In this document: one piece after another, positions 1-64,000 of the stretch
Numbering within the stretch: position 1 is the first letter of the stretch
How the letters are laid out: every line of letters starts with the position of its first letter
Source of the DNA: Gammaproteobacteria bacterium
GTDB lineage: Bacteria; Pseudomonadota; Gammaproteobacteria; Steroidobacterales; Foliamicaceae
Assembly (NCBI GenBank): GCA_028821145.1
Contig: JAPPHC010000023.1
Span: 5,305-69,304, forward strand
DNA length: 64,000 bases
Direction: 5' to 3'
Program-made: the position numbers and the translations under genes
Notes under the pieces: model-generated
Databases searched by the model: none
Told to the model about the DNA's origin: nothing
The model's input: the letters and a program-made list of their open reading frames with translations, nothing else

Positions 1-144
1 ACGGCCGAGGTGCGGGAGGAGATCGCGCGTGCCCTGGCGGGCGGCAGGTTGCTGGCGCACGACAGTGCCCCGGCGCAAGGCAATGCCCCAGCGGAACGCC
101 AGACGGCGAATTCCCAATCGGCGGCGCCGGAGGTCCGGCCATGA
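1..144 (+). CDS. 3' end of an upstream tra-operon gene (partial, unidentified)
   Basis: Frame 1 is open from position 1 to TGA at 142-144. This stop overlaps the ATG of the next gene (ATGA coupling). 47 aa is too short to identify. Confidence 0.3.
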   Translation, partial: TAEVREEIARALAGGRLLAHDSAPAQGNAPAERQTANSQSAAPEVRP

Positions 145-779
145 CGGCGCGCCGAGTCCCGGGGCGTAGGCGCGCGGAGCGCGAACGGGGTTATGCCGCG
201 CTGGTCCTGCTGCTCGGCCTGCTGGCGCTGTGGCTGACGATCCTCTCCCTCGTGCACTTCAACGCGAGCTGGTCCGGCGACGCGTGGGGCTACCTGCGCC
301 TGCCCCTGTTCGGCGAACCCGAGTTTGGCGCGGCGGTGATGTTCGCGCCGCCGGACGACGTGAACTCGCCGGTGCCGTATCTCAAGACCGTGCGCGGTCT
401 GCCGGGCGCGGCGGTCGTAGTGGACGCCGACGGCACGGTGTGGATCGACGGAACGGCCGTCGGACGGGCCAAGCCGAACGCACTCGACGGACGACGGCTG
501 ACGTCGGTCGAGTCCGGGACGATTCCGGCAGGCCATTACTACCTGCACTCGGATCATCCCGACAGCCACGACAGCCGCTACGCGGAGATCGGGCTGGTGC
601 CCCGGGAGCGCATCCTGGGTCGCGCCGTGGCGCTGCCGGACATCCCCTGGCTGGGGCTCGACGGTCCGCTGGCCGGTCCGGAAGCCGTCCATGGCGGCGG
701 CGCCCAGCGGGCGGAATCGCCGGACGCGGTTCTGCCGCACGCAGCGCTGCCGCGCGCGGTGCCGGGGGCGGGCCGATGA
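141..779 (+). CDS. S26-family conjugative signal peptidase (plasmid TraF/TrhF-like)
   Basis: N-terminal TM helix (YAALVLLLGLLALWLTILSLV). NASWSGDAWGY and HDSRYAEIGLV resemble the NxSxSxPxGxY and DSRYxG signatures of transfer-associated leader peptidases. ATGA overlap with traW. Confidence 0.7.
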   Translation: MTARRVPGRRRAERERGYAALVLLLGLLALWLTILSLVHFNASWSGDAWGYLRLPLFGEPEFGAAVMFAPPDDVNSPVPYLKTVRGLPGAAVVVDADGTVWIDGTAVGRAKPNALDGRRLTSVESGTIPAGHYYLHSDHPDSHDSRYAEIGLVPRERILGRAVALPDIPWLGLDGPLAGPEAVHGGGAQRAESPDAVLPHAALPRAVPGAGR

Positions 780-1528
780 CGGGCCGCGCATTCGGCTTGG
801 CGGCATGGACCTGTCTGGCCATGCTGGGACTGGCCGCATCGCCCGCGCTGGCGCGCGATCTCGGCGTGCGCGGCGCGACCTGGTCCATCACCGAAACCGA
901 CCTGCTGGCGGATATCGAGGCGCGGCTCACCATCATGGAACGCTCCGGCGAACTGGCGCGGCTGGAAGACGATGCGCGGGAACGCGCCCGGCGTTCCCTT
1001 GAGCAACCGGAGCCCGTGCCCGGCATTGTCCCGGCGACCCAATACCGCACTCGCGAGTTCGATCCCGCCATCGTCGTGGCGCAGGACATCCTCGGCCCCG
1101 ACGGCGAAGTTCTCGCGGCGGCGGGCACCCGGATCGACCCGTTCGAGCACGTCACGCTGACGGCCGACGTGCTGTTCGTCGACGGACGGCGCGAGGCGGA
1201 AATCGCCTGGGCGCTGGCGCGCGAACGGCCCGCGAAAATCGTGCTGCTCGCCGGACGGTCGCTCGACCTCATGCGCCGACACGGACGGCCGTTCTACTTC
1301 GACCTCGGCGGGCGGCTCGCCGAACGGTTCGCGATCCGCGCGACCCCCACGGTGCTGTCCCCTGGCGGGGAGCAATCCGCTGGCGCGGCCCCTGGCGGGG
1401 AGCGTGGCCCTGACGGAAACCGCCTGCTGCTGACCGAAATCCCTGTGCGGGACCGGCCGCCGGCCGGTTGCGCCCCGCCACCCGAATCCATCCCCCAACC
1501 CACCGAAAGGAGACCACCGCCATGCTGA
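776..1528 (+). CDS. traW: Type-F conjugative transfer protein TraW
   Basis: Signal peptide (AMLGLAASPALA), then RGATWSITETDLLADIEARL...FDPAIVV...VLFVDGRR...RATPTV, typical of TraW. Sits between the peptidase and traU as in F-like/SXT-like systems. Confidence 0.8.
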   Translation: MTGRAFGLAAWTCLAMLGLAASPALARDLGVRGATWSITETDLLADIEARLTIMERSGELARLEDDARERARRSLEQPEPVPGIVPATQYRTREFDPAIVVAQDILGPDGEVLAAAGTRIDPFEHVTLTADVLFVDGRREAEIAWALARERPAKIVLLAGRSLDLMRRHGRPFYFDLGGRLAERFAIRATPTVLSPGGEQSAGAAPGGERGPDGNRLLLTEIPVRDRPPAGCAPPPESIPQPTERRPPPC

Positions 1529-1908
1529 ACGTGAACCGGGTCACGCTGCTCGGCCACGCCGGACGCGATCCAGAGGTCCGGACACTGAACAACGGCAACA
1601 AGGCCGCGTCGTTCCCGCTCGCCACGACCGAGCGCTGGAAGGATCGCGACGGTCAACCGGCCGAAAACACCGAGTGGCACCGCGTCGTGGCCTACGGCGC
1701 TGCGGCGGACGCCGCCGAAAGGCTGCTGCGCAAGGGCAGCGCCGCGCTCGTCGAGGGCCGCCTTTCCACGCGCGAGTGCCGCGACCGCGACGGCAACGAC
1801 CGAATCGTGACCGAGATCGTCGTCGCCGGCCCCCAGGGCGTGTTGAACGCGCTCGGACGGCGCGTACGCGAAACGGACGGTTCGCCCGGCACGGAGGAAA
1901 GCCCGTGA
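1522..1908 (+). CDS. ssb: Single-stranded DNA-binding protein, short form without acidic C-terminal tip
   Basis: RBS AAGGAG at 1507-1512. OB-fold SSB motifs MLNVNRVTLLGHAGRDPEVR and TEWHRVVAYG. Ends TDGSPGTEESP with no DDDIPF-type tail. Confidence 0.8.
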   Translation: MLNVNRVTLLGHAGRDPEVRTLNNGNKAASFPLATTERWKDRDGQPAENTEWHRVVAYGAAADAAERLLRKGSAALVEGRLSTRECRDRDGNDRIVTEIVVAGPQGVLNALGRRVRETDGSPGTEESP

Positions 1909-2909
1909 GGCGCCTGCCGTTCGCGGCCGCTGCGACCGTCGCCCTGGGCCTCGCGCTGTGGTCCGCGGGCGCCTCGGCGCAAATGTGCACGGGCCGCTTC
2001 GTCAACCCGATCGCCGACGTGTGCTGGGAGTGCCTGTTCCCGATCTCCATCGGGCCGGTCGACATCGGCGGCGCTTCGGGCGCGCCCGACACGCCCAACC
2101 CTTCGTCGCCGATCTGCTTCTGCGGCTCGCCCATCCCCCGCATCGGGCTGTCGCTCGGGGTGTGGGAGCCGGCGCGGCTGGTGGACGTCACGCGCACGCC
2201 CTGGTGCTTTCCTAACCTCGGCGGACTCGACCTCGATCCGGGGCTGCCGGCGGCGCGCGGGCGCACCGGGTCGTCGGGCGGCGACGGCGCCGCGGGCTCG
2301 GTGTGGCACGCGCACTACTACGTCTATCCGCTCCTGTCGTGGATCGGCGCGCTGCTCGACCTCGGCTGTCTCGAGGGCGGGAGTCTCGACATCGCCTGGA
2401 TCTCGGAACTCGATCCGGCCTGGCTCGACGACGAGCTGTCGTTCCTGCTGAACCCGGAGGCGGCGCTGTTCGCCAATGTGCCCGCGCAAGCGGCCTGTGC
2501 GGCGGACTGCGCCGCGGCCTCGGCGGGCCTGCCGCTCGATCCGCTGTTCTGGTGCGCCGGCTGCCAGGGCGGGATGTACCCGCTGACCGGCAACGTGGCC
2601 GCGCACGTCGGCGGCGTGCAGGCGTCTCTGCTCGCCGCCCAGCGGCTGGTGTACCGGCTGCATCGCCTGGGCCTGGCCCGGGGCACCTCGGGATCGGCTG
2701 CGCTGTGCGGCGACTATCCCATGCCGGTCATGAAGAAAAGCCAATACCGCTGGCAGATGACGCAGCCCGTGCCGGCGACGACCCCGGCGACCGGCTGCAA
2801 CCCCACGGGCCGGACCTCGGTGCTGTGGGAGGCGCTTCGCGAACTGCCCGTCTCGGGCGAGAGCTTCGGCTACCTGCTGTGGAGGAAACGCAATTGCTGC
2901 ATTCTGTAA
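1905..2909 (+). CDS. traU: Type-F conjugative transfer protein TraU
   Basis: GTG start overlapping the ssb stop (GTGA), RBS GGAGGA at 1893-1898, signal peptide. Cys-rich TraU hallmarks include CTGRFVNPIADVCWECLFPISIG and LFWCAGCQGGMYPLTG. Ends WRKRNCCIL. Confidence 0.9.
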   Translation: MRRLPFAAAATVALGLALWSAGASAQMCTGRFVNPIADVCWECLFPISIGPVDIGGASGAPDTPNPSSPICFCGSPIPRIGLSLGVWEPARLVDVTRTPWCFPNLGGLDLDPGLPAARGRTGSSGGDGAAGSVWHAHYYVYPLLSWIGALLDLGCLEGGSLDIAWISELDPAWLDDELSFLLNPEAALFANVPAQAACAADCAAASAGLPLDPLFWCAGCQGGMYPLTGNVAAHVGGVQASLLAAQRLVYRLHRLGLARGTSGSAALCGDYPMPVMKKSQYRWQMTQPVPATTPATGCNPTGRTSVLWEALRELPVSGESFGYLLWRKRNCCIL

Positions 2910-3781
2910 CGAAGAGCCTCGAACAGCGCGCCGGGGCTTTCGCCCGAGGCGGGTGCTGCGCACGGCAGTGCCGCGTGCGCCAGCACCGCGCAAGACGGAT
3001 CGCCTGGCGCGGAATCGCCGCCGCCGCGTTGCTGGCTCCGAGCATGGAAGCGGCCCTGGCCCAGGAGCCACCGCCGTCGGCGGAGGACCTGGCGCGGGCC
3101 GTCGTCGAGGACGCCGGCGCCGCCGGCGGGGAACGCGCCGACGTTCGCGCGTTGGTCGACGCGGTCCATGCCGGGGCCGGCTCATCGACCGGATCCGGCG
3201 GGCTCGTGGACTGGACCGGCTCGGCGATCGCTGACGCGCTGCGCCGCGCCGGCGCGGGGGCTTCGGACACGGCTGCCGCGGCCGCCGGCGGCGGGCCCGC
3301 CGCACCGCTTCCGGCCGAGACACACGCGGGGCGGGCCGTGGAGGATTTCGCCGCCCGCCAGGGCACGGCCGAGGTGCTGGTGTTCATGAGCCTGGCGGCG
3401 CCGGAGGCGAGCTGGGTGCAGTGGGCCGCGCAAACCGCGCGAATCGGTGCGCCGCTGGTGCTGCGGGGCGTATTGCCCGGCGGACTGCGGGCCACGGCAA
3501 CCGAGATCGAACGGCGCCTGGGCGGCCACGAAACCGGCGTCGCGGTGGATCCCCGGCTGTTCAGGCTGTTCGGCGTCGAGCGGGTACCGGCGGTGGTCGC
3601 CGTCCCGGGCGGCGTCCCGGCCTGCGCAAATCGCGGGTGCGCGGGCGACGCCGCGCCGCCGTTCGACGCGGTGGCCGGCAACATCGGCCTCGTGGCCGCG
3701 CTGGAAGCCATCGCCGCGGAGGGCGCTGTCGCGCGGGAGACCGCGCTCGCGTACCTCGAACGGCTCGGGAGGCGGCCGTGA
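2894..3781 (+). CDS. trbC: Type-F pilus assembly protein TrbC
   Basis: VLVFMSLAAPEASWVQW...GAPLVLRGVLPG...VAVDPRLFRLFGVERVPAVVAV matches the TrbC pattern. The TTG start at 2894 with RBS GGAGGA at 2881-2886 is a guess; a later start is possible. Confidence 0.7.
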   Translation: MLHSVTKSLEQRAGAFARGGCCARQCRVRQHRARRIAWRGIAAAALLAPSMEAALAQEPPPSAEDLARAVVEDAGAAGGERADVRALVDAVHAGAGSSTGSGGLVDWTGSAIADALRRAGAGASDTAAAAAGGGPAAPLPAETHAGRAVEDFAARQGTAEVLVFMSLAAPEASWVQWAAQTARIGAPLVLRGVLPGGLRATATEIERRLGGHETGVAVDPRLFRLFGVERVPAVVAVPGGVPACANRGCAGDAAPPFDAVAGNIGLVAALEAIAAEGAVARETALAYLERLGRRP

Positions 3782-4020
3782 GGACCCCGGCGAACGCCCG
3801 CGAGGGCCGGGTGGCATCCGCCTTCGAGCGCGCGGCGGACTTCGTGCGCCTGCTCGCCTGGTCCGCGATGGCGGGCGGATATGGCCTGATGCTCTGGGCG
3901 CTGTCGGAATCCGCCTACGCGGACGGTCGAACGGACGCGCGGTGCGTGACGGCCGCGGCCGCTGGGCAAGCCGCCGAAGGAACGGCAGAACACCCGGAAC
4001 GCCCGGGGGCTCGGCCGTGA
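3778..4020 (+). CDS. Small hypothetical membrane/secreted protein (duplicate of the traN leader region)
   Basis: GTG start overlapping the trbC stop (GTGA). The hydrophobic segment FVRLLAWSAMAGGYGLMLWALS resembles the TraN N-terminus IVRLLAWLAMFAACCVMLWILS. Confidence 0.35.
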   Translation: MRTPANAREGRVASAFERAADFVRLLAWSAMAGGYGLMLWALSESAYADGRTDARCVTAAAAGQAAEGTAEHPERPGARP

Positions 4021-4025
4021 CGGCG

Positions 4026-5159
4026 ATGCGCGAACCGCAGCCGCACCGCTTGGCGCCGCTCGTCGATCTCGCCACCCGGATCGTCCGGCTGCTGGCCTGG
4101 CTAGCGATGTTCGCCGCCTGCTGCGTGATGCTGTGGATCCTGTCGGGGACGGCGGCCCGAGCTGATGACCCGAAGGACGCGGCACGGCAGGTCGGCCGGG
4201 CCGGCGCGGCCCAGGCCGGGGCGATCGCGCGCGATGGGGCCAACGCGCAAGCGGTTCCCGGCTTCGCCGGGACGAACGTCCCCGAGCGCCATCTGACCGA
4301 CGCCGGCATGGAAAACGCCACGCGACGGCGGCTGGCGGATCCGGACGATCCCGGCGGCTCGGCCGGGCGCGCGGTGATCGACGGTGCGGCTGCCCGGCCC
4401 GCCGCCCCGGTTCCGGCCAACGACCCCGCCGTGGCACGCGCCCGGGCCGTGCAGTCCGCGCCGGAAGATGCCGGCCACCGCGCCAGTGGTCTCGCCTCGG
4501 GCGGCTCGGCGGACTGCGCCGCCGGCGTGACCGACGCCGGGCGCGGGGGGGCGTGCGGACGCGCTTCGTACTGCGTCGGCGCCGGCTGCGAGACCGTCGA
4601 GTCGAGGAGCAACACCGGCTTCGCCCGCTCGGCGGCCATGCTGAACATGGTGGTCGAGATGGGCGGCGACGAGTTCGACCGCAACGATCTCAGGTTCTTC
4701 TCCGGCGAAGAACGCACCTGCGAGATCAAATTTGCGGGACTGGCCAATTGCTGCCGGGACTCCGGGCTGCTGGTGGGGCTCGCGAATTGCTCGGCCGAGG
4801 AGAAGGAACTCGCCGAGGAGCGCCACGCCGGCAACACCCATTATCTCGGGCGGCGCTGCGCCAAGCGGGTGTTCGGCGTGTGCGTGAAGCGCGAGCGCGC
4901 CTGGTGCCTGTTCGGCTCCAAGCTCGGGCGCATCCTGCACCAGCAGGCGCGCCCGCAGCTCGGCATCGGCTGGAGCCACTGCGAGGGGTTCACGGTCGGC
5001 CAGGTCGAGCGCATCGACTTCGACCGATTGAATTTGTCCGAGTTCACGGAGAACCTGGAGGACGGCGCGCGAGAACCCGCGGTTGTCCTGCCCGAGAAGG
5101 GCGGCACGCAGAACGACATGGCCGAGCGCGTGCGCCGCCTGCGCGGAGAGAACCCGTGA
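4026..5159 (+). CDS. traN: Type-F mating-pair stabilisation protein TraN
   Basis: Cys-rich C-terminal half (GAGCETVESRSNTGF, FAGLANCCRDSG, LANCSAEEKELAEERHAGNTHYLGRRCAKRVFGVC, ERAWCLFGSKLGRILHQQ) is typical of TraN. An in-frame GTG at 4017 overlapping the upstream stop is an alternative start. Confidence 0.8.
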   Translation: MREPQPHRLAPLVDLATRIVRLLAWLAMFAACCVMLWILSGTAARADDPKDAARQVGRAGAAQAGAIARDGANAQAVPGFAGTNVPERHLTDAGMENATRRRLADPDDPGGSAGRAVIDGAAARPAAPVPANDPAVARARAVQSAPEDAGHRASGLASGGSADCAAGVTDAGRGGACGRASYCVGAGCETVESRSNTGFARSAAMLNMVVEMGGDEFDRNDLRFFSGEERTCEIKFAGLANCCRDSGLLVGLANCSAEEKELAEERHAGNTHYLGRRCAKRVFGVCVKRERAWCLFGSKLGRILHQQARPQLGIGWSHCEGFTVGQVERIDFDRLNLSEFTENLEDGAREPAVVLPEKGGTQNDMAERVRRLRGENP

Positions 5160-5971
5160 CGCCCGGGCGCTTGTTTCGCTTGTTCGCATCGGCGCTTTGT
5201 CTGGCGGCGATCCTTTGCTCTCCCGCCGCATCGGCGGCGGGAGAGTGGCGCGGCTGGTGCGGGCAGCCGGGCGCGGAAGCCCGACTCGGCTGGCACTTCT
5301 ACTGCGACCGGGAGGAAGACGAGACCGAGTATGGGCTCGAATCGGTCGACCCCGGAGCGTCGGCATCCTCGATCCAACGCATCGAGTCCATCCGCCGGGC
5401 GCTGGAGGAATCCCGCGCGGCGGCGATCCTCGATCCCTCGCCCGCGAAGGTGGGGGCGTATCTCCGCCTTCAACGGGAGACGTTGCAGCGCGCGGCCGCG
5501 TTCTCCGACGCGTTCCGGCGCACCGTCTGGGCGACGCCGGACCTGGACTACACCATGACGCGCCCCGTGGGCGCGCTGGCCAAGCAACTGTGGTCCGACG
5601 CGCGGCGGGACGAGCGCGACGCGGCGCTACGCAACTTGGCCGAACGCTACGGGCTGATCTACCTCGGCCACCCGGCCTGTTCGGAATGCCGGGTGTTCGG
5701 GCCGCTGCTGCGCGCGTTCGCCCTGCGCCACGGGCTGGACGTGCTGGCCGTGTCGATGACCGGCGAGGCGCTGGAGGGCTGGCCGGAGGCGGTGCCCGAC
5801 CACGGGCGCGCCGCGGCGCTCGGCCTCGACGGCGCGCCCACGCCGGCGGTCGTCCTGTTCGACGCCGAAACCCGACAAGTCCTGCCCGTCGGGTTCGGGG
5901 TGCTCGCCGAGGATGCGCTCGCCGAGCGCATCTTCGTCCTCACCCAACGGGAGACCGGCCATGACTACTAA
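5156..5971 (+). CDS. traF: TraF-like thioredoxin-fold pilus assembly protein (CXXC retained)
   Basis: GTG start overlapping the traN stop, signal peptide. YGLIYLGHPACSECRVFGPLLRAFALRHGLDVLAVSMTG is the TraF/TrbB thioredoxin-like core with a CSEC motif. Confidence 0.75.
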   Translation: MTPGRLFRLFASALCLAAILCSPAASAAGEWRGWCGQPGAEARLGWHFYCDREEDETEYGLESVDPGASASSIQRIESIRRALEESRAAAILDPSPAKVGAYLRLQRETLQRAAAFSDAFRRTVWATPDLDYTMTRPVGALAKQLWSDARRDERDAALRNLAERYGLIYLGHPACSECRVFGPLLRAFALRHGLDVLAVSMTGEALEGWPEAVPDHGRAAALGLDGAPTPAVVLFDAETRQVLPVGFGVLAEDALAERIFVLTQRETGHDY

Positions 5972-7376
5972 GGTCCTGCGGACGGCGGGCTTGCAGGCGG
6001 CGGCCCTGCTTGCAGCCGTGGCGTTCGCGATATGGCCTGCGCGGGCAGACGTGCTCTCGGAGATGGAGTCGTTCTGGCAGGGCGCGGCGGTGAACACCAC
6101 CGGCCCCACCGCGTTCGACGGCCAGGCCTCGGGCCACTGGACGCTCGGCAACCTGTATATGCGCGCCCCGGTGCGCACCGAGCAGATCGCGACGCTCAGC
6201 CTGCCGAGCTTCCGGGCCGGCTGCGGGGGCATCGACGCGTTCGCCGGGGCGTTCTCGTTCATCGACTCCGACCAGTTGATCGCCTTCGGGCGCGCGGTGG
6301 CGCAGAACGCCGCCGGGTTCGCGTTCGAGCTGGCGCTGGAGACGATCTCTCCGGTGATCGCCGAAACCATGTCCAAGCTCCGGGCGCTGTCGCAGTGGGT
6401 GAACAACCAGAACCTCAACTCCTGCGAGAGCGCCCAGGCGCTGGTCGGCGCCGCGTGGGCCCGAAACGACCGCGCGAGCGAGGCGATCTGCGCCGCCATC
6501 GGCACGTCCCAGGGCATCTTCTCCGACTACGCCGCCGCGAAGCACGGCTGCGGCGCGGGCGGCAAGCGCAACTCGACTCTGGCTTCGGCCACCGGGCCGA
6601 TGGCGGATCAGGTGCCGGTAAACGTCAACTATGCCTGGCGCGCGGTGCAGGCATCCGCCTTCCTGTCCGCCGATACCGATCTCGCCGAGTTCGCGATGTC
6701 GGTATCCGGCACCGTGATCGTCACCGCGCCCACCTCGGACGGCGACGTGTCCGGCCCGCATGTGCGCGTCCTCGAACCGCTGGCGCTGGACCGCCGCGTG
6801 ACGGAAGTGCTCATGGAGGGCGGCGGCAACCTGCCGGTCTACCGCTGCGACACGGCCACCGACTGCCTGAACCCGACCCAGGGCCAGGCGGCCGTGCCCG
6901 CCGACCGGGGCTACAGGGCGCGGGTCTCGGACCTGCTGCGGCGCCTGGCGGAAGCCGTGCGCAACGACACGGCGCCCCCGCCCGACGCGCTGGGGCTCGT
7001 GAACCTGACGACCATCCCTGTCTACCGGGTCATCAACGCAGCGGCGGCCTACCGCGGCGCGGTGATCGACAGCGAGATCGACGCGCTTGCCGAGGCCGTG
7101 GCGCTGGACCTGCTGCAGGTCTGGATCGCGGACCTGCACCGGACGGTCGAGGAGCGCGCCGGAACCCTCGACATCGCCGACGGGGCGCAACTGGAGCGCT
7201 GGCGCGAGGGCCTGCGGGCCAACCGCGCGGCGCTCGCCCAACACCGCAACGAGGGCCTGGCGCGGTTCAACACCGCGCTCGCCGTGGTCGAAAAGCTTCG
7301 GCTGATCGAGACCGAACTCGCCGGCGCGCTGTCGGCGGATCTCCGCGCCGCGCTCGCCTACGCCCGAGGCCGCTAG
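5961..7376 (+). CDS. traH: Type-F conjugative transfer protein TraH
   Basis: Signal peptide, then SEMESFWQGAAVNTTGPTAF...LSLPSFRAGCGGIDAFAGAFSFI...NLNSCESAQALVG, characteristic of TraH. Confidence 0.9.
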   Translation: MTTKVLRTAGLQAAALLAAVAFAIWPARADVLSEMESFWQGAAVNTTGPTAFDGQASGHWTLGNLYMRAPVRTEQIATLSLPSFRAGCGGIDAFAGAFSFIDSDQLIAFGRAVAQNAAGFAFELALETISPVIAETMSKLRALSQWVNNQNLNSCESAQALVGAAWARNDRASEAICAAIGTSQGIFSDYAAAKHGCGAGGKRNSTLASATGPMADQVPVNVNYAWRAVQASAFLSADTDLAEFAMSVSGTVIVTAPTSDGDVSGPHVRVLEPLALDRRVTEVLMEGGGNLPVYRCDTATDCLNPTQGQAAVPADRGYRARVSDLLRRLAEAVRNDTAPPPDALGLVNLTTIPVYRVINAAAAYRGAVIDSEIDALAEAVALDLLQVWIADLHRTVEERAGTLDIADGAQLERWREGLRANRAALAQHRNEGLARFNTALAVVEKLRLIETELAGALSADLRAALAYARGR

Positions 7377-7409
7377 GCGCCTGGCGGCGCGGCATATCGG
7401 GGGTACGGT

Positions 7410-10334
7410 ATGTACGAGATCTTCACGCTCGGCGGCGGCGCCTATCTGGTCGACCTCCTGAACGCCGTCGCGGCCATCACGTCCGGCGGCGCGTACGTGA
7501 TGCTCGCCCAGCTCGCGGGCGTCGCCGGTCTCGCCTGGGTGCTGTTCCGCACGGCGTTCGGCGGCTCGTGGAAGGACAACGGCAAATGGATCCTGATGTT
7601 CGTCGCCGTTTGGGGCGCGATGATCGTGCCGAAGGCCACGGTGCGGGTGGTGGACCGGCTCGACCCGGCGCTCGCGCCCGCCGTGGTCGCCAACGTGCCC
7701 ATTGGGCTGGCGCTGTTCGCCTCGGCGACCTCGGAGATCGGCGACGGGCTGACCCGGCTCACGGAGCAGGCGTTCGCGCTGCCCAACGATCTGTCCTACC
7801 GGCGCCACGGCATGATCTTCGGGGCGCGGCTGGCCGCGGCGGCGACCCGGCTCGAAGTCACCGATGCGGTGTTTGCCCGCAATCTCCGAAACTACGCGCG
7901 CCAGTGCGTGTTCTACGCGCTGCTGCTCGGCCACGTCTCCGCCGACGAACTGCGCGAATCCACGGACCTGTGGGCGCTGGTGACGTCCACGACCCGCTCG
8001 CCCACGGCGGGCGCCTCGCCCGCGCGCATGGTCGAGTTCGCCGAACGCAACGCCGGCGGCGGCGTGGACCGATCGGTCGCGACCTGCGCGGACGCGGCGG
8101 GCCGGCTCAATGCGCTTTGGGCGGCGGAGACGGCGCGCGCCGGCGCCGTGTTCGGACGAAGGCTCTTCCCCGGCGCGGCCACCGAGGCGCTGGCGCGCGC
8201 GGAGCTGATGGCGGCGCTGCCGGCCGCGCACGACTTCCTGATCGGCGCCTCGCGTTCCGCGGCGGAGATCATCCGCCAGCAGATGCTGCTCAACGCGGTG
8301 CACGAGGCCGGCGCGCAGTGGGCGTCGGAGGCCGGCAACGCCGCGGCGCTGGCGTCCTACACCGAGGCTCGCGCCGAGGCGCAGACGGTGGCCGCCTACC
8401 GGGCCATCGGCCGGCAGGCCGAGACCTGGGTGCCGATGCTGAAGATCGTGTTCGAGTGCCTGTACGTCGGCGCGTTCCCGATGGCGGTGCTGCTGATGCT
8501 CACGCCCGCGGGGGCGGCGATCTTCAAGTCCTACGTCACCGGACTCGTCTGGCTGCAATCGTGGGGGCCGCTGTACGCGATCCTGCACCGCATCGCCATG
8601 GGGGAGGCCGCCGAGCGCATGGGCGCTGTCGCGCTCATGCCCGGCGGGGATGTCGGCGTCTCGCTCGTCGCCCAGGCCGGCATCCGGGCGGTGGCCACCG
8701 ACGTGGCGGTGATGTCGGGGTACCTGTCGATGTCGGTGCCGTTCCTAGCCGCGGCGCTGGCGTTCGGGGTGTCCCGGATGACCTCGCTCGCCACCTCGGT
8801 GCTCCACGTCGGCCAGGAGGCCGCTGGCGCGGCTGCAAGAGAGAGTTCGACGGGCAACTTCTCGCTTGCCTCCACGCAGGTGGACACGCACCGCTACGCG
8901 ACACTGGAGGGCCGCCAGATCCGAACCTCGGCGCAGGTGGACGACCACCGCCACACCGGCTACGCGGCGGGCGGCGCGGCGTTCACGGTGACCGGCGACG
9001 GCACGGTCGTCGCCGACGCCGCGGCGGCCACCAGCCGCATCCCCGCGGCCGGGGTGCGGTTGTCGGAGTCGCTCGCGGCGAGCCACGAACAACGGGCATC
9101 GCAGGCCCGGAACCTGTCCCGGCAGTTCTCCGCGGAAGCGGGCACGGCGAGAAGCGCGGCGGTCACCGACGCCACGCGGCTCGGCGAGCGCTACGCCCGC
9201 GACGTCTCCACCGGCGAGGCGCACACCCTCGGCGTGACCGAAAGCGAGAGCGCGCAGGTCCAGGCGCTCCAGACCCACTACGAGCGGATGGCCGAGACCG
9301 CGGGTGTCACCAAGGACCAGATGGCCGCGATGGCGGTCGAGGCCCGCGTCGGCGGGGGCTGGGACTTCGTCGTGAAGGCCGGTGTCGACGGCTCCGCGCG
9401 CTGGCGCGGCCAGACGATGGACTCGGAGGCGTGGAACCGCTTGAAGGAATACGCCGAGAGCCACCAGGTGCTGGATCTCGCCTTGCGGGTCTCGGAAGCC
9501 TCGCGCCGCTATGCGACCCAGACCGGCGACAGCCGACACGCGGGGCTGGAGGAGAGCCTCGCCGCGAATCTCTCGGACATGCGGCGGTTCGAGGAACGCG
9601 CCTCGCTGGCGCAACAGGAATCGGAAAGCTGGGCGGAACAGGCATCCAGGGTGCGCTCGGAGGCGCAGGCCATCGACCGGGAACTCGGCCAGCCGTTCTT
9701 CGCGTGGCTGACGGAGCGCCCCGGCGCCGGGGGACGGCCGCTCGGGGCGGCGGGCGCGATCCGGCTGGCCTCGCCGCAGACGCCCGAGGACGCCGAGACG
9801 CTGAGGCAGTACGCCGCGGCGTTCGTCGCCGAGCGGTTCCCCGAACCGGCGGGGCCGGACCCGGCGTCGGTTCCCGGGAGGGAAGATTACAACGCGGCCC
9901 GAGATGCGCTGGATGAGGCACATGCCCACGGGACCGCGGCGGCCCACGCCGGGTGGACGGCGGGCGTGAGGGAACGGGCGGGCCAGGCCGGAACTCCGGC
10001 GCCGGGCGCGGTGGAGGCCGGCGCCGAACACGCCCGCGCGGCGGCCGAGGGGCAAATGGCCGCCGGCACCGCGGAACGCGACCTCCGGCGCGGCGCGACC
10101 GGGGACACTGTCCGGGACGGTCGGGCGGATGTGGAGGCCGAGATGGGCAAGCCGCTGGCGCGCCACGCCACCGAGAGCGTGCCGGGCGTCGGGGGCTGGC
10201 TCGGCGGCAAGCTGTTCGGCACGGCGGAGAACGCGGCGCCGGACGCCTCGCGGCGGGCAGACGCCTCGCAGCGGACGGACACCCCGGAACGTGCGGACAC
10301 GCCGCCACAGCCGGCCGCTCAGGAAAGATCGTGA
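7410..10334 (+). CDS. traG: Type-F mating-pair stabilisation / entry-exclusion partner TraG
   Basis: 974 aa. The polytopic N-terminal TraG_N-like domain starts MYEIFTLGGGAYLVDLLNAVAAIT. Long periplasmic C-terminal half with a low-complexity tail. Confidence 0.9.
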   Translation: MYEIFTLGGGAYLVDLLNAVAAITSGGAYVMLAQLAGVAGLAWVLFRTAFGGSWKDNGKWILMFVAVWGAMIVPKATVRVVDRLDPALAPAVVANVPIGLALFASATSEIGDGLTRLTEQAFALPNDLSYRRHGMIFGARLAAAATRLEVTDAVFARNLRNYARQCVFYALLLGHVSADELRESTDLWALVTSTTRSPTAGASPARMVEFAERNAGGGVDRSVATCADAAGRLNALWAAETARAGAVFGRRLFPGAATEALARAELMAALPAAHDFLIGASRSAAEIIRQQMLLNAVHEAGAQWASEAGNAAALASYTEARAEAQTVAAYRAIGRQAETWVPMLKIVFECLYVGAFPMAVLLMLTPAGAAIFKSYVTGLVWLQSWGPLYAILHRIAMGEAAERMGAVALMPGGDVGVSLVAQAGIRAVATDVAVMSGYLSMSVPFLAAALAFGVSRMTSLATSVLHVGQEAAGAAARESSTGNFSLASTQVDTHRYATLEGRQIRTSAQVDDHRHTGYAAGGAAFTVTGDGTVVADAAAATSRIPAAGVRLSESLAASHEQRASQARNLSRQFSAEAGTARSAAVTDATRLGERYARDVSTGEAHTLGVTESESAQVQALQTHYERMAETAGVTKDQMAAMAVEARVGGGWDFVVKAGVDGSARWRGQTMDSEAWNRLKEYAESHQVLDLALRVSEASRRYATQTGDSRHAGLEESLAANLSDMRRFEERASLAQQESESWAEQASRVRSEAQAIDRELGQPFFAWLTERPGAGGRPLGAAGAIRLASPQTPEDAETLRQYAAAFVAERFPEPAGPDPASVPGREDYNAARDALDEAHAHGTAAAHAGWTAGVRERAGQAGTPAPGAVEAGAEHARAAAEGQMAAGTAERDLRRGATGDTVRDGRADVEAEMGKPLARHATESVPGVGGWLGGKLFGTAENAAPDASRRADASQRTDTPERADTPPQPAAQERS

Positions 10335-10696
10335 CCGGCATCCGCAGAACGACGGGGATCGCGGTTCGCCAGGACATCCTCCCGATCGCGCATGAAGGCG
10401 TACGCGCCGACGCGCAGATCGAGGTCGGCCTCCTCCTCGCGGCCGGGTTCGTGGCGGTGGTCGCGGAACGCGGACCAGTCGCCCCCTCGCAGGCCCGCGC
10501 GGAGCGCCAGCGCGAAGCTCGCGAGAAACGTCCAGGCAACCGCGGCGAGCCACACGGGCGCAAGGAGGTCCTCGTCCAGCCCGAAAAAGGTGGCCGCGGT
10601 TGCGAGGCCGAGCGGCCCGAGCACGGCAAAACGTTCGCGGCGGGCGTTCCGGGGCGAACGGGCCCGGCCGGGCGGGAGGATCGAATTGCGGTTCAT
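10319..10696 (-). CDS. Small two-TM membrane protein (candidate entry-exclusion factor)
   Basis: RBS GGAGA about 9 nt upstream of ATG 10696. Two hydrophobic helices (FAVLGPLGLATAATFFGL and LLAPVWLAAVAWTFLASFALAL). Convergent with traG and overlaps it by 16 nt. Confidence 0.5.
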   Translation of the reverse strand: MNRNSILPPGRARSPRNARRERFAVLGPLGLATAATFFGLDEDLLAPVWLAAVAWTFLASFALALRAGLRGGDWSAFRDHRHEPGREEEADLDLRVGAYAFMRDREDVLANRDPRRSADAGHDLS

Positions 10697-10815
10697 GGAG
10701 CGAATCTCCGTACAACGCGGGATGGCCGCGCCGGACTCCGGGTCCCGGCGGCCTTCGCCCCGTCCCCCGCCCGGCTCCGCCTCGATGCGGCGCGGGCCGC
10801 GGGGGCTCGGCGCCC

Positions 10816-12945
10816 ATGAGAACCTTCGGCGGCAGCACGCTGCGCGGCGGGCAGACCGTGTTCCACGGCCTGCACATGTGGAGCCAGCTCCTGCGCGCGG
10901 CCTTGCTGCTCGCGGTGGTGGGGATCGTCGCCACGCCCGCCTGGCGGATCTGGGACCGTACGACCGGCTACGAGTGGTACGCGGCCATGATCGTGACCGT
11001 GGCCGAGGCCAAGCTCGGCGTCGGCTACGCGCGAACGTCCCGCCAGGAGGTGCGCCAGCCGGACGGAAGCACGGCGGTGCTCACTCTGCCGGAGATCGCG
11101 TCGTCGCCGCAGGCGCTGGCCATGCGCGAGAAGCTCAAGCGCGAGGTGTACGGGGGCGCGGCGCTTGGCGCCAAACTCTCCGCCGGGGCCATTGCCGGGC
11201 TGCTCGCGCTGTTTTGGGTCCGCGGAAACCGGCTCGGACGCAACCGCCACATTCGCGGCGCCGAACTCGCTACCGTGGGCCAACTGCGGCGGCGCGTACG
11301 GCCGCTCCCGCGCCGGGCCGCGGACCGGCTGTCGGGCCGGCGCCCGCCCTACCGCATCGCGGGGATGCCGTATCCGCGGCGCGCCGAGACGCAGCACACC
11401 ATCGTTTCCGGCACCACCGGGTCCGGAAAAACCGTACTGATCTCCGATCTGGTGGCGCAGATCCGCGAACGCGGCGAGCGCTGCGTCGTCTACGACAAGA
11501 TGGGCAGCTACACGCGCGCGTTCTACGACCCGGACAGAGACACGCTGCTCAACCCGCTCGACGCCCGCAGCCCGCGCTGGTCGCCGTTCCTCGAGGCGAG
11601 GAGCCCGAGAGACTTCGACACGATGGCCGCGGCGCTGATTCCGCAGCAGAAGGACACCGTCGATCCGTTCTGGGTTACGGCCGCCCGGCAACTGTTCGCC
11701 AACGGCGCGGGCGTGCTCCGCGAGCGCGGCGTCACCGAAAACCGGGAGCTCGTCGAGCACCTCCTCAAGACCGACCTGACGAAGCTCGCCGAGGCCATGG
11801 AGGGTACCGTCGCGCAGTCCATCGTCGATCCCGACAACCCCAAGACCGCGCTGAGCGTCCGCGCCATGCTCACCGCCAACATCGGCGCGCTGGAATACCT
11901 CCCCGACACAGGCGAGTCGTTCTCGATCCGCGAGTGGATCTCGAACGATGGCGCCTGCGGCGGGCAGGCCCGGGACGGCCGAGCGCGGGAGGCCCCGGCA
12001 GGGGGCGCGCCCGCCCGCCAGGGCGGCGGGTTCCTGTTCCTGACCTCCCGGGGCGACCAGCACGCCTCGTTGCGCGGGCTGATCTCGACCTGGCTGGAGA
12101 TCGCGGTCAACGCCATGCTCTCTCTGGAGCAGGACGACGAGCGCCGCATCTGGGTGGTGCTCGACGAGCTGCCGACGCTGCACCAGGTGCCGAGCCTGCA
12201 ACCGGGCCTGGCGGAGTCGCGCCAGTTCGGCGGCTGCTTCGTGCTCGGCATCCAGGTGATCTCGGCGCTGCGCGACCTGTACGGGCGCAACGGCGCGGAG
12301 ACCAAATCGGGGCTGTGCGGCACGCGCGTCGTGTTGGCCGCGCCGGATCGCGACACCGCGCAGTGGTCGGCCGAGAGCCTGGGGCGCGCCGAGGTCGAAG
12401 AGGTGACCGAGGGGTTCAGCTACGGCGCCAACACCATCCGCGACGGCGTCTCGCTGATGCCGAAGCGCGAGCTGCGACCGCTGGCGCTGGCCTCGGAGAT
12501 CATGCAGCTCGAAAGCCTCCACGGCTGGTTGCGGTTCCCCGGCCCGCTCCCGGTCGCCCGGATCAGGCTCAACTACGTCGCACGGCCGAAGGCTGCGGAG
12601 CGGTTCGTGCCGAGGCCGCATGGCGCCCCGGAGCAAGCGAATGCGCGGGAGGGATCGGCAATTGGAACCGCGACAGCGAAAAGGATGGAAGAGCCGAAAT
12701 CGCCGGCTCGGTCTATGCGATCCGCGGGCGCGGAGGATGAAGCGCCGGTTCCCCGTAGCGAATTGCTGCTGCTTCCGCCGATGGAGCCGGATCGTGGATC
12801 GAAGCCACCGCGCAAGGTACGAAAAAACGCAGTTCGCAAGGTGAGCAAATCTGGACCGGGCGGCGACGGCTCGAACCGGGACGCCAAATCTCGCGACGGC
12901 GACGAAGCGGGGGAAACGCCCGCCCAGGATCCGGACTGGCTGTAA
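10816..12945 (+). CDS. traD: Type IV coupling protein TraD
   Basis: Two N-terminal TM helices, Walker A GTTGSGKT, Walker B VVLDELPTL. Acidic-aromatic C-terminus QDPDWL whose stop overlaps the next ATG (TAATG). Confidence 0.9.
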   Translation: MRTFGGSTLRGGQTVFHGLHMWSQLLRAALLLAVVGIVATPAWRIWDRTTGYEWYAAMIVTVAEAKLGVGYARTSRQEVRQPDGSTAVLTLPEIASSPQALAMREKLKREVYGGAALGAKLSAGAIAGLLALFWVRGNRLGRNRHIRGAELATVGQLRRRVRPLPRRAADRLSGRRPPYRIAGMPYPRRAETQHTIVSGTTGSGKTVLISDLVAQIRERGERCVVYDKMGSYTRAFYDPDRDTLLNPLDARSPRWSPFLEARSPRDFDTMAAALIPQQKDTVDPFWVTAARQLFANGAGVLRERGVTENRELVEHLLKTDLTKLAEAMEGTVAQSIVDPDNPKTALSVRAMLTANIGALEYLPDTGESFSIREWISNDGACGGQARDGRAREAPAGGAPARQGGGFLFLTSRGDQHASLRGLISTWLEIAVNAMLSLEQDDERRIWVVLDELPTLHQVPSLQPGLAESRQFGGCFVLGIQVISALRDLYGRNGAETKSGLCGTRVVLAAPDRDTAQWSAESLGRAEVEEVTEGFSYGANTIRDGVSLMPKRELRPLALASEIMQLESLHGWLRFPGPLPVARIRLNYVARPKAAERFVPRPHGAPEQANAREGSAIGTATAKRMEEPKSPARSMRSAGAEDEAPVPRSELLLLPPMEPDRGSKPPRKVRKNAVRKVSKSGPGGDGSNRDAKSRDGDEAGETPAQDPDWL

Positions 12946-13316
12946 TGGTCGTTTCCATCACCGCTGTCGCGTCGCAGTCCCAGGGCGTCTTCTACTACGA
13001 GCGCGACGGCTACTGCGCGGAAGACGATGCCGAACACTTGAACGCGAGCGCCTGGACGGACATGAACGAGGTTCGCATCCACGATCTTCGAAACAGCTTC
13101 GCTTCGCGGGCGCTGGCGCCCGAAGAATCCCTGCCGATGATCGGCAAGTTGCTCGGCCACAGGCGCGCGCAGACCACGGCGCGCTATGCGCATCTGGCAC
13201 GGGAATCAGTCAAGGAGGCAGCGGCTCGGATCGCCGCCAGCATCGGTGAGGACACTCTTTGTCGCGTCGCTGCGCTTTATGGTGGGGCGATGAATTTGCC
13301 TGACGCAGGCAACTAA
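12945..13316 (+). pseudogene. Chimeric remnant: relaxase 5' fragment fused to tyrosine-integrase 3' fragment
   Basis: aa 1-37 (MVVSITAVASQSQGVFYYERDGYCAEDDAEHLNASAW) match the start of the full relaxase at 15669 (26 of 37 identical by hand). From VRIHDLRNSFASRAL...LGHRRAQTTARYAHLARESV it matches the C-terminal catalytic region of the integrases at 50050 and 51260. Confidence 0.75.
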
Positions 13317-13317
13317 A

Positions 13318-13800
13318 CTAAAGATCGTGGAACCCGGTGTAGGGCATGTCGACATAGATGCCGTCGCCATGCGTACGCGTGTACATTCCATTCTGGTTGA
13401 GAAGCCGTTCCAAGACTTCGATCAACGGATCATAGATTTCCTGACCGGTCCATTCCTCAAGATCGAAGAAAGGCTGGACAGCGTCTCGACAAGCGCCAAG
13501 CATCCATCCCAAGGGGTGGCCAGCGAGGTTCTCGAGCTTGGCGCGGTAGCGAGCCGCCAGTCCGGGATGGTCTTCTGCCTTCGCCTCAATCCAGTCGGCG
13601 TGGCCTATGCCATATCCGATCGCTTGGAATAGGAACGTCAGCCGCTCGACCACCAAGGACCAGTACCTATCCAGGTCCCCGTGCAAGCGATAGCTCAGGC
13701 GTGCCGACCGGATCTGGTCATTCACGTCTTTCATCGCCTCACTCAGCATATCGAGGAGATCAAGCCCGTGTTCGGGCGGTCGCCCATGGGTTGACAACAT
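13318..13800 (-). CDS. Hypothetical protein downstream of vapC (start uncertain: 13800 or 13749)
   Basis: Visibly lower G+C than the flanks. Non-repetitive, balanced composition (DRYWSLVVERLTFLFQAIGYGIGHADWIEAKAEDHPGLAARYRAKLENL). AAGGA about 11 nt upstream of ATG 13800. No family recognised. Confidence 0.45.
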   Translation of the reverse strand: MLSTHGRPPEHGLDLLDMLSEAMKDVNDQIRSARLSYRLHGDLDRYWSLVVERLTFLFQAIGYGIGHADWIEAKAEDHPGLAARYRAKLENLAGHPLGWMLGACRDAVQPFFDLEEWTGQEIYDPLIEVLERLLNQNGMYTRTHGDGIYVDMPYTGFHDL

Positions 13801-14194
13801 CAACGCCCGTGTCCTTGAAATCCCGCACGTTGCGGGTGACCAGGACGGCGCCTCGAGACCGGCATATGGCGGCAATCTGGCAGTCGGCCTCGCCGATCGG
13901 TCGGCCCGCGTCGCGGCGGTCGGCCGCGATCTCCGCGTAGGCTCGGGCCGCGGCACTGTCGAACGGCAGAACCCGCTCCCTGAAGCCCAGGTCGAGCCAG
14001 CGGGTCATGGCGGCTTCCAGGGCGTTTCGCCGTTTGCCGACTGGCATGATCGCGACGCCGTAGCGCAACTCCGCTTCGCTCACCGCCGTCAGGTACATCT
14101 CCTGCGCGTCGCGTTCGGCGATCCAGGCCGCGACGGCGGGCGTCGGCTCCGGGCGCATGAGTTCGGAGGCGACATTCGTGTCTATGGCAAACAC
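13760..14194 (-). CDS. vapC: PIN-domain toxin VapC (FitB-like)
   Basis: MFAIDTNVASEL... (first acidic PIN residue), SEAELRYG, and C-terminal LVTRNVRDFKDTGVDVVNPW typical of VapC/FitB. Confidence 0.9.
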   Translation of the reverse strand: MFAIDTNVASELMRPEPTPAVAAWIAERDAQEMYLTAVSEAELRYGVAIMPVGKRRNALEAAMTRWLDLGFRERVLPFDSAAARAYAEIAADRRDAGRPIGEADCQIAAICRSRGAVLVTRNVRDFKDTGVDVVNPWATARTRA

Positions 14195-14203
14195 GCGAGC
14201 TGC

Positions 14204-14449
14204 TCAGGAAAAGTCCGGAGGCTCGCGCATCGGGCCGCGCGGGGGAAGTTCGAGTTCCACGCCGCCCAGGGGCGCAAAGCACTCGCGCGTGAACTTCGCC
14301 AGATCCCGGGGACCGGTTCGCCCGCCGTTCACGGCGTCGCGCAGGATGATGCGGACCTCCTCCTCCATCGAACGGTGATGTTCGGCGGCCCGCACGCGAA
14401 GGCGCGTCTTCACGTCGTCGTCGAGATTGCGGATCGTGATGTTGGCCAT
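14204..14449 (-). CDS. vapB: RHH antitoxin VapB (FitA/Arc-like)
   Basis: MANITIRNLDDDVKTRLRVRAAEHHRSMEEEVRIILRDAV is the classical ribbon-helix-helix antitoxin N-terminus. RBS GAGGAGG. Lies 9 nt upstream of vapC. Confidence 0.85.
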   Translation of the reverse strand: MANITIRNLDDDVKTRLRVRAAEHHRSMEEEVRIILRDAVNGGRTGPRDLAKFTRECFAPLGGVELELPPRGPMREPPDFS

Positions 14450-14492
14450 CCGTCATACCTCCTCATGGTGCGGGACGCACACAAACTATTGG

Positions 14493-14511
14493 TTGCTTGC
14501 AATGCAAGCAA
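14493..14511. promoter_or_regulatory. Perfect 9-1-9 palindrome, probable vapBC operator overlapping a promoter
   Basis: TTGCTTGCA-A-TGCAAGCAA lies 44 nt upstream of the vapB ATG. Read on the minus strand it contains TTGCTT, a 17-nt spacer, then TAGTTT (-35/-10-like). Confidence 0.45.
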
Positions 14512-14645
14512 GTATATGTGATCCGAGCGCGTGCTGCGCGGCTGGGGAGGTTGAGGTGGTGGGCGCTTTGTCCCGAACTTGCGCGTAACTCGGCCAACCG
14601 GCTGCGATCGCCGACCTGCCCATCGAACCTGTCGTTCGCAAGCCA

Positions 14646-14692
14646 GCGCACCTGCGCGCAGGTTGGCGCATTACTGTCGGGGAATCATAGGC
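14646..14692 (+). promoter_or_regulatory. Candidate oriT: inverted repeat followed by a nic-like tract
   Basis: GCGC-ACCTGCG|CGCAGGT-tg-GCGC hairpin (14646-14669), followed by ATTACTGTCGGGGAATCATAGGC. Lies in the 395-bp intergenic gap upstream of traD'-traI. Resembles, from memory, the R388 arrangement GCGCACC-GAAA-GGTGCGT-ATTGTCT/ATAGC. Confidence 0.3.
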
Positions 14693-14844
14693 AATCCCAA
14701 ACTGAGACCGTTTTCGAGGCAGTGTTCCGCCCCTATCCTTGGCGGATGCGCGCCTTTCCTTCAGTTTCTGCCGGGAGTCCCGCCGTCGCATCCTTCCGCC
14801 GTGCCGTCGCCGCCTGACGCGAGCGTCCGGCACGCAGTGCGAGC

Positions 14845-15669
14845 ATGATTGCCTTTCACGGCTTGCGGCGGACGATCCTTTTTGGCGTGGCGGGCGCGGT
14901 GTCGATGGCGATCCTTCTGCCCGGCCTCGCGCTGCTGCGCGATACCACCGGGCACGACTGGTACGCGGCGGGCAAGCTCGTCGTCACCGAGGCGATGATC
15001 GCGGTCGGTTTCGACCCGTCGGAATTCACGGAATACAGATCAGCGGATGGGTCGATCCGCACGGTCACTCGATTTCGCCTCGTCCATACCGTCGAAGCGT
15101 GGATGGCCCGCAGCCGCATCCTCTCCACGATCGCGGACAACGCGCTGCTTGGCGCCGGCGCCGGGTTCGGGGGCGTCGTACTCATGGCGATCCTGTCGAG
15201 CGTGACCCGGGGTGGGCGGCATGGACGGATGTCCAGAGCGTTGGCCGAACCGATGCACCGGGAGCGCCGAGGCTCGTCGCATCGAGGTTCCGGTACCGTC
15301 GAAGTGGTACCGCATACGGAAGGCGGTACCCGAATCGCACTGCCGGTCACGCCTGCCGAGTTTGACCGTCCGTCCGGCGCTGTCGGACAAGCCGGTCGAG
15401 CCCCTCTTCTAACTGCTACGGAACCGGGCCGGAACTCGACAAAGGACACTTCGAGGCGGCGGGCACCGGATGCGACATCCGCCGATCAGCAGACCGACGC
15501 GGAATCGCCCGGGCCTGCCAGTAGTCCGACATCGAACCCCAGCGATACGCGCAAACCGCCCGAAGAGTCTGCCGAGGCGTTCGAACCTGCGAGCGGTCGC
15601 GATTGCAATGGCTTTTCCGGTAGCGACAGAAAGCGCCCCGGTCCAGACGACGATTGGGACTGGTTCTGA
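14845..15669 (+). CDS. TraD-derived protein lacking the NTPase core (possible gene remnant)
   Basis: The N-terminus aligns with TraD (FHGL, TTGHDWYAA vs TTGYEWYAA, VTEA, ADGS vs PDGS, GAGAGFGGVVLMAIL vs GAKLSAGAIAGLLAL). No Walker A or B. C-terminus DDDWDWF overlaps the relaxase ATG (TGATG), as the TraD tail does at 12945. Confidence 0.6.
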   Translation: MIAFHGLRRTILFGVAGAVSMAILLPGLALLRDTTGHDWYAAGKLVVTEAMIAVGFDPSEFTEYRSADGSIRTVTRFRLVHTVEAWMARSRILSTIADNALLGAGAGFGGVVLMAILSSVTRGGRHGRMSRALAEPMHRERRGSSHRGSGTVEVVPHTEGGTRIALPVTPAEFDRPSGAVGQAGRAPLLTATEPGRNSTKDTSRRRAPDATSADQQTDAESPGPASSPTSNPSDTRKPPEESAEAFEPASGRDCNGFSGSDRKRPGPDDDWDWF

Positions 15670-18644
15670 TGGTCGCATCGATTGGTGCGGTAGCGAGCCC
15701 GGCACAGGGCGCCAGTTACTACGAACGGGACGGCTACTACGCCAAGGACGACCCCGAGCATCGCGCCGCGAGCGCTTGGGCAGGCCGCGGCGCGGCCGAA
15801 CTCGGCCTGGAAGGTACGGTCGATCCCGAGACCTTCAAGGCGGTGCTCGAAGGCGCCGTCCCCGACGGTTCCGGACGGCGGCTCGGCAAGCGCGGCAAGG
15901 GCGGGGAGATCCACCACCGGCCCGGGCGCGATCTGACGTTCAGTGCGCCCAAATCTGTCTCGCTCGCCGCGCTGATCGGCGGCGACTCCCGCATCGTCGA
16001 CGCCCACGACCGGGCGGTGGTCCGTGCGCTTGGCTGGTTCGAGAAAAACGCCGCCGAAACCCGGATGCAGGACAAAGCCACCGGAAGGATGGTCCGCGTG
16101 CGCGGCCAGAAGGCGGTGATTTCCACCTTCCGGCACGACACGTCCAGGAATCTCGATCCGGCGCTGCACACGCACTCGGTGATCGCCAACATGCTCAAGG
16201 GCGCCGACGGCAAGTGGCGGACGATGGCCAACGAGTCGCTCTACACCTCCAAGATGCTCCTGGGCGCCCTTTACCGGAGCGAGCTCGCGGGCGAACTCAA
16301 GACGCTCGGCTACTCCATCGAGAAGACCCACGCCGATGGGCGGTTCGAGATCGCAGGCGTGCCCCGCGAGACCGTCGAGGCGTTCTCCACGCGGCGGGCC
16401 GAGATCGAGGCTGCGATGGAAACGCGTGGCCTCGGAGAAACGGCGGCCAATCCGCATCTTGCCGGGCGGGCGGCGCTGATGACGCGCGCACACAAGCGCG
16501 ATGTCGACAAGGCGGCGCTGCGAGAGACCTGGGCGAAGCAGGCCGCCGACCTCGGCTTCGACGCCAAGGCGCTCATCGCCTCGGCGGTGGAGCGCAGTCG
16601 GAACGGCGCCCAGATCGCACACAACCATGAACAACAGGCGGGCAAGGAGGGATCACTTGGCACGGCGCGTCAGGAACACCTGTTTGAGCGGGCCGCACCG
16701 GCGGAACCCGCCCGCGAGGCGGTGGGGTGGGCGCTCGCCCATCTGTCGGAACGCGATGCCGTGTTCTCGTCGAACGATCTGTTGGCCGCAGCGCTTGCGT
16801 TCAATCCTGGCGCGGCCCCCATTGGGGAGATCGAGCAGGCCGTCGCGGGCCTCAAGCGTGAGGGCCGGCTCCACGATGCGCCGGCGCTCGAAGGCGGCGG
16901 CGGACTCACCACCGACACGGCGGTCGCGCAGGAACGCGAGACGATTTCCCTCATGCGCACCGGCGCGGCCCGGGGCAAGGCGCCGATGCGCGGCTGGATG
17001 GTCGACCGGCACCTGCGCAAGGGGCCGCTCACGGCCGGACAGAAGCAGGCGGTAAAACTGATCCTCTCGGAGAAGGATCGCACCGTCGGCGTGCAGGGCT
17101 ACGCCGGGACCGGCAAGACGCGGATGCTGAATCGCGCGAGGACTCTCGCCGAAAAGAAGGGCTGGCGCATGGTGGGGCTCGCGCCGTCGGCTTCGGCGGC
17201 GCAGACGCTGGCGGCGGAATCGGGCATCGAGTCGGAAACGCTGCAACGGTTCCTCGCGAGAAACGCGGGAGTCGCCCAAGGCCGGCTCACCCGCAAGGGT
17301 GCGAGAGCGCTGCGCGCCGCATTCGCCAAGACCGTGCTGGTCGTCGACGAGGGATCGCTCGCCTCCACCGTGCAGGCCCGCGACCTGCTCCGGATCGCGA
17401 GCGAAGTCCGCATCCCGAAGGTGGTGTTGGTCGGCGATGCCAAACAACTCGATGCCGTCGATGCCGGCAAACCGTTCTCGCAGTTGCAGCAGGCGGGCAT
17501 GAAGACCGCCGTCATGGACGAAATCATGCGTCAGAGAAACGTCGACCTGAAGGCCGCGGTGATGGCGAGTCTCAAAGGCGAGATCGGCAGGGCGTTCGAG
17601 AAACTGGGCGGCAATGTTGCCGAGGTCAACCCCGACAACATCGCCGGCGCGGTGGCCGCCCGCTGGCTGAAGCTATCGGCGGAGGAGCGCGACCGTACCG
17701 GTGTCATGGCCCCGAGCCATACCTTGCGGCAGGCGGTCAATGGGCACATCCGGGATCGGCTCGTTCGAGAAGGCCGCATCGCCGGTCCCGCCATGGAGAC
17801 GGAGCGGCTCGTCTCGAAGGGCTACACCAATGCGGAAAAGGCGCTGGCGGCGAACTACGCGGCCGGCGACATGGTCGCCTTTCACCGTCCCTACAAGCGG
17901 CTCGGTGTCGAGAAAGGCGCCGAACGCCGCGTTACGGGCGTGGATCACAGGACGAGAACCGTGCAACTGGAAGGCCCGGACGGTTCGGCGGTGGGCTGGA
18001 AACCGTCGCACATCGGAGGACGCCGGGGTGGAACGGAGGTCTACCGCGCGGAAGCGCTCGAGCTTCGCGCCGGTGACCGCATCCGCTGGACCCGCAACGA
18101 TGCGGGCCTGGGGATCGTGAACAGCGGCGTCGCTGAGGTGACGGCGGTGCGCAAAGGCCGGGTGTCCTTCCGTCTTGAGGACGGGCGCAGCCTCGATCTC
18201 CGCGAAGGAGACGCGCAGCTTCGCCATCTCGACCACGCCTGGGCCTCGACGGTGCACGCGTTCCAGGGTCGCACGGTGGATAACGTGATCGCGGCGATGG
18301 AAGCGAACCATCCGCGCCTGACGACGGCCAAGTCCTTCTACGTCGAGATCAGCCGCGCCCGGGACAGGGCGGAACTGGTGACCGACGATGCGGCGGCGCT
18401 CAAGGAACGGCTCGAAGCGGTGACGGGAGAGCGCATCTCGGCCCTTGAGGGCATCGGCGAGGCCCAGCAGCCGGAGCGCGGCAAGGACTCGAAGGCGTCA
18501 CTCGACCGCGAACCGACACACCGTGAGACTGGGGCGTCGTCCTCGCCGGACAAGATCACCGAGCACGATGTCTCCACCGCCAGGCAGGCGGAACCGGAAC
18601 CACCGACCCGGGGCAAGAACCTTGACATGGAGCTGGGGCTGTAG
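15669..18644 (+). CDS. traI: MOBF (TrwC/TraI-type) relaxase-helicase
   Basis: N-terminal YYERDGYY tyrosines and histidine triad FRHDTSRNLDPALHTHSVIAN. Helicase Walker A GVQGYAGTGKT, LVVDEGSL, and C-terminal STVHAFQGRTVD. Confidence 0.9.
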   Translation: MVASIGAVASPAQGASYYERDGYYAKDDPEHRAASAWAGRGAAELGLEGTVDPETFKAVLEGAVPDGSGRRLGKRGKGGEIHHRPGRDLTFSAPKSVSLAALIGGDSRIVDAHDRAVVRALGWFEKNAAETRMQDKATGRMVRVRGQKAVISTFRHDTSRNLDPALHTHSVIANMLKGADGKWRTMANESLYTSKMLLGALYRSELAGELKTLGYSIEKTHADGRFEIAGVPRETVEAFSTRRAEIEAAMETRGLGETAANPHLAGRAALMTRAHKRDVDKAALRETWAKQAADLGFDAKALIASAVERSRNGAQIAHNHEQQAGKEGSLGTARQEHLFERAAPAEPAREAVGWALAHLSERDAVFSSNDLLAAALAFNPGAAPIGEIEQAVAGLKREGRLHDAPALEGGGGLTTDTAVAQERETISLMRTGAARGKAPMRGWMVDRHLRKGPLTAGQKQAVKLILSEKDRTVGVQGYAGTGKTRMLNRARTLAEKKGWRMVGLAPSASAAQTLAAESGIESETLQRFLARNAGVAQGRLTRKGARALRAAFAKTVLVVDEGSLASTVQARDLLRIASEVRIPKVVLVGDAKQLDAVDAGKPFSQLQQAGMKTAVMDEIMRQRNVDLKAAVMASLKGEIGRAFEKLGGNVAEVNPDNIAGAVAARWLKLSAEERDRTGVMAPSHTLRQAVNGHIRDRLVREGRIAGPAMETERLVSKGYTNAEKALAANYAAGDMVAFHRPYKRLGVEKGAERRVTGVDHRTRTVQLEGPDGSAVGWKPSHIGGRRGGTEVYRAEALELRAGDRIRWTRNDAGLGIVNSGVAEVTAVRKGRVSFRLEDGRSLDLREGDAQLRHLDHAWASTVHAFQGRTVDNVIAAMEANHPRLTTAKSFYVEISRARDRAELVTDDAAALKERLEAVTGERISALEGIGEAQQPERGKDSKASLDREPTHRETGASSSPDKITEHDVSTARQAEPEPPTRGKNLDMELGL

Positions 18645-18762
18645 AGCGCGTCCACGGCGGACAAATGAATGGCGGCTTGCGCCAGAGCCGGACGCATCCC
18701 TGCCGGGAGGTACGCCGGGCTGAGGGACAGAAGATCGAACATACGATGACGGGAGAACTGCG

Positions 18763-19116
18763 ATGAACCGGAACCGATCCAGCAATCACCAGACGACAGA
18801 CGCGGAGGCGAAGCGGCGGCCTCACTCGATTCGGTTTCTCGACCCGGAATGGGAGCGCATCGAAGTCTTCGCCGATCAGCGCGGCCTCACCGCTCCCGAG
18901 TTCGTCCGGTTCGCTGCGCTTGTTGCGATAGAGAACGGGAGCGAACCGGTCGCCAAGCTGATCCCGCTGATCAAGAGGACGTTCCGCGGGACCCACATAT
19001 TGGCGTCGAGATTGCGCGTCGAGATGCTCGACGCGGGCGAGCAGGAAGAGCTCGATGCGATGATCGCCGCAGCCCGCGGGCTTCAGAACGAGTTGATCGG
19101 CTCCCAATCGGACTGA
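18763..19116 (+). CDS. Small relaxase-adjacent protein, possibly ribbon-helix-helix DNA-binding
   Basis: RBS GGGAGA. The segment RPHSIRFLDPEWERIEVFADQRGLTAPEFVRFAAL has a strand-helix-helix pattern like relaxosome accessory or RHH proteins. Tentative. Confidence 0.5.
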   Translation: MNRNRSSNHQTTDAEAKRRPHSIRFLDPEWERIEVFADQRGLTAPEFVRFAALVAIENGSEPVAKLIPLIKRTFRGTHILASRLRVEMLDAGEQEELDAMIAAARGLQNELIGSQSD

Positions 19117-19137
19117 GCGGCCAATTGCGCTCGCTGT

Positions 19138-19179
19138 CAAATTTGCAATTTGCTACAGTGCCGCCCGAATTTGAAATTC
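19138..19179. promoter_or_regulatory. AT-rich palindrome/repeat cluster upstream of the 19349 gene
   Basis: Contains CAAATTTG (palindrome, 19138-19145), AATTTG repeated at 19140, 19147 and 19168, and GAATTT-G-AAATTC (6-1-6 inverted repeat, 19167-19179). Confidence 0.35.
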
Positions 19180-19348
19180 ACTGGTATGGGCGTGAGCAGG
19201 TGCTGCGAACAGTTCGACTACAATAACCGTTTGGAGCCGTGTCCGCTGCGCTGCCGGAAACGGAAGTTGTAGCACCGATAGCAGTAATCACTCACTATCC
19301 GGCGCTGCTTGACCTCACACCTGAGCCCAAGCTCGAAACGATATTCAA

Positions 19349-21112
19349 ATGGCGGATAACCCGCTGACCGTACCAGCGAAGGCGGGGCGCACCATCGTCG
19401 AGTCCGGCGCGTTACTCGCTTGCCCGCTTCTCGGCACCGACCGCTTCGTGAAATTCTGTTCCGATCGCGGCCTCGACATCGACCGCGAACGCCTCATCCG
19501 ACTTGAACGTCTCGGGTTGTTTGCCCCGGTGTTCCGGGTGCGGACGCCCAAAAGCTCGACAGAACCCTTCCGTATTCCGCCGACCAAAGGAAACAACTGG
19601 TTCAGCAAGGGATGGGCTCGCGACACCACAGGCGTCCCTTCGAGACACGCGGTCCCGCCGCACAACGACCAGACTCGCGAAGGATACTACTCGATCTTCC
19701 AGATACATCAACTGGATTCCGTGCTGTCCGCGTTTACGCTTCAGCTCCGCCTGGACTCTTTTGTTGACCTCGACGGGGAAGGCCCATTCCAATGGCAGGA
19801 GGCGGGCACTCGCTGGCTGAATCACGCACGAGACCTCGCAGGCAGCCTGCGCGACCATCAGTACCGCCCAGCCGTGGCGCTATTGTGTCAGTACATCTCG
19901 AACCGCTACTACCCGCACACGCAGAGCGACATGCGAATCCAGCAAGTTCGCAAGAGCCTCTCATCCGATCAATGGATATTCGTCAACGCTCAGGATTGGG
20001 ACTGGGAGGAAGAAGCGCGGCATTGGAATCCCAGGGAGACAGAGAAGATATTCGGGCTGACGCAGGAGAACCTCGGTCGAGCCTACCGGGGCCTCTCGGT
20101 CGCCCAAGCGCATTGCGACCCGATCGAGCCTTGGTACCAACTTACCCAGTTCATTGCGATGAACGAACGTGAAAAATTGAAAGGAGCGGCGCTGCGGGCG
20201 GAAACTCTGCGCGCCGGAGCCTTCATGCTTGGGTTGCTTTACAAGGACCTTTATGGGGAAGAACTCCCTCACCCCAATGAAGTGACCCGAACGATAATCC
20301 GACACATACCGGAAACGGCGGTGCGCGATGACGTTCGTCGCCACCTTGAATTCGTTGCCAACCGTTTCCACGTCAACCCGCAACCTCGACTTTCGCTGAT
20401 CGTTGAAGGACAGACCGAGGAGATAGCCGTCACCCAGATATTCGAACGTTTCTTCGGTGCGCATCCCGGGACATTCGGCATCGAAGTCGTCGTGCTCGGC
20501 GGAGTGAATGTCGCGACCGGCGGCAAGAAGGAAGACCGCTTCCGCGCGATCATGCGCCTGATTGACTACCTGCATCACCATCAGACCTTCACGTATCTGT
20601 TGCTCGACAACGAGAACTATGCGAGCCGGCTCAAGAAAGCTGCTAAGGAAATGAAGTCGATTCACACGGATCATCGATACGTTACCCGACCCGACTACAT
20701 TCGCATCTGGAAGACCTCGTTCGAATTCGACAACTTCTCCTGTACCGAAATCGCGGCGGCTCTGGGGGAAGCGGCGGAAGATCGTGTCCAGTTCACGTCA
20801 AGACAAGTTGCGGCCGCGAAGCAAGAAAAGCACCCCGGGGCTGCGCTCGGACAACTCTTCCGGTGCAAGACTGGCCACGATCTTCCCAAGATTTCGCTGT
20901 GCGAATCTCTCGTTCGTTGCATGTTCTCTCCAACGAGCCGTCGCAAAATCGAGAATCGACCCATCGTCCGCGCCTTGAACCGGGTTGCTAGTCTCGCTGC
21001 TCGCAACCATTTGCCCGTCACCCAAGGGACAAAAGATGCGAATCAGGAGTCAACATTCCTGGGTCTGAAACGCACGCCACCTGCGAGGACAGGACGAAAG
21101 CCAACGTCATGA
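19349..21112 (+). CDS. 587-aa hypothetical protein with Toprim-like C-terminal module (candidate nuclease/defence gene)
   Basis: Long ORF with balanced composition in a visibly lower-G+C segment. aa 346-470 read RLSLIVEGQTEEIAV...IEVVVLGGVNV...TYLLLDNENY...WKTSFEFDNF, i.e. strand-EGxxE then hydrophobic strand-DxE, as in Toprim/OLD/DUF4435/DUF4276-type domains. No P-loop seen. Confidence 0.7.
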   Translation: MADNPLTVPAKAGRTIVESGALLACPLLGTDRFVKFCSDRGLDIDRERLIRLERLGLFAPVFRVRTPKSSTEPFRIPPTKGNNWFSKGWARDTTGVPSRHAVPPHNDQTREGYYSIFQIHQLDSVLSAFTLQLRLDSFVDLDGEGPFQWQEAGTRWLNHARDLAGSLRDHQYRPAVALLCQYISNRYYPHTQSDMRIQQVRKSLSSDQWIFVNAQDWDWEEEARHWNPRETEKIFGLTQENLGRAYRGLSVAQAHCDPIEPWYQLTQFIAMNEREKLKGAALRAETLRAGAFMLGLLYKDLYGEELPHPNEVTRTIIRHIPETAVRDDVRRHLEFVANRFHVNPQPRLSLIVEGQTEEIAVTQIFERFFGAHPGTFGIEVVVLGGVNVATGGKKEDRFRAIMRLIDYLHHHQTFTYLLLDNENYASRLKKAAKEMKSIHTDHRYVTRPDYIRIWKTSFEFDNFSCTEIAAALGEAAEDRVQFTSRQVAAAKQEKHPGAALGQLFRCKTGHDLPKISLCESLVRCMFSPTSRRKIENRPIVRALNRVASLAARNHLPVTQGTKDANQESTFLGLKRTPPARTGRKPTS

Positions 21113-21234
21113 GCCAAGCCCATGCCTACCTGTACGATGTCTAAGTCGTTCACCAGCAGCTCCACGATTCTAGCCGTCGCCACCATGACGGAGGCCATGA
21201 GCAGTCCGCGAATTCGAGGCGACGAATAGGACTG

Positions 21235-21497
21235 CTATCTCCAGAGCGTTGGTCGGAGCGTGAGAGTCCGACCTGTAACGAGCGCGAACAGCAGGAAGAT
21301 CGTCTTCGTACTGTGGCTTTCGTTCGCGGTGCTGGAGGGCCACTGACGCGACAAATCTGGGTTCGGATTCCCGATGCTCCAGAGCATCGCGAGCAGTCGA
21401 ATTGACTGCTCGTAGGAAGGCTCCTGATTCCCCAGAGAACCGAAGCCCAAGAAACGTTTGCCATTTCAACACGATACTCGCGGTTCTCCAGAGAACC
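21235..21497. repeat. Array of related 16-bp palindromic sites sharing a CYCCAGAG core, interleaved with hairpins
   Basis: Palindromic sites: GATGCT-CCAG-AGCATC (21373-21388), GATTCC-CCAG-AGAACC (21426-21441), GGTTCT-CCAG-AGAACC (21482-21497) and a degenerate copy at 21235-21250. Hairpins: GGTCGGA-N9-TCCGACC (21251-21273) and CGAGCAGTC-GAATT-GACTGCTCG (21390-21412). Confidence 0.6.
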
Positions 21498-21885
21498 AAC
21501 TCGATCCGGCAAGTGCGAGGCGCTCCATGTCGCCGAAAACGCATGGGAATGCAGGACAGGCGCGCGCCTGGCACACCCCGCAGAGGAACTGCGCTCAGGT
21601 GTGAAAACCGAGCCGCCTCCGGCGTCGAGGAGAGCACCGGGAGGCGGCATTCAGTAAGGGAAGAACGGCGCCGGCGAACGCGGCGGGCGTGAGCCGCCGC
21701 GGCGCGTGAGCGGACGGCGGTGCGGACGGAGCTGCGGGCAGGCGTGCGCAGCACGCTGCCGGACGCGGCGGCGGAATCGGCTGCACGCGGGCGGACATCG
21801 GTTGCAGCAGCGATGCGGACGGACGTGCGGATGCCGATGCGCAGCGAAGCCGCCGTCGGCGACGCGCGGAGCGCGGACAGCGCCG

Positions 21886-21931
21886 ACCAAAAAAGAAGCG
21901 GGCCGCGCCGCCGGAGAGCGACGCGACCCGC
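21886..21931 (-). terminator. Rho-independent terminator ending the minus-strand gene block
   Basis: On the minus strand GCGGGUCGCG-N14-CGCGGCCCGC (10 bp, one G-U) is followed by UUCUUUUUU. It starts 14 nt after the stop at 21946. Confidence 0.6.
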
Positions 21932-21945
21932 GGGGCCGGTGCGGG

Positions 21946-22875
21946 CTACGCCGCGCGGCAGCGCTGCACCGGGATGCCGAGCTTGACGGCCTTGTCGACG
22001 AGGTTGTCGGTGATGCCTGAGCCGGGGAAGGCGATGACGCCCTTGGGCAGCAGGTTGAGCAGGTCGTCGTTGCGCCGGAACGGTGCGGCCCGTCCGTGGC
22101 GGTCCCAGTCGGGCTTGCACACCACCTGGTGCACGCCGTGGCGTTCGGCCCACTGTGCGGCGAAGCGTTCCACGCCGGGGCCGCCGCCGTGCACGAGCAC
22201 CATGTCGCTGTACTTCGCGCGGGCGGTGTCGAGGCGCCGGAAGATGGCGTCCACGTCCGTGACGTTCTTGCCGCCGGCCACCGCGATCAGGGTGCCGTCG
22301 GGCAGGTGCGCCTGGGTCTCGCGATCCTTGCGGGCGCGCAGGAAGTCGCGGGCGTCGATGGCCGCGGAGGTGAGTTTCCGCGTCTGGCTCGTGTGGCTGC
22401 CGTAGCGCGGGCGCCAAGTGTCGCCGGTGGCTTCGCGGTAGGCGTCGGCGGCGGTGTCGCGCATCTTCTCGAACGCGTCGCGCCGCTTGCCGAGGTTCTG
22501 CGCCCGGTCGGTCGTGAGTTCGAGTTCGCGGGCGTTGATCTCGGTGCCGTCCTGGGCGCGTTGCAGGTCGCGGAGCTTCGGGGCCAGCCGGTCGACGCCG
22601 CGGTCGAGCCTGCGGACCTGGGCGTCGAGCATGTTGACGAAGCCCCAGAGCATGGACTCGCGCTCGTCGGCGAGTTGGGTGCCGTCGGGCGCCACGTTGC
22701 CAGCGAGGATGCTGAACGCTTCGCTGACCGCGGCGAGCGCGTCGTCCCGGTCCCAGACGTCCCTGGGGTCGAACTCGTCGCGCCCGGGCGTTGCGCCGTA
22801 GAGTGCCGCGTTCTCGCAGATGACTGCCGTGGGCGATTGCGCCTGTTGGGCTTGCAGTGTGTCGTAATCGAACAT
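21946..22875 (-). CDS. DUF2493-like (SLOG-type) protein with coiled-coil N-terminal half
   Basis: RBS AGGAGA upstream of ATG 22875 (MFDYDTLQ). The C-terminus VLVHGGGPGVERFAAQWAERHGVHQVVCKPDWDRHGRAAPFRRNDDLL...GVIAFPGSGITDNL is the pattern I recall for DUF2493. Confidence 0.75.
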   Translation of the reverse strand: MFDYDTLQAQQAQSPTAVICENAALYGATPGRDEFDPRDVWDRDDALAAVSEAFSILAGNVAPDGTQLADERESMLWGFVNMLDAQVRRLDRGVDRLAPKLRDLQRAQDGTEINARELELTTDRAQNLGKRRDAFEKMRDTAADAYREATGDTWRPRYGSHTSQTRKLTSAAIDARDFLRARKDRETQAHLPDGTLIAVAGGKNVTDVDAIFRRLDTARAKYSDMVLVHGGGPGVERFAAQWAERHGVHQVVCKPDWDRHGRAAPFRRNDDLLNLLPKGVIAFPGSGITDNLVDKAVKLGIPVQRCRAA

Positions 22876-23274
22876 GAGAGTGTCTCCTGTAACAAGATGA
22901 GAGATGAGCCAGATGGCCCGGAGCATCGGAAGAGCGTCTCCCGACGTAGGTTTATTGGTTCACGCGCGCGCAGTGCCGTCACCGCCTTGGCGGCCGCAGC
23001 GAAGCGTAGGACCCGCGCTTGCGCGGGTTGACGGTGCGAGCACGTGTGAAACAATGGGCCTTCGTCGGGAGGAGCTTTTGTTTCCATGACCGCCGTGTTC
23101 CCTGGCAAGCGGAGTGCGCAGCGAGCCTGCGAGCGGAGGCGCGAGGGATTGCAGCGGAAATCGGAGCTTGCGGAGATTGGAGCGTAAAGCCCGGTCGCGA
23201 AGCGACGCGCACAAAGTTCTGTCCTGCATCCGCGCCGCTGCCGATCCGAACCGCAATCCCGTAGTCCACGCCGC

Positions 23275-23742
23275 TCACGCGTCGCCTCCCCGGTAGAGGT
23301 CTTCGTCGGAACTGGCGATGACGGTCGGCTCGGGCAGCGTGCCGGTGTCGAGCAGCACGACGATGTCGTCCGACGGTTGCCCGACGGTCTTGTAGAACGC
23401 GGTCCAGGCGTCGTCCTTCTTCTTGTGGGCGGACAGGACTTCGCCGACCGTGGGCAGGTCCATGTCCAGAGCGTAGAAGACAGTGTCGCTGACGGCGCTG
23501 ACCAGGTAGCGCCGTGGGATATCGGGATCGCTTTGCCATAGCGTCGCGCCGGTGCGCCGGTCGAGGACGACGGTGGTGCATTCGGGATGGGCGCGGACAC
23601 GGCGCTGGGCTTCCTCCCAGGCGGGCCGCCTGTCGTCGATGCGCGCCGGCGGATCGAACAGGTCGATCCAGTCCTCGTCGACGGTGCGGACGACGTAGCG
23701 GGAGGCCGGGCGTGCGATGCCCGTGGTTGCGCGGGTGAGCAT
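23275..23742 (-). CDS. Hypothetical protein (155 aa)
   Basis: RBS AAGGAGAG upstream of ATG 23742. Balanced, non-repetitive sequence (WIDLFDPPARIDDRRPAWEEAQRRVRAHPECTTVVLDRRTGATLWQ...). No family recognised. Confidence 0.6.
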   Translation of the reverse strand: MLTRATTGIARPASRYVVRTVDEDWIDLFDPPARIDDRRPAWEEAQRRVRAHPECTTVVLDRRTGATLWQSDPDIPRRYLVSAVSDTVFYALDMDLPTVGEVLSAHKKKDDAWTAFYKTVGQPSDDIVVLLDTGTLPEPTVIASSDEDLYRGGDA

Positions 23743-23774
23743 GTTCTCTCTCCTTTCCCGAACCGGGTTCGCCC

Positions 23775-24761
23775 TCACTCCAGCCGCCCTCGCTCGTCCG
23801 CGACGCGCAGCAGCGGCGCGAGCCGCGCCGCCAGCGATTCGGGGCCGAGCGCGAGAAGGTCGTCGTTGAAGTCGCCGCCCTCGGGCACGAGGACGGCGGT
23901 GCCCACGCCCGAGCGCGCGCAGCGCCGGGCGAGGCGTTCGGCGGCTCGATCCCCCTCGGGATCGTTGTCGCGCGCGACGATGAGCCGCTCGACGCCAGCC
24001 GGCGGCGCGAACGCGCCGAGGCTGCCGGCGGAGAGCGCGGCCGCGGCCGTGATCTCCGGCACGGCGGTCACCAGCGACAGCACCGTCTCGATGCCCTCGC
24101 CGAGCAGCAGCGTCGTGTCGGGCGATCCGAACCGGACCGCGTGCCCGTAAATCCTGCCGAGCGCCTTTCTCGGCGAGGCCACGCCCGCCTTGGCGGGCGA
24201 GCGCGGATCGAGCCAGGTACGCTGCACGCCCGTGACGGCGCCGTCGTCGCCGGTCACGGCGGCGACCAGCGCCGGCAGGCGGACGACGGAATGGCCCTTT
24301 CGGTAGCGAAGCTCGGGGTGAAAGCGCAGCGCCGCGAAGTGGCAGCGAGCCAGGCCCCGCGCCAGCAGATACTTCTCCGCGTGGGTGCCGGCGAGGGCGC
24401 GGCAACGCGCCCAGAGGCGGCGGGCCGCTTCCGTCGAGTCGTATGGCGTCGTCCCGCCCGTGGCCGGCGCAGCCGGCAGGGCGAGGAACGCGCGGGCCTC
24501 GGCGAGCGCCGCGCGCAGCGTCGGCGCATCCGAACGGATGCGGACGATGTCGAGCAGGTCGCCGTGCTGGCCGGTAGCCGCGTCGGTGAACTTGCCGGGC
24601 GCGCCCGGTCCTTCGAGGCGGACATAGAGCGAGCGCCCGCGGGCGCCGTCGAGGTCGCCCGCGACCCAATAGCGGCCCTGCCGGCGGCCGTGGGGAAGAT
24701 AGCGGCGGCAGACCTGCTCCGCCCGCGCGGCCAGCGCGGCGGCAATGCGGGCGGCGTTCAC
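23775..24761 (-). CDS. Toprim-domain protein (ICE/plasmid primase-like, DUF7146-type N-terminus)
   Basis: AEQVCRRYLPHGRRQGRYWVAGDLDG...GKFTDAATGQHGDLLDIV is followed by Toprim motifs LLLGEGIETVLS and ARDNDPEGDRAA. Start uncertain: GTG 24761 is preferred by homologue-like N-terminus; ATG 24881 is the alternative. Confidence 0.8.
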   Translation of the reverse strand: MNAARIAAALAARAEQVCRRYLPHGRRQGRYWVAGDLDGARGRSLYVRLEGPGAPGKFTDAATGQHGDLLDIVRIRSDAPTLRAALAEARAFLALPAAPATGGTTPYDSTEAARRLWARCRALAGTHAEKYLLARGLARCHFAALRFHPELRYRKGHSVVRLPALVAAVTGDDGAVTGVQRTWLDPRSPAKAGVASPRKALGRIYGHAVRFGSPDTTLLLGEGIETVLSLVTAVPEITAAAALSAGSLGAFAPPAGVERLIVARDNDPEGDRAAERLARRCARSGVGTAVLVPEGGDFNDDLLALGPESLAARLAPLLRVADERGRLE

Positions 24762-24924
24762 GGCGCCGTCCCTGTAGGGTGGCGTTGCGGCATGGGTGAC
24801 ACTCCTTGGGCTTGGGGAGAACGCCCGATACCGGCCGGCCTCCGCCTCTTGTCGGGGCCGGAGGATGAACGCACCGCGCATAGCGCGGTCGCGGCGCCCC
24901 GGAGGGGCGGGCTCGAAGCCGTCG

Positions 24925-24958
24925 GCAAAAGGGGGGACCGGCGCAAGCGCCGGTCCCC
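24925..24958 (-). terminator. Rho-independent terminator downstream of ssb
   Basis: Perfect 12-bp stem GGGGACCGGCGC/GCGCCGGTCCCC (24933-24958), followed on the minus strand by CCUUUUGCC. Lies 20 nt after the ssb stop. Confidence 0.75.
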
Positions 24959-24978
24959 GTGGGAGGACGGTTCAGACG

Positions 24979-25437
24979 TCAGAATGGGATGTCGTCGTCC
25001 ATCTCGCCGCCGTCGGCCGGCATGGCCGGTCCGGTGCCCTGGGCCTGGGCATCGGCCGCCGCGGTCCCGTTCCCGTTCGCGCCGTTGGGCTTGTCGAGGA
25101 ACTGGATCCGGCAGCCCGGTACCAGCAGGATCTCGGTCGAAAAGCGGTCGGACTCCTCGCCGTCCTTGCGCCAGCGCCGGGTCTGCAGCTTCCCGTCGAT
25201 GTAGACCAGCCGGCCCTTGCGGGCGTGCTTCTCGAGCATCGAGACGAGCCCGTCCTGGAAGGTGACGATGCGGTGCCACTCGGTCTTGTCGATCCGCTCG
25301 CCGCGCTGCTTGTTGAGGTAGGACTCGTCGGTCGCGATCGAGAGGTTCGCGACGCGCCCCCCGCTCGTGAGGTGGTTGACGGTCACGTCGGCGCCGAGGC
25401 GGCCGATGAGTTCCACGCGGTTCAATCCGAAAGCCAT
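24979..25437 (-). CDS. ssb: Canonical single-stranded DNA-binding protein
   Basis: MAFGLNRVELIGRLGADV, TEWHRIVTF, a Gly/Ala/Asn-rich linker and the canonical C-terminal tip DDDIPF. Confidence 0.9.
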   Translation of the reverse strand: MAFGLNRVELIGRLGADVTVNHLTSGGRVANLSIATDESYLNKQRGERIDKTEWHRIVTFQDGLVSMLEKHARKGRLVYIDGKLQTRRWRKDGEESDRFSTEILLVPGCRIQFLDKPNGANGNGTAAADAQAQGTGPAMPADGGEMDDDIPF

Positions 25438-25700
25438 GACTGTGCTCCTTGGTTGGTTGCTGTGACGTTGGGTTGCGAGCGCCCGGAAGCTGGGTCGATT
25501 CCTCTCCCCGGCCCCCGGCCGTTCATCCTTCTCCCCGCTTCCCTCCAACTCTGCCGAGGCAGCGGGTCGCGGTCCGGGCAAAGCCGGGTCCGGTCGTCGG
25601 CCAGGGCGTCGCGCACGGTTCGGACGTCGAGGCCGAGATCGGCGAGGAGGTCGCAGGCGGACGGAGCGATGGAATCGGTGTCGGGTTCGAAGAGGTACAT
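25422..25700 (-). CDS. Small hypothetical protein
   Basis: RBS AGGAGA upstream of ATG 25700. The first ~45 aa look protein-like (MYLFEPDTDSIAPSACDLLADLGLDVRTVRDALADD); the remainder is R/G-rich. Overlaps the ssb start by 16 nt. Confidence 0.35.
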   Translation of the reverse strand: MYLFEPDTDSIAPSACDLLADLGLDVRTVRDALADDRTRLCPDRDPLPRQSWREAGRRMNGRGPGRGIDPASGRSQPNVTATNQGAQSWLSD

Positions 25701-25804
25701 GGGGCGTCTCCTGTCGGACGCCCGGCGCGAGGGAGACCGCCTCCCTCTCATCCGCCGGGCGTTCGCCCGGCTTGCAACATTTCTCTGCCTCGGACGGCGG
25801 GGGC

Positions 25805-26332
25805 TCAGGCCGCGCGGCGGATGGCCTGCAGGCGCTCGCAGACGGTGCGCGGGGCGAGTACGCCGAGGTTCAGCACCGGGATGCCGCGTTCCACCGCGAT
25901 GCGCAGCGCCAGGCCCGTGCCGCCGGTAATCTCGCCTTCGGGGGTCCATGCCACCACCGCATCCACCGGCCGGTCGAGCCCGGGACCGAGGAGGATGGCG
26001 GCGTTCCTCGCATGGAGCTTGCGCACGGCCGGCGAACAGCGGCGCCAGGCGGGATGCAGGCGCTCGGCCACGGCCATCCAGTCGGCGAGTTCAGCCTGGG
26101 ACGGAACCCGGCAGTCCGACCCGGCGTGTCCGTTGTAGCCCGCCCACGGAAGGTACAGCGTGCGCTGAGCCCCCGGCGCCCCCGTCGCGAACGCCGTATC
26201 GGCCCCGGATGCGCCGCCGCTTGCCAGACGCCAGCCGGTGCGCGCGAGCCAGGCCGCGATGGTCGTCATGTCGGCCAGCACGGGTTCTGGGGTGGCGCGG
26301 GCGCCGATGCCAGCATAGATGGGTGCGTTCAT
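25805..26332 (-). CDS. DprA/Smf-like (SLOG superfamily) Rossmann-fold protein
   Basis: IYAGIGARATP...GWRLASGGASGADTAF...ARNAAILLG...VVAWTPEGEITGGTGLALRIA matches the DprA/SLOG nucleotide-binding core without the DprA C-terminal domains. Confidence 0.65.
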   Translation of the reverse strand: MNAPIYAGIGARATPEPVLADMTTIAAWLARTGWRLASGGASGADTAFATGAPGAQRTLYLPWAGYNGHAGSDCRVPSQAELADWMAVAERLHPAWRRCSPAVRKLHARNAAILLGPGLDRPVDAVVAWTPEGEITGGTGLALRIAVERGIPVLNLGVLAPRTVCERLQAIRRAA

Positions 26333-26646
26333 GTCGCGGCCTCCGGAATGGGGATGGCGGCCGCGGTCCTCACTCTCGACTCGCGGCCTTCCCCCGGACC
26401 CCGGCTGTCCTCCAACCTATGGACAAGTACGCTGCTCGAAAGGGATCGAGCCGAAGGGCGGCCGGCCGGCGGCGCAGCAGTGGGGCGAGCGCCCCGGGGT
26501 GGATTCAGCCCGAACCGGACACCGCGATGCGCGCGTTCGAATAATCCGGGATTTCCCGGTTTATTCCACCGCGGCGGATCGATCCAGGAAAACGGCTCTA
26601 GATGTCCGGACGGCTGCCCGGCAGCGGCCCGCGCCGCGCGGCGGGC

Positions 26647-26982
26647 TCAGCCGGTATCGGCGGCGATGCGCAGCCGGCCTCCGTCGTCCGAGCGCGGCGG
26701 GCGGATGACGATGTCGACATCGCGCCCGAGCGCGTTCAGCAGGCGGAACAGCCGTTCCAGCGAATACTCCCGGAAGTCGCCCCGCAGGAGCCGCGAGACG
26801 TCCGGCTGGGTCAGCCCGAGCAGCCGTCCGGCCTCGGCCTGGGTGATGCCGCGCCGGCGCACCAGCGCGTCGATGCGCCCGACCAGTTCGGCCTTGAGCA
26901 GGTGGGCGTCGGCCCCGGGTCGGCCCAGGTCGGCGAACACGTTGCCGGAGCCGGGTTCGATGCGGGTGTCGGGTTCGGTCAT
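26647..26982 (-). CDS. higA: XRE-family HTH antitoxin (HigA-like)
   Basis: ITQAEAGRLLGLTQPDVSRLLRGDFREYSLERLFRLLNALG is a typical HTH_XRE antitoxin. Lies 4 nt downstream of the toxin gene. Confidence 0.85.
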   Translation of the reverse strand: MTEPDTRIEPGSGNVFADLGRPGADAHLLKAELVGRIDALVRRRGITQAEAGRLLGLTQPDVSRLLRGDFREYSLERLFRLLNALGRDVDIVIRPPRSDDGGRLRIAADTG

Positions 26983-26986
26983 GGTC

Positions 26987-27340
26987 TTATCCTCCGCCAT
27001 GCTCGTCGTGATGGCGTCCGGCCGCGCGCAGCCGGCGCCGGACGAGGTCCAGTTCCTGCTTCGGGGTGGCCACGCCCCGCTTCGCCTTCTTGCGGAAGGC
27101 GTGCAGGACATAGACGGCGGACTCGAACCGCACGGTGTAGACCGCCCGATACGCGTCGCCGCCGTGGCGGGCGGCGACCTGAAGGACGCCGGCGCCGAAG
27201 CCCTTGAGCGGCTTGGCGTCGCGGTGCCGGCCCCCGGCCTGGGCCTGGTAGATCGCAAAACCCATGCGGTCCTGCACGGCATCGGGAAACCGCTTCAGAT
27301 CCGCTTTGCTCGAACCGACCCATTGGACTTGTTTCAGCAT
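26987..27340 (-). CDS. higB: RelE/ParE-superfamily toxin (HigB / Gp49-like)
   Basis: WVGSSKADLKRFPDAVQDRMGFAIYQAQAGGRHRDAKPLKGFGAGVLQV...YRAVYTVRFESAVYVLHAFRKK is the Gp49/HigB-type pattern. The toxin-first order is typical of higBA. Confidence 0.85.
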   Translation of the reverse strand: MLKQVQWVGSSKADLKRFPDAVQDRMGFAIYQAQAGGRHRDAKPLKGFGAGVLQVAARHGGDAYRAVYTVRFESAVYVLHAFRKKAKRGVATPKQELDLVRRRLRAAGRHHDEHGGG

Positions 27341-27401
27341 GGCATGGTTGATTGTGAATTATAGGGGTTTCCCCATACAGGGCCAAGGCGTTGCCGGGCG
27401 C

Positions 27402-27672
27402 TCAGTGCCACGGCGGCTCATCGAGCCCGCCGTCTTCCTCGCGCATCGACGCGGCGGCCAGGGCCGTCCAGGCCTCGCGGTCGAGCCCGAGGCGGCGGTT
27501 GAGCTTGTCGCAGATGCCGAGCGCGTCGTCGAGATCGAGCGCGATCAGCGCCGTGGGGACGTGGCCGGTGAGCCCCTCGATGACGATGCGGATCTGTTGC
27601 ACGTCGGCCTCCACGTCGTAGGCGGGGCAGAAGCAGAAGTTGGGATTGTCCGGCAGGGTCTGCTCGGTCATG
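27402..27672 (-). CDS. Hypothetical protein (89 aa)
   Basis: RBS GGAGA upstream of ATG 27672. Sequence MTEQTLPDNPNFCFCPAYDVEADVQQIRIVIEGLTGHVPTALIALDLDD.... No family recognised. Confidence 0.5.
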
Positions 27673-27790
27673 GGACGTTCTCCGTGGCTGTGTGGGGCGC
27701 GGCGACAAGACAGCATGCACGCGCCCGGGCGATGGGGGAAGCGCGGTTCTGCCTGCACGGAACCCCGCGGGTCGGTCATACGGATGGCGG

Positions 27791-27850
27791 ACCCTGGCGA
27801 GTCGGCAGGCCCTGGCGGGCCGGCGGTACGTACCCTGGCGGGCCGGCAGC
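27791..27850. repeat. Three tandem copies of a ~20-nt GC-rich direct repeat
   Basis: The copies are ACCCTGGCGAGTCGGCAGG, CCCTGGCGGGCCGGCGG and ACCCTGGCGGGCCGGCAGC. CCCTGGCG starts at 27792, 27810 and 27833. The array lies in the gap between the methylase-helicase stop and the next gene. Confidence 0.6.
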
Positions 27851-27878
27851 ACGCGCTGTATCGGACATTCGATCCGCG

Positions 27879-30800
27879 TCACGCGGGCGGCCAGCGTTCG
27901 AGCACCCGGCCGAGCGTCCCGGCGTCCGGCGCGAACACGCGGGCGCGGTAGGAAACGATCTCCACCGTGCAGCCGAGGCGCTTGAGCGCCGGCAGATCGG
28001 TGTCGGCGGGGCCCTCGATCTCGACGCGGTCGGCGCCCATGAGGCGGCGCCGTGCGACGCGCCAGCCGTTGGCCAGCGGGACGGCGGCCCCGCGCGAAAG
28101 CACCGCCTCGAACGCCTCCTCCCCGGTCATGTCGAACCCGCCGCCCAGGCCGAACGCCTGCCGCACGGCGCGGACCTGTTCGGCATCGAGCACGCGCCCG
28201 ATCAACGCCGCGCCCTCGTCGGTGGTGAGCCGGCGCACGCGCATGTTCTCCGCGGGCAGCCGGTCCCAGACCGGCAAGAGAAGCCCCGTGGCGAGCCAGA
28301 ACCGGGATTCCCGGTGCGACGGCAGCGCGACCACCTCCGCGTCCCAGATGCGCCGCCAGTCGGCCTCCGGTGCCCGGCGCCAATGCGAGGCGCGCAGTTC
28401 GTCGCGCGCCATCGACTGGCGGGCGTCGGGCCGCACGAGACGCAGGCGCTCCTGCACCCCGCCGTCGTCGAACAGCCGCGACGGCGCGGACAGCACCACC
28501 GCGGCGCGCTGAGAGCGGGTGTTGACCGCGAGTCTCGGGTTGCCGTCGGGTCCGGGATCGCGGGTGGCGAGCGCGAGCGCCGCGTCCGCCGTTGTCGGCT
28601 GAAGCCGGTCGCGGCGCAGGATCTCGACCAGCTCCGTTGCCGCCCCGGTCCCGGGGTGATCGTACAGTGTTTCCCGTCCGGCCACGGCCAGCGAGTCCGC
28701 CTGCACCGTCTCGACGCCGAGCTCGTAGGTGCCGGCTTCGACGGCCTGCTCGATGTTGGCGGCGATGCGCGTTTCAAGCTCGGCGAACAGCTCGTTCTGC
28801 TCGTCGATGGGCAGCGCCAGCAGCCGGTTCAGGAACTTCGGCATGGGCGGCAGGTTTTCCTTCAGGGAACCCTCGTGGGAGAGTTTGAGGCCGGTCGCGT
28901 CCTCGAACCGCTCCGGCGTCCAGCCGCCGATGCGCCCGAGCCACAGCGAGCCGTAGAACTGGCGCAGCGCCGCCTTGGCGTAGACGCTTTCCAGGTTGTC
29001 GCTCTCGCGGAACAGCGATTGCCCGCCGCCCATGGCGGTCTGGCTGTCTCTCTGCCCGCGGGTGATGGCGCCGAGGCTGTCGAGCCGCCGGGCGATGGTG
29101 GCGATGAACCGGCGCTCGCCCTTCACGTCGGTGGCCACGGGCCGGAACAGCGGAGAGAAAGCCTGGTGCGTGCGGTGCGTCCTGCCGAGCCCCTGGATCG
29201 CCTGGTCGGCCCGCCATCCGGGTTCCAGCAGGTAATGCACGCGCCGCTCGGTGTTGGCGCACGAGAGGTCGGCGTGGTAGCTGCGCCCGGTGCCGCCGGC
29301 CATGGAGAACACCAGGATGCGCTTGGTCCCGTCCATGAACGCGGCGGCCTCGGACAGGTTCGCCGACGCCGGCCGGTTGCGCAGCGCCAGGCGCTCGCCG
29401 CGCGCGTCGGCGATACGCAATACCCGCCGCGAGCGCCCGGTCACCTCCGCCACGGCGTCGTGCCCGAAGTGCTGCACGATCTGGTCGAGCGCGGCAGGTA
29501 CCGGCGGCAGCGCCGCGAGTTTCTCGATCAGGGCGTCGCGCCGGTCCACTGCCTCGCCGCAGAGCACGGGATTGCCGTCGGCGTCGAACACCGGCCGCGA
29601 CATCAGGTTGCCCTCGGCGTCGGTGAACGGTTCCTGGAGCTGCACCGGGAACGCGTGGGCGAGGAACTCGATCACGGTCTCCCGGGGCGTGAGATCGACG
29701 TTGAGATCGTCCCATTCCGAGGCCGGGATCTCGGCGAGCCTTCTCTCCATGAGCGCCTCGCCTGTGGACACGAGCTGCACCACAGCGGAGCGCCCCTGCT
29801 CAAGATCGGCCTCGATGGCGCGGATCAGCGACGGGCACTTCATGGAAGTGAGCAGGTGGCCGAAGAACCGTTGCTTGGCGCCCTCGAACGCCGACATCGC
29901 CGCGGATTTCGCGTTGCGGTTCAGCGTCGATTCGCCGTCGGCGATGCCGGTGGCGTTCAGCGCCTCGGTGAGATTGGCGTGGATGACCTTGAACGCCCCG
30001 GCGTAGGCGTCGTAGATGCGCCGCTGGGCGTCGCTCAGCGGGTGTTCGAGGATGTCCACTTCCACGCCGTCGTAGGACAGCGCGCGGGCCTGGTAGAGGC
30101 CGAGCGCCTTGAGATCGCGCGCGACCACTTCGAGTGCGGCGACGCCGCCCGCCTCCATGGCGGAGACGAACTCCGCGCGGGTCTCGAAAGGGGTCTCGCC
30201 GGAAGCCCAGAGTCCCAGCCGCCCGGCGTAAGCCAGCCCCGGCACGGTCGTGGCGCCGGTGGCGGAGACATAGACGACGCGCGCGTCCGGCAGCGCGTGC
30301 TGGAGCCGTAGACCGGCACGGCCCTGCTGCGAGGGCGCGATGTCGCCGCGATTGCCCTTGCCGCCCGCGGCGTTGGCCATGGCGTGGGCCTCGTCGAACA
30401 CCACGACCCCGTCGAAGGCGTGGCGATCGTCCTCGTCGAGGCTGCCCGCGAGCCATCCGACGATCTGGTCGAGCCGCGAGGCGACCTGCCGTCGCGCCAG
30501 CGACCCCTGTCGGGCCGGCGAGCGCAGGGTCGCGTAGGTCGCGAACAGGATGCCTTCGGTGAGCGGGATCTCCGCGCCCTGGCGGAACTTGCCGAGGGGG
30601 ATCACGTCGGTTTCCCGGCCCCCGAGCGCAAACCAGTCGCGGCGCGCGTCCTCCAGCAGCTTGTCGGACTGCGACAGCCAGAGCGCCCGGCGCTGTCCCT
30701 TGAGCCAGCGGTCGAGCACAAGGGCGGCGACCTGCCGGCCCTTGCCCGCGCCGGTGCCGTCGCCGAGCATCCAGCCGCGCCGGAATCGCACCGGTTCGGA

Positions 30801-32408
30801 CAGCGTCTCGCCGTCGGCGGTGGCGCCGTCATCCTGCGGTTCGCCGTCCTCGCCGCAGCGATGCACGGTTTCCCAGCCCGAGCCGATGCGGTAGCGGGCC
30901 GCAAGGTGTCCGGCATGGGCCGCGCCCGCGAGCGCGACGCTCTCGAGCTGGGCATCGGACAGCGCCGCCCCGGTCACGACCCGTTCCGGCAGCATCGGCC
31001 GGTACGACGGCGTCGGATGCGGGACGGCCGCCATGGCCGCGGACTGCACCAGCGGGGTCGGATGGGCGGTGGCGCCCGGCACCCGCACCACGCTCGGGCG
31101 CCACGCCGCGTAGGGGCCGGCGGATGGGGTCCCGGACGATTCGGTGTCGGGAACGGCCGCGCCTCCGATATCCAGTTCCGCCACGGTCCCCCAATCGTGG
31201 GCGGGCTGCGCGGCAGGCCGGGCGGCGTTCCGGCGGGCCGTGGCGGATTGCCGAGTTCGTGGGCCCGGGACGTGCCCGAACAGGTCGGCGCCGGGCGCGG
31301 GTTCGACGCTCGGCCGCGGCGGGACGGAAGCGATCACGGCGTCGAGCAGTTCGGCGGTATTGGCGGCGCGGGCCGAGGGATCGACGGCGATGCCGGGTTC
31401 GGAACTCCGGTCGACGACCGTGAGCCGCGTCTCGAACCCGGTGCCCCGCCGCGCGTAGGCGCGCCCGTCGATGGCCATCGTGAACACGACGCGCGCGCCG
31501 GACTGCGGCGCGAACGCGCCGTCCCAGGCCGCATCCCCGGGCACGCAGTTCGCCGAGGTGACGGCGACGAGCCGGCCGCCTTCGGGCAGCATCGCGAACG
31601 CCGAGCGGACGTGCCTGAGGTCCGCGCCGCGGCGGCTGCGCGACACGCCCGGGGTGGCCGAGAACGGCGGGTTCATCAGCACCACCGACGGCCGCACGTG
31701 CGGCAGGAAGTCGGCGAGGGCTTCGGCGTTGTGGCGGGTGACTTCGGCCTCCGGGAACAGCCCGGCGAGGACTGCCGCCCGCACGGGCGCGATTTCGTTG
31801 AGATGCAGCGCGCCCACAGCTTGCCGCCCGAGCGCGCACTGGGCCATCACGGCGAGCATTCCGGTGCCGGCGGACGGTTCGAGCACGGCATCGCCGGGCC
31901 GCACGGCGGCGGCCTTCAGCGCCGCGTAGGCCATCGGCAGGGGCGTGGAGAACTGCTGCAGGCGCACCTGTTCCTCGGACCGCCGGGTGTGCGAGGGCTC
32001 CAGCGCCGCCAGGGCGCAGAGCATGGCGAGCATGTTGGCGGGACCGTCCGGGCCGGCTCCGGCGCGGCGGCGCATGGCGCGCCCGTAGCGTTGCAGGAAC
32101 AGCACCAGCGCGGCCTCGGCCGCTTCGTAGGCGTCCTTCCAGGCCCAGGCGCCCCCGGCGTCGGTCCCGCCGAACGCGCGGGTCATGGCGTCTCTCAGCG
32201 TGGACGCGTCGAGCGGTCGGCCGCCCTCCAGAGCGGACAGCAGGGTCCGGGCCGCGGCGATGAGGGCTTCGGCCCTGGCGGGCGGCAGGACGGACTTGGC
32301 GGACGGCGGGACAGTCTTGGCAGACGGCGAGACGTGGCCCGCGAAAGGCGCGAGTGGCGGGGCGGACGGGCGCGCGGCGGCGTCCGCCGGGGAAACGGCG
32401 TCGGGCAT
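27879..32408 (-). CDS. N6-adenine DNA methyltransferase fused to strawberry-notch/SNF2-like helicase (1509 aa)
   Basis: Methyltransferase motif I VLEPSAGTGMLA and motif IV VVLMNPPF. Helicase motif I GDGTGAGKGRQ and motif II VVVFDEAHAMAN. Long C-terminal helicase region as in plasmid/ICE strawberry-notch proteins. Confidence 0.9.
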   Translation of the reverse strand: MPDAVSPADAAARPSAPPLAPFAGHVSPSAKTVPPSAKSVLPPARAEALIAAARTLLSALEGGRPLDASTLRDAMTRAFGGTDAGGAWAWKDAYEAAEAALVLFLQRYGRAMRRRAGAGPDGPANMLAMLCALAALEPSHTRRSEEQVRLQQFSTPLPMAYAALKAAAVRPGDAVLEPSAGTGMLAVMAQCALGRQAVGALHLNEIAPVRAAVLAGLFPEAEVTRHNAEALADFLPHVRPSVVLMNPPFSATPGVSRSRRGADLRHVRSAFAMLPEGGRLVAVTSANCVPGDAAWDGAFAPQSGARVVFTMAIDGRAYARRGTGFETRLTVVDRSSEPGIAVDPSARAANTAELLDAVIASVPPRPSVEPAPGADLFGHVPGPRTRQSATARRNAARPAAQPAHDWGTVAELDIGGAAVPDTESSGTPSAGPYAAWRPSVVRVPGATAHPTPLVQSAAMAAVPHPTPSYRPMLPERVVTGAALSDAQLESVALAGAAHAGHLAARYRIGSGWETVHRCGEDGEPQDDGATADGETLSEPVRFRRGWMLGDGTGAGKGRQVAALVLDRWLKGQRRALWLSQSDKLLEDARRDWFALGGRETDVIPLGKFRQGAEIPLTEGILFATYATLRSPARQGSLARRQVASRLDQIVGWLAGSLDEDDRHAFDGVVVFDEAHAMANAAGGKGNRGDIAPSQQGRAGLRLQHALPDARVVYVSATGATTVPGLAYAGRLGLWASGETPFETRAEFVSAMEAGGVAALEVVARDLKALGLYQARALSYDGVEVDILEHPLSDAQRRIYDAYAGAFKVIHANLTEALNATGIADGESTLNRNAKSAAMSAFEGAKQRFFGHLLTSMKCPSLIRAIEADLEQGRSAVVQLVSTGEALMERRLAEIPASEWDDLNVDLTPRETVIEFLAHAFPVQLQEPFTDAEGNLMSRPVFDADGNPVLCGEAVDRRDALIEKLAALPPVPAALDQIVQHFGHDAVAEVTGRSRRVLRIADARGERLALRNRPASANLSEAAAFMDGTKRILVFSMAGGTGRSYHADLSCANTERRVHYLLEPGWRADQAIQGLGRTHRTHQAFSPLFRPVATDVKGERRFIATIARRLDSLGAITRGQRDSQTAMGGGQSLFRESDNLESVYAKAALRQFYGSLWLGRIGGWTPERFEDATGLKLSHEGSLKENLPPMPKFLNRLLALPIDEQNELFAELETRIAANIEQAVEAGTYELGVETVQADSLAVAGRETLYDHPGTGAATELVEILRRDRLQPTTADAALALATRDPGPDGNPRLAVNTRSQRAAVVLSAPSRLFDDGGVQERLRLVRPDARQSMARDELRASHWRRAPEADWRRIWDAEVVALPSHRESRFWLATGLLLPVWDRLPAENMRVRRLTTDEGAALIGRVLDAEQVRAVRQAFGLGGGFDMTGEEAFEAVLSRGAAVPLANGWRVARRRLMGADRVEIEGPADTDLPALKRLGCTVEIVSYRARVFAPDAGTLGRVLERWPPA

Positions 32409-32552
32409 GGAAGTCTCCGGATGGGTCGGGATGAAAGGCCAGCGGCGAAACGCGGCGGGATCCCTCCCGCGCCGCGCCGCCGGGCCGCTTGCCGAACCGC
32501 CCGCCGGACTCCTCGCGGCGGAACGCGGAATCGCGGCTGAATGCGGCGGCGG

Positions 32553-33197
32553 TCAGCCGAAACGGACGCCGGCTTCGGTGAACGTCCAGGCATTGACGGC
32601 CAGGGTCTCGTCCACCACGGCGTCGGACGTTCGGTAGTCGTACTCGCGCTCGAGCTGGCGATAGAGCCAGCGGGCCAGATCGCGCATGGCCTCGATGACC
32701 GTGTCCTCGGCGCCGTCCGTCATGGGCTGCCAGGTCGGGCTGCCGCGCTCGACGTCGATGGTCATCGTGTACTCGTGGCAGTAGCGCCCGCGCTGGCGGA
32801 CATCCGCGGCGAGCTGGAAAAAGTTCCGGCGCTGGACCGCCTGAAGGGTGTCGGCGATGGCGTGCAGATCCGTGTCGCGCGGGGCGTGCGCCCGGATGGC
32901 GCGGGCTGCGCCGATGGCGTATTCGTACGTCGCGGAGAACGACGCGCCATCGCCCTGCGAGGAAAATCCTCTATAGAAGATCTGCGGCTTCTCGCGCGTC
33001 CCGCCGCCCATCAAGGGAACCGGATGGGTCTTGAGCGTCACGCCGAGAAGTCCGCAGACGGTCTCGAAGTCGTCGTACACGAACTCGTGCCAGTCATGGT
33101 CCAGGCAGGAATCCCGGTACCAGGCGCGGGCGCGCTCCTTCGCCGCGCCGGACAGTTCCTTCAACTCGTAGACTGTGGTTTCGACAATGCGGGGCAT
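32553..33197 (-). CDS. Conserved plasmid/ICE-type protein of unknown function (214 aa)
   Basis: ATG 33197 lies 5 nt after the upstream stop. Sequence includes ERARAWYRDSCLDHDWHEFVYDDFE...IFYRGFSSQGDGASFSATYEY. No confident family call. Confidence 0.6.
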   Translation of the reverse strand: MPRIVETTVYELKELSGAAKERARAWYRDSCLDHDWHEFVYDDFETVCGLLGVTLKTHPVPLMGGGTREKPQIFYRGFSSQGDGASFSATYEYAIGAARAIRAHAPRDTDLHAIADTLQAVQRRNFFQLAADVRQRGRYCHEYTMTIDVERGSPTWQPMTDGAEDTVIEAMRDLARWLYRQLEREYDYRTSDAVVDETLAVNAWTFTEAGVRFG

Positions 33198-33202
33198 GGG
33201 CC

Positions 33203-33637
33203 TTAGCTCCCGGGCCGCGCGGCGGCGGAACGCACAGCGTCGGGTTGCGGATCCGTCCGGGTCGCGGCGGCGGCGTGGCGACTCAGCGCCGCATCGAGCT
33301 CGGGGCCGCGCTCGACGATGCGCCGGGCCGCCCGCGCGGCCTCGGCGTACACGGAGATCGGCCCCCTGGCGCGGAAATGCAGGTCCCGCTCGATCGTCAG
33401 GCCGAACGGCAGGCGGGTGGCGGCGATCTCCGAAAGGCTGGCGTAGCCCAGTTCCGGGAAGCCGAAGCCCAGATCGCACAATCCGAACAGAGTGTCCTCG
33501 TCCTCGCCGAGTTCGGTGAACAGCCAGGTGGCGGCGCCGCAAGGGTTGAACAGCTTGAGCGGGGGCCGGGGATCGGCGTCTGGCAATGCGGCGTTCTTCA
33601 GCAGTTCGGCGCGCTGGGCCTCGGTGATGAGTTTCAT
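33203..33637 (-). CDS. DUF2958-like protein
   Basis: MKLITEAQRAELLKNA...PLKLFNPCGAATWLFTELGEDEDTLFGLCDLGFGFPELGYASLSEI is the pattern I recall for DUF2958. ATGA overlap with the upstream ORF. Confidence 0.75.
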   Translation of the reverse strand: MKLITEAQRAELLKNAALPDADPRPPLKLFNPCGAATWLFTELGEDEDTLFGLCDLGFGFPELGYASLSEIAATRLPFGLTIERDLHFRARGPISVYAEAARAARRIVERGPELDAALSRHAAAATRTDPQPDAVRSAAARPGS

Positions 33638-33864
33638 GGGCGTCTCCGGTGGGTGGACGAGGGGTGGCGGTTCGGCTTCGGGGGACCGAACTCGACCGCG
33701 ATGTGGTCGCCGTCGACGGCGATGGCGACCGTGCGGCCGGTGGGCATCAGCCAGTGGATCTCCGTCCACACCGCACGGGCGATGGCGCGCTTGCGCGCCT
33801 CGTCCCCGGCCGTCCTCGGCTCGAATGAGGGTTCTGCGCCAGCTACTCGCGCGTTGCCGTTCAC
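33634..33864 (-). CDS. Small ORF duplicating the C-terminal module of the GHKL protein
   Basis: GTG start overlapping the upstream stop (GTGA). DEARKRAIARAVWTEIHWLMPTGRTVAIAVDGDHIAVEFGPPKP aligns with the GHKL C-terminus DEARRRSIADAVERELFWLIPRERGADIAVRNGRVNVTLGKPAA (20 of 44 identical by hand). Confidence 0.45.
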   Translation of the reverse strand: MNGNARVAGAEPSFEPRTAGDEARKRAIARAVWTEIHWLMPTGRTVAIAVDGDHIAVEFGPPKPNRHPSSTHRRRP

Positions 33865-35603
33865 GACGCGGCCTCCGCGGCCGGCTTGCCCAGGGTCACG
33901 TTGACCCGGCCGTTGCGCACGGCGATGTCCGCGCCGCGCTCGCGGGGGATGAGCCAGAACAGCTCCCGTTCGACCGCGTCGGCGATGGAGCGCCGCCGCG
34001 CCTCGTCGTCGGAGACCAGCAGGCGCGTGGCCAGATGCAGCGCCTCGCGCTCGAACTCGATGCGCTGGCGCTCCCAGGAATCCGCGTCGGCGTCGTCGGA
34101 GGGCGAGAAGTAGGCGTCGTACAGCAGCCCCGCGAGTTCGTGCGGGTCGAGCGCGCTGTCGGCGGTCACCAGCGGCCGCGCGTCCTCCACCCAGGTCCAG
34201 GCCTCGCCCGCGAAGGCAAGGTCCGTGAGGAGGTCGAGGGTGCGCTGCGCGCCTTCCGTCCCGCGGACGATGGCGTGGATGCGGATCGCCTCCGGCCGTT
34301 CAGGCAACGGCGTTGCGGGCCCACTCGTGCGTTCGGGGCCGGACAGATTGTCGAGCGTGTGGGTCCGCCCGTCCGCGGTGATTTCCGTGCGGATGTCCGC
34401 CAACCGTGGAATCGCGTCGTACCAGCCGAATCCCTCCAGCCTGCGGTCGGGCTCGAACAGCCGGTGCGCCACGCCGCTGCGCTCGGCGGCGCGCCGAAAT
34501 GCCTGCGCCTCGGGCGGCTCGGGATCGGCCGCGACGAGCAGCGCGTCGGTGCCGATGGCCTGGAGCTTGGGCGGTTCGTGCCAGTGGTCGATATCGGCCA
34601 CGGCGGAACGCCAGGGGCAAAGCTCGGCCGGCGGCGATTCGATTTCGATGCCGGCCCGGCGAGCCCGCTTCCAGTCCGCGAACGACGGGCGGGGATCGGG
34701 ATCGACGGCGAGCGCCCGGTAGATCGCGTGCCGGGCGGCCTCGCGCATCTCGGCCAGGAACGGCGTCTCGACCGCCTCCTTGCGGGCGGGCAGCACGAAC
34801 TCCAGTTCGGGACAGTCCTCGATGTCGGCGGCCACGCTCCAGTGCGCGCCGCCGACGGATTCGACCGACGGCAGCCGAACGGCAACGGTCAGGCCGTGAA
34901 AGTTCACGTCCGGGTCGTTCAGCGCGAACCGCCGCGGGCGGTTCCGGAAGATCCCGAACACCAGGCCGCGCCAGCGCTCGACATGCACGGCGCCGTCGAG
35001 GAACGCCCGGCGCGGCAGCGCCTCGGCGTCCCTCGGCGAGCGGTCGGCGCGTCCCCAGTACACCGGGAGCGGGTAGTGGACGGCGGCGGCTTCCAGCGCG
35101 CCGCGGATCTTGTCGTCCGTCTCGGTCTCCCCCGCCGGAAACCGCACGGCCGTGCCGTGCGGATACGGTGCGCCGACCTCCGGGCGGACCTCGGCCGCGG
35201 CGTCCCCCGCGAAGTGCTCAGGCGCAAGGTCGACCTGCCAGCCGGGCGCGTCGCCCGGCGCGCGGGGCCGCGAGGAGACGGCGCAGCCCCGGCGCGCCAG
35301 GCTCAGCATGCCCATGCCGGCGGCGTCCTCGCGTTCGACGAGCTCGCCGCTCCAGCCGTTCTCGCCGAACGACAGCAGAACACCGGGGTCGGCGATGCCC
35401 TGTCCGTCGTCGAGGACGGTGACGGTCGGCCCGCTGTCGCGTTCGTGCTCGCCCAGCACGACGTTCACGCGCGTGGCGCCGGCGCGGCGGGCGTTTTGCA
35501 GCGTTTCGGCGAAGATGTCCGCAAGCGTCGCGGCGAAGGTGCGGGTGACGCGCTTGAGCGCGGAATCGTGGATGCGCGCGCGGATCGTTCGGGTGTCGTT
35601 CAT
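33861..35603 (-). CDS. GHKL (histidine-kinase-like) ATPase-domain protein, 580 aa
   Basis: RBS AGGGAGG upstream of ATG 35603. N-box AETLQNARRAGATRVNV, G1 VLDDGQGI, G2-like AAGMGMLSLA. The remaining ~430 aa are unassigned. Confidence 0.7.
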   Translation of the reverse strand: MNDTRTIRARIHDSALKRVTRTFAATLADIFAETLQNARRAGATRVNVVLGEHERDSGPTVTVLDDGQGIADPGVLLSFGENGWSGELVEREDAAGMGMLSLARRGCAVSSRPRAPGDAPGWQVDLAPEHFAGDAAAEVRPEVGAPYPHGTAVRFPAGETETDDKIRGALEAAAVHYPLPVYWGRADRSPRDAEALPRRAFLDGAVHVERWRGLVFGIFRNRPRRFALNDPDVNFHGLTVAVRLPSVESVGGAHWSVAADIEDCPELEFVLPARKEAVETPFLAEMREAARHAIYRALAVDPDPRPSFADWKRARRAGIEIESPPAELCPWRSAVADIDHWHEPPKLQAIGTDALLVAADPEPPEAQAFRRAAERSGVAHRLFEPDRRLEGFGWYDAIPRLADIRTEITADGRTHTLDNLSGPERTSGPATPLPERPEAIRIHAIVRGTEGAQRTLDLLTDLAFAGEAWTWVEDARPLVTADSALDPHELAGLLYDAYFSPSDDADADSWERQRIEFEREALHLATRLLVSDDEARRRSIADAVERELFWLIPRERGADIAVRNGRVNVTLGKPAAEAAS

Positions 35604-35682
35604 GGGGCCTCCCTGTGGCATGGGCAAAGGGGATGCGCCCCGCCCGGGCGGAAATCCGGGCGGGGCGCGCGGCGGCGGACGG

Positions 35683-38019
35683 CTACTGTGTCGCCTGGCG
35701 CAGGAACCCGGGCACGTCCGCGGCCTCGCCAGCGGTCTCGCCGTTGGCGTCGGTTACTCCGGCGTCTGCGGCTGAGTGCCCGGCATCGCCGGCGCCGTTG
35801 CCGCTCGCCGGAACGTCGTTCCGCTCGCGAGCCGAGGCGTCGTGGCCGTTGCCTCGATCCGTTTGCACCGTCGCGTCGTCCTGGTCGCCGGGCGGAACGG
35901 GCGCCGTTTCGGCGCCGTTCGAGGACGCGACGTCGGCCGAATCGGCGGCGGATGCCAGTTCGGTGTCGTCGGCTTGGCCCCCCGCGTCGAACGCCGCGAA
36001 CCCCGGCGGGGTCCAGGCGAGCGCGGCGGCGTGTTCGTCGGCCCCGATGCCCACCGGCGGCTTGCCGGCGGCGAACGCCTCTTCCATGGCCTTGGCGAGA
36101 TCCGCCTTCCGGTACTTCGAGCGCGCCGACGCCCAGGCCGGCCCCAGCGTGTCGCGGGCGATGGCCAGGATGCGGTCCTTGCGCAGCCGCGACCACACCA
36201 GATCCGAGGTCGGGCGCACGTGCTTCGCGAACTCGATCCCGAGCCGCGCGACGGTGGCCTCCAGTTCCGGCCGGGCCTCGTGCTCAAACGCAAGCTGCCC
36301 CCGGATCGTGCGCGCCACGGCGGCGGCGAACAGCTTCTCCTTGTCCGCCCGCGGCAGGTTGCGCAGCGCCTCGAAGCAGGTCGCGTCGCCATCCTGCTCC
36401 ATCCAGTCGAACGGCAGGTCCGACCAGTCCGCGAGCATCGCCTCGCCGGGGCTTGCGGCGGCGAAGCCGTCGTCGTTCATGCGCATCGACGGGCGGTCGG
36501 CGGTTTCGTTGAACGCGATGTCGAGCGCGTGATACGCGGTCGTGTAGCCGTTCGCGAAGACGGCGCGCGCCATCTGGAATACGGTCAGGTCGAACGCGGC
36601 CTCGAAGTCGGTCGCCAGGTGCGCCTTCACCAGCGCCGTGCGAATGGCGCGCAGGTCGTCGGCCAGCCCGATGCCCACGCCCGCCTCCTGCCGGGCCGTG
36701 GCGCGCGGATCGGGCGGCGGCGCCAGCGGCGCGGAGACCGCGGGGCCTTCGACGCCCGTGGATTCCGCCGCACCGTTGCCGGCCGCCGTCCCGGCGGCGT
36801 GCCCGTTCGCGCCGGCGTCGTCGGAGTCGGTCTTCGGCATGTCCTCGGGCTTCACCAACCCCTGGATGACCTGCAACGTCCCGTCGCGCCCGACCGTGGC
36901 GATGGCCCCGGCGATGGCGAAGTCCTCGCGGCGGAACCGCGCGCGGGCCTCCACGGTCTGCTCGATCGTGTCGAGCCGCTCGTCGATGGACTCCGCTTCG
37001 GCTTCGAGCTCCTCGGTCCAGTCCCCGTCGTCGAGGTTGGCCAGTTCGTCGTGGCGCGTGCGCAGCCGCTCGGTCTCGGCGGTTTCCTCGTCCGTGGGCT
37101 CGCCCGGTTGGGGATGGACGCGGCCGTAGCGCGCGGCGGCGCTCCAGTCGACCTCAAGCCTCGCCTCGGACCACTTCCAGCGGGTGGACAGCTCGTCGGC
37201 GACGACTTCGAGCTTCTTCATGGCCAGGTCGTTCAGGAGCGCCGGATCCTCGAACCACAACCCGTTCTCGTGATCGTCGGCGAACAGATCCCGCATCACC
37301 GGGCCGCCGGCGGCCTCGTAGGCTTCCACGCCCACGAACCGGGCCAGCGCCGAGGAACCCGGCACCCGCTCCTCGGTCAGCAGGCGCTTGACCTGCCAGG
37401 CAGTGGGCCGGTAATCCTGCGCGGAAACCTGTTCCCACACGGCAAGCTGGCGCCCGGTGTCGGGGGTGACGGCGAACGCTTTGAGCGTCTCCAGGTCGAT
37501 GGCCTCCTCCCGGTAGGCATCGAGGAGTTCCGGGGCGGCGTTGCCGAGGCGCAGGCGCTGCTCGACGATGCGTTCGGAGACGCCGAAGCGGTTCGCGATG
37601 GCCGCGACGGACAGTCCGTCGCCCGCAAGGGCGGAGAACGCCGCCACCTGGTCGGCGGGGTGCATGGCGATGCGCACGACGTTCTCGGCGAGCGACAGTT
37701 CGCCGCCGTTGGCGTCGGGCGCGATCCGGCAGGGCACAGGCAGTTCGGGGTCCAGCGCGCCGTCTCCGGCGAGCGACTGCAGCGCCGCCAGGCGCCGGCC
37801 GCCGGCGAGGACGGCGAAGCGTTCGTTCCCGTCGTCGTCGGTGCCGTCGGCGCGCGCGACGAGGTTCTCCAGCAGGCCGTGGGCCTCGATCGAGGCCTTG
37901 AGCTCGGCCAGGGCGTTACCGTGGGTGGGGGTCTTTCTGACGTTCTCGGGCGCCAGGAAAAGACGCGACAGCGGGATCTCCCGGATGACGGCGTCGGGCG
38001 GGGGAGCGGTTGGGTTCAT
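35683..38019 (-). CDS. Large ParB/Srx-fold protein (ParB-like nuclease/partition family, 778 aa)
   Basis: RBS GGAGA upstream of ATG 38019. IPLSRLFLAPENVRK and FAVLAGGRRLAAL (the GxxR box of the ParB N-terminal domain), followed by HTH-like LSVAAIANRFGVSERIVEQRLRL. Confidence 0.85.
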   Translation of the reverse strand: MNPTAPPPDAVIREIPLSRLFLAPENVRKTPTHGNALAELKASIEAHGLLENLVARADGTDDDGNERFAVLAGGRRLAALQSLAGDGALDPELPVPCRIAPDANGGELSLAENVVRIAMHPADQVAAFSALAGDGLSVAAIANRFGVSERIVEQRLRLGNAAPELLDAYREEAIDLETLKAFAVTPDTGRQLAVWEQVSAQDYRPTAWQVKRLLTEERVPGSSALARFVGVEAYEAAGGPVMRDLFADDHENGLWFEDPALLNDLAMKKLEVVADELSTRWKWSEARLEVDWSAAARYGRVHPQPGEPTDEETAETERLRTRHDELANLDDGDWTEELEAEAESIDERLDTIEQTVEARARFRREDFAIAGAIATVGRDGTLQVIQGLVKPEDMPKTDSDDAGANGHAAGTAAGNGAAESTGVEGPAVSAPLAPPPDPRATARQEAGVGIGLADDLRAIRTALVKAHLATDFEAAFDLTVFQMARAVFANGYTTAYHALDIAFNETADRPSMRMNDDGFAAASPGEAMLADWSDLPFDWMEQDGDATCFEALRNLPRADKEKLFAAAVARTIRGQLAFEHEARPELEATVARLGIEFAKHVRPTSDLVWSRLRKDRILAIARDTLGPAWASARSKYRKADLAKAMEEAFAAGKPPVGIGADEHAAALAWTPPGFAAFDAGGQADDTELASAADSADVASSNGAETAPVPPGDQDDATVQTDRGNGHDASARERNDVPASGNGAGDAGHSAADAGVTDANGETAGEAADVPGFLRQATQ

Positions 38020-38202
38020 GTGGTTCTCCGTGGGTGGGAAGACAGGGGCGAGGCCTGGCTCTCTCCAGCCGGCCCGCGCCCAACCGGCCCTCAACCGGCT
38101 CGGCCTCCTCGCGGAGCCGGGGCAAGGCCTGGCGGAACGGATCGGAAGGTGACGCCCGGGCCGGCGGGACCGTGGCGTTGCGGCCAAAGCGGGAAACGGC
38201 GG

Positions 38203-39579
38203 TCAGGCCGCGATGGCGATGCGCTCGCCCCAGGGCGCGCGGGCGAAGTCAGAGGGCGGGTCCGACCAGTCGATCCAGAGCACCGGATAATCCGGCTCGG
38301 TGTCCGGGTAGCGCGAGCACTCCATGTCCGTGAAGTACAGGCACGCGCCGGGTCGGATGCCACGTTCGTCGAGCCAGGCGAAGCCGGGCCGGAAGTCGGT
38401 GCCGCCGCGACCGCGCACGACGACCTCCTCGGGCAGGTCCAACGCGGAGAGCTCCGCCGCGTGGCGAACGGCGGTGTCGACCTGCAGCAAGACGACGCGC
38501 TCGGGCTGGATGTCGGCGGCGATCTCGCGCACCTCGGTCCAGAACTCGGAGAGCGTGCGCGCGGGCAGCGAGCCGGACGTGTCGATGATGACGGCGAGGG
38601 TCCCGATGCCCTCGGAGCGGATCGACGGCAGGTACAGCCCGCTGTCGATGAAGCGCCGGTTGGGCGCGCTCCACGAATAGTCGCTCTTGGCGGCGTCGGC
38701 CATGTAGCGGCGCAGCAGGGCGCGCCAATCGAGTTTCGTGACATGGGCGCTGCGCACGGTTTCTTTCACGGCGCCGGGTAGCTTGCCCTCGGCCTTGGCG
38801 AGGCTCGCCGCCTGGTGCATGGCCTCGTCCCAGGCCTGTTCCTCGGCGGTTACCTCGGACGGCGACAGCCCGGCATCCGACCCCCGGGTGCCGTCGGCCG
38901 CGGGCGCGTCCATGACCTCGCCGGTGCCCGACGGGTCATGGCTCGGCGGGGCGTCGCCGGACGCGTTCGATGGGCTCCGGCCCGGCTCGGCGCCAGCGTC
39001 GGAGCGTGGGTCGGAGTTTGTGCCGCATGGATCGTTGCCGGTGTCGCCAGCGGATCGATCATTGCCCTGTTCCGCTTCGGGTTGTCCACCCGATCCACCC
39101 GATGACGGACTGGACAAGGAGGAGTCGGTGCTTGTTGAAGGCGGCGCTGGGTTGCCGGCATCGCCGTCTTCGTCCGGCTCCGGCAGCCGGTCGTAGGCTT
39201 CCTCCACGCTCAGGCCTTCCCAGGCTTCGGCGTCGGGCGGCAGCGTGAATCCCGCGTCGCGCAGCAGGGGATGGGTCACGAGCTGCGAGGCGCGCTGCCA
39301 GCGCTCCGGATCCCGGTCCCGGCGCCGCGTGTGGTGCTTGAGCGCGCAGGCGAGGACCGCGCGGGCGATGGCCGCCTCGATCGCGTGGGCGGCGGTCTCG
39401 GCGACCCAGGCGGGCGAGTAGCGGATCTCCCGGCCGTCGCTCGCCAGTGTCTTGCGGGACGGATCGGCGCGCAGCGGCAACCGCAATGCGAGGCTCCCGA
39501 AAAACGGCTGCTTGCGCAGCAGCTCCGTGACGCAGGCGCTGACGCGCCGGGCGGACTCCGACTGGATGCCCGCGTTCAT
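38203..39579 (-). CDS. VWA-domain protein with degenerate metallopeptidase-like N-domain (DUF2201-type)
   Basis: N-terminus LLRKQPFFGSLALRLPL. VWA MIDAS motif VIIDTSGSL near the C-terminus. A ~115-aa Ser/Pro/Asp/Gly-rich linker lies between them. The expected HExxH position reads RAVLACALKHH. ATGA overlap with the upstream gene. Confidence 0.8.
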   Translation of the reverse strand: MNAGIQSESARRVSACVTELLRKQPFFGSLALRLPLRADPSRKTLASDGREIRYSPAWVAETAAHAIEAAIARAVLACALKHHTRRRDRDPERWQRASQLVTHPLLRDAGFTLPPDAEAWEGLSVEEAYDRLPEPDEDGDAGNPAPPSTSTDSSLSSPSSGGSGGQPEAEQGNDRSAGDTGNDPCGTNSDPRSDAGAEPGRSPSNASGDAPPSHDPSGTGEVMDAPAADGTRGSDAGLSPSEVTAEEQAWDEAMHQAASLAKAEGKLPGAVKETVRSAHVTKLDWRALLRRYMADAAKSDYSWSAPNRRFIDSGLYLPSIRSEGIGTLAVIIDTSGSLPARTLSEFWTEVREIAADIQPERVVLLQVDTAVRHAAELSALDLPEEVVVRGRGGTDFRPGFAWLDERGIRPGACLYFTDMECSRYPDTEPDYPVLWIDWSDPPSDFARAPWGERIAIAA

Positions 39580-40478
39580 CACGCCGCCGCCCGCGGCGCT
39601 TCGGCCGCCTCCCCGAAATACCCCGCGAATTGCTCCATCAGCGCGTCGGCGTCGCGCTTGACCCGCCGGCGGGCCGCCGGATCGAACGTTCTGGACGGGC
39701 GCAGCGCGTCCGGCTCGACGCTGGCGATTCTCTCCTTCACCTGCTCGCACAGCCGCGCCAGTTCCCCGTCGCCGAAGATGTTGAGACGGGGCACGACGTC
39801 GACCAGGTCGCGGATGTTCTCGATCATGGAGTTGCGGAACACCAGCGGCTTGCCGTCGCCGTCCTCGCGCAACCGGTCGGAAACCCGTTCGACCGCCTCG
39901 CCGAGCCGGCGGTACAGGTCGCCGACGGCGCCGTGCAGCCGCTCCTCGACCTGGCTTTCGATATCCCGCTTGACCCGCTCGGTGTCGTCGCCGGCGAGCC
40001 TGGCGATGAAGTGGTCGGCGTCGGGCACCGCGGAAATGCGGTAGCGGATGGAGAACTTGCTCTTGAGCGCGGCGCTTGAGGGGTAGTCCCCGATGCGGAA
40101 CAGCCGCCCGAGGTCCAGCCGCGCCCGCTCGATGTTGTCCTCGTAGTCCTCGACGAACCGGGCGCGCTCCCGCACCATCTTCTCGCACAGCCCGTCCATG
40201 AGTTCGGTGTAGCGCTCGTAGTTGGCCACGGTGAGCAGCCGCGCGCCCTTGTCGTCCCAGGGCAGGGTCTGCTCGTAGTGCGCGGTCCTGGCGCGGCTCA
40301 CCGTGGCGGTGAGCGCCGCGAACGCCTCCTTCGGCAGCAGGCGCTTGTTGTAGCGGCCCGCGCTGGTGGCCGCCTCGTGGTGCGCGGCGACGTGCGCGCT
40401 CGCGTCGCGGTCGTAGAGCCGCCCGGACCAGGCGGCGATTCTGAGCGACACCAGCATGGCGTCGGAATTGAGGTCCAT
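39579..40478 (-). CDS. DUF3150-like protein
   Basis: Perfect RBS AAGGAGG 7 nt upstream of ATG 40478 (MDLNSDAMLVSLRIAAWSGRLYD). Gene order with the MoxR-like ATPase and VWA protein is as in many plasmids. The DUF number is from memory. Confidence 0.65.
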   Translation of the reverse strand: MDLNSDAMLVSLRIAAWSGRLYDRDASAHVAAHHEAATSAGRYNKRLLPKEAFAALTATVSRARTAHYEQTLPWDDKGARLLTVANYERYTELMDGLCEKMVRERARFVEDYEDNIERARLDLGRLFRIGDYPSSAALKSKFSIRYRISAVPDADHFIARLAGDDTERVKRDIESQVEERLHGAVGDLYRRLGEAVERVSDRLREDGDGKPLVFRNSMIENIRDLVDVVPRLNIFGDGELARLCEQVKERIASVEPDALRPSRTFDPAARRRVKRDADALMEQFAGYFGEAAEAPRAAA

Positions 40479-40492
40479 GAAAGCCTCCTTGG

Positions 40493-40639
40493 TTATCGGA
40501 GCGTCCACTCGGGGACACGGAGGGCGGCGGCGAGCTTGCGCTTCGCGGCCTCCAGGGTCGGGGCGCGCACCTCGTACTCGCGCGAAGGCGCGTCGCCGGC
40601 GGGGTAGTGCAGGATTCGCCAGACCGGGGTCGGCGCCAT
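40493..40639 (-). CDS. Small hypothetical protein (48 aa)
   Basis: ATGA overlap with the MoxR-like gene stop. Sequence MAPTPVWRILHYPAGDAPSREYEVRAPTLEAAKRKLAAALRVPEWTLR has balanced composition. Confidence 0.4.
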   Translation of the reverse strand: MAPTPVWRILHYPAGDAPSREYEVRAPTLEAAKRKLAAALRVPEWTLR

Positions 40640-41664
40640 CACCGCGTCCTCGCGGCGGCCCAGCGGATGAACGCGGGGGTGCGCTGCAGGGCCGGGTCGC
40701 GCCGAATGCACGAACCCACCAGGAACTCCCCCACCTCCCGGCGCAGGCGCTGCGCGTAGGTCACGATGGCGTCGAGGTTCACGTCGCTGGCCAGCCGGTA
40801 GAGCGAGCCGCACAGCGCGATCAGGGCGCTGGCGTTGTCCGGCACGTCGGCGTTGTCCGGATCGTCGAGCACGGCGCGAGGGTGCGGCAGTTCCCGCCAG
40901 ATCTGGAGGAACGCGCAGAACTCGATCGCCGCGGCCTCGCCGACGGCGCCGCGCAACAGCGCCCGCTCGGCGCCGGGTTCGAGGCCGTTGCGGCGCTTGA
41001 CGATGCCGCTGGCGAACTCCCAGGTCCGGGGGCACGCGAACGCGCGCTCGCGCGACCGCGGATCGAAGGTGTGCAGCAGGTCGGGCCGAAGCTGGATGAA
41101 GAACAGCACTTCCGGGGCGATGCCGTGCGCAGCGCCCCAGGCGCACCAGTCCCCGGCGTCCACCTTGATCTCCAGGTGCACGAACCGGGAGGCCAGCGGC
41201 GTCGGCATCCGGTTCACGACGCCGCGGTCGCCCTCCCGGTTGCCGCAGGCGATCAGCGAAGCGCCCTCGGGCAGCTCGTACTCGCCGACCTTGCGGTCGA
41301 GCACCAGTTGATACAGCGCGGCCTGGACCATCGGCACCGCCGAGGGCAGTTCCTCGAGGTTGATGAGCCACGAGCCGGCATCGTCGGAAGGGGGCAGGAA
41401 CGCCGGCGGCGCCCACCGGGTGCGGCCTTCGGGATCGCGCCAGGGGATGCCGCGAAGATCGACAGGGTCCAGCAACAGGGCGCGCACGTCGACGTAGGTG
41501 CGTCCGGCGGCCGCCGCGACCTGTTGGGCGATCTGCGACTTGGCCGCGCCGGGCGGGCCCCAGACGATACAGGGCTGGCGCGCCTCGACCAGCAGGGACA
41601 GCGTCGAGGCCAGTTCGCTCGGGCGGAGCGTGTAGTCCGCGGACACGGAATCGGGTTCGGTCAT
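40639..41664 (-). CDS. MoxR/CobS-like AAA+ ATPase
   Basis: Walker A VWGPPGAAKSQIA, Walker B-like WLINLEELPSA, sensor region IACGNREGDRGVVNRMPTPLASRF. Confidence 0.9.
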   Translation of the reverse strand: MTEPDSVSADYTLRPSELASTLSLLVEARQPCIVWGPPGAAKSQIAQQVAAAAGRTYVDVRALLLDPVDLRGIPWRDPEGRTRWAPPAFLPPSDDAGSWLINLEELPSAVPMVQAALYQLVLDRKVGEYELPEGASLIACGNREGDRGVVNRMPTPLASRFVHLEIKVDAGDWCAWGAAHGIAPEVLFFIQLRPDLLHTFDPRSRERAFACPRTWEFASGIVKRRNGLEPGAERALLRGAVGEAAAIEFCAFLQIWRELPHPRAVLDDPDNADVPDNASALIALCGSLYRLASDVNLDAIVTYAQRLRREVGEFLVGSCIRRDPALQRTPAFIRWAAARTR

Positions 41665-41820
41665 GGATGGGCTCCGGGTGGGTGGAAACGGAACGCGGAC
41701 GCCCTCCGGCGTCCGGCCTTCGCCCGGCCCGAGGCCCGACTCGCCTCGCGGAGGCGCGCCGCGGGGAGGTGAAACGCGGGAAGGGGTTGGCGGGAACGGG
41801 AGGCCGGACCTGTGGCGCCG

Positions 41821-42651
41821 CTACACGCGGGGGTCCGCATCGGCGGGCGCGGCCGGAACGCCGGTCAGCGCCGGCAGGGGGAGGCGCGTGGGCGAGAGCG
41901 TGTGGCCGATGCGCCGCTCCAGCGCAACATAGCGGCGGTACAGGTCGGGGCGAAGCTGGGCGGCCCGCGCGAGATCGGCGCGCGACGCGAGGATGCAGAA
42001 CGAGCACGACAGCCGCGACATGCCGGCGGCGTAGGCCCAATGGGGCGACTGGCCGGCGTCGGCGATGACCTGGAATACCTCTGCGGTCGACAGGCGGTGG
42101 ACTGGCAGCCAGTCGAACCACTCGCGGCCGGCCCGGCTGTTGCGGTCGTTGCGCTTCCAGGGATCGCGCTTGGCCCGCGCCGGGCTCTCGTCCGCCCGCA
42201 TTCCCATGGCGCTGACAATGCGTCCGCCGAAGCGCGAATGGGCTTTCAGGTAACGGCGCAGCTCGCGCTCGATCGGACCGCGCTTCCAGCCGGCGGTGCA
42301 GTAGCGACGCGCCGAATCGGGAAAACGGCCCCGGTCCTCGATGCCTTCGAGCAGTGTCTTGCCGGACGCGACGGGCGCCAGGATCAGCGGCACGCCCGGT
42401 GGAATCGTCGCCTCGATATGCTTGATCGTGCCGGGCCACTCCACCTCGCCCAACGGGGCGTGGACGATCAGCAGTTGCCCGCGCGGGACGATCCGCGAAA
42501 GCAGGATCGTCATGGCCTGGCTGTCCTTGCCGCCGGAGGAACTGATCGCGACGAGGGCGCCGTTGCGGATCATCGCCCGGCACTCGGCGGGGAGGAAGAG
42601 CTCGGCGCTGGGGCGGGTCCGGCGCGGGCGTCGAGGGAGGGGACCGCTCAC
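41821..42651 (-). CDS. PAPS-reductase-family (adenine-nucleotide alpha-hydrolase) protein
   Basis: PP-loop VAISSSGGKDS. GTG start overlapping the radC stop (GTGA). C-terminal Cys pair RLSCSFCILAS. Confidence 0.8.
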   Translation of the reverse strand: MSGPLPRRPRRTRPSAELFLPAECRAMIRNGALVAISSSGGKDSQAMTILLSRIVPRGQLLIVHAPLGEVEWPGTIKHIEATIPPGVPLILAPVASGKTLLEGIEDRGRFPDSARRYCTAGWKRGPIERELRRYLKAHSRFGGRIVSAMGMRADESPARAKRDPWKRNDRNSRAGREWFDWLPVHRLSTAEVFQVIADAGQSPHWAYAAGMSRLSCSFCILASRADLARAAQLRPDLYRRYVALERRIGHTLSPTRLPLPALTGVPAAPADADPRV

Positions 42652-43151
42652 AGCCAGCCGCGTTCGGCCATGGAAACCGCCCGCCCGTCGGTGACCACGA
42701 GGTGGTCGACCAGGCGCATGTCGACCAGCGCCAGCGCCCCGCCGAGCTTCTCGGTCAGGGTGCGGTCCGCGTCGCTGGGCTCGGCCACCCCCGACGGGTG
42801 GTTATGGAAGGCGATCACGGCCGCGGCGTCGCGTTCGAGCGCCTGCTGCACGACCACGCGCGTATAGACCGTCGCCCCGTCGATGGTGCCGTTGAAAAGT
42901 TCAGCGATCTCGATCAGGCGCAGACGGGTGTCGAGAAAAATGACGCCGAAGACCTCGTTGCGCCGGCCGGCGAGCTTCAGGCGCAGGAAATCCGCGATGT
43001 CCCGCGGAGACTTCAGGAGGCGGCCGGGCCGCTGGCGCTGCTTGAGCACGGCCAGCGCGAGGGAGACGACGGAGGACTTCTCGCACTTCGAGAGCGAGGC
43101 GGGCGTGAGGGCTTGGAAGCGGTTGTCGACGGCGGTTGTGGATGCGGTCAT
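42648..43151 (-). CDS. radC: RadC-like JAB/MPN-domain protein
   Basis: RBS AGGAG upstream of ATG 43151. JAMM motif AFHNHPSGVAEPSDAD. Confidence 0.9.
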   Translation of the reverse strand: MTASTTAVDNRFQALTPASLSKCEKSSVVSLALAVLKQRQRPGRLLKSPRDIADFLRLKLAGRRNEVFGVIFLDTRLRLIEIAELFNGTIDGATVYTRVVVQQALERDAAAVIAFHNHPSGVAEPSDADRTLTEKLGGALALVDMRLVDHLVVTDGRAVSMAERGWL

Positions 43152-43521
43152 GGCGTAAAGGCTCCTGGACGGGCGGGAGGAAGGAACATCGGAGTCCGTC
43201 CCGGGCTCGGACGGCGTGCACACACGCGCCAGCCCCCCGGGGCTCGCCCCGTCCGGGCCGGCCTCCGACTCCTCATGGCGCACCAGGCCGGCCGCTTCGT
43301 CCGGGACGGGCGACACGCGGGAATCCACTGTCCTCCAGGAGAGGGCGCGGCGGGACTGTGGGTTGGCGGCGCGCCGGGCCGGACAGTGCCATGGGGCGAC
43401 CGAGGAGCCTCCCGATCGTGGGCAGGCTCCCGCCGAGTTGCGAGCGCCTCGCGTGGCAGGGCGATGGTAGGATGCCGGGGTTTTTTCAGGAGAGGACAGT
43501 GGACGGCGGAAAGAGGGTCCG

Positions 43522-44403
43522 ATGCGCGTGACGCCGGCGATTTCGGTCATTGCCGTTCTGCTCGCGGCGGGCTCGGTGGCCAGGGCAGCGGACGCCGGGT
43601 CGGCGCGGTCAGGGTGGTATCTGGGCGCTGGCCTTGGCGCGGGATGGACCTCCGACCTGACGCAGGAAGGCTGGAACCGGGACCGCTTCTGCACCCCGGA
43701 CGCGGCGTGTTTCGACGAAGTGCCGATCCCCGCCGTGTCGGGCTACCGCTGGCGCTACGACATCGCACTGGACAGCGGCGCGGCGTTCGAACTGTCCCTC
43801 GGCCGGTTCTTCGGACGAACCCGGCTGGAGCTGGCGGTCGCGCAGCGGACGAACGACACCCGCCAGACGTTCGCAGGCATCGCCTACCTCGACGGCTCGG
43901 CCATCCGGCCTCGGGCCGGCGGCACCGTCGCCTCCAATGGACGCGGCGCGATCGACCGCCGGCGCGTGCGTTCCGTTACCCTGGAGGCCTATTACGATTT
44001 CCCGAACGCCTGGGGTGCGCTCACGCCGTTTGTCGGCGCCGGGCTCGGGCAGTCGTCCGTGGAAATGGCCGGCGTGCGGTTCTCCACCGACTACCGCAAC
44101 GTGTCCGCCGCGGCCGAGGTCCACGACCCGCCGCTCTCGTTCTACAACAGCGCGCAGGACGAGGACCTGAACGACACCGCGTTCGTCTGGCGGGTGCACG
44201 CCGGGGCGGACTACGCGCTGGGCCGCAGGACCTCGTTGGGGTTGCGGCTGAGCTGGTCGGCGACCGGAGATTTCGAGGACAGCGGGACCTACAAGACGCA
44301 CCCGATGCATGGCGTGGACCCTGCCTTCACGAACACCAATACGTTCAGCGGTGGGCGAAGCTGGACCCTCGTGCTCGCGTTCAGGCGCGGGATCGGCGAA
44401 TGA
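43522..44403 (+). CDS. Outer-membrane beta-barrel protein (OmpW/OMP_b-brl-like)
   Basis: Signal peptide ending ARA-AD. GWYLGAGLGAGW first strand, alternating-hydrophobic strands. Cys pair FCTPDAAC in the first loop. Confidence 0.7.
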   Translation: MRVTPAISVIAVLLAAGSVARAADAGSARSGWYLGAGLGAGWTSDLTQEGWNRDRFCTPDAACFDEVPIPAVSGYRWRYDIALDSGAAFELSLGRFFGRTRLELAVAQRTNDTRQTFAGIAYLDGSAIRPRAGGTVASNGRGAIDRRRVRSVTLEAYYDFPNAWGALTPFVGAGLGQSSVEMAGVRFSTDYRNVSAAAEVHDPPLSFYNSAQDEDLNDTAFVWRVHAGADYALGRRTSLGLRLSWSATGDFEDSGTYKTHPMHGVDPAFTNTNTFSGGRSWTLVLAFRRGIGE

Positions 44404-44488
44404 ACGCGGCGGCGCCCAACGGCGTGACTCCCGTGGCGCCCACCGCCGCGTCATGAACGACTCCCTGTTCCCCCCCGAGAGGCATGCC

Positions 44489-45424
44489 ATGGGCAATCGG
44501 CGGTCCCCGCGCAGGCACTTCGCCGTGCTGCTCGCGTTCCTGGGCGCAACGCTTCTGCCCGCGCAAGCGCAGGCCGAGCCGCTTTATGCGAGTGTTTCGC
44601 TGGGCGGCAACGTCACCGGCGACGTCACGCTGCGCAGCCGCAGCAACGATCGCGCCAGCATCTGCGACGAATACATCAACCCGCGGGCGTTGTCGGTGCC
44701 CGGCTGCACCGCGCCGGGCCGCGGTGCGGGGGACGGATGGGCCGCGCCGTTCGACGGCGGCCGGGGTTTCTCCACCGAAGCGGCACTGGGGTATCGCTTT
44801 TCGCCGCGATTCAGGGCGGCCGTCGTCTACGGTTACCACACGACGCATTTCGATCAGACCGTGTCCTCAACCGACGCCTCGGGCGTCGACTTCGACAAGA
44901 TCGGCAACGAACTGTCCACGGGCGAGGAGTCGCTGGGTACGGCGAGTTCCCACGAACTGTTCGCCGTCGCTTATCGCGACTGGCCCAACCGCAGCCTGTG
45001 GACGCCTTTCGCCGGCGTGGGAGTCGGCGTTGCGAAGGCGCGCAAGGACTTCTCCTGGCTCTGGGCACGGAGCGCCAACCCGGACGACATCCTCACCGGG
45101 CGCGACCAACCCAACGCGGAAGAGATTCTCGGCAATCTCGCCGGAACGGTCAGCACGGGCCGCTCGGCGCTCAAGGACACCATGACCGGATTCCTCGTGC
45201 TCGCGGGCGCCTCACGGCCCGTTTCGGACACGGTTACCGTGGCGTTCAAGGTCCAGTGGACCCGATTCGCCGCGTTCGAGTCCGGGGCTTACGGGGGCGG
45301 CGTGCTGCGCAGCCACCCGCCGAACCTGCGCCTGGACGGCAGCGAGCCGGTGTCCACCTGGACAAGGACCGAGGACACGGACCGGTACTCCATCGTGCTG
45401 ACGATGCGGTTCACCTTGCCGTAA
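44489..45424 (+). CDS. Outer-membrane beta-barrel protein, paralogue-like
   Basis: Signal peptide ending AQA-EP. LYASVSLGG first strand, Cys pair ICDEY...VPGC. Beta-strand periodicity to the C-terminus (YSIVLTMRFTLP). Confidence 0.7.
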   Translation: MGNRRSPRRHFAVLLAFLGATLLPAQAQAEPLYASVSLGGNVTGDVTLRSRSNDRASICDEYINPRALSVPGCTAPGRGAGDGWAAPFDGGRGFSTEAALGYRFSPRFRAAVVYGYHTTHFDQTVSSTDASGVDFDKIGNELSTGEESLGTASSHELFAVAYRDWPNRSLWTPFAGVGVGVAKARKDFSWLWARSANPDDILTGRDQPNAEEILGNLAGTVSTGRSALKDTMTGFLVLAGASRPVSDTVTVAFKVQWTRFAAFESGAYGGGVLRSHPPNLRLDGSEPVSTWTRTEDTDRYSIVLTMRFTLP

Positions 45425-45672
45425 CGGGCCCGGAAGAGGATGGGTTGTCACCACGTTACTGCGTCTCGCGACAGCGGTTCCGCGCCCAAATCCCGGATGC
45501 CGATCGACGGCGCCAACCGGCCGATCGGATGGCGGCGTGCCGGCGCGGCGCTATAGAATGCCCCCATCCCCGCCGATACGCCGATGGACCCGGTTTTCGG
45601 CGAAGTGAGAGGACAGCGGTTCGCCGGTCGGGCGCGGTTGCGGCCCCGACACCGAGCCGCCCGCAGACGCGC

Positions 45673-46848
45673 ATGCTGACGTTCACCGAAGAGATCCTGC
45701 TGCTGCTCGGCGACGACGAGGGCGCGTTCCTGCCGATCCGGGAACACGCCTTCGAGTGCGCGCTGGCCGGCGCGGCGCTGATGGACCTGGCGTTCGCTTA
45801 CCGCATCGACACCGACCTCGAGTCCCTGCTTGTCATCACCTCGGAGCCGACCGGCAATCCCATGCTCGACGCGGTTCTCGCCCGGATCGCTTCCCATCCG
45901 GACGCGGCGGACACGCAGCACTGGATCCGGGTGCTGTCCACCGAGGACGCGGCCGCGATTCGCGAGCAGGCGCTCGCGAGCCTCGTCGAACACGGCATTC
46001 TGGAGCGGCGCGAGGAGCGGTTCCTGTGGGCGTTCGGCTCCGTTCGCTATCCCACACTCGATAACGGCGCCGAGCGGGAGATCAAGGCACGCATCGCACG
46101 CGCGCTCGACGACTTCATCCCCGACCCCCGCGACATAGCCCTGATCTCGCTGGCCGACGCCTGCCAGATCCTGCCCGAGCTCTTCCCGGACCGGAATATC
46201 GAGCCCGCCAGGATCGCGCAGTTGCGAAGGATGGACCTGATCGGCCGCGAGGTCGCCGGGACGATTGCCGACATACAGCGCACGATCGTGCGCGCCGCCC
46301 AGGCTCAGGCGCAACGCACCCAGAAACGGCTGCTGTCGCTCTCAATCGCCGCGGCCGTGGGCGCCGCGGCCGTGCTGCTCGCCCCCCGCATCCCGGCGCC
46401 GGACCGATTCGACCCCGGCGTTCTGGAGCTTTTCTGGTTCGACGGGTTCTGGCAGCAATGGAGCGGCTACCTGCTGCTGGCGTTCAGCATCGCCGGACTT
46501 GTCATCGGCGTGGCCGTCAGAAAGCGGCTCGTATCCGGCATCGCCGGCTTGCGCCGGTGGCGTCTCGCCCACATCGTCATCGGCGTCGCCTGCGTGCTCG
46601 CGCTGTTCGCCCATACCGGCTTTCGCCTCGGCGTCAACGTCAACGCGGCGCTCATGGGGTTCTACCTCGCCACGCTCCTTTCCGGCGCGCTCGCCGGCGT
46701 CGCGATCGGCGCCGTGCACCGGCTCCGCCAAGCGGGGATCGGCCGGACCGGCCAACCGCGCCGCGTCCTGCTGTGGCTGCATGTCGCGGCCATCTGTCCG
46801 CTGCCGGCGCTGCTGGCCGTGCACATTCTCGCGACGTACCTGTACTGA
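45673..46848 (+). CDS. GPP34/GOLPH3-like domain fused to a 5-TM four-histidine (dihaem-b-like) membrane domain
   Basis: N-terminus MLTFTEEILLLLGDDEGAF...LAGAALMDLA is GPP34-like. The C-terminal TM helices carry HIVIGVACVLALFAH and HVAAICPLPALLAVH (His i/i+14 in each of two helices). Confidence 0.7.
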   Translation: MLTFTEEILLLLGDDEGAFLPIREHAFECALAGAALMDLAFAYRIDTDLESLLVITSEPTGNPMLDAVLARIASHPDAADTQHWIRVLSTEDAAAIREQALASLVEHGILERREERFLWAFGSVRYPTLDNGAEREIKARIARALDDFIPDPRDIALISLADACQILPELFPDRNIEPARIAQLRRMDLIGREVAGTIADIQRTIVRAAQAQAQRTQKRLLSLSIAAAVGAAAVLLAPRIPAPDRFDPGVLELFWFDGFWQQWSGYLLLAFSIAGLVIGVAVRKRLVSGIAGLRRWRLAHIVIGVACVLALFAHTGFRLGVNVNAALMGFYLATLLSGALAGVAIGAVHRLRQAGIGRTGQPRRVLLWLHVAAICPLPALLAVHILATYLY

Positions 46849-46857
46849 GCGCCCCGG

Positions 46858-48372
46858 GTGTCGTCGAAGGCCGTTTTCTGGTGGGTGGGAACAACGCTGC
46901 TCGTCGCAGCGTACGTTGCGGCCACGATGGTCGTGGGCGGCGATCGCCGCGCGCTTCTCATCGGCAGGACCACCGATGCCCACCATCAGATCGAGATGGC
47001 CTGCGAGACCTGCCATGCGGCGGGTCCGTTCGCCGGGGCGGCGGCGGCCGAGACGGCGCTGAACGAGACCTGCCGAACCTGCCATGAGGACGAGTTGAAT
47101 GCCGCCGACGACAGCCACCCCCGCTCGATGTTCCGCAACCCGAGAATGGCGGCCTACTGGGAGAAACTCGATGCGCGCCTGTGCACGAGCTGTCACGGCG
47201 AACACCGGCCCGAGATCACCCGGACGGGCGCGGTTACGGTCGCGATGGACTTCTGCGTCGCATGCCACTCCGACGGCGAGCAGGATGTCCGGTTGGATCG
47301 ACCCAGCCACGCGGGCGTCGCCTTCGAGACCTGCGCCACGGCGGGTTGCCACAACTACCACGACAACCAGGCGCTGTACGAGGAGTTTCTGGTCGAACAC
47401 GCCGGCGAACCGGCGCTGAAGCCCGGGCCCGTGCATGCAACGGCCGCGCGTTTGCGTGCGCTTCAACCGCCTGGTGGAACGGCGCTCGAACGCGACGACG
47501 CGATCGCGCCCGCAGCCGCCCTGGCCGACACGACAGTGCTCGCTCGGTGGACGGGTTCGGACCATGCGGCTGCGGGCGTGAATTGCACCGCGTGTCACGC
47601 GGTGGATCCCGCCGCCGAGTCCGGGCCGGCTGACATTGCGGCCCGGTCCGGGCCCACCGACGTTGCGGCCCAATGGGTCGAGACGCCGTCAACCGGAACG
47701 TGCAAGTCCTGCCACGAACCGCAGGCACGGTCCTTTGCCAGGGGCCGGCACGGCATGCGCGAACATCCCGGCATCGCACCGCCGCGCAACCCGATGGAAG
47801 GACTGGAGCGGATCGGCTTGTCCCGCGTGCTGCCAGCGATCGTGGCCGACTGGCTCGCCGATCCTGTCCCGCCCACACGCATGACCGTGGGCGAGGCGCG
47901 CCTGCCGATGCGCGGCGACGCCGAGGCGCACCGGGCGCTCGATTGCGGCGCCTGTCACCGGCCCCACGACGTGGACACTGCGCTGGCGGCCGTCGAAGCC
48001 TGTGCCTCCTGTCACGACGACCGGCACACGCGCGCCTACGACGGCAGCCCCCACCACCGGCTTTGGCAGGCGGAGTTGTCCGGCGAAGCACCGCCCGGCG
48101 CCGGCGTGAGTTGCGCGACCTGCCACATGCCCGGGACCGAAAGTCGCGACACGGTCACGACCGACCACAACCAGAACGACACGCTGCGCCCGAACGAGAA
48201 GATGATCCGGTCCGTCTGCCTCGACTGCCACGGGCTTGAGTTTTCGCTCGACGCGCTGGCCGACGCCGGTCTGATCGGCCGCAACTTTACCGGGATCCCG
48301 GCGGTTCACGTCGAGAGCGTGGAATGGGCCGTGCGGCGTTCCGCTGCGGACAGGCCTGGCACGGCCCGTTGA
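46858..48372 (+). CDS. Membrane-anchored multihaem cytochrome c (11 haem motifs)
   Basis: GTG start 9 nt after the upstream stop, N-terminal TM anchor. Ten CXXCH motifs (CETCH, CRTCH, CTSCH, CVACH, CTACH, CKSCH, CGACH, CASCH, CATCH, CLDCH) plus one CX4CH (CATAGCH). Confidence 0.9.
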   Translation: MSSKAVFWWVGTTLLVAAYVAATMVVGGDRRALLIGRTTDAHHQIEMACETCHAAGPFAGAAAAETALNETCRTCHEDELNAADDSHPRSMFRNPRMAAYWEKLDARLCTSCHGEHRPEITRTGAVTVAMDFCVACHSDGEQDVRLDRPSHAGVAFETCATAGCHNYHDNQALYEEFLVEHAGEPALKPGPVHATAARLRALQPPGGTALERDDAIAPAAALADTTVLARWTGSDHAAAGVNCTACHAVDPAAESGPADIAARSGPTDVAAQWVETPSTGTCKSCHEPQARSFARGRHGMREHPGIAPPRNPMEGLERIGLSRVLPAIVADWLADPVPPTRMTVGEARLPMRGDAEAHRALDCGACHRPHDVDTALAAVEACASCHDDRHTRAYDGSPHHRLWQAELSGEAPPGAGVSCATCHMPGTESRDTVTTDHNQNDTLRPNEKMIRSVCLDCHGLEFSLDALADAGLIGRNFTGIPAVHVESVEWAVRRSAADRPGTAR

Positions 48373-48426
48373 CCGCCGGGTGACCGCCCCGAAATCCGGC
48401 TTTAGAATCGGGCAGAGGAGAAAAAA

Positions 48427-48990
48427 ATGAAACACAGGAAACTCTTGATCGCCACCGGGTTCGCGCTCGCCGCCGTAACCGCGATGGGGGCCGCAGCCCA
48501 GGGAATTCCCTACGCGAAAGTCGCCGACATGCTCTACCGGGTCATGTCGGCGGATCGCGAGGTCTATACCCGCTTGGTGGTGCAACGGCTCACGGTCGAC
48601 GAGGAGATCCTCACCGCATCGGAGCACTTCGAGGACGAGGCGGCGCTGCCGCTGCCGGCGCAGATGTTCCGCTTCGGCGCCGAAACCGTGATGGACAACA
48701 CCGAGGACTTCTCCTACGCCCTGCTCTCGCTCGATCCGATCAACAGCAACAATGGACCTGTGACGGAACTGGAGCGTGAAGGTCTGCAATTCGTTGCCGA
48801 GAACCCGGACGAGAACTTCTACGGCGAGGAGGAACTGGGCGGCGAGCGGTACTTTGCGGCGGTGTACGCGGACCGCGCAGTCGCCGAAGCCTGCATCGAG
48901 TGCCACAACAACCACAGGGACTCGCCGCGAACCGGCCTTGAGGTGGGCGACGTGATGGGGGGCGTGGTCATCCGCATCCGCCTCGATTGA
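48427..48990 (+). CDS. Periplasmic mono-haem protein (DUF3365/Tll0287-like)
   Basis: RBS GAGGAG, signal peptide (AVTAMGAAAQG). Single CIECH near the C-terminus in the context AVAEACIECHNNH. Confidence 0.75.
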   Translation: MKHRKLLIATGFALAAVTAMGAAAQGIPYAKVADMLYRVMSADREVYTRLVVQRLTVDEEILTASEHFEDEAALPLPAQMFRFGAETVMDNTEDFSYALLSLDPINSNNGPVTELEREGLQFVAENPDENFYGEEELGGERYFAAVYADRAVAEACIECHNNHRDSPRTGLEVGDVMGGVVIRIRLD

Positions 48991-49219
48991 CGTGCGACCG
49001 AGGCCCCCGTGTACTGCCGTAGGCAAGTCGTGCCGGGGGAAAGAAGCAAATAACGTGCTTGACGATGGAGTCCGGGACCGCACCGGGTGTGGGTGCCGCG
49101 CACTGCCGGCGCACGGTCAATTCGAAATCGATCCCCCGAGATGAAGGATGACGGAACGCGTCAACCGGGCGACACGGGCGCCGTGGCTGACGGGGGCGGC
49201 GGCCGCACTGGGTGACGTC

Positions 49220-49429
49220 TCACAGATCGCTGACCGCCGAGCCCGATTCTTGTGCGGCCTGGCGGTGTTCGGCCTTGAGCGCAAGCTGTGCGCACTCCTT
49301 GCACAGCGGCCTGTCGCCCGTGCCGAGTCGCAACTGGCGCACGATGATGTTGCCGCCCTGTCGGCAATGCTCGTTGTTGTGGTGTACCGGCTCCTTGACC
49401 GAATACCATGGCGACGTGACACTCGTCAT
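49220..49429 (-). CDS. Small Cys/His-rich protein (69 aa)
   Basis: WYSVKEPVHHNNEHCRQGGNIIVRQLRLGTGDRPLCKECAQL resembles a small conserved Zn-ribbon-like family (HxNxxC...NxxxxxxxxGxxxxxxxCxxC). No clear RBS. Confidence 0.4.
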   Translation of the reverse strand: MTSVTSPWYSVKEPVHHNNEHCRQGGNIIVRQLRLGTGDRPLCKECAQLALKAEHRQAAQESGSAVSDL

Positions 49430-50049
49430 GGCGAGTCGGGAGCACTCGGGCGGTTGGCCGGTGAGCGGCCCGGAACATTCCCCGTCATCGCGCCCATCGC
49501 CGCGGCCCGACGGGGCCATCGCCTCGATCGGCTCATGGAACGCGTCCGCCGGCTCGGCAGTCGCATCATTGGTCGCGTTGCCAAAGCCGACGGACACAAC
49601 GATCCCGATGCGCTGGAACTCAGGAGCGCGAGGTATCGGCAGCGGCCCAGGCGTGGCATCGGTGCGGGAAGCAGGCGAAACGCCGGTACGGTATCGGCCA
49701 TGATGTCCAAACCGCTGGGCACAAGTCTCCCTTCCTCTTCCGTTCGCGCTTCGGCGCCTGCTTACTCCGTCGATAATAGGTGACCGATCGCGGCCCGGCA
49801 ACGCCGGGTGGCTTGGCTGCGGGTGCGAAGCTCGGTACAGATGACGGTCTCGGTGCGGGAGGGCCTCAGCTCCGTCATGGCCTTGAGGGTGGCGGTCACG
49901 CGAAAGGCCCCGCGACCGTTCCTCCCTGCATTCCCCCCGCGGAGCCTTGCCATGGCCGCGATCATGCTGCCGCGTCCTTCGTGCCGGCGGTGGAAACGGC
50001 GGCAATGCCCTACCCGGAAACCCCACCGCCGTACAGCGCAGGGAAAACG

Positions 50050-51255
50050 TTATCGTGCCGGCCCCGGTGCGTCTGTCTCCCCATGCAAATCCGCCCGCAG
50101 GCTCTCGGCGACGCGCGCGGCTGACGCCTTCACCGAGTCCCGCGCCAAGTGCGCGTAGCGGGCGGTGGTCTGTACCTTCCCGTGGCCCAACAGCTTGCCG
50201 ATCATCGGCAGGCTCTCGCCCAGCGCCAGCGCACGGGACGCGAATGAGTGCCGGAGATCGTGAATGCGAACGTCTTTCAGATCGGCGCGGGTCCGGATGA
50301 CCTGCCAGGCGCTGTTGATGTTGGTGACGCGCCGGCCCGGCTTCGTACCGGCGATCACCCAGGGATTGCCGGGCACGCGCGGCAGGCCCTCCAGAACCCG
50401 CCGGGCGGAGGGCGAAATCGCCACCGCCCGCGCGCCCGTCTTGGCGTCGCGCAGCCGAAGCTCGCCAGCCTCGAGATCCACGTCCTCCCAGCGCAGCGTC
50501 AGAATCTCGGTCTTGCGGCACCCGGTCAGCATCAGCAGACGAAACGCCGCCACCGCGCTTGGATGCACCTTGCCCTCGGCCTCGACCTCGCCGAGCACCC
50601 GGCCCAGACGCTTGAACTCCTCCTCCGACAGAAAACGCTCGCGGGGCAGCTCGGCGTACTTGCGGACGAACCGGCAGGGATTGCCGCCCTCCGGGGCAAT
50701 CCCCCACAGTTCGGCCATGTTGAACAGCCGCGACAGCATATCCACCACCTTGTTCGCCATGGTGGGCGTCTCGTGCAAGCTGTAGTGCAGGGCCGCGACG
50801 CGCTCGCGCCCGATCCGTCCGAGCCGGACGTTGCCCAGCGCGGGCAGCAGGTGGCGGTCGAGGATGTCGCGGCATTGCCGTCGCGTCGCCGGCTTGCAGC
50901 GCACCGCGACATGCTCGGTCATGAACCGTTCGGCCACTTCGGCCACGGTGGGACCGGCGTCCGCCGGGGCTGCGCCATTGTGCAACACCGGCTCGTTGCC
51001 GGCCTTGATGTCGGCGATGATCTGCGCCGCCTTGCGCCGAGCCTGCTCCGCCGTGATCAGGCCATGGCGCCCGACCTTCAGTCGGCGGGACCTGCCGCCC
51101 GCGCGGGTCTGGACCAGATAGACCTTGGATCCCGAGGGATAGACCCTCACCCCGAAGCCGGAGAGCGACGAGTCCCAGTAGACCGCCTCGCGGTCGCCCG
51201 CCGGCAGCGCCTCGACCGTGCGCTTGGAAATCGATCTTCGTCGGAGCTTCGCCAT
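50050..51255 (-). CDS. int: Tyrosine site-specific integrase (P4-like, DUF4102-type arm-binding N-terminus)
   Basis: The N-terminus has YWDSSLSGFGVRVYPSGSKVYLVQTR. Catalytic region has VRIHDLRHSFAS and LGHGKVQTTARYAHL. GGAG RBS lies inside the 3' end of the upstream integrase. Confidence 0.9.
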   Translation of the reverse strand: MAKLRRRSISKRTVEALPAGDREAVYWDSSLSGFGVRVYPSGSKVYLVQTRAGGRSRRLKVGRHGLITAEQARRKAAQIIADIKAGNEPVLHNGAAPADAGPTVAEVAERFMTEHVAVRCKPATRRQCRDILDRHLLPALGNVRLGRIGRERVAALHYSLHETPTMANKVVDMLSRLFNMAELWGIAPEGGNPCRFVRKYAELPRERFLSEEEFKRLGRVLGEVEAEGKVHPSAVAAFRLLMLTGCRKTEILTLRWEDVDLEAGELRLRDAKTGARAVAISPSARRVLEGLPRVPGNPWVIAGTKPGRRVTNINSAWQVIRTRADLKDVRIHDLRHSFASRALALGESLPMIGKLLGHGKVQTTARYAHLARDSVKASAARVAESLRADLHGETDAPGPAR

Positions 51256-51259
51256 CGCG

Positions 51260-52429
51260 CTACTCCAGGATGTCCGCGCCGATGCTGTCGGCGACCTTCG
51301 CGGTGGAGGCCTGGATGGACTCCCTCGCCAGATGCGCGTAGCGCGCGGTGGTGTTCACCTGCCGATGACCGAGCAGCTCCCCGATCATCGGCAGACCCTC
51401 GCCGATGGCGAGGGCGCGGGAGGCGAAGGTGTGGCGCAGGTCATGGAGGCGCACATCGTCGAGGCCGGCGCGGCGGCGGACGCGGTCCCAGGAATCGTTG
51501 ATGTTGACCTGGTGCGTGCCCTTCCTCTTGCCGGGGAACACCCACGGATTGCCGTCGATCCTCGGTAGTTCGGCCAGCACCTCTGCGGCGGCCGGCGGCA
51601 TCGGCACAACCCGCCCGCCGGTCTTGCTGTCCCTCAGCCGCATCTCGCCGGCCTCGAAATCGAGGTCGTCCCAGGCCAGACCCATGATCTCGTTCCTGCG
51701 GCAACCGGTCAGCACCAGCAGGCGGATCGCCGCCGCCGCGTGCCGCGAGGCCAGATGCTCGGCGGGGGCATTCTCAAGGACGCGCCCGAGCCTCGCCAGC
51801 TCCTTCGGCGTCAGGAACCGCTCCTTGCGCCGAACGACCTTGTAGCGGCGAACCGACTTGCAGGGATTGCGGCCCGGTGGACGCATCTCCCAAAGTTCCG
51901 CCAGATTGAACATCTTGACCAGGATGTCCACGCAGCGGTTGGCCACCGTGGGCATGTCGCTCAACTGGTACTGGAACTTGAGAATCTCCCTGCGCTCCAC
52001 CTCGGCCACCTTGAGTCCCCCGAGCCGCGGCACGATGTGCTTGTTCAGCATCAGGCCGTAGTGCTTGATCGTATTGGGCTTGCAGTGCATCGCGACGTGC
52101 TCGCGCTGATACCGTCCGGCGAGATCGGACACCGTCGGCGGAGCCTCGGGTTCGCTCTCGACCGGGGGCAGGCCGGCCTTGATTCGCCCGATGATCTTCG
52201 CGGCGTCCTTGCGGGCCCGGTCCGGGGCGATGTCACCGTGACGGCCCACGGTGACCCGCCGGGACTTGCCCGCGACCCGCGTCTGCACCACGTAGACCTT
52301 GCGCCCGCTCGGATAGACCCGGACACCGTAGCCCGGCAGCTCCCGGTCCCAGAACACGGTATCCTTGTCGTCGACCGAGAGCCGGTCCACGGTGCGCTTG
52401 GACAAAGTGCGGTAGTTGGGCTGGGGCAT
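51260..52429 (-). CDS. int: Tyrosine site-specific integrase, second tandem paralogue
   Basis: Start MPQPNYRTLSKRTV at 52429. FWDRELPGYGVRVYPSGRKVYVVQTR, then VRLHDLRHTFAS and LGHRQVNTTARYAHL. The stop is 4 nt before the next integrase ATG. Confidence 0.9.
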   Translation of the reverse strand: MPQPNYRTLSKRTVDRLSVDDKDTVFWDRELPGYGVRVYPSGRKVYVVQTRVAGKSRRVTVGRHGDIAPDRARKDAAKIIGRIKAGLPPVESEPEAPPTVSDLAGRYQREHVAMHCKPNTIKHYGLMLNKHIVPRLGGLKVAEVERREILKFQYQLSDMPTVANRCVDILVKMFNLAELWEMRPPGRNPCKSVRRYKVVRRKERFLTPKELARLGRVLENAPAEHLASRHAAAAIRLLVLTGCRRNEIMGLAWDDLDFEAGEMRLRDSKTGGRVVPMPPAAAEVLAELPRIDGNPWVFPGKRKGTHQVNINDSWDRVRRRAGLDDVRLHDLRHTFASRALAIGEGLPMIGELLGHRQVNTTARYAHLARESIQASTAKVADSIGADILE

Positions 52430-52660
52430 TGCGTTCGTCGGTCGGGTTCGGGGTTCGGTTCGAGCCGGACTCGATTGCGCCGATTTACCGTAAGCGAATC
52501 GAAAGCGACCGGCTCGAAATATGAGCGTATTACATCGCATTTTTGGCGTCGGCGCAAGGGGCGAGGCAAGTCGGGAAGTGTATATTTATAGAGCATTTAC
52601 AATAATTTATACGGGTTCGGCGCACTCCGGCGCGTCCGAGGCAGAAGCTGGGAAAGAGTG

Positions 52661-53074
52661 ATGTTTCTTCTCGATACGGATGTCCTCTCAGCATTGCGCA
52701 GGCGGGAGCGCCACCCGCGGATTGCTCGCTGGATGTCGAGGCAAAGAGCGGGGGACTTGTATTTGAGCGTTGTGTCTATCGGCGAAATCGAACGGGGGAT
52801 CATTCGTCAAGAGCGCTCAAACCCGGACTTCGCGCAGTCGCTTGCTCTGTGGCTGGACAGTGTCATCAAGCTGTACGGCGAACACATTCTGGGCGTCAAT
52901 CTGGCCACCGCGCGGAGATGGGGTCAACTATCCGCCAGGATTGGCAACGACAGTGTCGATCTGCTCGTCGCTGCCACAGCCCTTGAGCATGGGCTGTCCG
53001 TTGTGACGCGCAACGTGCGTCACTTTCGGCCGACAGGCGTTGGCGTGGTCGATCCCTCCGCGAAGGCTGACTAG
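52661..53074 (+). CDS. vapC: PIN-domain toxin VapC (FitB-like) without a recognisable antitoxin
   Basis: MFLLDTDVLSAL, SIGEIERG and VVTRNVRHFRPTGVGVVDP. GTG at 52658 is an alternative start. The upstream 228 nt contain no RHH/AbrB-like ORF. Confidence 0.85.
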   Translation: MFLLDTDVLSALRRRERHPRIARWMSRQRAGDLYLSVVSIGEIERGIIRQERSNPDFAQSLALWLDSVIKLYGEHILGVNLATARRWGQLSARIGNDSVDLLVAATALEHGLSVVTRNVRHFRPTGVGVVDPSAKAD

Positions 53075-53119
53075 ACCCACTCCGATCCGGTTGCTCGCCT
53101 GTCTGGCGCGATAGTTAAG

Positions 53120-53962
53120 TCAGTCCTGGGGTGCTTGCGAGGAGGCTGCGGCGAGTCGGGCCAGGCCGGCGTGGAGGGCGGCGTACTCATCCGGGGCGGC
53201 AGCCGCCATTACGATTTCGGCGGCGTCGCGGGCGGCGTACTGTTCGGGCGCTGCGCTTGAGAGGCTTGCGTTGGCGTCGGTCAAGGCGGCGTGCTTGAGC
53301 GGGGCGGCTGCCGCCAGTGCGGAGGTCGCGGTTTCGAGGGCGGCTCTATCTGCTTCATCGTCCGAAGCCGCGGCGGCCGCATAGGCAGCGGTGTAGGCCG
53401 AGTATTCTTCCGGCGCTGCCGCGGCGAGCGCCACTTCGGCCATATTGGCTTCCGCGGCTTCTTCAGGCGCTGCAGCGGAAAGTGCAATCAGGTCTCGCGT
53501 ATAGGCGATGAATTCGTCCGGCGCCCGGGTGGCGAGACTCCGCTCGGCCGCCGCGGTCGCCTCGATTTCGGTCGGAGCAACGGCCCGCAGGCTCTCGGCT
53601 ATCGCGAGGAGAGCAGCCAGTTCCTCCGGCGCCGCTTTGGAAAGGGCCGCCATCGCGGCCTCCATGTCCCCGGCGCCTTCCGCGCCGTCAGTCCCGGCCG
53701 GAGCCGTAGCCTGAATTGCCGCGGCGGCGGCAACGGCGAGCGTTTCTTCGGGCGCTATCGCCCCAAGTGCAACCTCGCCGGCAACCAGAGCTTCAACAAG
53801 GGAGCGTTCCGAAGGGCCCGACGAATCGGCGGCAGGCGATTCCGGCGAATCGGTCGCGGTTGCGTCGTCGGCAACGTCATCGGCCTCCTCGGGCGGGGCG
53901 CCGCACGAGGACATCATCGCGGCGGCGACGGCAATGGCGGCATATCGGATAAATCTGTTCAT
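53120..53962 (-). CDS. Ala-rich repeat lipoprotein
   Basis: Lipobox AAAMMSSC-G. About ten copies (hand count) of an A-[AP]-P-[ED]-E-type motif (AAPEE, APDEF, AAPEQY, AAPDEY) at roughly 17-25 aa spacing. Confidence 0.6.
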   Translation of the reverse strand: MNRFIRYAAIAVAAAMMSSCGAPPEEADDVADDATATDSPESPAADSSGPSERSLVEALVAGEVALGAIAPEETLAVAAAAAIQATAPAGTDGAEGAGDMEAAMAALSKAAPEELAALLAIAESLRAVAPTEIEATAAAERSLATRAPDEFIAYTRDLIALSAAAPEEAAEANMAEVALAAAAPEEYSAYTAAYAAAAASDDEADRAALETATSALAAAAPLKHAALTDANASLSSAAPEQYAARDAAEIVMAAAAPDEYAALHAGLARLAAASSQAPQD

Positions 53963-53965
53963 AAG

Positions 53966-55348
53966 CTATACCTGCACTACGTTCGTGCCGATGGTGTTGA
54001 TGGGTTCGGCGCCGTCTTCGGTGATCAGCATGAGATCTTCGAGATGCGACGATCCGCCCATGCCGGTGGCGCCCATCGGGCAGTCCACGCTCAGGACCAT
54101 GCGCGGTTCAAGCACGATGTCCTCGCGCGGCGGCGAGCCCATGGTTCCCACGTGGTCGGTGTGGTAGAGCCCCACCGAGTGCGGACTGAACGAAATCGAG
54201 AAGTCCGCGCCCATCTTCTTCAGCGCCTCCTGGCCCATGCTTCGCACTTCCGAGAACTTCACGCCGGGCTTCAGGTTCTCGCGCACGTGGTCCCATGACC
54301 TGGCCGTGAGTTCGGACACCCTCCGCATACGCTTCAACGGCTCGCCGATGTAGATGGCGCGGGCGAAGTCGCCGTGATAGCCCATGTATTCGCTCACGCA
54401 GTCGATGGAGAAGCACTGGCCGTCGCGCAGCGTGGCCGAGTAGGTGGGCGAACTGACCCGGTCGATGACCATGAACACGCCGCGCATGCCGCGCGCCGCC
54501 GCGGCGGCAAAGTAAGTGGCGCGCAACTCCCGCACGTCGGCGCCGGCGCGTACCGTGGACGCCGCCTGCAATGCGGCTTCCGCGTTGGCCTGTGCGGCGT
54601 AGCGCATGAGCTGGATTTCGATGTCGGACTTGACCGGCCGGATGCGCCTGAGCGCGTCGTCGGCGCTCACTACCGTGGCCTTTTCGGCGGCCTCGGTCAC
54701 GTTGCGGATCACGGGCTGCACGTCCGCGGCGATGCGCCCGCCGGCAACGCCGGTGTCCTTCAGCGCACGGGCCAGCGCAAACTTGAGATTCGGCCGGGCG
54801 GCCTCCGAACGCACGGCGCGCTCGACGATGCCGAGGCGCGTGGTCTCGATGAAATCCAGCGGCACATGCTCAAGATCGGGATAAAGCGGCAGATCCTCCA
54901 GGCCCAGTTCCGCGTCCTCCGCTTCTTCCGCACCGGGCGCCGCATACAGGTACGCCGGAAAGTCCGAGTGCCGGTGGTCCATGGCGATGGTGTAGTAGTA
55001 GAGAAAGGTCGGCGCGATGAGCGAAAGGCGCTGGCCCTGCTTGCGGGTGATGACCGCGTAGACCGCGGGCGAATGGCCCATCTTGGGCGAGGTCAGATCG
55101 AGCCCCGTAGCGTGATAGAGGTTCTTGGCGCCTCCCAGAACGATCGCGTCGAGCCCCAGTTTGGCCATCACCTTGTCGGCCTGCTCGAAGTTCATGCGCG
55201 GCCCGAGGATGGGCGGCGGCACGGACACGCCCATGCGCAGGCGCGCCGGCTCGGCGCCGGCCTGCGCGGAAGAAACGAAACCGGCCGCTCCGGTGGCGGC
55301 GAGGCCTCCCAGTACGTGGCGGCGGTTCATCGTGGACTCATCGGGCAT
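53966..55348 (-). CDS. M24-family metallopeptidase/creatinase-like hydrolase with Tat signal
   Basis: Twin-arginine leader MNRRHVLGGLAATGAAGFVSSAQA. C-terminal pita-bread-like region has YHGDFARAIYIGEP, HSVGLYHTDHVG and SSHLEDLMLITEDG. Confidence 0.75.
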   Translation of the reverse strand: MPDESTMNRRHVLGGLAATGAAGFVSSAQAGAEPARLRMGVSVPPPILGPRMNFEQADKVMAKLGLDAIVLGGAKNLYHATGLDLTSPKMGHSPAVYAVITRKQGQRLSLIAPTFLYYYTIAMDHRHSDFPAYLYAAPGAEEAEDAELGLEDLPLYPDLEHVPLDFIETTRLGIVERAVRSEAARPNLKFALARALKDTGVAGGRIAADVQPVIRNVTEAAEKATVVSADDALRRIRPVKSDIEIQLMRYAAQANAEAALQAASTVRAGADVRELRATYFAAAAARGMRGVFMVIDRVSSPTYSATLRDGQCFSIDCVSEYMGYHGDFARAIYIGEPLKRMRRVSELTARSWDHVRENLKPGVKFSEVRSMGQEALKKMGADFSISFSPHSVGLYHTDHVGTMGSPPREDIVLEPRMVLSVDCPMGATGMGGSSHLEDLMLITEDGAEPINTIGTNVVQV

Positions 55349-55434
55349 GGCGTTCTCCTCTTGCTGCGTCAGTCCGTCATCCAGCGGAAAATGCTATGGT
55401 GCCGGACTTTGCGTTGCAAAGGTGCAAGTTTCTC

Positions 55435-56667
55435 ATGGGTTCGCCCGCCTCCGACACGCCGGCCCTTCGCACGGGCGAGTTCGTTCCGCTTATCGCGCTG
55501 TTGATTTCGCTCGGCGCGCTGGCCATCGACGGGATGTTGCCGGCGCTGCCGGCCATCGGCGAAGACCTCGGGGTCGTGAACCGCAACGACGTGCAGTTCG
55601 TCATCGCGGCGGTTTTCCTGGGACTCGCCGTCGGTCAGTTCTTCTTCGGACCGCTGTCGGACCGCGCCGGGCGCAAGCCGGCCATACACGCGGGCCTGAT
55701 CCTGTTCATGGCCGGATCGCTGATGAGCGTTTTCGCGCGCACCTTCGAGGTGATGATGGTGGGTCGGATCCTGCAGGGCGTCGGGGTGGCGGGGCCGCGG
55801 GTCGTGACCATGGCGCTGGTGCGCGATCAGTACGAAGGGCGCCAGATGGCGCGGCTGATGTCTTTCGCGACATCGCTGTTCATCCTCGCACCCACGATCG
55901 CCCCGGCGCTGGGACAGGGGATCCAGTGGCTGGCCGGCTGGCGGGCCATATTCGCGTCGTTCTTCGGCATTGCCGTCGTCGCCTTCGTCTGGTTCACGGT
56001 GCGGCAGCCGGAAACCCTGCCCGCCGCACGCCGGCGGCCGATGTCGCTGCCGGCCATCGTCAGCGGCGCAGTGGAAGTCGTGAAGATCCGGTCCGCGCTG
56101 GGCTACACGCTGGCCAGCGGCCTCCTGTTCACGCCGTTTCTCGCCTATATCAGCGCCGCCCAGCAGATCTACCAGGATGTTTATGACACCGGCGCGCTGT
56201 TTCCCTTCTACTTCGGCTCTCTGGCGCTCGTCATCGCCTGCATGTCGTTCGTGAACGGGCGCCTGGTGCTGAAGTACGGGATGCGCCGGCTGTCCACGAT
56301 GGCCATCATCGCCTTCACGATTGCAGCGGCGGTAGCGTGGGCGCTCACCGTCGCGCTGGGCGGCGTTCCGCCCTTCTGGCTGTTCATGACCTACCAGCTG
56401 TGCGTTTTTGTGTGGGCGGGCCTGCTGTTCGGCAATCTCAGCGCGCTCGCCATGCGGCCGCTGGGCCACATCGCGGGCATCGGCGCCACGGTAGTCACGT
56501 CATTGCCCACGCTGGTGTCGGTGCCGTTCGGGGCGTTCGTCGCCTACCGCTTCGACGGAACGCTCAATTCGCTGACGGCGGCGTACGCGCTGTGCGGCGC
56601 GGGGGCCTTCGCCACGATGCGATGGGCCGAGAGCGGCCGCAGCCCGCAATCCGGCCGGGTTCTATAG
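55435..56667 (+). CDS. MFS transporter, Bcr/CflA-like
   Basis: LGALAIDGMLPALPAIGEDLGV and GPLSDRAGRKP (MFS motif A), about 12 TM helices. An upstream in-frame ATG at 55396 is an alternative start. Confidence 0.85.
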   Translation: MGSPASDTPALRTGEFVPLIALLISLGALAIDGMLPALPAIGEDLGVVNRNDVQFVIAAVFLGLAVGQFFFGPLSDRAGRKPAIHAGLILFMAGSLMSVFARTFEVMMVGRILQGVGVAGPRVVTMALVRDQYEGRQMARLMSFATSLFILAPTIAPALGQGIQWLAGWRAIFASFFGIAVVAFVWFTVRQPETLPAARRRPMSLPAIVSGAVEVVKIRSALGYTLASGLLFTPFLAYISAAQQIYQDVYDTGALFPFYFGSLALVIACMSFVNGRLVLKYGMRRLSTMAIIAFTIAAAVAWALTVALGGVPPFWLFMTYQLCVFVWAGLLFGNLSALAMRPLGHIAGIGATVVTSLPTLVSVPFGAFVAYRFDGTLNSLTAAYALCGAGAFATMRWAESGRSPQSGRVL

Positions 56668-58104
56668 CTCCAGCAGTGCGCCGATGGCGGCGCGTTCGGC
56701 GGCTTCCATGGCGGCTTCCATGCCGCGGTTGGAGACGGCGGTGTGCTCGCCGCAGAAGTGCACGCGGCCGTGCGCCTCGGAGAAGGCCGGCAGGTAGGCG
56801 TGGAGCTGGCCGGGTCGCCATTCGGTCCAGGCGCCCCCGGCATACGGGTCCATGGTCCAGCTCTTGTAGCCCACGGCCTCGAGCTTGCCCTGCGCCGCGG
56901 GCCGGAGGCGCTCGTACTCGCTCACCACGAGGGCGCGCGCGGCGGACTCGCCGAGGCGGTCCAGCCGCTGGGCGTTAAAACCCCGCGCGCGGGCGATCAG
57001 ACCGGTGATCTCGGGGCTGTCCGCATATTGGCGCAACGCGCGCACCTCGCCCAGCGGCGTGTCGGTCCACATGGCGGGATCCAGGCCGTCGTCTTCCCAG
57101 AAGGGCCGCTCGGCGTGCAGGACGGTCTTGGTGATCATCATCGAGGGCAGCGTTTTGGTCGCGCGCGCGAGCACCGGCGGCAGGACCGGGTCGAAGCCGA
57201 CCCAGCGCAACGGGGCGACGGGCAGCGTGCATATCGCCTGCCGCGCCAGGTGCCGCTCGCCGTCGTCCGTCAGGACCTCGACGCCCGCGCGGTCCTGCGC
57301 TATCCCGGTGACGCGGCGCTCCAGCAGCACGTCGCCCGGCAACGCGGCCGCAATGGCCTCGGGAAGTCGCTGATTGCCGCCTTCGACCTTTGCGAACAGC
57401 GAACCCAGTTGCCGCTGCACCTCGTTCCAGGCCACGCGGAAATACCAGGTCAATATCGAACAGTCGTGAGCCGATGTGCCGCGCCCGATGTTGGTCTCGT
57501 AGTTCTGTGCGATGGTGCCGTCGCTCCAGCCAACCGATCTCAGGAACTCGTAGACCGACTCGTCCAGCGCACGGCTCCGCGGCAGCAGCCAGTCGTCGTG
57601 GCCGGCCAGGGGATTGTTGGCCGTAACGACCTTCTCGAAGAATCGCCGGCCGGGAAACTCGCTCTTCGAACCGGCGGGCAGCCGGTTCAGCGGGTGTTCC
57701 GGCCACGCCGCGCGTGGGATGATCTGGCCGTTCAGCGCAATTTCCGGCCTTGACAGACCGCGCTTCGACGCATGGTCGATCAGGCGCAGGCCCAGCCCCT
57801 GGGCAGTAGCCTGCACGCGCGCATATCCGCCGAGGATGCTGTCGCCGCCCGCCTCGGGCGCTCCCGGCAGGTCGTAGAAACTCTCCAGGCGCCCGCCCAG
57901 GCGGTCCTGGGCCTCGAGCACCGTGACCGTGGCTCCTTCCTCGGCCAACAAAGACGCGGCGTACAGGCCGGAGAGCCCGGCGCCGATCACGATGACGTCG
58001 GACTGCGTCGTGGCGCGCACGGCGTTGGGCCAGCCGATCGCGGGGGCGACCGCGGTCGCGCCCAGGCCCTTGAGCGCTTGCCGCCGGCTGATGCGTTGCG
58101 TCAT
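56662..58104 (-). CDS. FAD-dependent amine oxidase with Tat signal
   Basis: MTQRISRRQALKGLGATAVAP leader. Dinucleotide fold VIVIGAGLSGLYAASLLAEEGATVTVLEAQDRLGGRL. C-terminal FCGEHT. Confidence 0.85.
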   Translation of the reverse strand: MTQRISRRQALKGLGATAVAPAIGWPNAVRATTQSDVIVIGAGLSGLYAASLLAEEGATVTVLEAQDRLGGRLESFYDLPGAPEAGGDSILGGYARVQATAQGLGLRLIDHASKRGLSRPEIALNGQIIPRAAWPEHPLNRLPAGSKSEFPGRRFFEKVVTANNPLAGHDDWLLPRSRALDESVYEFLRSVGWSDGTIAQNYETNIGRGTSAHDCSILTWYFRVAWNEVQRQLGSLFAKVEGGNQRLPEAIAAALPGDVLLERRVTGIAQDRAGVEVLTDDGERHLARQAICTLPVAPLRWVGFDPVLPPVLARATKTLPSMMITKTVLHAERPFWEDDGLDPAMWTDTPLGEVRALRQYADSPEITGLIARARGFNAQRLDRLGESAARALVVSEYERLRPAAQGKLEAVGYKSWTMDPYAGGAWTEWRPGQLHAYLPAFSEAHGRVHFCGEHTAVSNRGMEAAMEAAERAAIGALLEL

Positions 58105-58158
58105 GAAGTCAAAGTGTACGCCCGGCGCCGAATGGTGTCCCGTAAACTTGAGCGCCCT

Positions 58159-59073
58159 ATGAATGCGGATTGGTCGATGCACCGAAGGCAACTGCTTGGC
58201 ATGCTGGGCGGCAGCGCCGTGCTCGCAGCCGGCTGGGGCGCGAACTCGACCGCCGGCGCAGCGACCGCCACCGAGGCCGCGCTTGATCTCGACGACCCGG
58301 GGTCGCGCGTGCGCGCCTTCGTCAAGACCAGCGGACGGCTGGACGCCGGGCGGGTGATCTGGGCCACCCGCGCCGAGGTCTATGCCTTTCTGCCGCCCGA
58401 CCGACTGGTGCCGGCCGTGCGGGTCAAGGGCTGCGAGCAGCAGTGGATACGGCCGCTCTCGGATACCGAATTCCTGAGCTTCGACAGCCTGGTCAGCTAC
58501 TACTGCGATTTCGAAAGCGACGAGGTGATGCGCGAGTTCGACAACCCGTTCACGGGCGCGCGCAACGCGGTCAGGCCGAACATCAGCCGCATGACCGAAG
58601 GACGGGAGATTTCACCGCGCGGCGTAGTCTATCGCGTCATGCGCAGGGCCTACCCGGAGTTCTACGCGGAATCGGATTTCGATGTCGTGATTCGGCAGGT
58701 CGGCGACACCGTGTCGTTCCAGGGCGAGAACCGGTGGCCGGACGAGTTCATTCGCCCGCCGGCGGGATCGAAGCTCAGCATGTTCGCGCGCAGCGCCGAC
58801 CTCGCCGATCCGGACCGGAGCAGCGTGCCGGCCAACTTCGCCGGGCATGTTTTGATGCCGTTTTTCCCGTGGATGGAGATGGCGGACCGTCCCGGCCACC
58901 TGCTTTGGCACGTGCAAGGCTATAAGATCACGTCCCTTGGGGACCTGGACGAGGACTACCTTGCCGCCGCGCACGCCGACCTGGGCGACCGATTCGAACA
59001 GTCGCCCGAATTCGACAGCGAACCTTCGCGGTTCGCGCAGCGGCTCAAGGCGATGGGGCGTTTGCAGGATTAG
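58159..59073 (+). CDS. Tat-signal periplasmic protein of unknown function (DUF1838-like, paralogue A)
   Basis: MHRRQLLGMLGG leader. Shares VKGCEQQWIRPL and NPFTGARNAVRPNIS with the downstream paralogue. The DUF number is from memory. Confidence 0.7.
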   Translation: MNADWSMHRRQLLGMLGGSAVLAAGWGANSTAGAATATEAALDLDDPGSRVRAFVKTSGRLDAGRVIWATRAEVYAFLPPDRLVPAVRVKGCEQQWIRPLSDTEFLSFDSLVSYYCDFESDEVMREFDNPFTGARNAVRPNISRMTEGREISPRGVVYRVMRRAYPEFYAESDFDVVIRQVGDTVSFQGENRWPDEFIRPPAGSKLSMFARSADLADPDRSSVPANFAGHVLMPFFPWMEMADRPGHLLWHVQGYKITSLGDLDEDYLAAAHADLGDRFEQSPEFDSEPSRFAQRLKAMGRLQD

Positions 59074-59082
59074 AGGGGATGC

Positions 59083-59955
59083 ATGAACAAGAACGACAGA
59101 TTTCTGGTTGATCGGCGCGGGCTGCTGGGCGCCGCCGGGCTTGGACTGCTGCCGGGAATCGCGGGGTTCCTGCCGGAGACGGGCTTCGCGGCAGAGCACG
59201 AAGATTCGCCGGACCTCAAGGATCCATGGATGCTCGACCCGCAGAAGACCTTCCACAATTTCCTGCGCTCCATGGGCGACCTGTCGGGCCGGATTTCGCC
59301 GCAATGGTGGCGGGGCGCCTACCTGGCCATCTACGAAGACCGCCATCCCGAACTGTTGTTCCGCCTGGAAGGCTGCGAGATGAAGCGCATCGTCGATCTC
59401 GGCGGCGGCGAATACCAGTTCCAGTACCGGATCTTCACCTTGCTCAAGGACCCGGAAACGAACGAGACCTTGAGCGGCAAACCCTGGCGCAACCCGATTA
59501 CCGGCGAGGAACTCACCGTCGAGCCCAACATCTCCGGCGCCCAGCGGGTCGTGTTCCACGATGAACGCGGCGTCGTCGAAAGGGACGAAAACTCGGGGTT
59601 CGAGGCGGTCATCCATCTGCTCTGGACCGCCCAGGGCGACTACGCGATGCACAACGGCTACAAGGACCGTCCCGAAGGGCGGCCGATTCCGATGAAGGAG
59701 TTCGCGACGGGCTTTCTGAGCCGGGCGGCGGCGGCCGATTTCGCCGCGCCGCGCCTGGAGACCCGGTTCAACTCGACCTTCGTCGCGCCGTTTCAGCGCT
59801 GGATGCGGATGCCGGCGGATGCGGGCATTGCCGTCTGGCACGCGTCCGGGCACAAGGCGCGCGACGTCGAGAGCCTGCCGCCGGAGTACCTGGAGCAATT
59901 GCATCATTACCGTCCTGAAATGAAGGAGTGGATCGGCGAGGACGGCAAGGCGTGA
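59083..59955 (+). CDS. Tat-signal periplasmic protein of unknown function (DUF1838-like, paralogue B)
   Basis: DRRGLLGAAGLG leader. LEGCEMKRIVDL and NPITGEELTVEPNIS align with paralogue A. Confidence 0.7.
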   Translation: MNKNDRFLVDRRGLLGAAGLGLLPGIAGFLPETGFAAEHEDSPDLKDPWMLDPQKTFHNFLRSMGDLSGRISPQWWRGAYLAIYEDRHPELLFRLEGCEMKRIVDLGGGEYQFQYRIFTLLKDPETNETLSGKPWRNPITGEELTVEPNISGAQRVVFHDERGVVERDENSGFEAVIHLLWTAQGDYAMHNGYKDRPEGRPIPMKEFATGFLSRAAAADFAAPRLETRFNSTFVAPFQRWMRMPADAGIAVWHASGHKARDVESLPPEYLEQLHHYRPEMKEWIGEDGKA

Positions 59956-61448
59956 GGGCGCCCGGCATTCCCGGCCCTTCGGGGGCCAACCAGCTTGAGC
60001 TGAAGACGCCGCTGCACACAATGGCGGCCTTCGGGGTCGGCAACATTCCCGACAGCATCAAGAACTGGTCCTGGAACGCCTTCGTCCTGTTTCTCTATGC
60101 CCAGGTGCACGGCCTGTCGGGCACCCTGACGGGCATTGCCATTCTGATTGCGCTGATCGTCGATGCCGTATCCGATCCTTACGTGGGCTTTCTGTCCGAC
60201 CGCGCCCAGGGCTGGAAGTACGGACGCCGGCACACCCTGATGATGTTTGCCGTCGTGCCTTTCGGATTTTGCTTCTACGCCCTGTTCGTGCCGCCGGAAG
60301 GGCTCGGTCAGAGCGGACTGTTCCTGTGGCTGTTGCTCTTCGCCGTTCTCAACCGTCTGTTCATTACCTTGTTCCATGTGCCCTACAAGGCCGTCGGCGC
60401 CGAGCTCAGCCGCGATATAACCATGCGCCCGAGAATCAAGGCCTTCGGCACCGTCGGGATGCAGGGAGCCCGCATCGGCCTGCCGCTGCTGGCCTTCGGC
60501 TACTTCTTTTTTGAAAGCGCCGCTTATTCGCGGGGACAACTGGACCCGGCCAACTACCCGCCCTTCGCCGCCGCCTTCGCGGCGGTCGCAGTCCTTGCGA
60601 TGGTGATCAACATCGCCGGAACGCTCAAACCCGTCGTGGGGATCGAACGGCTGGAGCCGCCGAGGCCGAAGCCGCGCATTGGGCCGGTCGCGGCCCTCAA
60701 GGCCGTAGTCTCGGCCATGACCGTTACGCCGAATGTCCGCCGTTCGCTGTTGCTGGCCATCGTGGTGTTCTTCGCGATCAGTTCCATCTCGGTGCTGCGG
60801 GTGCACCTGATCACCTATCTGTGGCAAACGCCGGCCGACCTGACCGGGTGGCTGGCCTCGGCCCAGGCCATCGGCGCCGCCACCGGGGCCATCGTCCTGC
60901 CGTTCGCGGTCAAGACGCTGGACCGCAAGCGTTGCATTGCGGTGGGCATGTGCGGATACACCGGCCTGACGGCGCTGGCGGTGCTGCTGCCGGTGTTCGG
61001 GCTGCTGCCGCCGCCGGCGTCCCGGGAACTGGCCTTTGCGCTGATCGGCATGTTCATGGCGGCGGGCGTATTGCTGGGCGTATACCTGGTGGCCATCGCA
61101 TCGCTGGGCTCCGATGTGGCCGACGAGCACGAAGTCAACACCGGCAAGCGCCAGCAGGCGCTGATCAGCGGGTTCGGGAGTTTCGCCATCAAGACCGCCG
61201 GCGCGGTCATGGTGTTGTTGACCGGAATCTACCTCGATATCATCGGCTTTCCGGCGGGCGCGCCGGTGGGCTCGGTTCCCTGGGAAAAAGTGGAGGCGCT
61301 GGCGTATTTCTCCGCCGGATTCTGCGTCCTGGGGTGCTTCCTGGTGCTGTGGGTGGCATCACTGTTCGACGTTTCGCTGGACAAGCAGCGGGAAATCAAC
61401 CGGCGGCTGCAGGCCATGCTGAAAGCCGAGGGCACAAGCACGGCATGA
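59952..61448 (+). CDS. MFS transporter, GPH (glycoside-pentoside-hexuronide)-like
   Basis: AAFGVGNIPDS and DAVSDPYVGFLSDRAQGWKYGRRH (GPH signature region). The start is uncertain: GTG 59952 overlapping the upstream stop is used here; ATG 60021 is the alternative. Confidence 0.8.
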   Translation: MRAPGIPGPSGANQLELKTPLHTMAAFGVGNIPDSIKNWSWNAFVLFLYAQVHGLSGTLTGIAILIALIVDAVSDPYVGFLSDRAQGWKYGRRHTLMMFAVVPFGFCFYALFVPPEGLGQSGLFLWLLLFAVLNRLFITLFHVPYKAVGAELSRDITMRPRIKAFGTVGMQGARIGLPLLAFGYFFFESAAYSRGQLDPANYPPFAAAFAAVAVLAMVINIAGTLKPVVGIERLEPPRPKPRIGPVAALKAVVSAMTVTPNVRRSLLLAIVVFFAISSISVLRVHLITYLWQTPADLTGWLASAQAIGAATGAIVLPFAVKTLDRKRCIAVGMCGYTGLTALAVLLPVFGLLPPPASRELAFALIGMFMAAGVLLGVYLVAIASLGSDVADEHEVNTGKRQQALISGFGSFAIKTAGAVMVLLTGIYLDIIGFPAGAPVGSVPWEKVEALAYFSAGFCVLGCFLVLWVASLFDVSLDKQREINRRLQAMLKAEGTSTA

Positions 61449-61485
61449 ACCGGCTAGCCGGAATGAATCAATCGGGAGTGCAAAC

Positions 61486-63555
61486 ATGCTGATCATTTCT
61501 CAAAGGGCCTGGAACGCCACGGACACGGAGGCGCTTGCCGCATACGTGGAAAGCGCCATGAAACTGGTGCGCCGCCGCCAGCTCGACCCGAAGGCGGAGC
61601 CTCTGCTGCTGCTGCCGCAGGCCGTTCCTGCGGACGACGCGCCCGAACGGGACGCGCTGCTCGCCGCGCTGGGCGACATTGCTGCATCCGAAAAAGTGAT
61701 GCTTGCCGGCGCCGCCGGCGTGACGGGCAAGGCCGGCGTCGCGACCATCGGCTTTCTGCTCTCGGCCGAGGGCGGGCCGTTGCTCACGGCGCCCAAGATC
61801 TCTCCGGACCTCGTGACCGGGTTCGGCGAGGATGCGACCGCCGCCACCGGGCAGCCCGCCGAGTTCAAGGTTGCGAGCACCGGCATCGGCCAGGTCGGCA
61901 TACTGCCGGGCGAGGACGTGCTGTTCGCGCACTACGCGCGGGCGCTCACCTGGGCCGGCGCCGAGGTCATCCTCAACCCGGTGGCCGAGGTCGGCGATCA
62001 CCTGTTCGAGTCGCGCCGCAACGCCCGCCGGGCCCGCGCCTGGGAAAACACCTCGTATGTGGCCGTGGCCGGGGCCGTGGGCGGGACGCCGAACGGGCCC
62101 GCCTGCTCCAGCCTGATCGATTTCGCCGGCGCGACCACGCACGCCGCCGGAGAGGCGGACCTGCTGCTGCCCGACCTCGATATCGAGCGGCTCAGGCGCC
62201 GGCGCAACGACATCTTCGCCGTGCAGCCGCTGCATCTCAGGGCCAACCTCTACGCCGACGGCTACGGGAGGCTGATCGAGCGGCGTCCCGAAGAACTGCC
62301 GAGCCCGCCGCGGGGCCGCGACGCGTGGATCGACGAGTGCGAGCGCAGGCTGGCGCAAAACCCCGCCCCCTCGCGGACCGACCGCATCGAGCAATACGAC
62401 GTGATCCTCACGCAGACCGTCGGCAAGATCATCAAGCGCGAACATGACGCGGACGATCTCAGGCGCGACAACACGCAGCGGGCGCTGCGGCTGGCCGAGC
62501 GGCTGGCGTCGAACCCGAGCATCAAGCTGGCCGTGTTCCCCGAGTTCTTCATGCACGGCCAGGGCGGACACGGCTATCGCTCGCCCATCACGCTGCAGCG
62601 CCTGGCCATCCGCTACCCGGGCCCGGAAATGGAACTGCTGCAGGATTTCGCCCTCAAGCACAAGATCTTCATTGCCGGGTCCACCTTCGAGATCGACGAC
62701 CGGCTGCCCGGGCACGTGTTCAACTCGGCCTTCATCCTCGACGACACCGGCAACCTGATTCATCGCTACCGCAAGATCCAGTGCGCCGACGTCTGGGGCT
62801 CGCTGCCGGACACGACCCCGAGCAGCGTTTACGACCGCTACCTGGACATCTTCGGATACGACTTCCTGTTCCCGGTGGCCGATACGCGCATCGGCAGGCT
62901 GGCGACCATGGTCTGCTTCGACCAGGCGCATCCGGAAATCGCGCGCATGCTCACGAAATACGGGGCCGAAGTGATCCTTCATCCCACTTCCGAGGGGCAC
63001 GGCAGCCAGCGGTCCGGCTGGGACGCCGCGCGCATGACGCGCGCTTTCGAGAACACCGCCTACGTGCTTTCTCCCATGCCGGGGTCGGAGTTTTTCCATC
63101 ACGGCAACGGCGAGTTCCCGACCAGCCAGATGCGCGGGCACACGAAGGCCGTCAACTTCGACGGCACGATCCAGGGCGTGGCCGACGGGCCGGGAGGTTG
63201 CATACTCACCGCGACAGTGGACCTGAAGGCACTGCAAAGGGCCCGCGCCAACGCCCTGACGAACCTGCCGCTTTGGGACGACCCCGAGGTCTATGCCCAT
63301 ATCTATGCCGGCGAAGTCGGACTGCCGAACAACCTCTGGGGACCCGATCCGCTGGAGAACCCCTACGTCGGTTTCGGTCCGCTGAAGGAGCGTCTCGACA
63401 GCTACTACGCACGGGGCGTTTTCGTGCGGCCCAGCGGCGTCGATCCGGACGCGCCGGTCACTTCGAGCCGCGTCTACGGGCCGGCCCTCAAGCCCAGGGA
63501 AGCCACGCGGCTGGCGGACCAGGAGCGGCTGGAAGGCGAATCGATCCAGGTGTAG
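61486..63555 (+). CDS. Tandem carbon-nitrogen hydrolase (nitrilase-superfamily) protein; N-terminal copy lacks catalytic Glu and Cys
   Basis: The C-terminal domain has the Glu-Lys-Cys triad contexts LAVFPEFF, HRYRKIQ and TMVCFDQAHP. The N-terminal domain aligns as LLLLPQAV, LTAPKIS and VGILPGEDVLF (Glu to Gln, Cys to Pro). Confidence 0.8.
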   Translation: MLIISQRAWNATDTEALAAYVESAMKLVRRRQLDPKAEPLLLLPQAVPADDAPERDALLAALGDIAASEKVMLAGAAGVTGKAGVATIGFLLSAEGGPLLTAPKISPDLVTGFGEDATAATGQPAEFKVASTGIGQVGILPGEDVLFAHYARALTWAGAEVILNPVAEVGDHLFESRRNARRARAWENTSYVAVAGAVGGTPNGPACSSLIDFAGATTHAAGEADLLLPDLDIERLRRRRNDIFAVQPLHLRANLYADGYGRLIERRPEELPSPPRGRDAWIDECERRLAQNPAPSRTDRIEQYDVILTQTVGKIIKREHDADDLRRDNTQRALRLAERLASNPSIKLAVFPEFFMHGQGGHGYRSPITLQRLAIRYPGPEMELLQDFALKHKIFIAGSTFEIDDRLPGHVFNSAFILDDTGNLIHRYRKIQCADVWGSLPDTTPSSVYDRYLDIFGYDFLFPVADTRIGRLATMVCFDQAHPEIARMLTKYGAEVILHPTSEGHGSQRSGWDAARMTRAFENTAYVLSPMPGSEFFHHGNGEFPTSQMRGHTKAVNFDGTIQGVADGPGGCILTATVDLKALQRARANALTNLPLWDDPEVYAHIYAGEVGLPNNLWGPDPLENPYVGFGPLKERLDSYYARGVFVRPSGVDPDAPVTSSRVYGPALKPREATRLADQERLEGESIQV

Positions 63556-63574
63556 CCGCCACAGGAGTTGAGTC

Positions 63575-64000
63575 GTGAAGCGCAGGCAGGTCCTCAAGGG
63601 AGCGCTCTCGCTTTCCGCGTTGTCGCTCTCCTACCCGCTGCTGCGCCCGGCCAGGAGCCTTGCGGCGGAAAAAACCTCGGTAGTCGTGATCGGCGGCGGG
63701 CTGAGCGGACTCAACTGCGCGCTGCTGCTGTCCGAGTTCGGCCTCGACGTGATCGTGCTGGAAGGCTCGCAACGCGTCGGCGGGCGGGCCTACACGGCCG
63801 ACGGCGTGGAAACGCGCCCCGAATACGGCGCCAGCCAGATCGGCCGTTCGTACGCCCGTGCGCTCGACCTCTGCTCGCGCCTGAACCTGGAGCTCATACC
63901 CCAGGACCGCTTCATCATGCCGATGTCCAACTGCGTGGACGGAACCTGGGTGCGGTCCGAGGACTGGGCCGACTCGCCGGTCAACAAGCTGGCGGACGGC
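63575..64000 (+). CDS. Second FAD-dependent amine oxidase with Tat signal (5' part, runs off window)
   Basis: RBS AGGAG at 63563-63567, GTG start. VKRRQVLKGALSLSAL leader, then VVVIGGGLSGLNCALLLSEFGLDVIVLEGSQRVGGRA. The frame is open to position 64000. Not in the supplied ORF track because no stop is reached. Confidence 0.75.
   Translation, partial: MKRRQVLKGALSLSALSLSYPLLRPARSLAAEKTSVVVIGGGLSGLNCALLLSEFGLDVIVLEGSQRVGGRAYTADGVETRPEYGASQIGRSYARALDLCSRLNLELIPQDRFIMPMSNCVDGTWVRSEDWADSPVNKLADG

Follow-up and report, generated by a model that had tools for sequence, protein, structure and literature searches.

DUF4405, Ni_hydr_CYTB and Ferric_reduct are families of two-haem cytochromes b, and the barrel proteins MtrB and PioB are approximately 650-800 aa long. 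For DUF4405, binding of haem b has been shown experimentally and involves four central histidines (PMC11334425), while stand-alone sCache_heme proteins act as redox proteins rather than as NO sensors (bioRxiv 10.64898/2026.02.01.703092). Here we describe a gene cluster located within a 64,000-nucleotide stretch of gammaproteobacterial DNA, referred to below as the window. We consider it reasonably probable that this cluster consists of two independently conserved units in the cargo region of a conjugative element, the second of which exports electrons.

The cluster comprises five genes, all on the plus strand, which fall into two parts when approximately 100 related loci are compared. Unit 1 (43522-45424) is a pair of genes encoding barrel 1 (43522-44403; 293 aa, signal peptide, Pfam OMP_b-brl E = 1e-10) and barrel 2 (44489-45424; 311 aa, signal peptide). 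Unit 2 (45673-48990) is a three-gene cytochrome module encoding a membrane subunit (45673-46848), an undecahaem c-type cytochrome (46858-48372; 504 aa) and a DUF3365/Tll0287-like (sCache_heme) mono-haem c protein (48427-48990; 187 aa). The barrel genes are separated from the module by 248 nt, versus 9 nt between the membrane subunit and cytochrome genes and 54 nt between the cytochrome and mono-haem genes. The original prediction had described these five plus-strand genes as two signal-peptide barrels each with a Cys pair, a membrane protein with two His-x13-His helices, a membrane-anchored cytochrome with ten CXXCH motifs and one CX4CH, and a periplasmic CXXCH protein of the DUF3365 type, carried together on an ICE, and every one of these features was recovered. 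Conjugation genes encoding TraH, TraG_N, a TrwB/TraD coupling protein and a TrwC relaxase-helicase occupy 5913-18644 on the plus strand (Pfam E values of 1e-84 to 1e-138), ParB and RadC are also present, and two tandem tyrosine integrase genes with Arm-DNA-bind_3 and Phage_integrase domains lie on the minus strand at 50050-52540. Collinear copies were found on other contigs at approximately 97-98% nucleotide identity, one of which diverges at window position 51915, within the second integrase gene; the tandem integrases mark the end of the conjugative element that carries the cluster.

The membrane subunit opens with a domain of about 200 residues that had been overlooked previously. Residues 1-195 (45673-46260, plus strand) form a GPP34 (GOLPH3/Vps74-like) domain (PF05719, E = 4e-42), whose AlphaFold2 model (pLDDT of approximately 90) matched GOLPH3 in Foldseek (3kn1; E = 9e-9, TM-score 0.65). 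Sponge symbionts are enriched in GPP34, for which a role as an effector that is secreted and binds PI4P has been proposed (PMC11706023), and most close relatives of the window come from MAGs with sponge-associated names; the protein could therefore be imagined as an effector that a sponge symbiont directs at PtdIns4P of its host, with cytochrome neighbours that are incidental. However, a 5-TM domain with four invariant histidines follows in the same polypeptide and the protein has no signal peptide, which makes it an integral inner-membrane protein, and hydropathy and the positive-inside rule predict that the GPP34 domain lies in the cytoplasm. Moreover, three of the four residues of the GOLPH3 PtdIns4P pocket (as defined in PMC2806290) are replaced (W81 to R23, R90 to A32 and R171 to A94; only R174 is kept, as R97). 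The cytochrome gene lies 9 nt downstream in 49 of 80 loci, and within the same TM family the GPP34 position is taken by NAD(P)H reductases, and we therefore regard an effector role as extremely improbable.

The C-terminal domain of the membrane subunit (46324-46848, plus strand) contains five TM helices, with the N-terminus placed in the cytoplasm by hydropathy and the positive-inside rule, and two of these are the H-x13-H helices (H300/H314 and H370/H384). All four histidines are invariant in 23 aligned sequences spanning the GPP34 and reductase architectures. No Pfam family among those searched matched this domain above threshold, no matching solved structure was found and AlphaFold confidence was 50-65, while sub-threshold matches were obtained to DUF4405 (12/23), Ni_hydr_CYTB (6/23) and Ferric_reduct (3/23). 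We predict that the domain is a di-haem transmembrane cytochrome b in which H300 and H370 would hold a haem on the cytoplasmic side and H314 and H384 one on the periplasmic side. A full phmmer scan of the family, reduced to 489 cluster representatives, placed the TM domain at the C-terminus in all 489, with a dominant length of approximately 650-720 aa. A BFD [2Fe-2S] domain precedes it in all ten atypical-length representatives scanned and in 27 of the 80 loci; nine of these ten representatives also carry Pyr_redox_2, Rubredoxin_C or FAD_binding_6/NAD_binding_1 (FNR-type) domains, and the tenth carries BFD alone. Among the 80 loci, 49 encode GPP34 plus the TM domain and 27 encode Pyr_redox_2, Rubredoxin_C, Fer2_BFD and the TM domain. 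The GPP34 fusion is thus exceptional in the TM-domain family, and the fusion of NAD(P)H-FAD-[2Fe-2S] reductases to the TM domain in homologues argues for transmembrane electron transfer.

The second protein of the module contains ten CXXCH motifs and one CATAGCH, versus a mean of 0.06 CXXCH motifs in composition-matched shuffles, and belongs to a family with more than 2365 matches at 60-85% identity. A TM segment at residues 5-28 is predicted to hold it in the inner membrane as an N-terminal anchor, and no lipoprotein signal was found. Its gene begins 9 nt beyond that of the membrane subunit, a spacing that points to translational coupling and to the two proteins forming a stoichiometric complex. 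One alternative holds that the module pairs a quinol dehydrogenase (compare CymA, NrfH and Cbc) with an 11-haem catalyst that descends from the NrfA/octahaem nitrite reductase lineage and reduces an N-oxide (nitrite, hydroxylamine or NO). Consistent with this, two collinear stretches of octahaem nitrite reductase (2zo5) align with the family profile at E = 3e-9, NrfA is matched by the profile at 1e-6 to 1e-7, some database records call homologues 'NrfA nitrite reduction protein', and a quinol donor is plausible as the membrane subunit in the window has no cytoplasmic reductase. Between the matched segments, however, the cytochrome has approximately 100 aa and 2 haems, whereas the same stretch of octahaem nitrite reductase has approximately 280 aa and 4 haems, including the active site; in addition, neither CXXCK nor another atypical catalytic haem motif is present, and the cytochrome reaches 15.5 bits with the NCBIfam NrfA model, for which the cutoff is 595. 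The 13 conserved non-motif histidines could, by count, provide bis-His ligation for all 11 haems, which gives the cytochrome the appearance of a wire or capacitor and not of a catalyst, and the reductase fused to the TM domain in most homologues indicates cytoplasmic rather than quinol electrons. We consequently judge a catalytic N-oxide reductase to be unlikely. The structural model of the cytochrome, which was of low confidence (pLDDT 58.7), gave no fold matches.

The third protein (PF11845, E = 2e-18) has a signal peptide and a CIECH motif (residue 156) but lacks a second Cys, with H67, M80, H163 and M177 as conserved candidate distal haem ligands, and it completes the conserved module as its third member. 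DUF3365/sCache_heme domains that are fused to signalling modules are NO sensors, eukaryotic GPP34 is an adaptor protein, and two of the nine reductase-bearing atypical TM-domain representatives add cNMP-binding or EF-hand regulatory domains, all of which would fit a periplasmic redox or NO sensor that reports through the haem wire across the membrane to GPP34 as its output or adaptor. Against this, the sCache_heme protein encoded here is of the stand-alone type, an 11-haem wire and NAD(P)H/FAD/[2Fe-2S] reductases are hardware for electron transfer rather than signalling, and the neighbourhood shows no conserved output of the kinase, MCP or GGDEF type. A sensory role thus seems quite unlikely to us.

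The original prediction had also read all five genes as a possible porin-cytochrome conduit of the Mtr/Pcc type, with electrons passing to or from minerals or electrodes through the outer-membrane barrels. The barrels do adjoin the cytochromes on the same strand, at least one of them occurs no more than approximately 5 kb from the module in loci of the window type and in L089, L004/L005, L015 and L086, and the cytochrome, with 52 bits, exceeds the cutoff of 30 for Pfam Mtrc-MtrF_II-IV_dom. However, the two barrels, which are paralogues with 25% identity, are much shorter than MtrB and PioB. Barrel 2 by itself had no Pfam match; its family has 348 matches, with source names such as 'outer membrane beta-barrel' or 'opacity protein-like', and among 58 barrel family members 41 matched PF13505 and 11 matched Opacity, while none matched an MtrB/PioB-type family. 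With Cys57/Cys63 in barrel 1 and the conserved Cys59/Cys73 in barrel 2, they are small OmpA/Opacity-type (PF13505) barrels with Cys-bridged loops that most likely serve as surface proteins or small channels, and they are not cytochrome sheaths. The remaining hardware also argues against a conduit, as the anchor of the cytochrome lies in the inner membrane, its scores against decahaem families are far below threshold (DmsE family, 44.6 versus 192 bits; GSU2203, 44.7 versus 325 bits) and the cluster includes no extracellular cytochrome.

Conservation of gene order likewise divides the predicted five-gene synteny. The membrane protein, cytochrome and DUF3365/Tll0287 protein form a conserved three-gene core, adjacent and collinear in approximately 77 of 80 genome loci, whereas in the 80 genomes carrying the cytochrome barrel 1 was never found near it and barrel 2 in only three, and approximately 75 of the 80 module loci have no barrel nearby. 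L089 is the only locus with barrel 1 (81% identity) directly upstream of the module, and at the nucleotide level barrel 2 is missing between the two. Barrel 2 occurs near the module in L004, L005, L015, L086 and L089, in varying positions and on varying strands. Conversely, 13 of 14 other barrel-2 loci sampled (L087, L088 and 11 metagenome loci) lack the cytochromes and the rest of the module. In L087, homologues of barrel 1 (44%) and of barrel 2 form a pair in a housekeeping region, between acyl-CoA dehydrogenase and UvrD genes. Barrel 1 is therefore outside the conserved cytochrome module, barrel 2 is linked to it loosely and variably, and a porin-cytochrome conduit is very improbable. Nevertheless, several close relatives have barrels in the vicinity of the module, in five distinct arrangements and beyond what chance adjacency would give, so a functional link such as substrate entry may exist.

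Taken together, we infer from gene content, motifs, conservation, synteny, domain fusions and predicted topology that electrons probably cross the inner membrane by way of the three-gene module and enter the periplasm, but are not taken across the whole envelope. Electrons would enter the di-haem b TM domain, moving from the inner haem (H300/H370) to the outer haem (H314/H384), pass to the membrane-anchored 11-haem cytochrome, and arrive at the sCache_heme protein in the periplasm, at a different periplasmic acceptor or at both. This agrees with the inner-membrane electron entry and periplasmic haem wire that had been proposed for the locus, here assigned to the conserved three-gene unit and its reductase-fused homologues. 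In most homologues the donor would be built in as the N-terminal NAD(P)H-FAD-[2Fe-2S] reductase, a logic that, as read from sequence, resembles the export of electrons from the cytoplasm by NOX. The membrane protein in the window has no cytoplasmic redox domain; in its clade GPP34 stands where the reductase would, so the electrons would have to come from a separate donor, which could be quinol or a reductase docking on GPP34. We read the module as a NOX/DUF4405-like system, delivering electrons to a periplasmic haem wire.

The core occurs in at least 582 species genomes, mostly of sponge-associated Alpha- and Gammaproteobacteria together with cultured Rhodobacteraceae. Of the 27 reductase-type loci, 24 have a cytoplasmic globin downstream in the operon and 22 have a class I cytochrome c there. 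These neighbours, which belong to a clade other than that of the window, lead to our best guess that the acceptor is O2- or NO-linked periplasmic redox chemistry, perhaps a reductive detoxification or the controlled formation of superoxide. We consider mineral respiration less likely than such chemistry, and the three-gene module appears to be a widespread and uncharacterised means by which these bacteria may export electrons to the periplasm.

The window belongs to the 100-kb metagenome scaffold ROBB21-1_SAMN13943213 scaffold_476, and all five genes of the original prediction were found on its plus strand at the positions predicted. The first two encode signal-peptide beta-barrel proteins, barrel 1 (43522-44403), which has a Pfam OMP_b-brl match, and barrel 2 (44489-45424), and the Cys pair claimed for each was located at Cys57/Cys63 and Cys59/Cys73, respectively. 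The third gene (45673-46848) encodes the membrane subunit, in which the two predicted His-x13-His helices correspond to H300-x13-H314 and H370-x13-H384 of a transmembrane (TM) domain; residues 1-195 form a GPP34 domain that had been overlooked. The 11-haem cytochrome gene (46858-48372) starts 9 nt downstream, and its product has the expected N-terminal TM helix as membrane anchor, ten CXXCH motifs and one CX4CH motif (CATAGCH). A further 54 nt on, the fifth gene (48427-48990) encodes the DUF3365-type protein, here termed Tll0287-like, with a Pfam match to that family and one CIECH motif. The gap between the barrel genes and the three genes that follow them is 248 nt, versus 9 and 54 nt within this three-gene module. 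Scanning the cluster for promoters and terminators was uninformative: a single promoter-like site turned up where 0.5 would be expected. Between the module and the downstream integrases lie two small called genes on the minus strand (49220-49965; 125 and 67 aa) without a Pfam match, a pair that is kept in other copies of the conjugative element.

The cluster had been read as a possible trans-envelope conduit of the Mtr/Pcc type, a reading that depends on the barrels. Barrels 1 and 2, which are 293 and 311 aa long with their signal peptides included, are paralogues sharing 25% identity, with approximately 8-12 strands each by a crude pattern count and family membership. Among 58 members of the barrel family, PF13505 (OMP_b-brl) was matched by 41 and Opacity by 11, none matched an MtrB/PioB-type family, and the family profile found no match among PDB sequences. 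On these matches the family is OmpA/Opacity-like. MtrB/PioB-type barrels are approximately 650-800 aa long with 20-26 strands; proteins of 293 and 311 aa, judged by their predicted size, cannot form a cytochrome-sheathing barrel. The five window proteins were also searched against the best 80 loci carrying the cytochrome family. This revealed that the membrane subunit, cytochrome and Tll0287-like genes are adjacent and collinear in approximately 77 of these loci, whereas barrel 1 was found in none and barrel 2 in three (downstream in L004 and L005, and upstream on the opposite strand in L015).

Outside these loci the barrels keep varied company. Cytochromes were missing from 13 of 14 sampled barrel-2 loci, and barrel-2 homologues without the module in the available sequence comprise L087, L088 and 11 metagenome loci. 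At L087, a barrel 1-barrel 2 tandem (44% and 66% identity) lies amid acyl-CoA dehydrogenase, UbiA, RecG and UvrD genes with no module. At L088 (6001-12362), a barrel-2 homologue (66-68% identity) stands beside PNPase and a type II CRISPR-Cas locus encoding a Cas9-like protein, Cas1 and Cas2, with no cytochromes near. At the related locus L089, barrel 1 is immediately upstream of the module and barrel 2 downstream on the opposite strand; examination at the nucleotide level confirmed that barrel 2 is absent from between barrel 1 and the module. At L086, barrel 2 lies 4 kb from the module with unrelated genes intervening. Such nearness, recurrent yet shifting among the closest relatives, seems greater than chance would produce, but it does not place the barrels in a conserved machine, and we regard them as a separate unit of small surface proteins.

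The cluster does resemble MtrCAB, PioAB and Pcc systems in having a multihaem c-type cytochrome gene beside outer-membrane beta-barrel genes and in its carriage on a mobile element, horizontal transfer having reportedly been described for mtr clusters as well. It differs from them in that its barrels are small, of the OmpA/Opacity rather than the MtrB/PioB type, and not conserved with the cytochrome, and in that the cytochrome has an inner-membrane anchor and no outer-surface partner: a second cytochrome of the MtrC type was not found within the cluster. The Pfam model Mtrc-MtrF_II-IV_dom scored 52 bits, above its cutoff of 30, and the decahaem scores were far below theirs (TIGR03508, 44.6 bits versus 192; GSU2203, 44.7 versus 325). 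Of the original interpretation, the conserved inner-membrane entry point, the periplasmic haem wire and the carriage on an integrative and conjugative element (ICE) stand, whereas the trans-envelope conduit is unsupported, and the claim of a transferable porin-cytochrome system for extracellular electron transfer should be dropped.

The cytochrome of the core module was found in at least 582 species-level genomes, mainly of Alpha- and Gammaproteobacteria that are uncultured and in many cases bear names associated with sponges, along with cultured Rhodobacteraceae; the hosts are aerobic marine heterotrophs and sponge symbionts. In several metagenome-assembled genomes (MAGs) the module is present two or three times, as diverged copies on different contigs (L017, L022 and L023 in a Chromatiales MAG; L004 and L044; L005 and L030; L025 and L042). 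The membrane subunit occurs in two principal architectures among the 80 loci: 49 encode GPP34 followed by the TM domain, as in the window, while 27 encode Pyr_redox_2, Rubredoxin_C and a BFD [2Fe-2S] domain followed by the TM domain. The latter, reductase-type operon, exemplified by L078 (5989-10971) of Pelagimonas phthalicica DSM 26923 and present at 26 other loci (L041, L048 and L057-L082), belongs to Rhodobacteraceae and their relatives and has the order reductase-BFD-TM fusion (approximately 665 aa), 11-haem cytochrome, Tll0287-like protein, class I cytochrome c, globin. The class I cytochrome c follows directly in 22 of the 27 loci and the globin, which is cytoplasmic, is present in 24, neighbours that hint at O2- or NO-linked chemistry. 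As the operon is also carried by the cultured isolates Donghicola eburneus DSM 29127, Thalassococcus halodurans DSM 26915 and Tritonibacter litoralis, in addition to P. phthalicica DSM 26923, the system is testable.

Five TM helices are predicted in the C-terminal 200 residues of the membrane subunit, and the positive-inside rule places the N-terminal domain in the cytoplasm. The His pairs lie on predicted TM3 and TM5; by the same prediction H300 and H370 fall towards the cytoplasmic side of the membrane and H314 and H384 towards the periplasmic side. None of the four His varies among 23 diverse sequences. Their predicted geometry is that of a two-haem transmembrane cytochrome b. Matches of the 23 members to Pfam were sub-threshold, namely DUF4405 in 12 (best E = 0.0026), Ni_hydr_CYTB in six and Ferric_reduct in three (best E = 0.0022), so that a family-threshold match to any of the three was not reached, and a profile of the domain against PDB sequences gave noise, with no relative of solved structure. 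Haem b binding has been demonstrated for DUF4405, which has four central His and was proposed to be a transmembrane electron carrier (PMC11334425). A phmmer search of 1.84 billion representatives retrieved 489 proteins, in all of which the TM domain is C-terminal, with lengths of approximately 650-720 aa dominating. When ten members of atypical length were scanned, all ten contained BFD [2Fe-2S], in nine together with NAD(P)H/FAD reductase domains of either the Pyr_redox_2/Rubredoxin_C or the FNR-type FAD_binding_6/NAD_binding_1 kind, and in one alone. In two of the nine, EF-hands or two cNMP-binding domains come first; this arrangement, seen in P0503 (951 aa) and P0474 (867 aa) ahead of BFD, FAD_binding_6 and NAD_binding_1, by domain content is a NOX5-like regulated architecture in bacteria. 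Judging by length and the sampled architectures, most of the 489 representatives would carry FAD/NAD(P)H domains; these are on the same chain in 27 of the 80 related loci, whereas the window's own protein has none and carries GPP34 where the reductase would be. The window's version is the exception among its homologues, and the domains fused elsewhere are the strongest evidence for the role of the TM domain: they indicate that it would be the point at which electrons drawn from NAD(P)H in the cytoplasm, by way of flavin and iron-sulfur centres, leave through the membrane. The TM domain is predicted, with indirect support from the obligatory NAD(P)H/FAD/[2Fe-2S] fusion in homologues, to bind haem b and to act as a transmembrane electron carrier.

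We class the module with the transmembrane di-haem electron exporters. It shares with NOX, FRE, MsrQ and DUF4405 proteins two TM helices that each bear a His pair (H-x13-H twice), giving predicted inner and outer haem positions, and a cytoplasmic NAD(P)H-FAD module on the same chain in most homologues, some of which have EF-hands as in NOX5. It differs from these families in that similarity to them is below threshold, in having five predicted TM helices versus six, in the N-terminal position of its reductase, which includes a BFD [2Fe-2S] domain, and in its proposed acceptor: where those families reduce O2, Fe(III), MsrP or a flavinylated protein, the module would use an 11-haem cytochrome c dedicated to it. 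In Geobacter CbcL and other Cbc complexes, ImcH, and Shewanella CymA, b-type or membrane-anchored entry points deliver electrons to periplasmic multihaem c-type cytochromes. The module resembles these in having a membrane entry point that would pass electrons to a periplasmic multihaem cytochrome, but its membrane domain is of another family, the domains fused to it in homologues suggest that its electrons come from cytoplasmic NAD(P)H and not from quinol, and its hosts, unlike those metal reducers, are the marine heterotrophs and symbionts described here.

The cytochrome belongs to a large and tightly conserved family, with more than 2365 matching database clusters, proteins of approximately 495 aa and 60-85% identity. 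The ten CXXCH motifs of the window protein compare with a mean of 0.06 in shuffled sequences, and its N-terminal anchor has no lipobox. The N-terminal half carries five haems and is c3/c7-like, and the C-terminal half carries six. Residues 238-300 and 398-464 of the latter match the octahaem nitrite reductase TvNiR (2zo5/2ot4; E = 3e-9 to 2zo5), in which the first two and the last two haem regions have collinear counterparts in this half, a partial correspondence consistent with the proposal that the superfamily is modular and has changed by 'grafting and pruning' (PMC9250108). The alignment to 2zo5 is limited to these two terminal stretches, and the NCBIfam NrfA model scored 15.5 bits versus a cutoff of 595. 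In contrast to TvNiR and NrfA, the protein contains no CXXCK motif, with both the catalytic haem and its domain missing, and it adds the c3/c7-like five-haem half and the anchor. It has 13 conserved His outside the haem motifs for its 11 haems. From these features we read it as a probable wire or capacitor, not an enzyme. An AlphaFold2 model built from a 117-sequence alignment was poor (mean pLDDT 58.7), and a Foldseek search of that model against the PDB gave no match. In PDB searches, OmhA and OcwA had no significant sequence match to the cytochrome. UetJ, the undecahaem cytochrome of Candidatus Tenderia, was also considered and was set apart by its description as an extracellular protein of an unrelated 10-gene uet cluster.

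The third component is an sCache_heme protein (PF11845; E = 2e-18, 67.6 bits versus a cutoff of 24.1), whose CIECH motif at residues 156-160 is conserved in 76 sequences. Like Tll0287 and other sCache_heme proteins it is periplasmic, stands alone and carries its CXXCH near the C-terminus. It differs from Tll0287 and the stand-alone protein of P. putida in having no Cys outside the CXXCH motif, and the Cys/His ligation of those proteins is thus impossible here; the conserved residues H67, M80, H163 and M177 are candidate sixth ligands. According to a recent preprint, stand-alone sCache_heme proteins behave as redox proteins and those fused to signalling domains are NO sensors, and the reduced proteins readily give superoxide with O2 (bioRxiv 10.64898/2026.02.01.703092). 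The tight linkage to an 11-haem cytochrome gene seen here is unmentioned in the sections of that preprint consulted.

The GPP34 domain of the membrane subunit matches PF05719 (E = 4e-42, 144.9 bits versus a cutoff of 29.1) and is related to GOLPH3 (3kn1) by phmmer (E = 2.7e-9) and Foldseek (E = 9e-9, TM-score 0.65), making it a genuine GOLPH3-fold domain with clear membership, by sequence and fold, of the GOLPH3/Vps74 group. A 2025 study found GPP34 to be enriched in sponge symbionts and proposed that it is a secreted PI4P-binding effector (PMC11706023). The PtdIns4P pocket of GOLPH3 consists of W81, R90, R171 and R174 (PMC2806290); one of these four residues is kept in the window, where they correspond to R23, A32, A94 and R97, respectively, so that the pocket is largely lost. 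The fusions reported from sponge symbionts are to P450, Rieske and ABC ATPase domains; as in the P450 and Rieske cases, the GPP34 domain here is joined to a redox protein, but a fusion to a transmembrane di-haem domain is absent from the four architectures described (PMC11706023), probably because the TM domain goes unrecognised by Pfam. As NAD(P)H reductases hold the position of GPP34 elsewhere in the family and the other reported partners of GPP34 are redox proteins, it appears more likely that this GPP34 subfamily has a docking or regulatory role within the cell, and the position of the gene within an operon likewise argues for a role inside the bacterium. Such a role would also fit the reported P450 and Rieske fusions. 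A conserved neighbour that might be the missing electron donor at GPP34-type loci was not found in the neighbourhoods examined; a divergent flavoprotein gene at L091 and an NAD-binding gene at L086 were considered, and neither is conserved. At L090 (6795-7988), a locus in a 7-Mb genome, a frameshift splits the GPP34 part beside a transposase-associated gene but leaves the TM part intact, along with the genes for the cytochrome and the Tll0287-like protein.

Carriage of the cluster on a conjugative element was borne out, as a TrwC relaxase, a TrwB/TraD coupling protein, the mating-pair formation genes TraH and TraG_N and two tandem tyrosine integrases are all present in the window. The cluster is flanked upstream by genes for ParB, DUF2201, a PAPS-reductase-like protein and RadC and downstream by the integrases, which mark the element end (50050-52540; counterpart at 15588-17575 of L084). 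Three other contigs hold this end of the element together with the same five genes at approximately 97-98% nucleotide identity. A tRNA gene was sought across the window as an attachment site and none was found. L084, a 3.19-Mb contig, holds a near-identical copy whose homology ends at window position 51915, within the second integrase; beyond that point it carries genes for a third integrase and for a type I restriction enzyme. Comparison of L083 with L084 was considered as proof of two integration sites and rejected, as the divergence point falls inside the second integrase gene, making a secondary insertion equally likely. Elsewhere in the element, a stretch at 18000-22000 has a G+C content of 0.61-0.63 versus approximately 0.72 for the backbone and may be a defence-type insertion; within it lies the gene (19349-21112) for a 587-aa protein that bears an OLD-like TOPRIM domain, adjoined by a gene for a YspA/SLOG-domain protein on the minus strand (21946-22926). 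The backbone also encodes a 1509-aa Strawberry-notch-type helicase (AAA_34 and Helicase_C_4) on the minus strand (27879-32408).

No account of the three-gene module was found in the literature searched (DUF3365, GPP34, DUF4405 and sponge-symbiont multihaem cytochromes), and it seems to be undescribed. The full proposal, that in an undescribed and widespread class of cytoplasm-to-periplasm exporter a NOX-like di-haem b domain works together with an 11-haem c wire and an sCache_heme protein, with its GPP34 and superoxide consequences included, is speculative, and we consider it unlikely to hold in its entirety. If it is true, the GPP34 domain, promoted in sponge symbionts as a secreted PI4P-binding effector, would in this module serve inside the cell to dock or regulate redox partners, and the reductase-fused version in cultured Rhodobacteraceae would be a candidate for the enzyme by which the Roseobacter group makes extracellular superoxide in a regulated way, an enzyme that is unknown in most strains (PMC6414704). 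Should the mechanism be correct, a dedicated route by which cytoplasmic reducing power reaches the periplasm through a long haem wire would exist in many marine Alpha- and Gammaproteobacteria, the module would join MsrQ, DsbD, NOX and DUF4405 systems as an extracytoplasmic redox route, and among the 'GPP34 family phosphoproteins' of sponge-associated Proteobacteria a sizeable share would be subunits of membrane cytochromes and not secreted-effector candidates. Carriage on the ICE would make the trait conferred by the three-gene module transferable.

Follow-up and report, generated by a model that had tools for sequence, protein, structure and literature searches.

GPP34 proteins of eukaryotes are adaptors, and GOLPH3 and Vps74 represent the PI4P-binding Golgi type. 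Binding of PI4P by GOLPH3 is abolished by the single substitution R90L; PI4P-contact residues of the human protein are W81, R90, R171 and R174 (PMC3596250). Bacterial GPP34 proteins of sponge symbionts (GPP34_S) have been surveyed at the level of Pfam-only architectures, with GPP34-P450, GPP34-Rieske and GPP34-PotA proteins among them and no membrane or cytochrome b fusion reported, and bacterial GPP34 was proposed to act as a secreted, host-directed effector (PMC11706023). Membrane proteins of a different kind, the DUF4405, PepSY-like (FoxB) and MsrQ-like dihaem cytochromes b, are small helical domains of six transmembrane (TM) helices, two of which carry four conserved His residues, and are partnered by flavinylated proteins, MsrP or siderophores; haem b binding by DUF4405 has been demonstrated experimentally (PMC11334425).

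In the window (the whole 64-kb stretch of DNA that was analysed), one gene appears to unite these two kinds of protein, and the initial annotation had described it as an unusual fusion of a GPP34-like domain to a dihaem-b-type membrane domain (Table 1). While the literature was found to hold no description of a GPP34-cytochrome b fusion or of the operon, a database search identified homologues in more than 600 sequence clusters, nearly all of 390–393 aa and named only 'GPP34 family phosphoprotein'. The architecture survey thus corrects the term 'unusual', as the fusion represents a conserved family. The translated protein opens with MLTFTEEILLLLGDDEGAF, its M1 being kept in 90% of 121 homologous sequences; an in-frame upstream stretch reaching back to 44737 was excluded as coding start and lies outside the gene, because the homologues begin at the same Met. 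The reading of this protein as GPP34 joined to a membrane domain of dihaem b type, acting in concert with the neighbouring multihaem cytochrome, is supported by the sequence evidence presented below, i.e. invariant His residues, weak Pfam matches, synteny and fusions of the same membrane domain to NAD(P)H/FAD/[2Fe-2S] modules.

Table 1. Coordinates of the GPP34-cytochrome b gene, its domains and proposed haem ligands, and the two downstream cytochrome genes (positions in the window)
Feature	Coordinates	Strand	Size or residues	Description	Basis
GPP34-cytochrome b fusion gene	45673..46848	+	391 aa	Stop codon included	ORF and translation
GPP34/GOLPH3-like domain	45688..46269	+	Residues 6-199	Predicted cytoplasmic	PF05719 match
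M-D-L-I-G-R-E motif	46231..46251	+	Residues 187-193	Last GPP34 helix	Invariant
Five-TM putative dihaem cytochrome b domain	46309..46845	+	Residues 213-391		In no Pfam family
His300 codon	46570..46572	+		TM3, cytoplasmic side; proposed axial ligand, inner haem b	100% conserved
His314 codon	46612..46614	+		TM3, periplasmic end, H-T-G motif; proposed outer haem b ligand	At least 99% conserved
His370 codon	46780..46782	+		TM5, cytoplasmic side; proposed second ligand, inner haem b	At least 98% conserved
His384 codon	46822..46824	+		TM5, periplasmic side; proposed second ligand, outer haem b	At least 97% in close homologues, 100% in representatives
Undecahaem cytochrome c gene	46858..48372	+	504 aa	Membrane-anchored; proposed periplasmic partner	Pfam multihaem families match
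Tll0287-like/sCache_haem monohaem c protein gene	48427..48990	+	187 aa	Signal peptide, CIECH; periplasmic	PF11845, E 2e-18

The GPP34 assignment of the N-terminal part was borne out by a PF05719 match (E 4.2e-42, 144.9 bits versus a cut-off of 29.1) that covers profile positions 3–199 of 201. The family profile also matched human GOLPH3 (3kn1) at E 1.5e-15 and Vps74 (2zii) at E 2e-11, indicative of clear homology over the N-terminal 200 aa. In the AlphaFold2 (AF2) model, this part was mostly helical (pLDDT ~90). The last GPP34 helix, in which D188–E193 is invariant across 46 homologues, continues into TM1. Unlike in GOLPH3, the position equivalent to W81 (position 23) is occupied by R, Q, K or E, that of R90 (position 32) by Ala in 105 of 121 sequences, the window protein included, and that of R171 (position 94) is variable, which leaves only the R174 equivalent (position 97; Arg in 103 of 121 sequences) in place. 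Since three of the four contact residues are lost, PI4P or lipid binding was dropped as the default reading, and the previously suggested lipid-binding head found no support. Further differences from GOLPH3 and Vps74 are that GPP34 is here anchored to the inner membrane of a bacterium through five TM helices and is encoded within a cytochrome operon. We know of no redox cofactor in GPP34. Two Cys residues of the domain (C29 and C164) are conserved, and a Cys-ligated cofactor was considered, an idea weakened because C29 is Ile in the stand-alone GPP34 of a split operon (L096, see below).

As anticipated, the C-terminal ~180 aa were predicted to form five TM helices (residues 213–236, 258–281, 293–315, 323–353 and 361–390, with a kink in the fifth at P376/P378) when the membrane domain was modelled by AF2 on its own (pLDDT 94.2, pTM 0.88); the full-length model was poor in its TM part (pLDDT 50–68). 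Both sequence strings quoted for the two His pairs were exact, with HIVIGVACVLALFAH holding H300 and H314 on TM3 and HVAAICPLPALLAVH holding H370 and H384 on TM5, each pair spaced by 14 residues. Conservation of the four His residues is 98–100% among 121 close homologues, and 99% or higher for ~150 representatives obtained from the TM-domain family by clustering at 50% identity. In an alignment of 44 sequences that share 28–61% identity with the query, only 11 columns are invariant, and the four His residues occupy four of these; H349 is not conserved. Because this conservation is almost complete among close as well as distant homologues, the four-His pattern is, judging from the alignments, beyond chance. 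A cytoplasmic RKR...WR loop of the domain is likewise invariant.

The predicted topology proved consistent with the paired-haem arrangement. Cytoplasmic-side segments carry 15 K/R residues versus three on the periplasmic side, and TM3 and TM5 are parallel in the AF2 model, both running in-to-out; the two His pairs are therefore in register. The fusion protein has no signal peptide. Its N-terminus was placed inside the cell because in homologues of the TM domain the head is an NAD(P)H flavoprotein, and these N-terminal heads together with the K/R counts predict a cytoplasmic location for GPP34.

Profile comparisons of the fusion protein with dihaem cytochrome b families gave matches that were consistent in kind, to DUF4405 and Ferric_reduct among others, but in every case below threshold. 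DUF4405 (PF14358) scored 13.5 bits on the fusion protein versus a cut-off of 26.7 (E 0.11), and the sub-threshold matches of 44 family members were almost only to dihaem cytochrome b families, namely DUF4405 (26 of 44 members, best E 2e-4), Ni_hydr_CYTB (18 of 44, best E 5e-5) and Ferric_reduct (8 of 44, best E 2e-4). Searches of the PDB returned nothing significant, either for the TM-domain profile against PDB sequences (a chance match at E 1.3) or for the TM-domain model by Foldseek (best E 0.23, generic helical bundles), and a word-indexed search with the TM profile returned close relatives only. The TM-domain profile search retrieved 577 relatives (representative clusters), the domain being C-terminal in all of them, and thereby uncovers an unannotated family of five-TM, putatively two-haem-binding cytochromes b. 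The membrane domain is most likely a carrier of two b-haems. The families singled out by its weak sequence similarity are the DUF4405, PepSY-like (FoxB) and MsrQ-like cytochromes, with which the domain shares its small helical form, four conserved His residues on two helices for two proposed stacked b-haems and, as proposed here, the transfer of cytoplasmic-side electrons to extracytosolic redox partners. It differs from them in having five rather than six TM helices, in missing every family threshold, in bearing a GPP34 head and in its partners, which are here an undecahaem cytochrome c and a haem-Cache protein.

The gene was rightly said to abut that of a multihaem cytochrome, which starts 10 nt past the stop codon, at 46858. 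To define the genomic context, 83 GPP34-type cassettes were compared with respect to gene order and flanking ORFs. The undecahaem cytochrome gene is located directly 3' of the fusion gene in ~79 of these 83 loci, the Tll0287-like gene is present downstream in 71, and the complete order (GPP34-cytochrome b, undecahaem cytochrome c, Tll0287-like protein) is found on one strand, with gaps of ~10–16 nt, in ~73. The undecahaem cytochrome contains ten CxxCH motifs and one CX4CH motif, all 11 being conserved in 77 orthologues. As its 13 conserved extra His and five conserved Met residues suffice for all distal ligands, nothing can be concluded with regard to a catalytic (five-coordinate) haem. The third protein belongs to the Cache_haem family (bioRxiv 10.64898/2026.02.01.703092), the subfamily in the cassette being without the Cys axial ligand of Tll0287. 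In a metagenome scan with a narrower TM alignment, seven loci were observed.

No FAD or NAD domain is present in the fusion protein, and none was detected within the 64-kb window beyond a 40-aa match at chance level. Across the 83 GPP34-type loci, no flavoprotein, globin or monohaem cytochrome c was encountered within 6 kb. The flanking ORFs of these loci were also clustered for a linked trans-acting donor, and no recurrent flavoprotein or ferredoxin emerged. The sole recurrent neighbour apart from lineage synteny, which is reflected in the remaining recurrent flanking ORFs, is an Rrf2-type regulator that adjoins the cassette in eight loci and in one flavoprotein-type locus (L085).

In its closest relatives, the TM domain is preceded not by GPP34 but by a NirB-type head with FAD/NAD(P)H and [2Fe-2S] modules. 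These relatives, often mislabelled in databases as nitrite reductase, are mostly 650–690 aa long and consist of Pyr_redox_2, Rubredoxin_C and BFD [2Fe-2S] domains directly before TM1, their head matching NirB positions 1–467 (FAD/NAD plus BFD [2Fe-2S]) at E 1e-117 to 1e-122. Orthologous undecahaem cytochrome and Tll0287-like genes follow the flavoprotein gene in 11 of the 11 loci in which the sequence extends that far (46–54% and 56–67% identity, respectively, to the window proteins), so that the succession of a TM gene, an ~500-aa 11-haem cytochrome and an ~190-aa Tll0287-like protein recurs in the flavoprotein-type loci (L084–L092); an Hmp-like globin is encoded in 8 of 8 such operons. GPP34-type TM domains form a single clade nested inside the flavoprotein-type radiation. 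Because the closest TM relatives carry the NirB-type head in an orthologous operon, GPP34 replaced the NAD(P)H-flavoprotein head, apparently on a single occasion. Sequence comparison further suggests that the flavoprotein-type operon, which occurs in cultured Alphaproteobacteria and whose cultured carriers include Hartmannibacter diazotrophicus, Actibacterium ureilyticum and Acuticoccus sediminis, is the ancestral and widespread form, and that its Hmp-like globin was lost in the GPP34-type lineage.

A split operon (L096) was shown to encode a TM-only protein, the undecahaem cytochrome, the Tll0287-like protein and a stand-alone GPP34 that retains the M-D-L-I-G-R-E motif (as RMDLIGREV). As split operons encode GPP34 as a separate gene, gene content indicates that GPP34 is a genuine subunit of the redox system. 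Another locus (L097), with GPP34 and TM genes 10 nt apart, was set aside, as it probably reflects a frameshift in a 4x assembly.

With respect to known systems, the ancestral form has a head that matches the N-terminal half of NirB (the NADH-nitrite reductase large subunit), but carries the five-TM dihaem domain where NirB has its sirohaem/[4Fe-4S] catalytic half; in the window protein, the NirB-type head is lost as well. By analogy, the flavoprotein-type operon resembles a NOX-style system by which bacteria would export electrons from NAD(P)H, as in NOX/FRE enzymes a cytoplasmic NAD(P)H-flavin module likewise feeds a dihaem b transmembrane wire. The dehydrogenase of the relatives is nevertheless N-terminal and of the NirB/rubredoxin-reductase type with BFD [2Fe-2S], not C-terminal and FNR-type, and the window protein is without any dehydrogenase domain. 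The suggestion that the fusion protein is the membrane electron donor of the adjacent cytochrome holds as regards the partnership, which near-universal synteny supports; 'electron donor' needs qualifying, given that the NAD(P)H input module is replaced by GPP34.

To the domain architecture, conservation, synteny and domain swap observed and the topology deduced from them and from the K/R counts, the model that we consider likely adds haem binding, a direction of electron flow and a role for GPP34. The fusion protein would be the inner-membrane dihaem b subunit of a three-part redox module, capped by GPP34 where relatives carry the NAD(P)H head. Two b-haems would be stacked across the membrane in the five-helix C-terminal domain, the one near the cytoplasm held by H300 and H370 and the one near the periplasm by H314 and H384, and electrons would travel through them one at a time between the cytoplasmic side and the membrane-anchored 11-haem cytochrome c. 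Electrons would most likely pass across the inner membrane to this neighbouring cytochrome, which may work together with the periplasmic haem-c Cache protein, and the ancestral form, with its NirB-type NAD(P)H-FAD-[2Fe-2S] head, would export electrons from NAD(P)H to the periplasm in a NOX-like manner. GPP34 probably acts as a non-catalytic adaptor, not as a PI4P or lipid binder, and may bring a cytoplasmic redox partner encoded elsewhere to the inner haem, or gate access to it; this docking role is conjectural because the cassette has no consistently linked gene for a candidate donor. MsrQ-Fre provides a precedent for a dihaem b protein that is served by a soluble, unfused reductase. A bolder generalization, which we put forward tentatively and regard as rather unlikely, is that prokaryotic GPP34 serves as an electron-input adaptor that brings haem proteins together with a diffusible reductase or ferredoxin of the cytoplasm, or that carries a cofactor of its own. 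This would explain why GPP34 can substitute for the NAD(P)H-FAD-[2Fe-2S] module and why it is fused or linked to P450 and Rieske proteins elsewhere.

As an alternative, the dihaem b domain, once its NAD(P)H head was lost, may have come to be fed from the membrane quinol pool, as in NarI, FdnI, CybB and CbcL-type subunits, with electrons passing to the undecahaem cytochrome and GPP34 persisting as a structural or regulatory cap. This quinol dehydrogenase reading is a credible minority possibility, since neither a flavoprotein nor a ferredoxin gene is linked in the 83 loci, 18 of the 44 members show weak similarity to Ni_hydr_CYTB-type quinone-reactive cytochromes b, and many periplasmic multihaem systems are quinol-fed (e.g. 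those of CymA, NapC, NrfH and CbcL). The closest relatives, however, are plainly NAD(P)H-fed through a fused [2Fe-2S] domain with no need for a quinone, no quinone site was identified, the invariance of both ligand pairs, the cytoplasm-proximal one included, and of the RKR...WR loop is what continued use of the inner face would predict, and the retention of GPP34 even as a separate gene is hard to square with a mere cap. Flow in the opposite direction, in which the undecahaem cytochrome and haem-Cache protein would oxidize a periplasmic donor and pass electrons through the dihaem b domain to a cytoplasmic acceptor recruited by GPP34, appears quite unlikely: the membrane potential opposes inward electron movement, the orthologous operons with a flavoprotein are set up to oxidize NAD(P)H and the cassette has no linked gene for a cytoplasmic acceptor. 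In favour of inward flow, dihaem b conduits are in principle reversible, the obvious outward driving force disappeared together with the NAD(P)H module and globin, and the haem-Cache subfamily, without the Cys axial ligand of Tll0287, may have a substrate-reactive haem.

It is very unlikely that the system is a transmembrane redox or gas sensor, in which the haem-Cache protein and cytochrome would report redox state through the b-haems to GPP34 for cytoplasmic signalling, as eleven c-haems and two b-haems would be excessive for this purpose, an NAD(P)H dehydrogenase powers the orthologous system and an output domain is absent. The adaptor nature of eukaryotic GPP34 and the adjoining Rrf2-type regulator (eight loci and L085) would fit such a role, as would the membership of Cache_haem domains, some of them NO-binding, in a sensor family, yet stand-alone Cache_haem proteins were judged to be redox-active, not sensory (bioRxiv 10.64898/2026.02.01.703092). 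Least of all is it to be expected that the conserved His residues bind no haem, the domain being a metal-binding or transport module, or that it binds a single haem only; this highly improbable reading draws on the domain meeting no Pfam family threshold and having no solved structural relative, and is opposed by the cytochrome b geometry of two i/i+14 His pairs on two parallel helices, by family resemblances solely to dihaem cytochromes, and by the FAD/[2Fe-2S] fusions and c-type cytochrome linkage, which point to electron transfer.

The cassette provides the first concrete, operon-level functional context for bacterial GPP34: a domain regarded as an 'eukaryote-like' sponge-symbiosis factor is here a predicted cytoplasmic subunit of a cytochrome system, membrane-tethered or separately encoded. 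It also reveals a widespread, uncharacterized operon for a NirB-type flavoprotein-cytochrome b, an undecahaem cytochrome c, a haem-Cache protein and an Hmp-like globin, whose occurrence in cultured Alphaproteobacteria makes it genetically tractable. The exchange of a dehydrogenase for GPP34, together with the split-gene variant, constitutes a natural experiment on electron entry into such conduits. If the tentative electron-input reading of GPP34 were true, sponge-symbiont GPP34 would be recast from secreted host effector to redox-chain component, and the cassette and its NirB-headed ancestor would define a new NOX-like route from cytoplasmic electrons to a periplasmic undecahaem enzyme.

Many GPP34-type loci appear to derive from sponge-symbiont metagenome-assembled genomes (MAGs), and the MAG sources (SB06xx, COS and RHO bins) are the same as those of the surveyed GPP34-P450, -Rieske and -PotA proteins (PMC11706023). 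In those proteins, too, GPP34 is joined to redox domains, P450 and Rieske domains both needing an electron donor, although the secreted-effector proposal made in that survey is at odds with a GPP34 that is anchored on the cytoplasmic side of the membrane and encoded in an operon of respiratory type. The cassette was found to be multi-copy and mobile, and its distribution suggests horizontal spread, apparently mainly among sponge symbionts, which is suggestive of a selected periplasmic redox function there.

The open frame of the GPP34-headed gene (N-terminus MLTFTEEILLLLGDDEGAF) can be extended upstream in frame as far as 44737. The start Met was nevertheless placed at 45673, because the best 120 homologues, all 390-393 aa in length, begin at that same residue. 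The fusion itself is real. Pfam GPP34 covers residues 6-199 (E 4.2e-42; score 144.9 bits, family cut-off 29.1), and a profile of 46 family members matched, among solved structures, human GOLPH3 (3kn1, E 1.5e-15) and yeast Vps74, in agreement with the N-terminal GPP34 domain proposed in the initial annotation. No signal peptide was found in the fusion protein. Its C-terminal 180 residues are hydrophobic, and an AlphaFold2 model of this part alone, calculated from a 44-sequence alignment of distant relatives, was confident (pLDDT 94.2, pTM 0.88) and returned the anticipated five transmembrane (TM) helices, with a kink in TM5 at P376/P378.

The two histidine strings on which a dihaem reading had been based were found to be exact, each with a spacing of 14 residues: H300 to H314 on TM3 (HIVIGVACVLALFAH) and H370 to H384 on TM5 (HVAAICPLPALLAVH). 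Among 121 close homologues, with identities down to 54%, these four residues are 98-100% conserved, whereas H349 is not conserved. Among the top-scoring 150 of 577 TM-domain relatives, conservation of each is 99% or higher, and they account for four of the 11 invariant columns in the 44-sequence alignment (28-61% identity to the query). Lys and Arg are distributed 15 to 3 between the segments assigned as cytoplasmic and periplasmic, respectively, and the N-terminus of the TM domain is placed in the cytoplasm because homologous TM domains bear an N-terminal NAD(P)H flavoprotein. Together with the lack of a signal peptide, this indicates that TM3 and TM5 both run from inside to outside, with H300 and H370 toward the cytoplasm, at a depth of 7-9 residues from that face of the membrane, and with H314 and H384 near the periplasmic side. 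As judged on sequence and secondary structure, the pairs are thus in register and on matching membrane faces. Fourteen residues of helix span ~21 Å, which equals the haem-to-haem distance in cytochrome b. The TM domain probably binds two b-haems: H300/H370 would ligate the inner and H314/H384 the outer.

When used alone as a profile query against 1.84 billion representative proteins, the TM domain retrieved 577 relatives at E<=1e-3, of which 401 also reached E<=1e-10. It falls below the threshold of every Pfam family. In a scan of 44 family members one by one (E<=1), the families with most members matched were DUF4405 (26/44, best E 2e-4), Ni_hydr_CYTB or 'prokaryotic cytochrome b561' (18/44, best E 5e-5) and Ferric_reduct (8/44, best E 2e-4), all of which are two-haem membrane cytochrome b families. 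All of these matches are sub-threshold, and the description that suits the domain best is that of an unnamed and divergent branch of the two-haem cytochrome b clan, with five TM helices. DUF4405 binds haem b, as determined by pyridine haemochrome, and is related to the PepSY/FoxB and MsrQ cytochromes (PMC11334425).

Synteny with periplasmic cytochromes is conserved. As had been noted, the fusion gene abuts a multihaem cytochrome gene; the two are 10 nt apart in the window. Of 83 loci collected for relatives of the fusion, ~73 keep the order of fusion, undecahaem cytochrome and Tll0287-like genes, with ~10-16 nt between the first two, most exceptions being contig ends. All 11 haem motifs of the cytochrome, including its CX4CH motif (77/77), are conserved in 77 orthologues. 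No close relative of this cytochrome was found among solved structures, the sole match being a weak one of its last two haems to NrfA (E 0.002). Tll0287 is characterized by Cys/His axial haem ligation (bioRxiv 10.64898/2026.02.01.703092), whereas the haem-Cache (Tll0287-like) subfamily of the operon contains just the two CxxCH cysteines and no third Cys in 75 of 77 sequences (that of the window and 76 orthologues), which makes such ligation impossible. Conserved M80, H163, H67 and M35 are candidate distal ligands.

Coordinates of features in the window and in numbered homologous loci (L)
Feature	Location	Strand	Details
Fusion gene	window 45673-46848	+	391 codons
TM helices	fusion residues 213-236; 258-281; 293-315; 323-353; 361-390		TM1 to TM5, AlphaFold2 model
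Undecahaem cytochrome c	window 46858-48372		504 aa; starts 10 nt after fusion gene; N-terminal membrane anchor; ten CxxCH, one CX4CH
CX4CH motif, CATAGCH	window 47332-47352		cytochrome residues 159-165
Tll0287-like protein	window 48427-48990		187 aa; signal peptide; one CxxCH
Outer-membrane beta-barrel 1	window 43522-44403	+	OMP_b-brl, E 1e-10
Outer-membrane beta-barrel 2	window about 44489-45424	+	no Pfam match
Upstream gene group	window 38206-43301	-	DUF2201 VWA/metallopeptidase-like, unknown 309-aa protein, AAA_5, PAPS-reductase-like, RadC
Integrases	window 50050-52540	-	two, tandem, P4-type tyrosine
Flavoprotein-type loci	L084:7001-11814; L085:7001-11933; L086:6001-10714; L087:6001-11119; L088-L092		
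Split operon	L096:4001-7452		order: TM-only (201 aa), undecahaem cytochrome, Tll0287-like, stand-alone GPP34 (219 aa)
Split operon	L095:4001-5973		TM-only, Tll0287-like, GPP34; without undecahaem cytochrome
Rrf2 upstream of cassette	L025 (about 4976-5413); L026; L028; L030; L032	as cassette	
Rrf2 downstream of cassette	L009; L013; L016	as cassette	
Rrf2, flavoprotein-type	L085:6224-6652	as cassette	
Multi-copy sets	L004/L016/L018; L026/L032/L046; L040/L064/L067; L009/L022/L066		first set from one Defluviicoccus MAG

A survey of domain architectures showed the TM domain joined to GPP34, NirB-type or EF-hand/FNR-type heads, and located C-terminally in every relative from the representative search. 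Its commonest context is a protein of 640-720 aa in which Pfam identifies Pyr_redox_2 (FAD/NAD), Rubredoxin_C and a BFD-like [2Fe-2S] domain immediately ahead of TM1. This head corresponds to the N-terminal half of NirB (NCBIfam positions 1-467 of 794, E 1e-117 to 1e-122), which explains why such proteins are mislabelled as 'nitrite reductase large subunit'. Protein P0249 (951 aa) carries EF-hands, BFD [2Fe-2S] and FNR-type FAD_binding_6/NAD_binding_1 domains ahead of the same TM domain, a layout that recalls calcium-regulated NOX5. The TM domain is thus a module that has been coupled again and again to NAD(P)H, flavin and iron-sulfur input from the cytoplasm, the same logic as that of NADPH oxidases.

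Flavoprotein-type genes were found in the same operon as that of the window in three cultured bacteria (Hartmannibacter diazotrophicus, Actibacterium ureilyticum and Acuticoccus sediminis), in a MAG listed under Flavobacteriaceae and in seven metagenome loci; this widespread operon is apparently undescribed. Downstream of the flavoprotein gene come genes for an undecahaem cytochrome (46-54% identical to that of the window) and a Tll0287-like protein (56-67% identical). A monohaem cytochrome c gene comes next in ~5/8 of these loci, and one for a 150-aa globin in all eight with enough sequence. The globin lacks a signal peptide and resembles the globin domain of NO-inducible flavohaemoprotein (E 4e-24). 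No flavoprotein, globin or monohaem cytochrome was found within 6 kb of the GPP34-type genes. In a neighbour-joining tree of TM domains, which is midpoint-rooted, has no bootstrap and is indicative only, the GPP34-type sequences group together as one clade that is nested within the flavoprotein-type radiation, at a depth of five nodes and beside representative proteins P0129 and P0130; only five of 150 representatives have a GPP34 head. At the level of sequence, the head was shown to have been exchanged as a domain, with the TM domain homologous to one predicted to be driven by NAD(P)H, FAD and [2Fe-2S]. In the simplest history, GPP34 would have taken the place of the NirB-type head just once, the cytoplasmic globin being lost and the periplasmic parts kept.

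Furthermore, a split-gene variant exists. In locus L096, the TM-only protein is 54% identical to the TM domain of the query and the stand-alone GPP34 is 42% identical to its head. That two domains are fused in some genomes, and encoded by distinct genes of one operon in others, constitutes classical evidence for physical and functional association, and the L096 operon thereby answers the question of whether GPP34 is a passenger, arguing that it is a functional part of the system. D188-E193 (RMDLIGRE motif), invariant in the fused proteins, is kept in this stand-alone GPP34; it is therefore not a linker, and represents a candidate site at which GPP34 touches the membrane subunit. In L096, the next gene after GPP34, in the same orientation, encodes a DAO-type FAD oxidoreductase.

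The core explanation, which we consider probable, is that a dihaem b domain acts as a membrane electron relay, whereby the two b-haems would conduct electrons through the membrane and deliver them to the haem-Cache protein and the membrane-anchored undecahaem cytochrome. The proposal that the GPP34 protein is the electron donor of the cytochrome stood in part: synteny and the NAD(P)H-headed homologues favour it, but the NAD(P)H input head has been replaced by GPP34. The preferred reading of the head is an adaptor by which a cytoplasmic ferredoxin or reductase, encoded elsewhere, would dock or be gated, a tentative role that we hold to be possible rather than probable. MsrQ/Fre provides a precedent for a dihaem b protein with an unlinked reductase, and both His-ligand pairs and a cytoplasmic RKR...WR loop are invariant in the GPP34 clade, which argues that the inner face is still in use. 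The main rival is that the dihaem b domain now draws its electrons from membrane quinol. Since no donor gene accompanies the cassette consistently across loci, neither the adaptor nor the quinol reading is strongly favoured. Transmembrane wires of the dihaem b kind that feed c-type cytochromes in the periplasm are a known class of mechanism. The literature searched contained no description of a GPP34-cytochrome b fusion, the five-TM family, either operon form or a dehydrogenase-to-GPP34 swap. Four features are new: GPP34 as the head, a five-TM family that has no name, the operon conserved in both forms and the natural replacement of a dehydrogenase by GPP34.

A lipid-binding head, as also envisaged in the initial annotation, was not borne out. 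GOLPH3 contacts PI4P through W81, R90, R171 and R174, and R90L alone abolishes binding (PMC3596250). In the profile alignment, W81 corresponds to position 23 (variable, R/Q/K/E), R90 to position 32 (Ala in 105/121 sequences), R171 to position 94 (variable) and R174, the one contact kept, to position 97 (Arg in 103/121). Given the Ala at position 32, GOLPH3-like lipid binding is unlikely. The head contains conserved cysteines (C29, 95%; C164, 100%), and the idea of a Cys-ligated cofactor is weakened by the Ile that replaces C29 in the split-operon GPP34. A Pfam-only survey of sponge-symbiont GPP34 proteins reported GPP34 only, GPP34-P450, GPP34-Rieske and GPP34-PotA architectures, and proposed a secreted effector manipulating host phagosomes (PMC11706023). 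The 391-aa fusion would fall under 'GPP34 only' in that survey. Its GPP34 is cytoplasmic, membrane-anchored and encoded in a cytochrome operon, and the effector idea does not fit this subfamily. The repeated joining of GPP34 to proteins needing an electron donor (P450, Rieske, cytochrome b) is suggestive.

In eight GPP34-type loci and one flavoprotein-type locus, the gene immediately adjacent to the cassette, in the same orientation, encodes a regulator of the Rrf2 family that contains a three-Cys cluster motif; none was found in the window. Together with the Hmp-like globin of the ancestral operon, this is a hint of a role in nitrosative or redox stress, rather than evidence of function.

All 80 genome-scan records of the cassette are MAGs, spanning Alpha- and Gammaproteobacteria, Gemmatimonadota and Binatia. 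Many carry sponge-microbiome bin names (SB06xx, COS, RHO) or names such as Candidatus Poriferihabitaceae, from which a sponge origin is inferred. Divergent copies, two or three per genome, occur in at least seven MAGs. In several MAGs the entire cassette is present more than once, its cytochrome b genes sharing 49-85% identity with the query, which suggests paralogous systems with different partners or substrates. The cassette context looks like a genomic island: G+C is 0.66-0.69 over 44-50 kb, compared with ~0.72 on the upstream side (22-44 kb), and remains about 0.65-0.69 downstream, and the DUF2201-to-RadC gene group lies on one side of the cassette and the two integrases on the other; no tRNA was found in the 64-kb window. 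Transposase, TrwC relaxase and NikA genes adjoin the cassette in other loci, and L097 and L002 have similar DUF2201, TrwC and transposase genes flanking it. Cross-class identities of 83-86% fit horizontal spread. Two beta-barrel genes lie directly upstream of the cassette in the window, and only the closest relatives, L001, L004, L006 and L070, have homologues of them (59-82% identity) beside the cassette, where their position varies.
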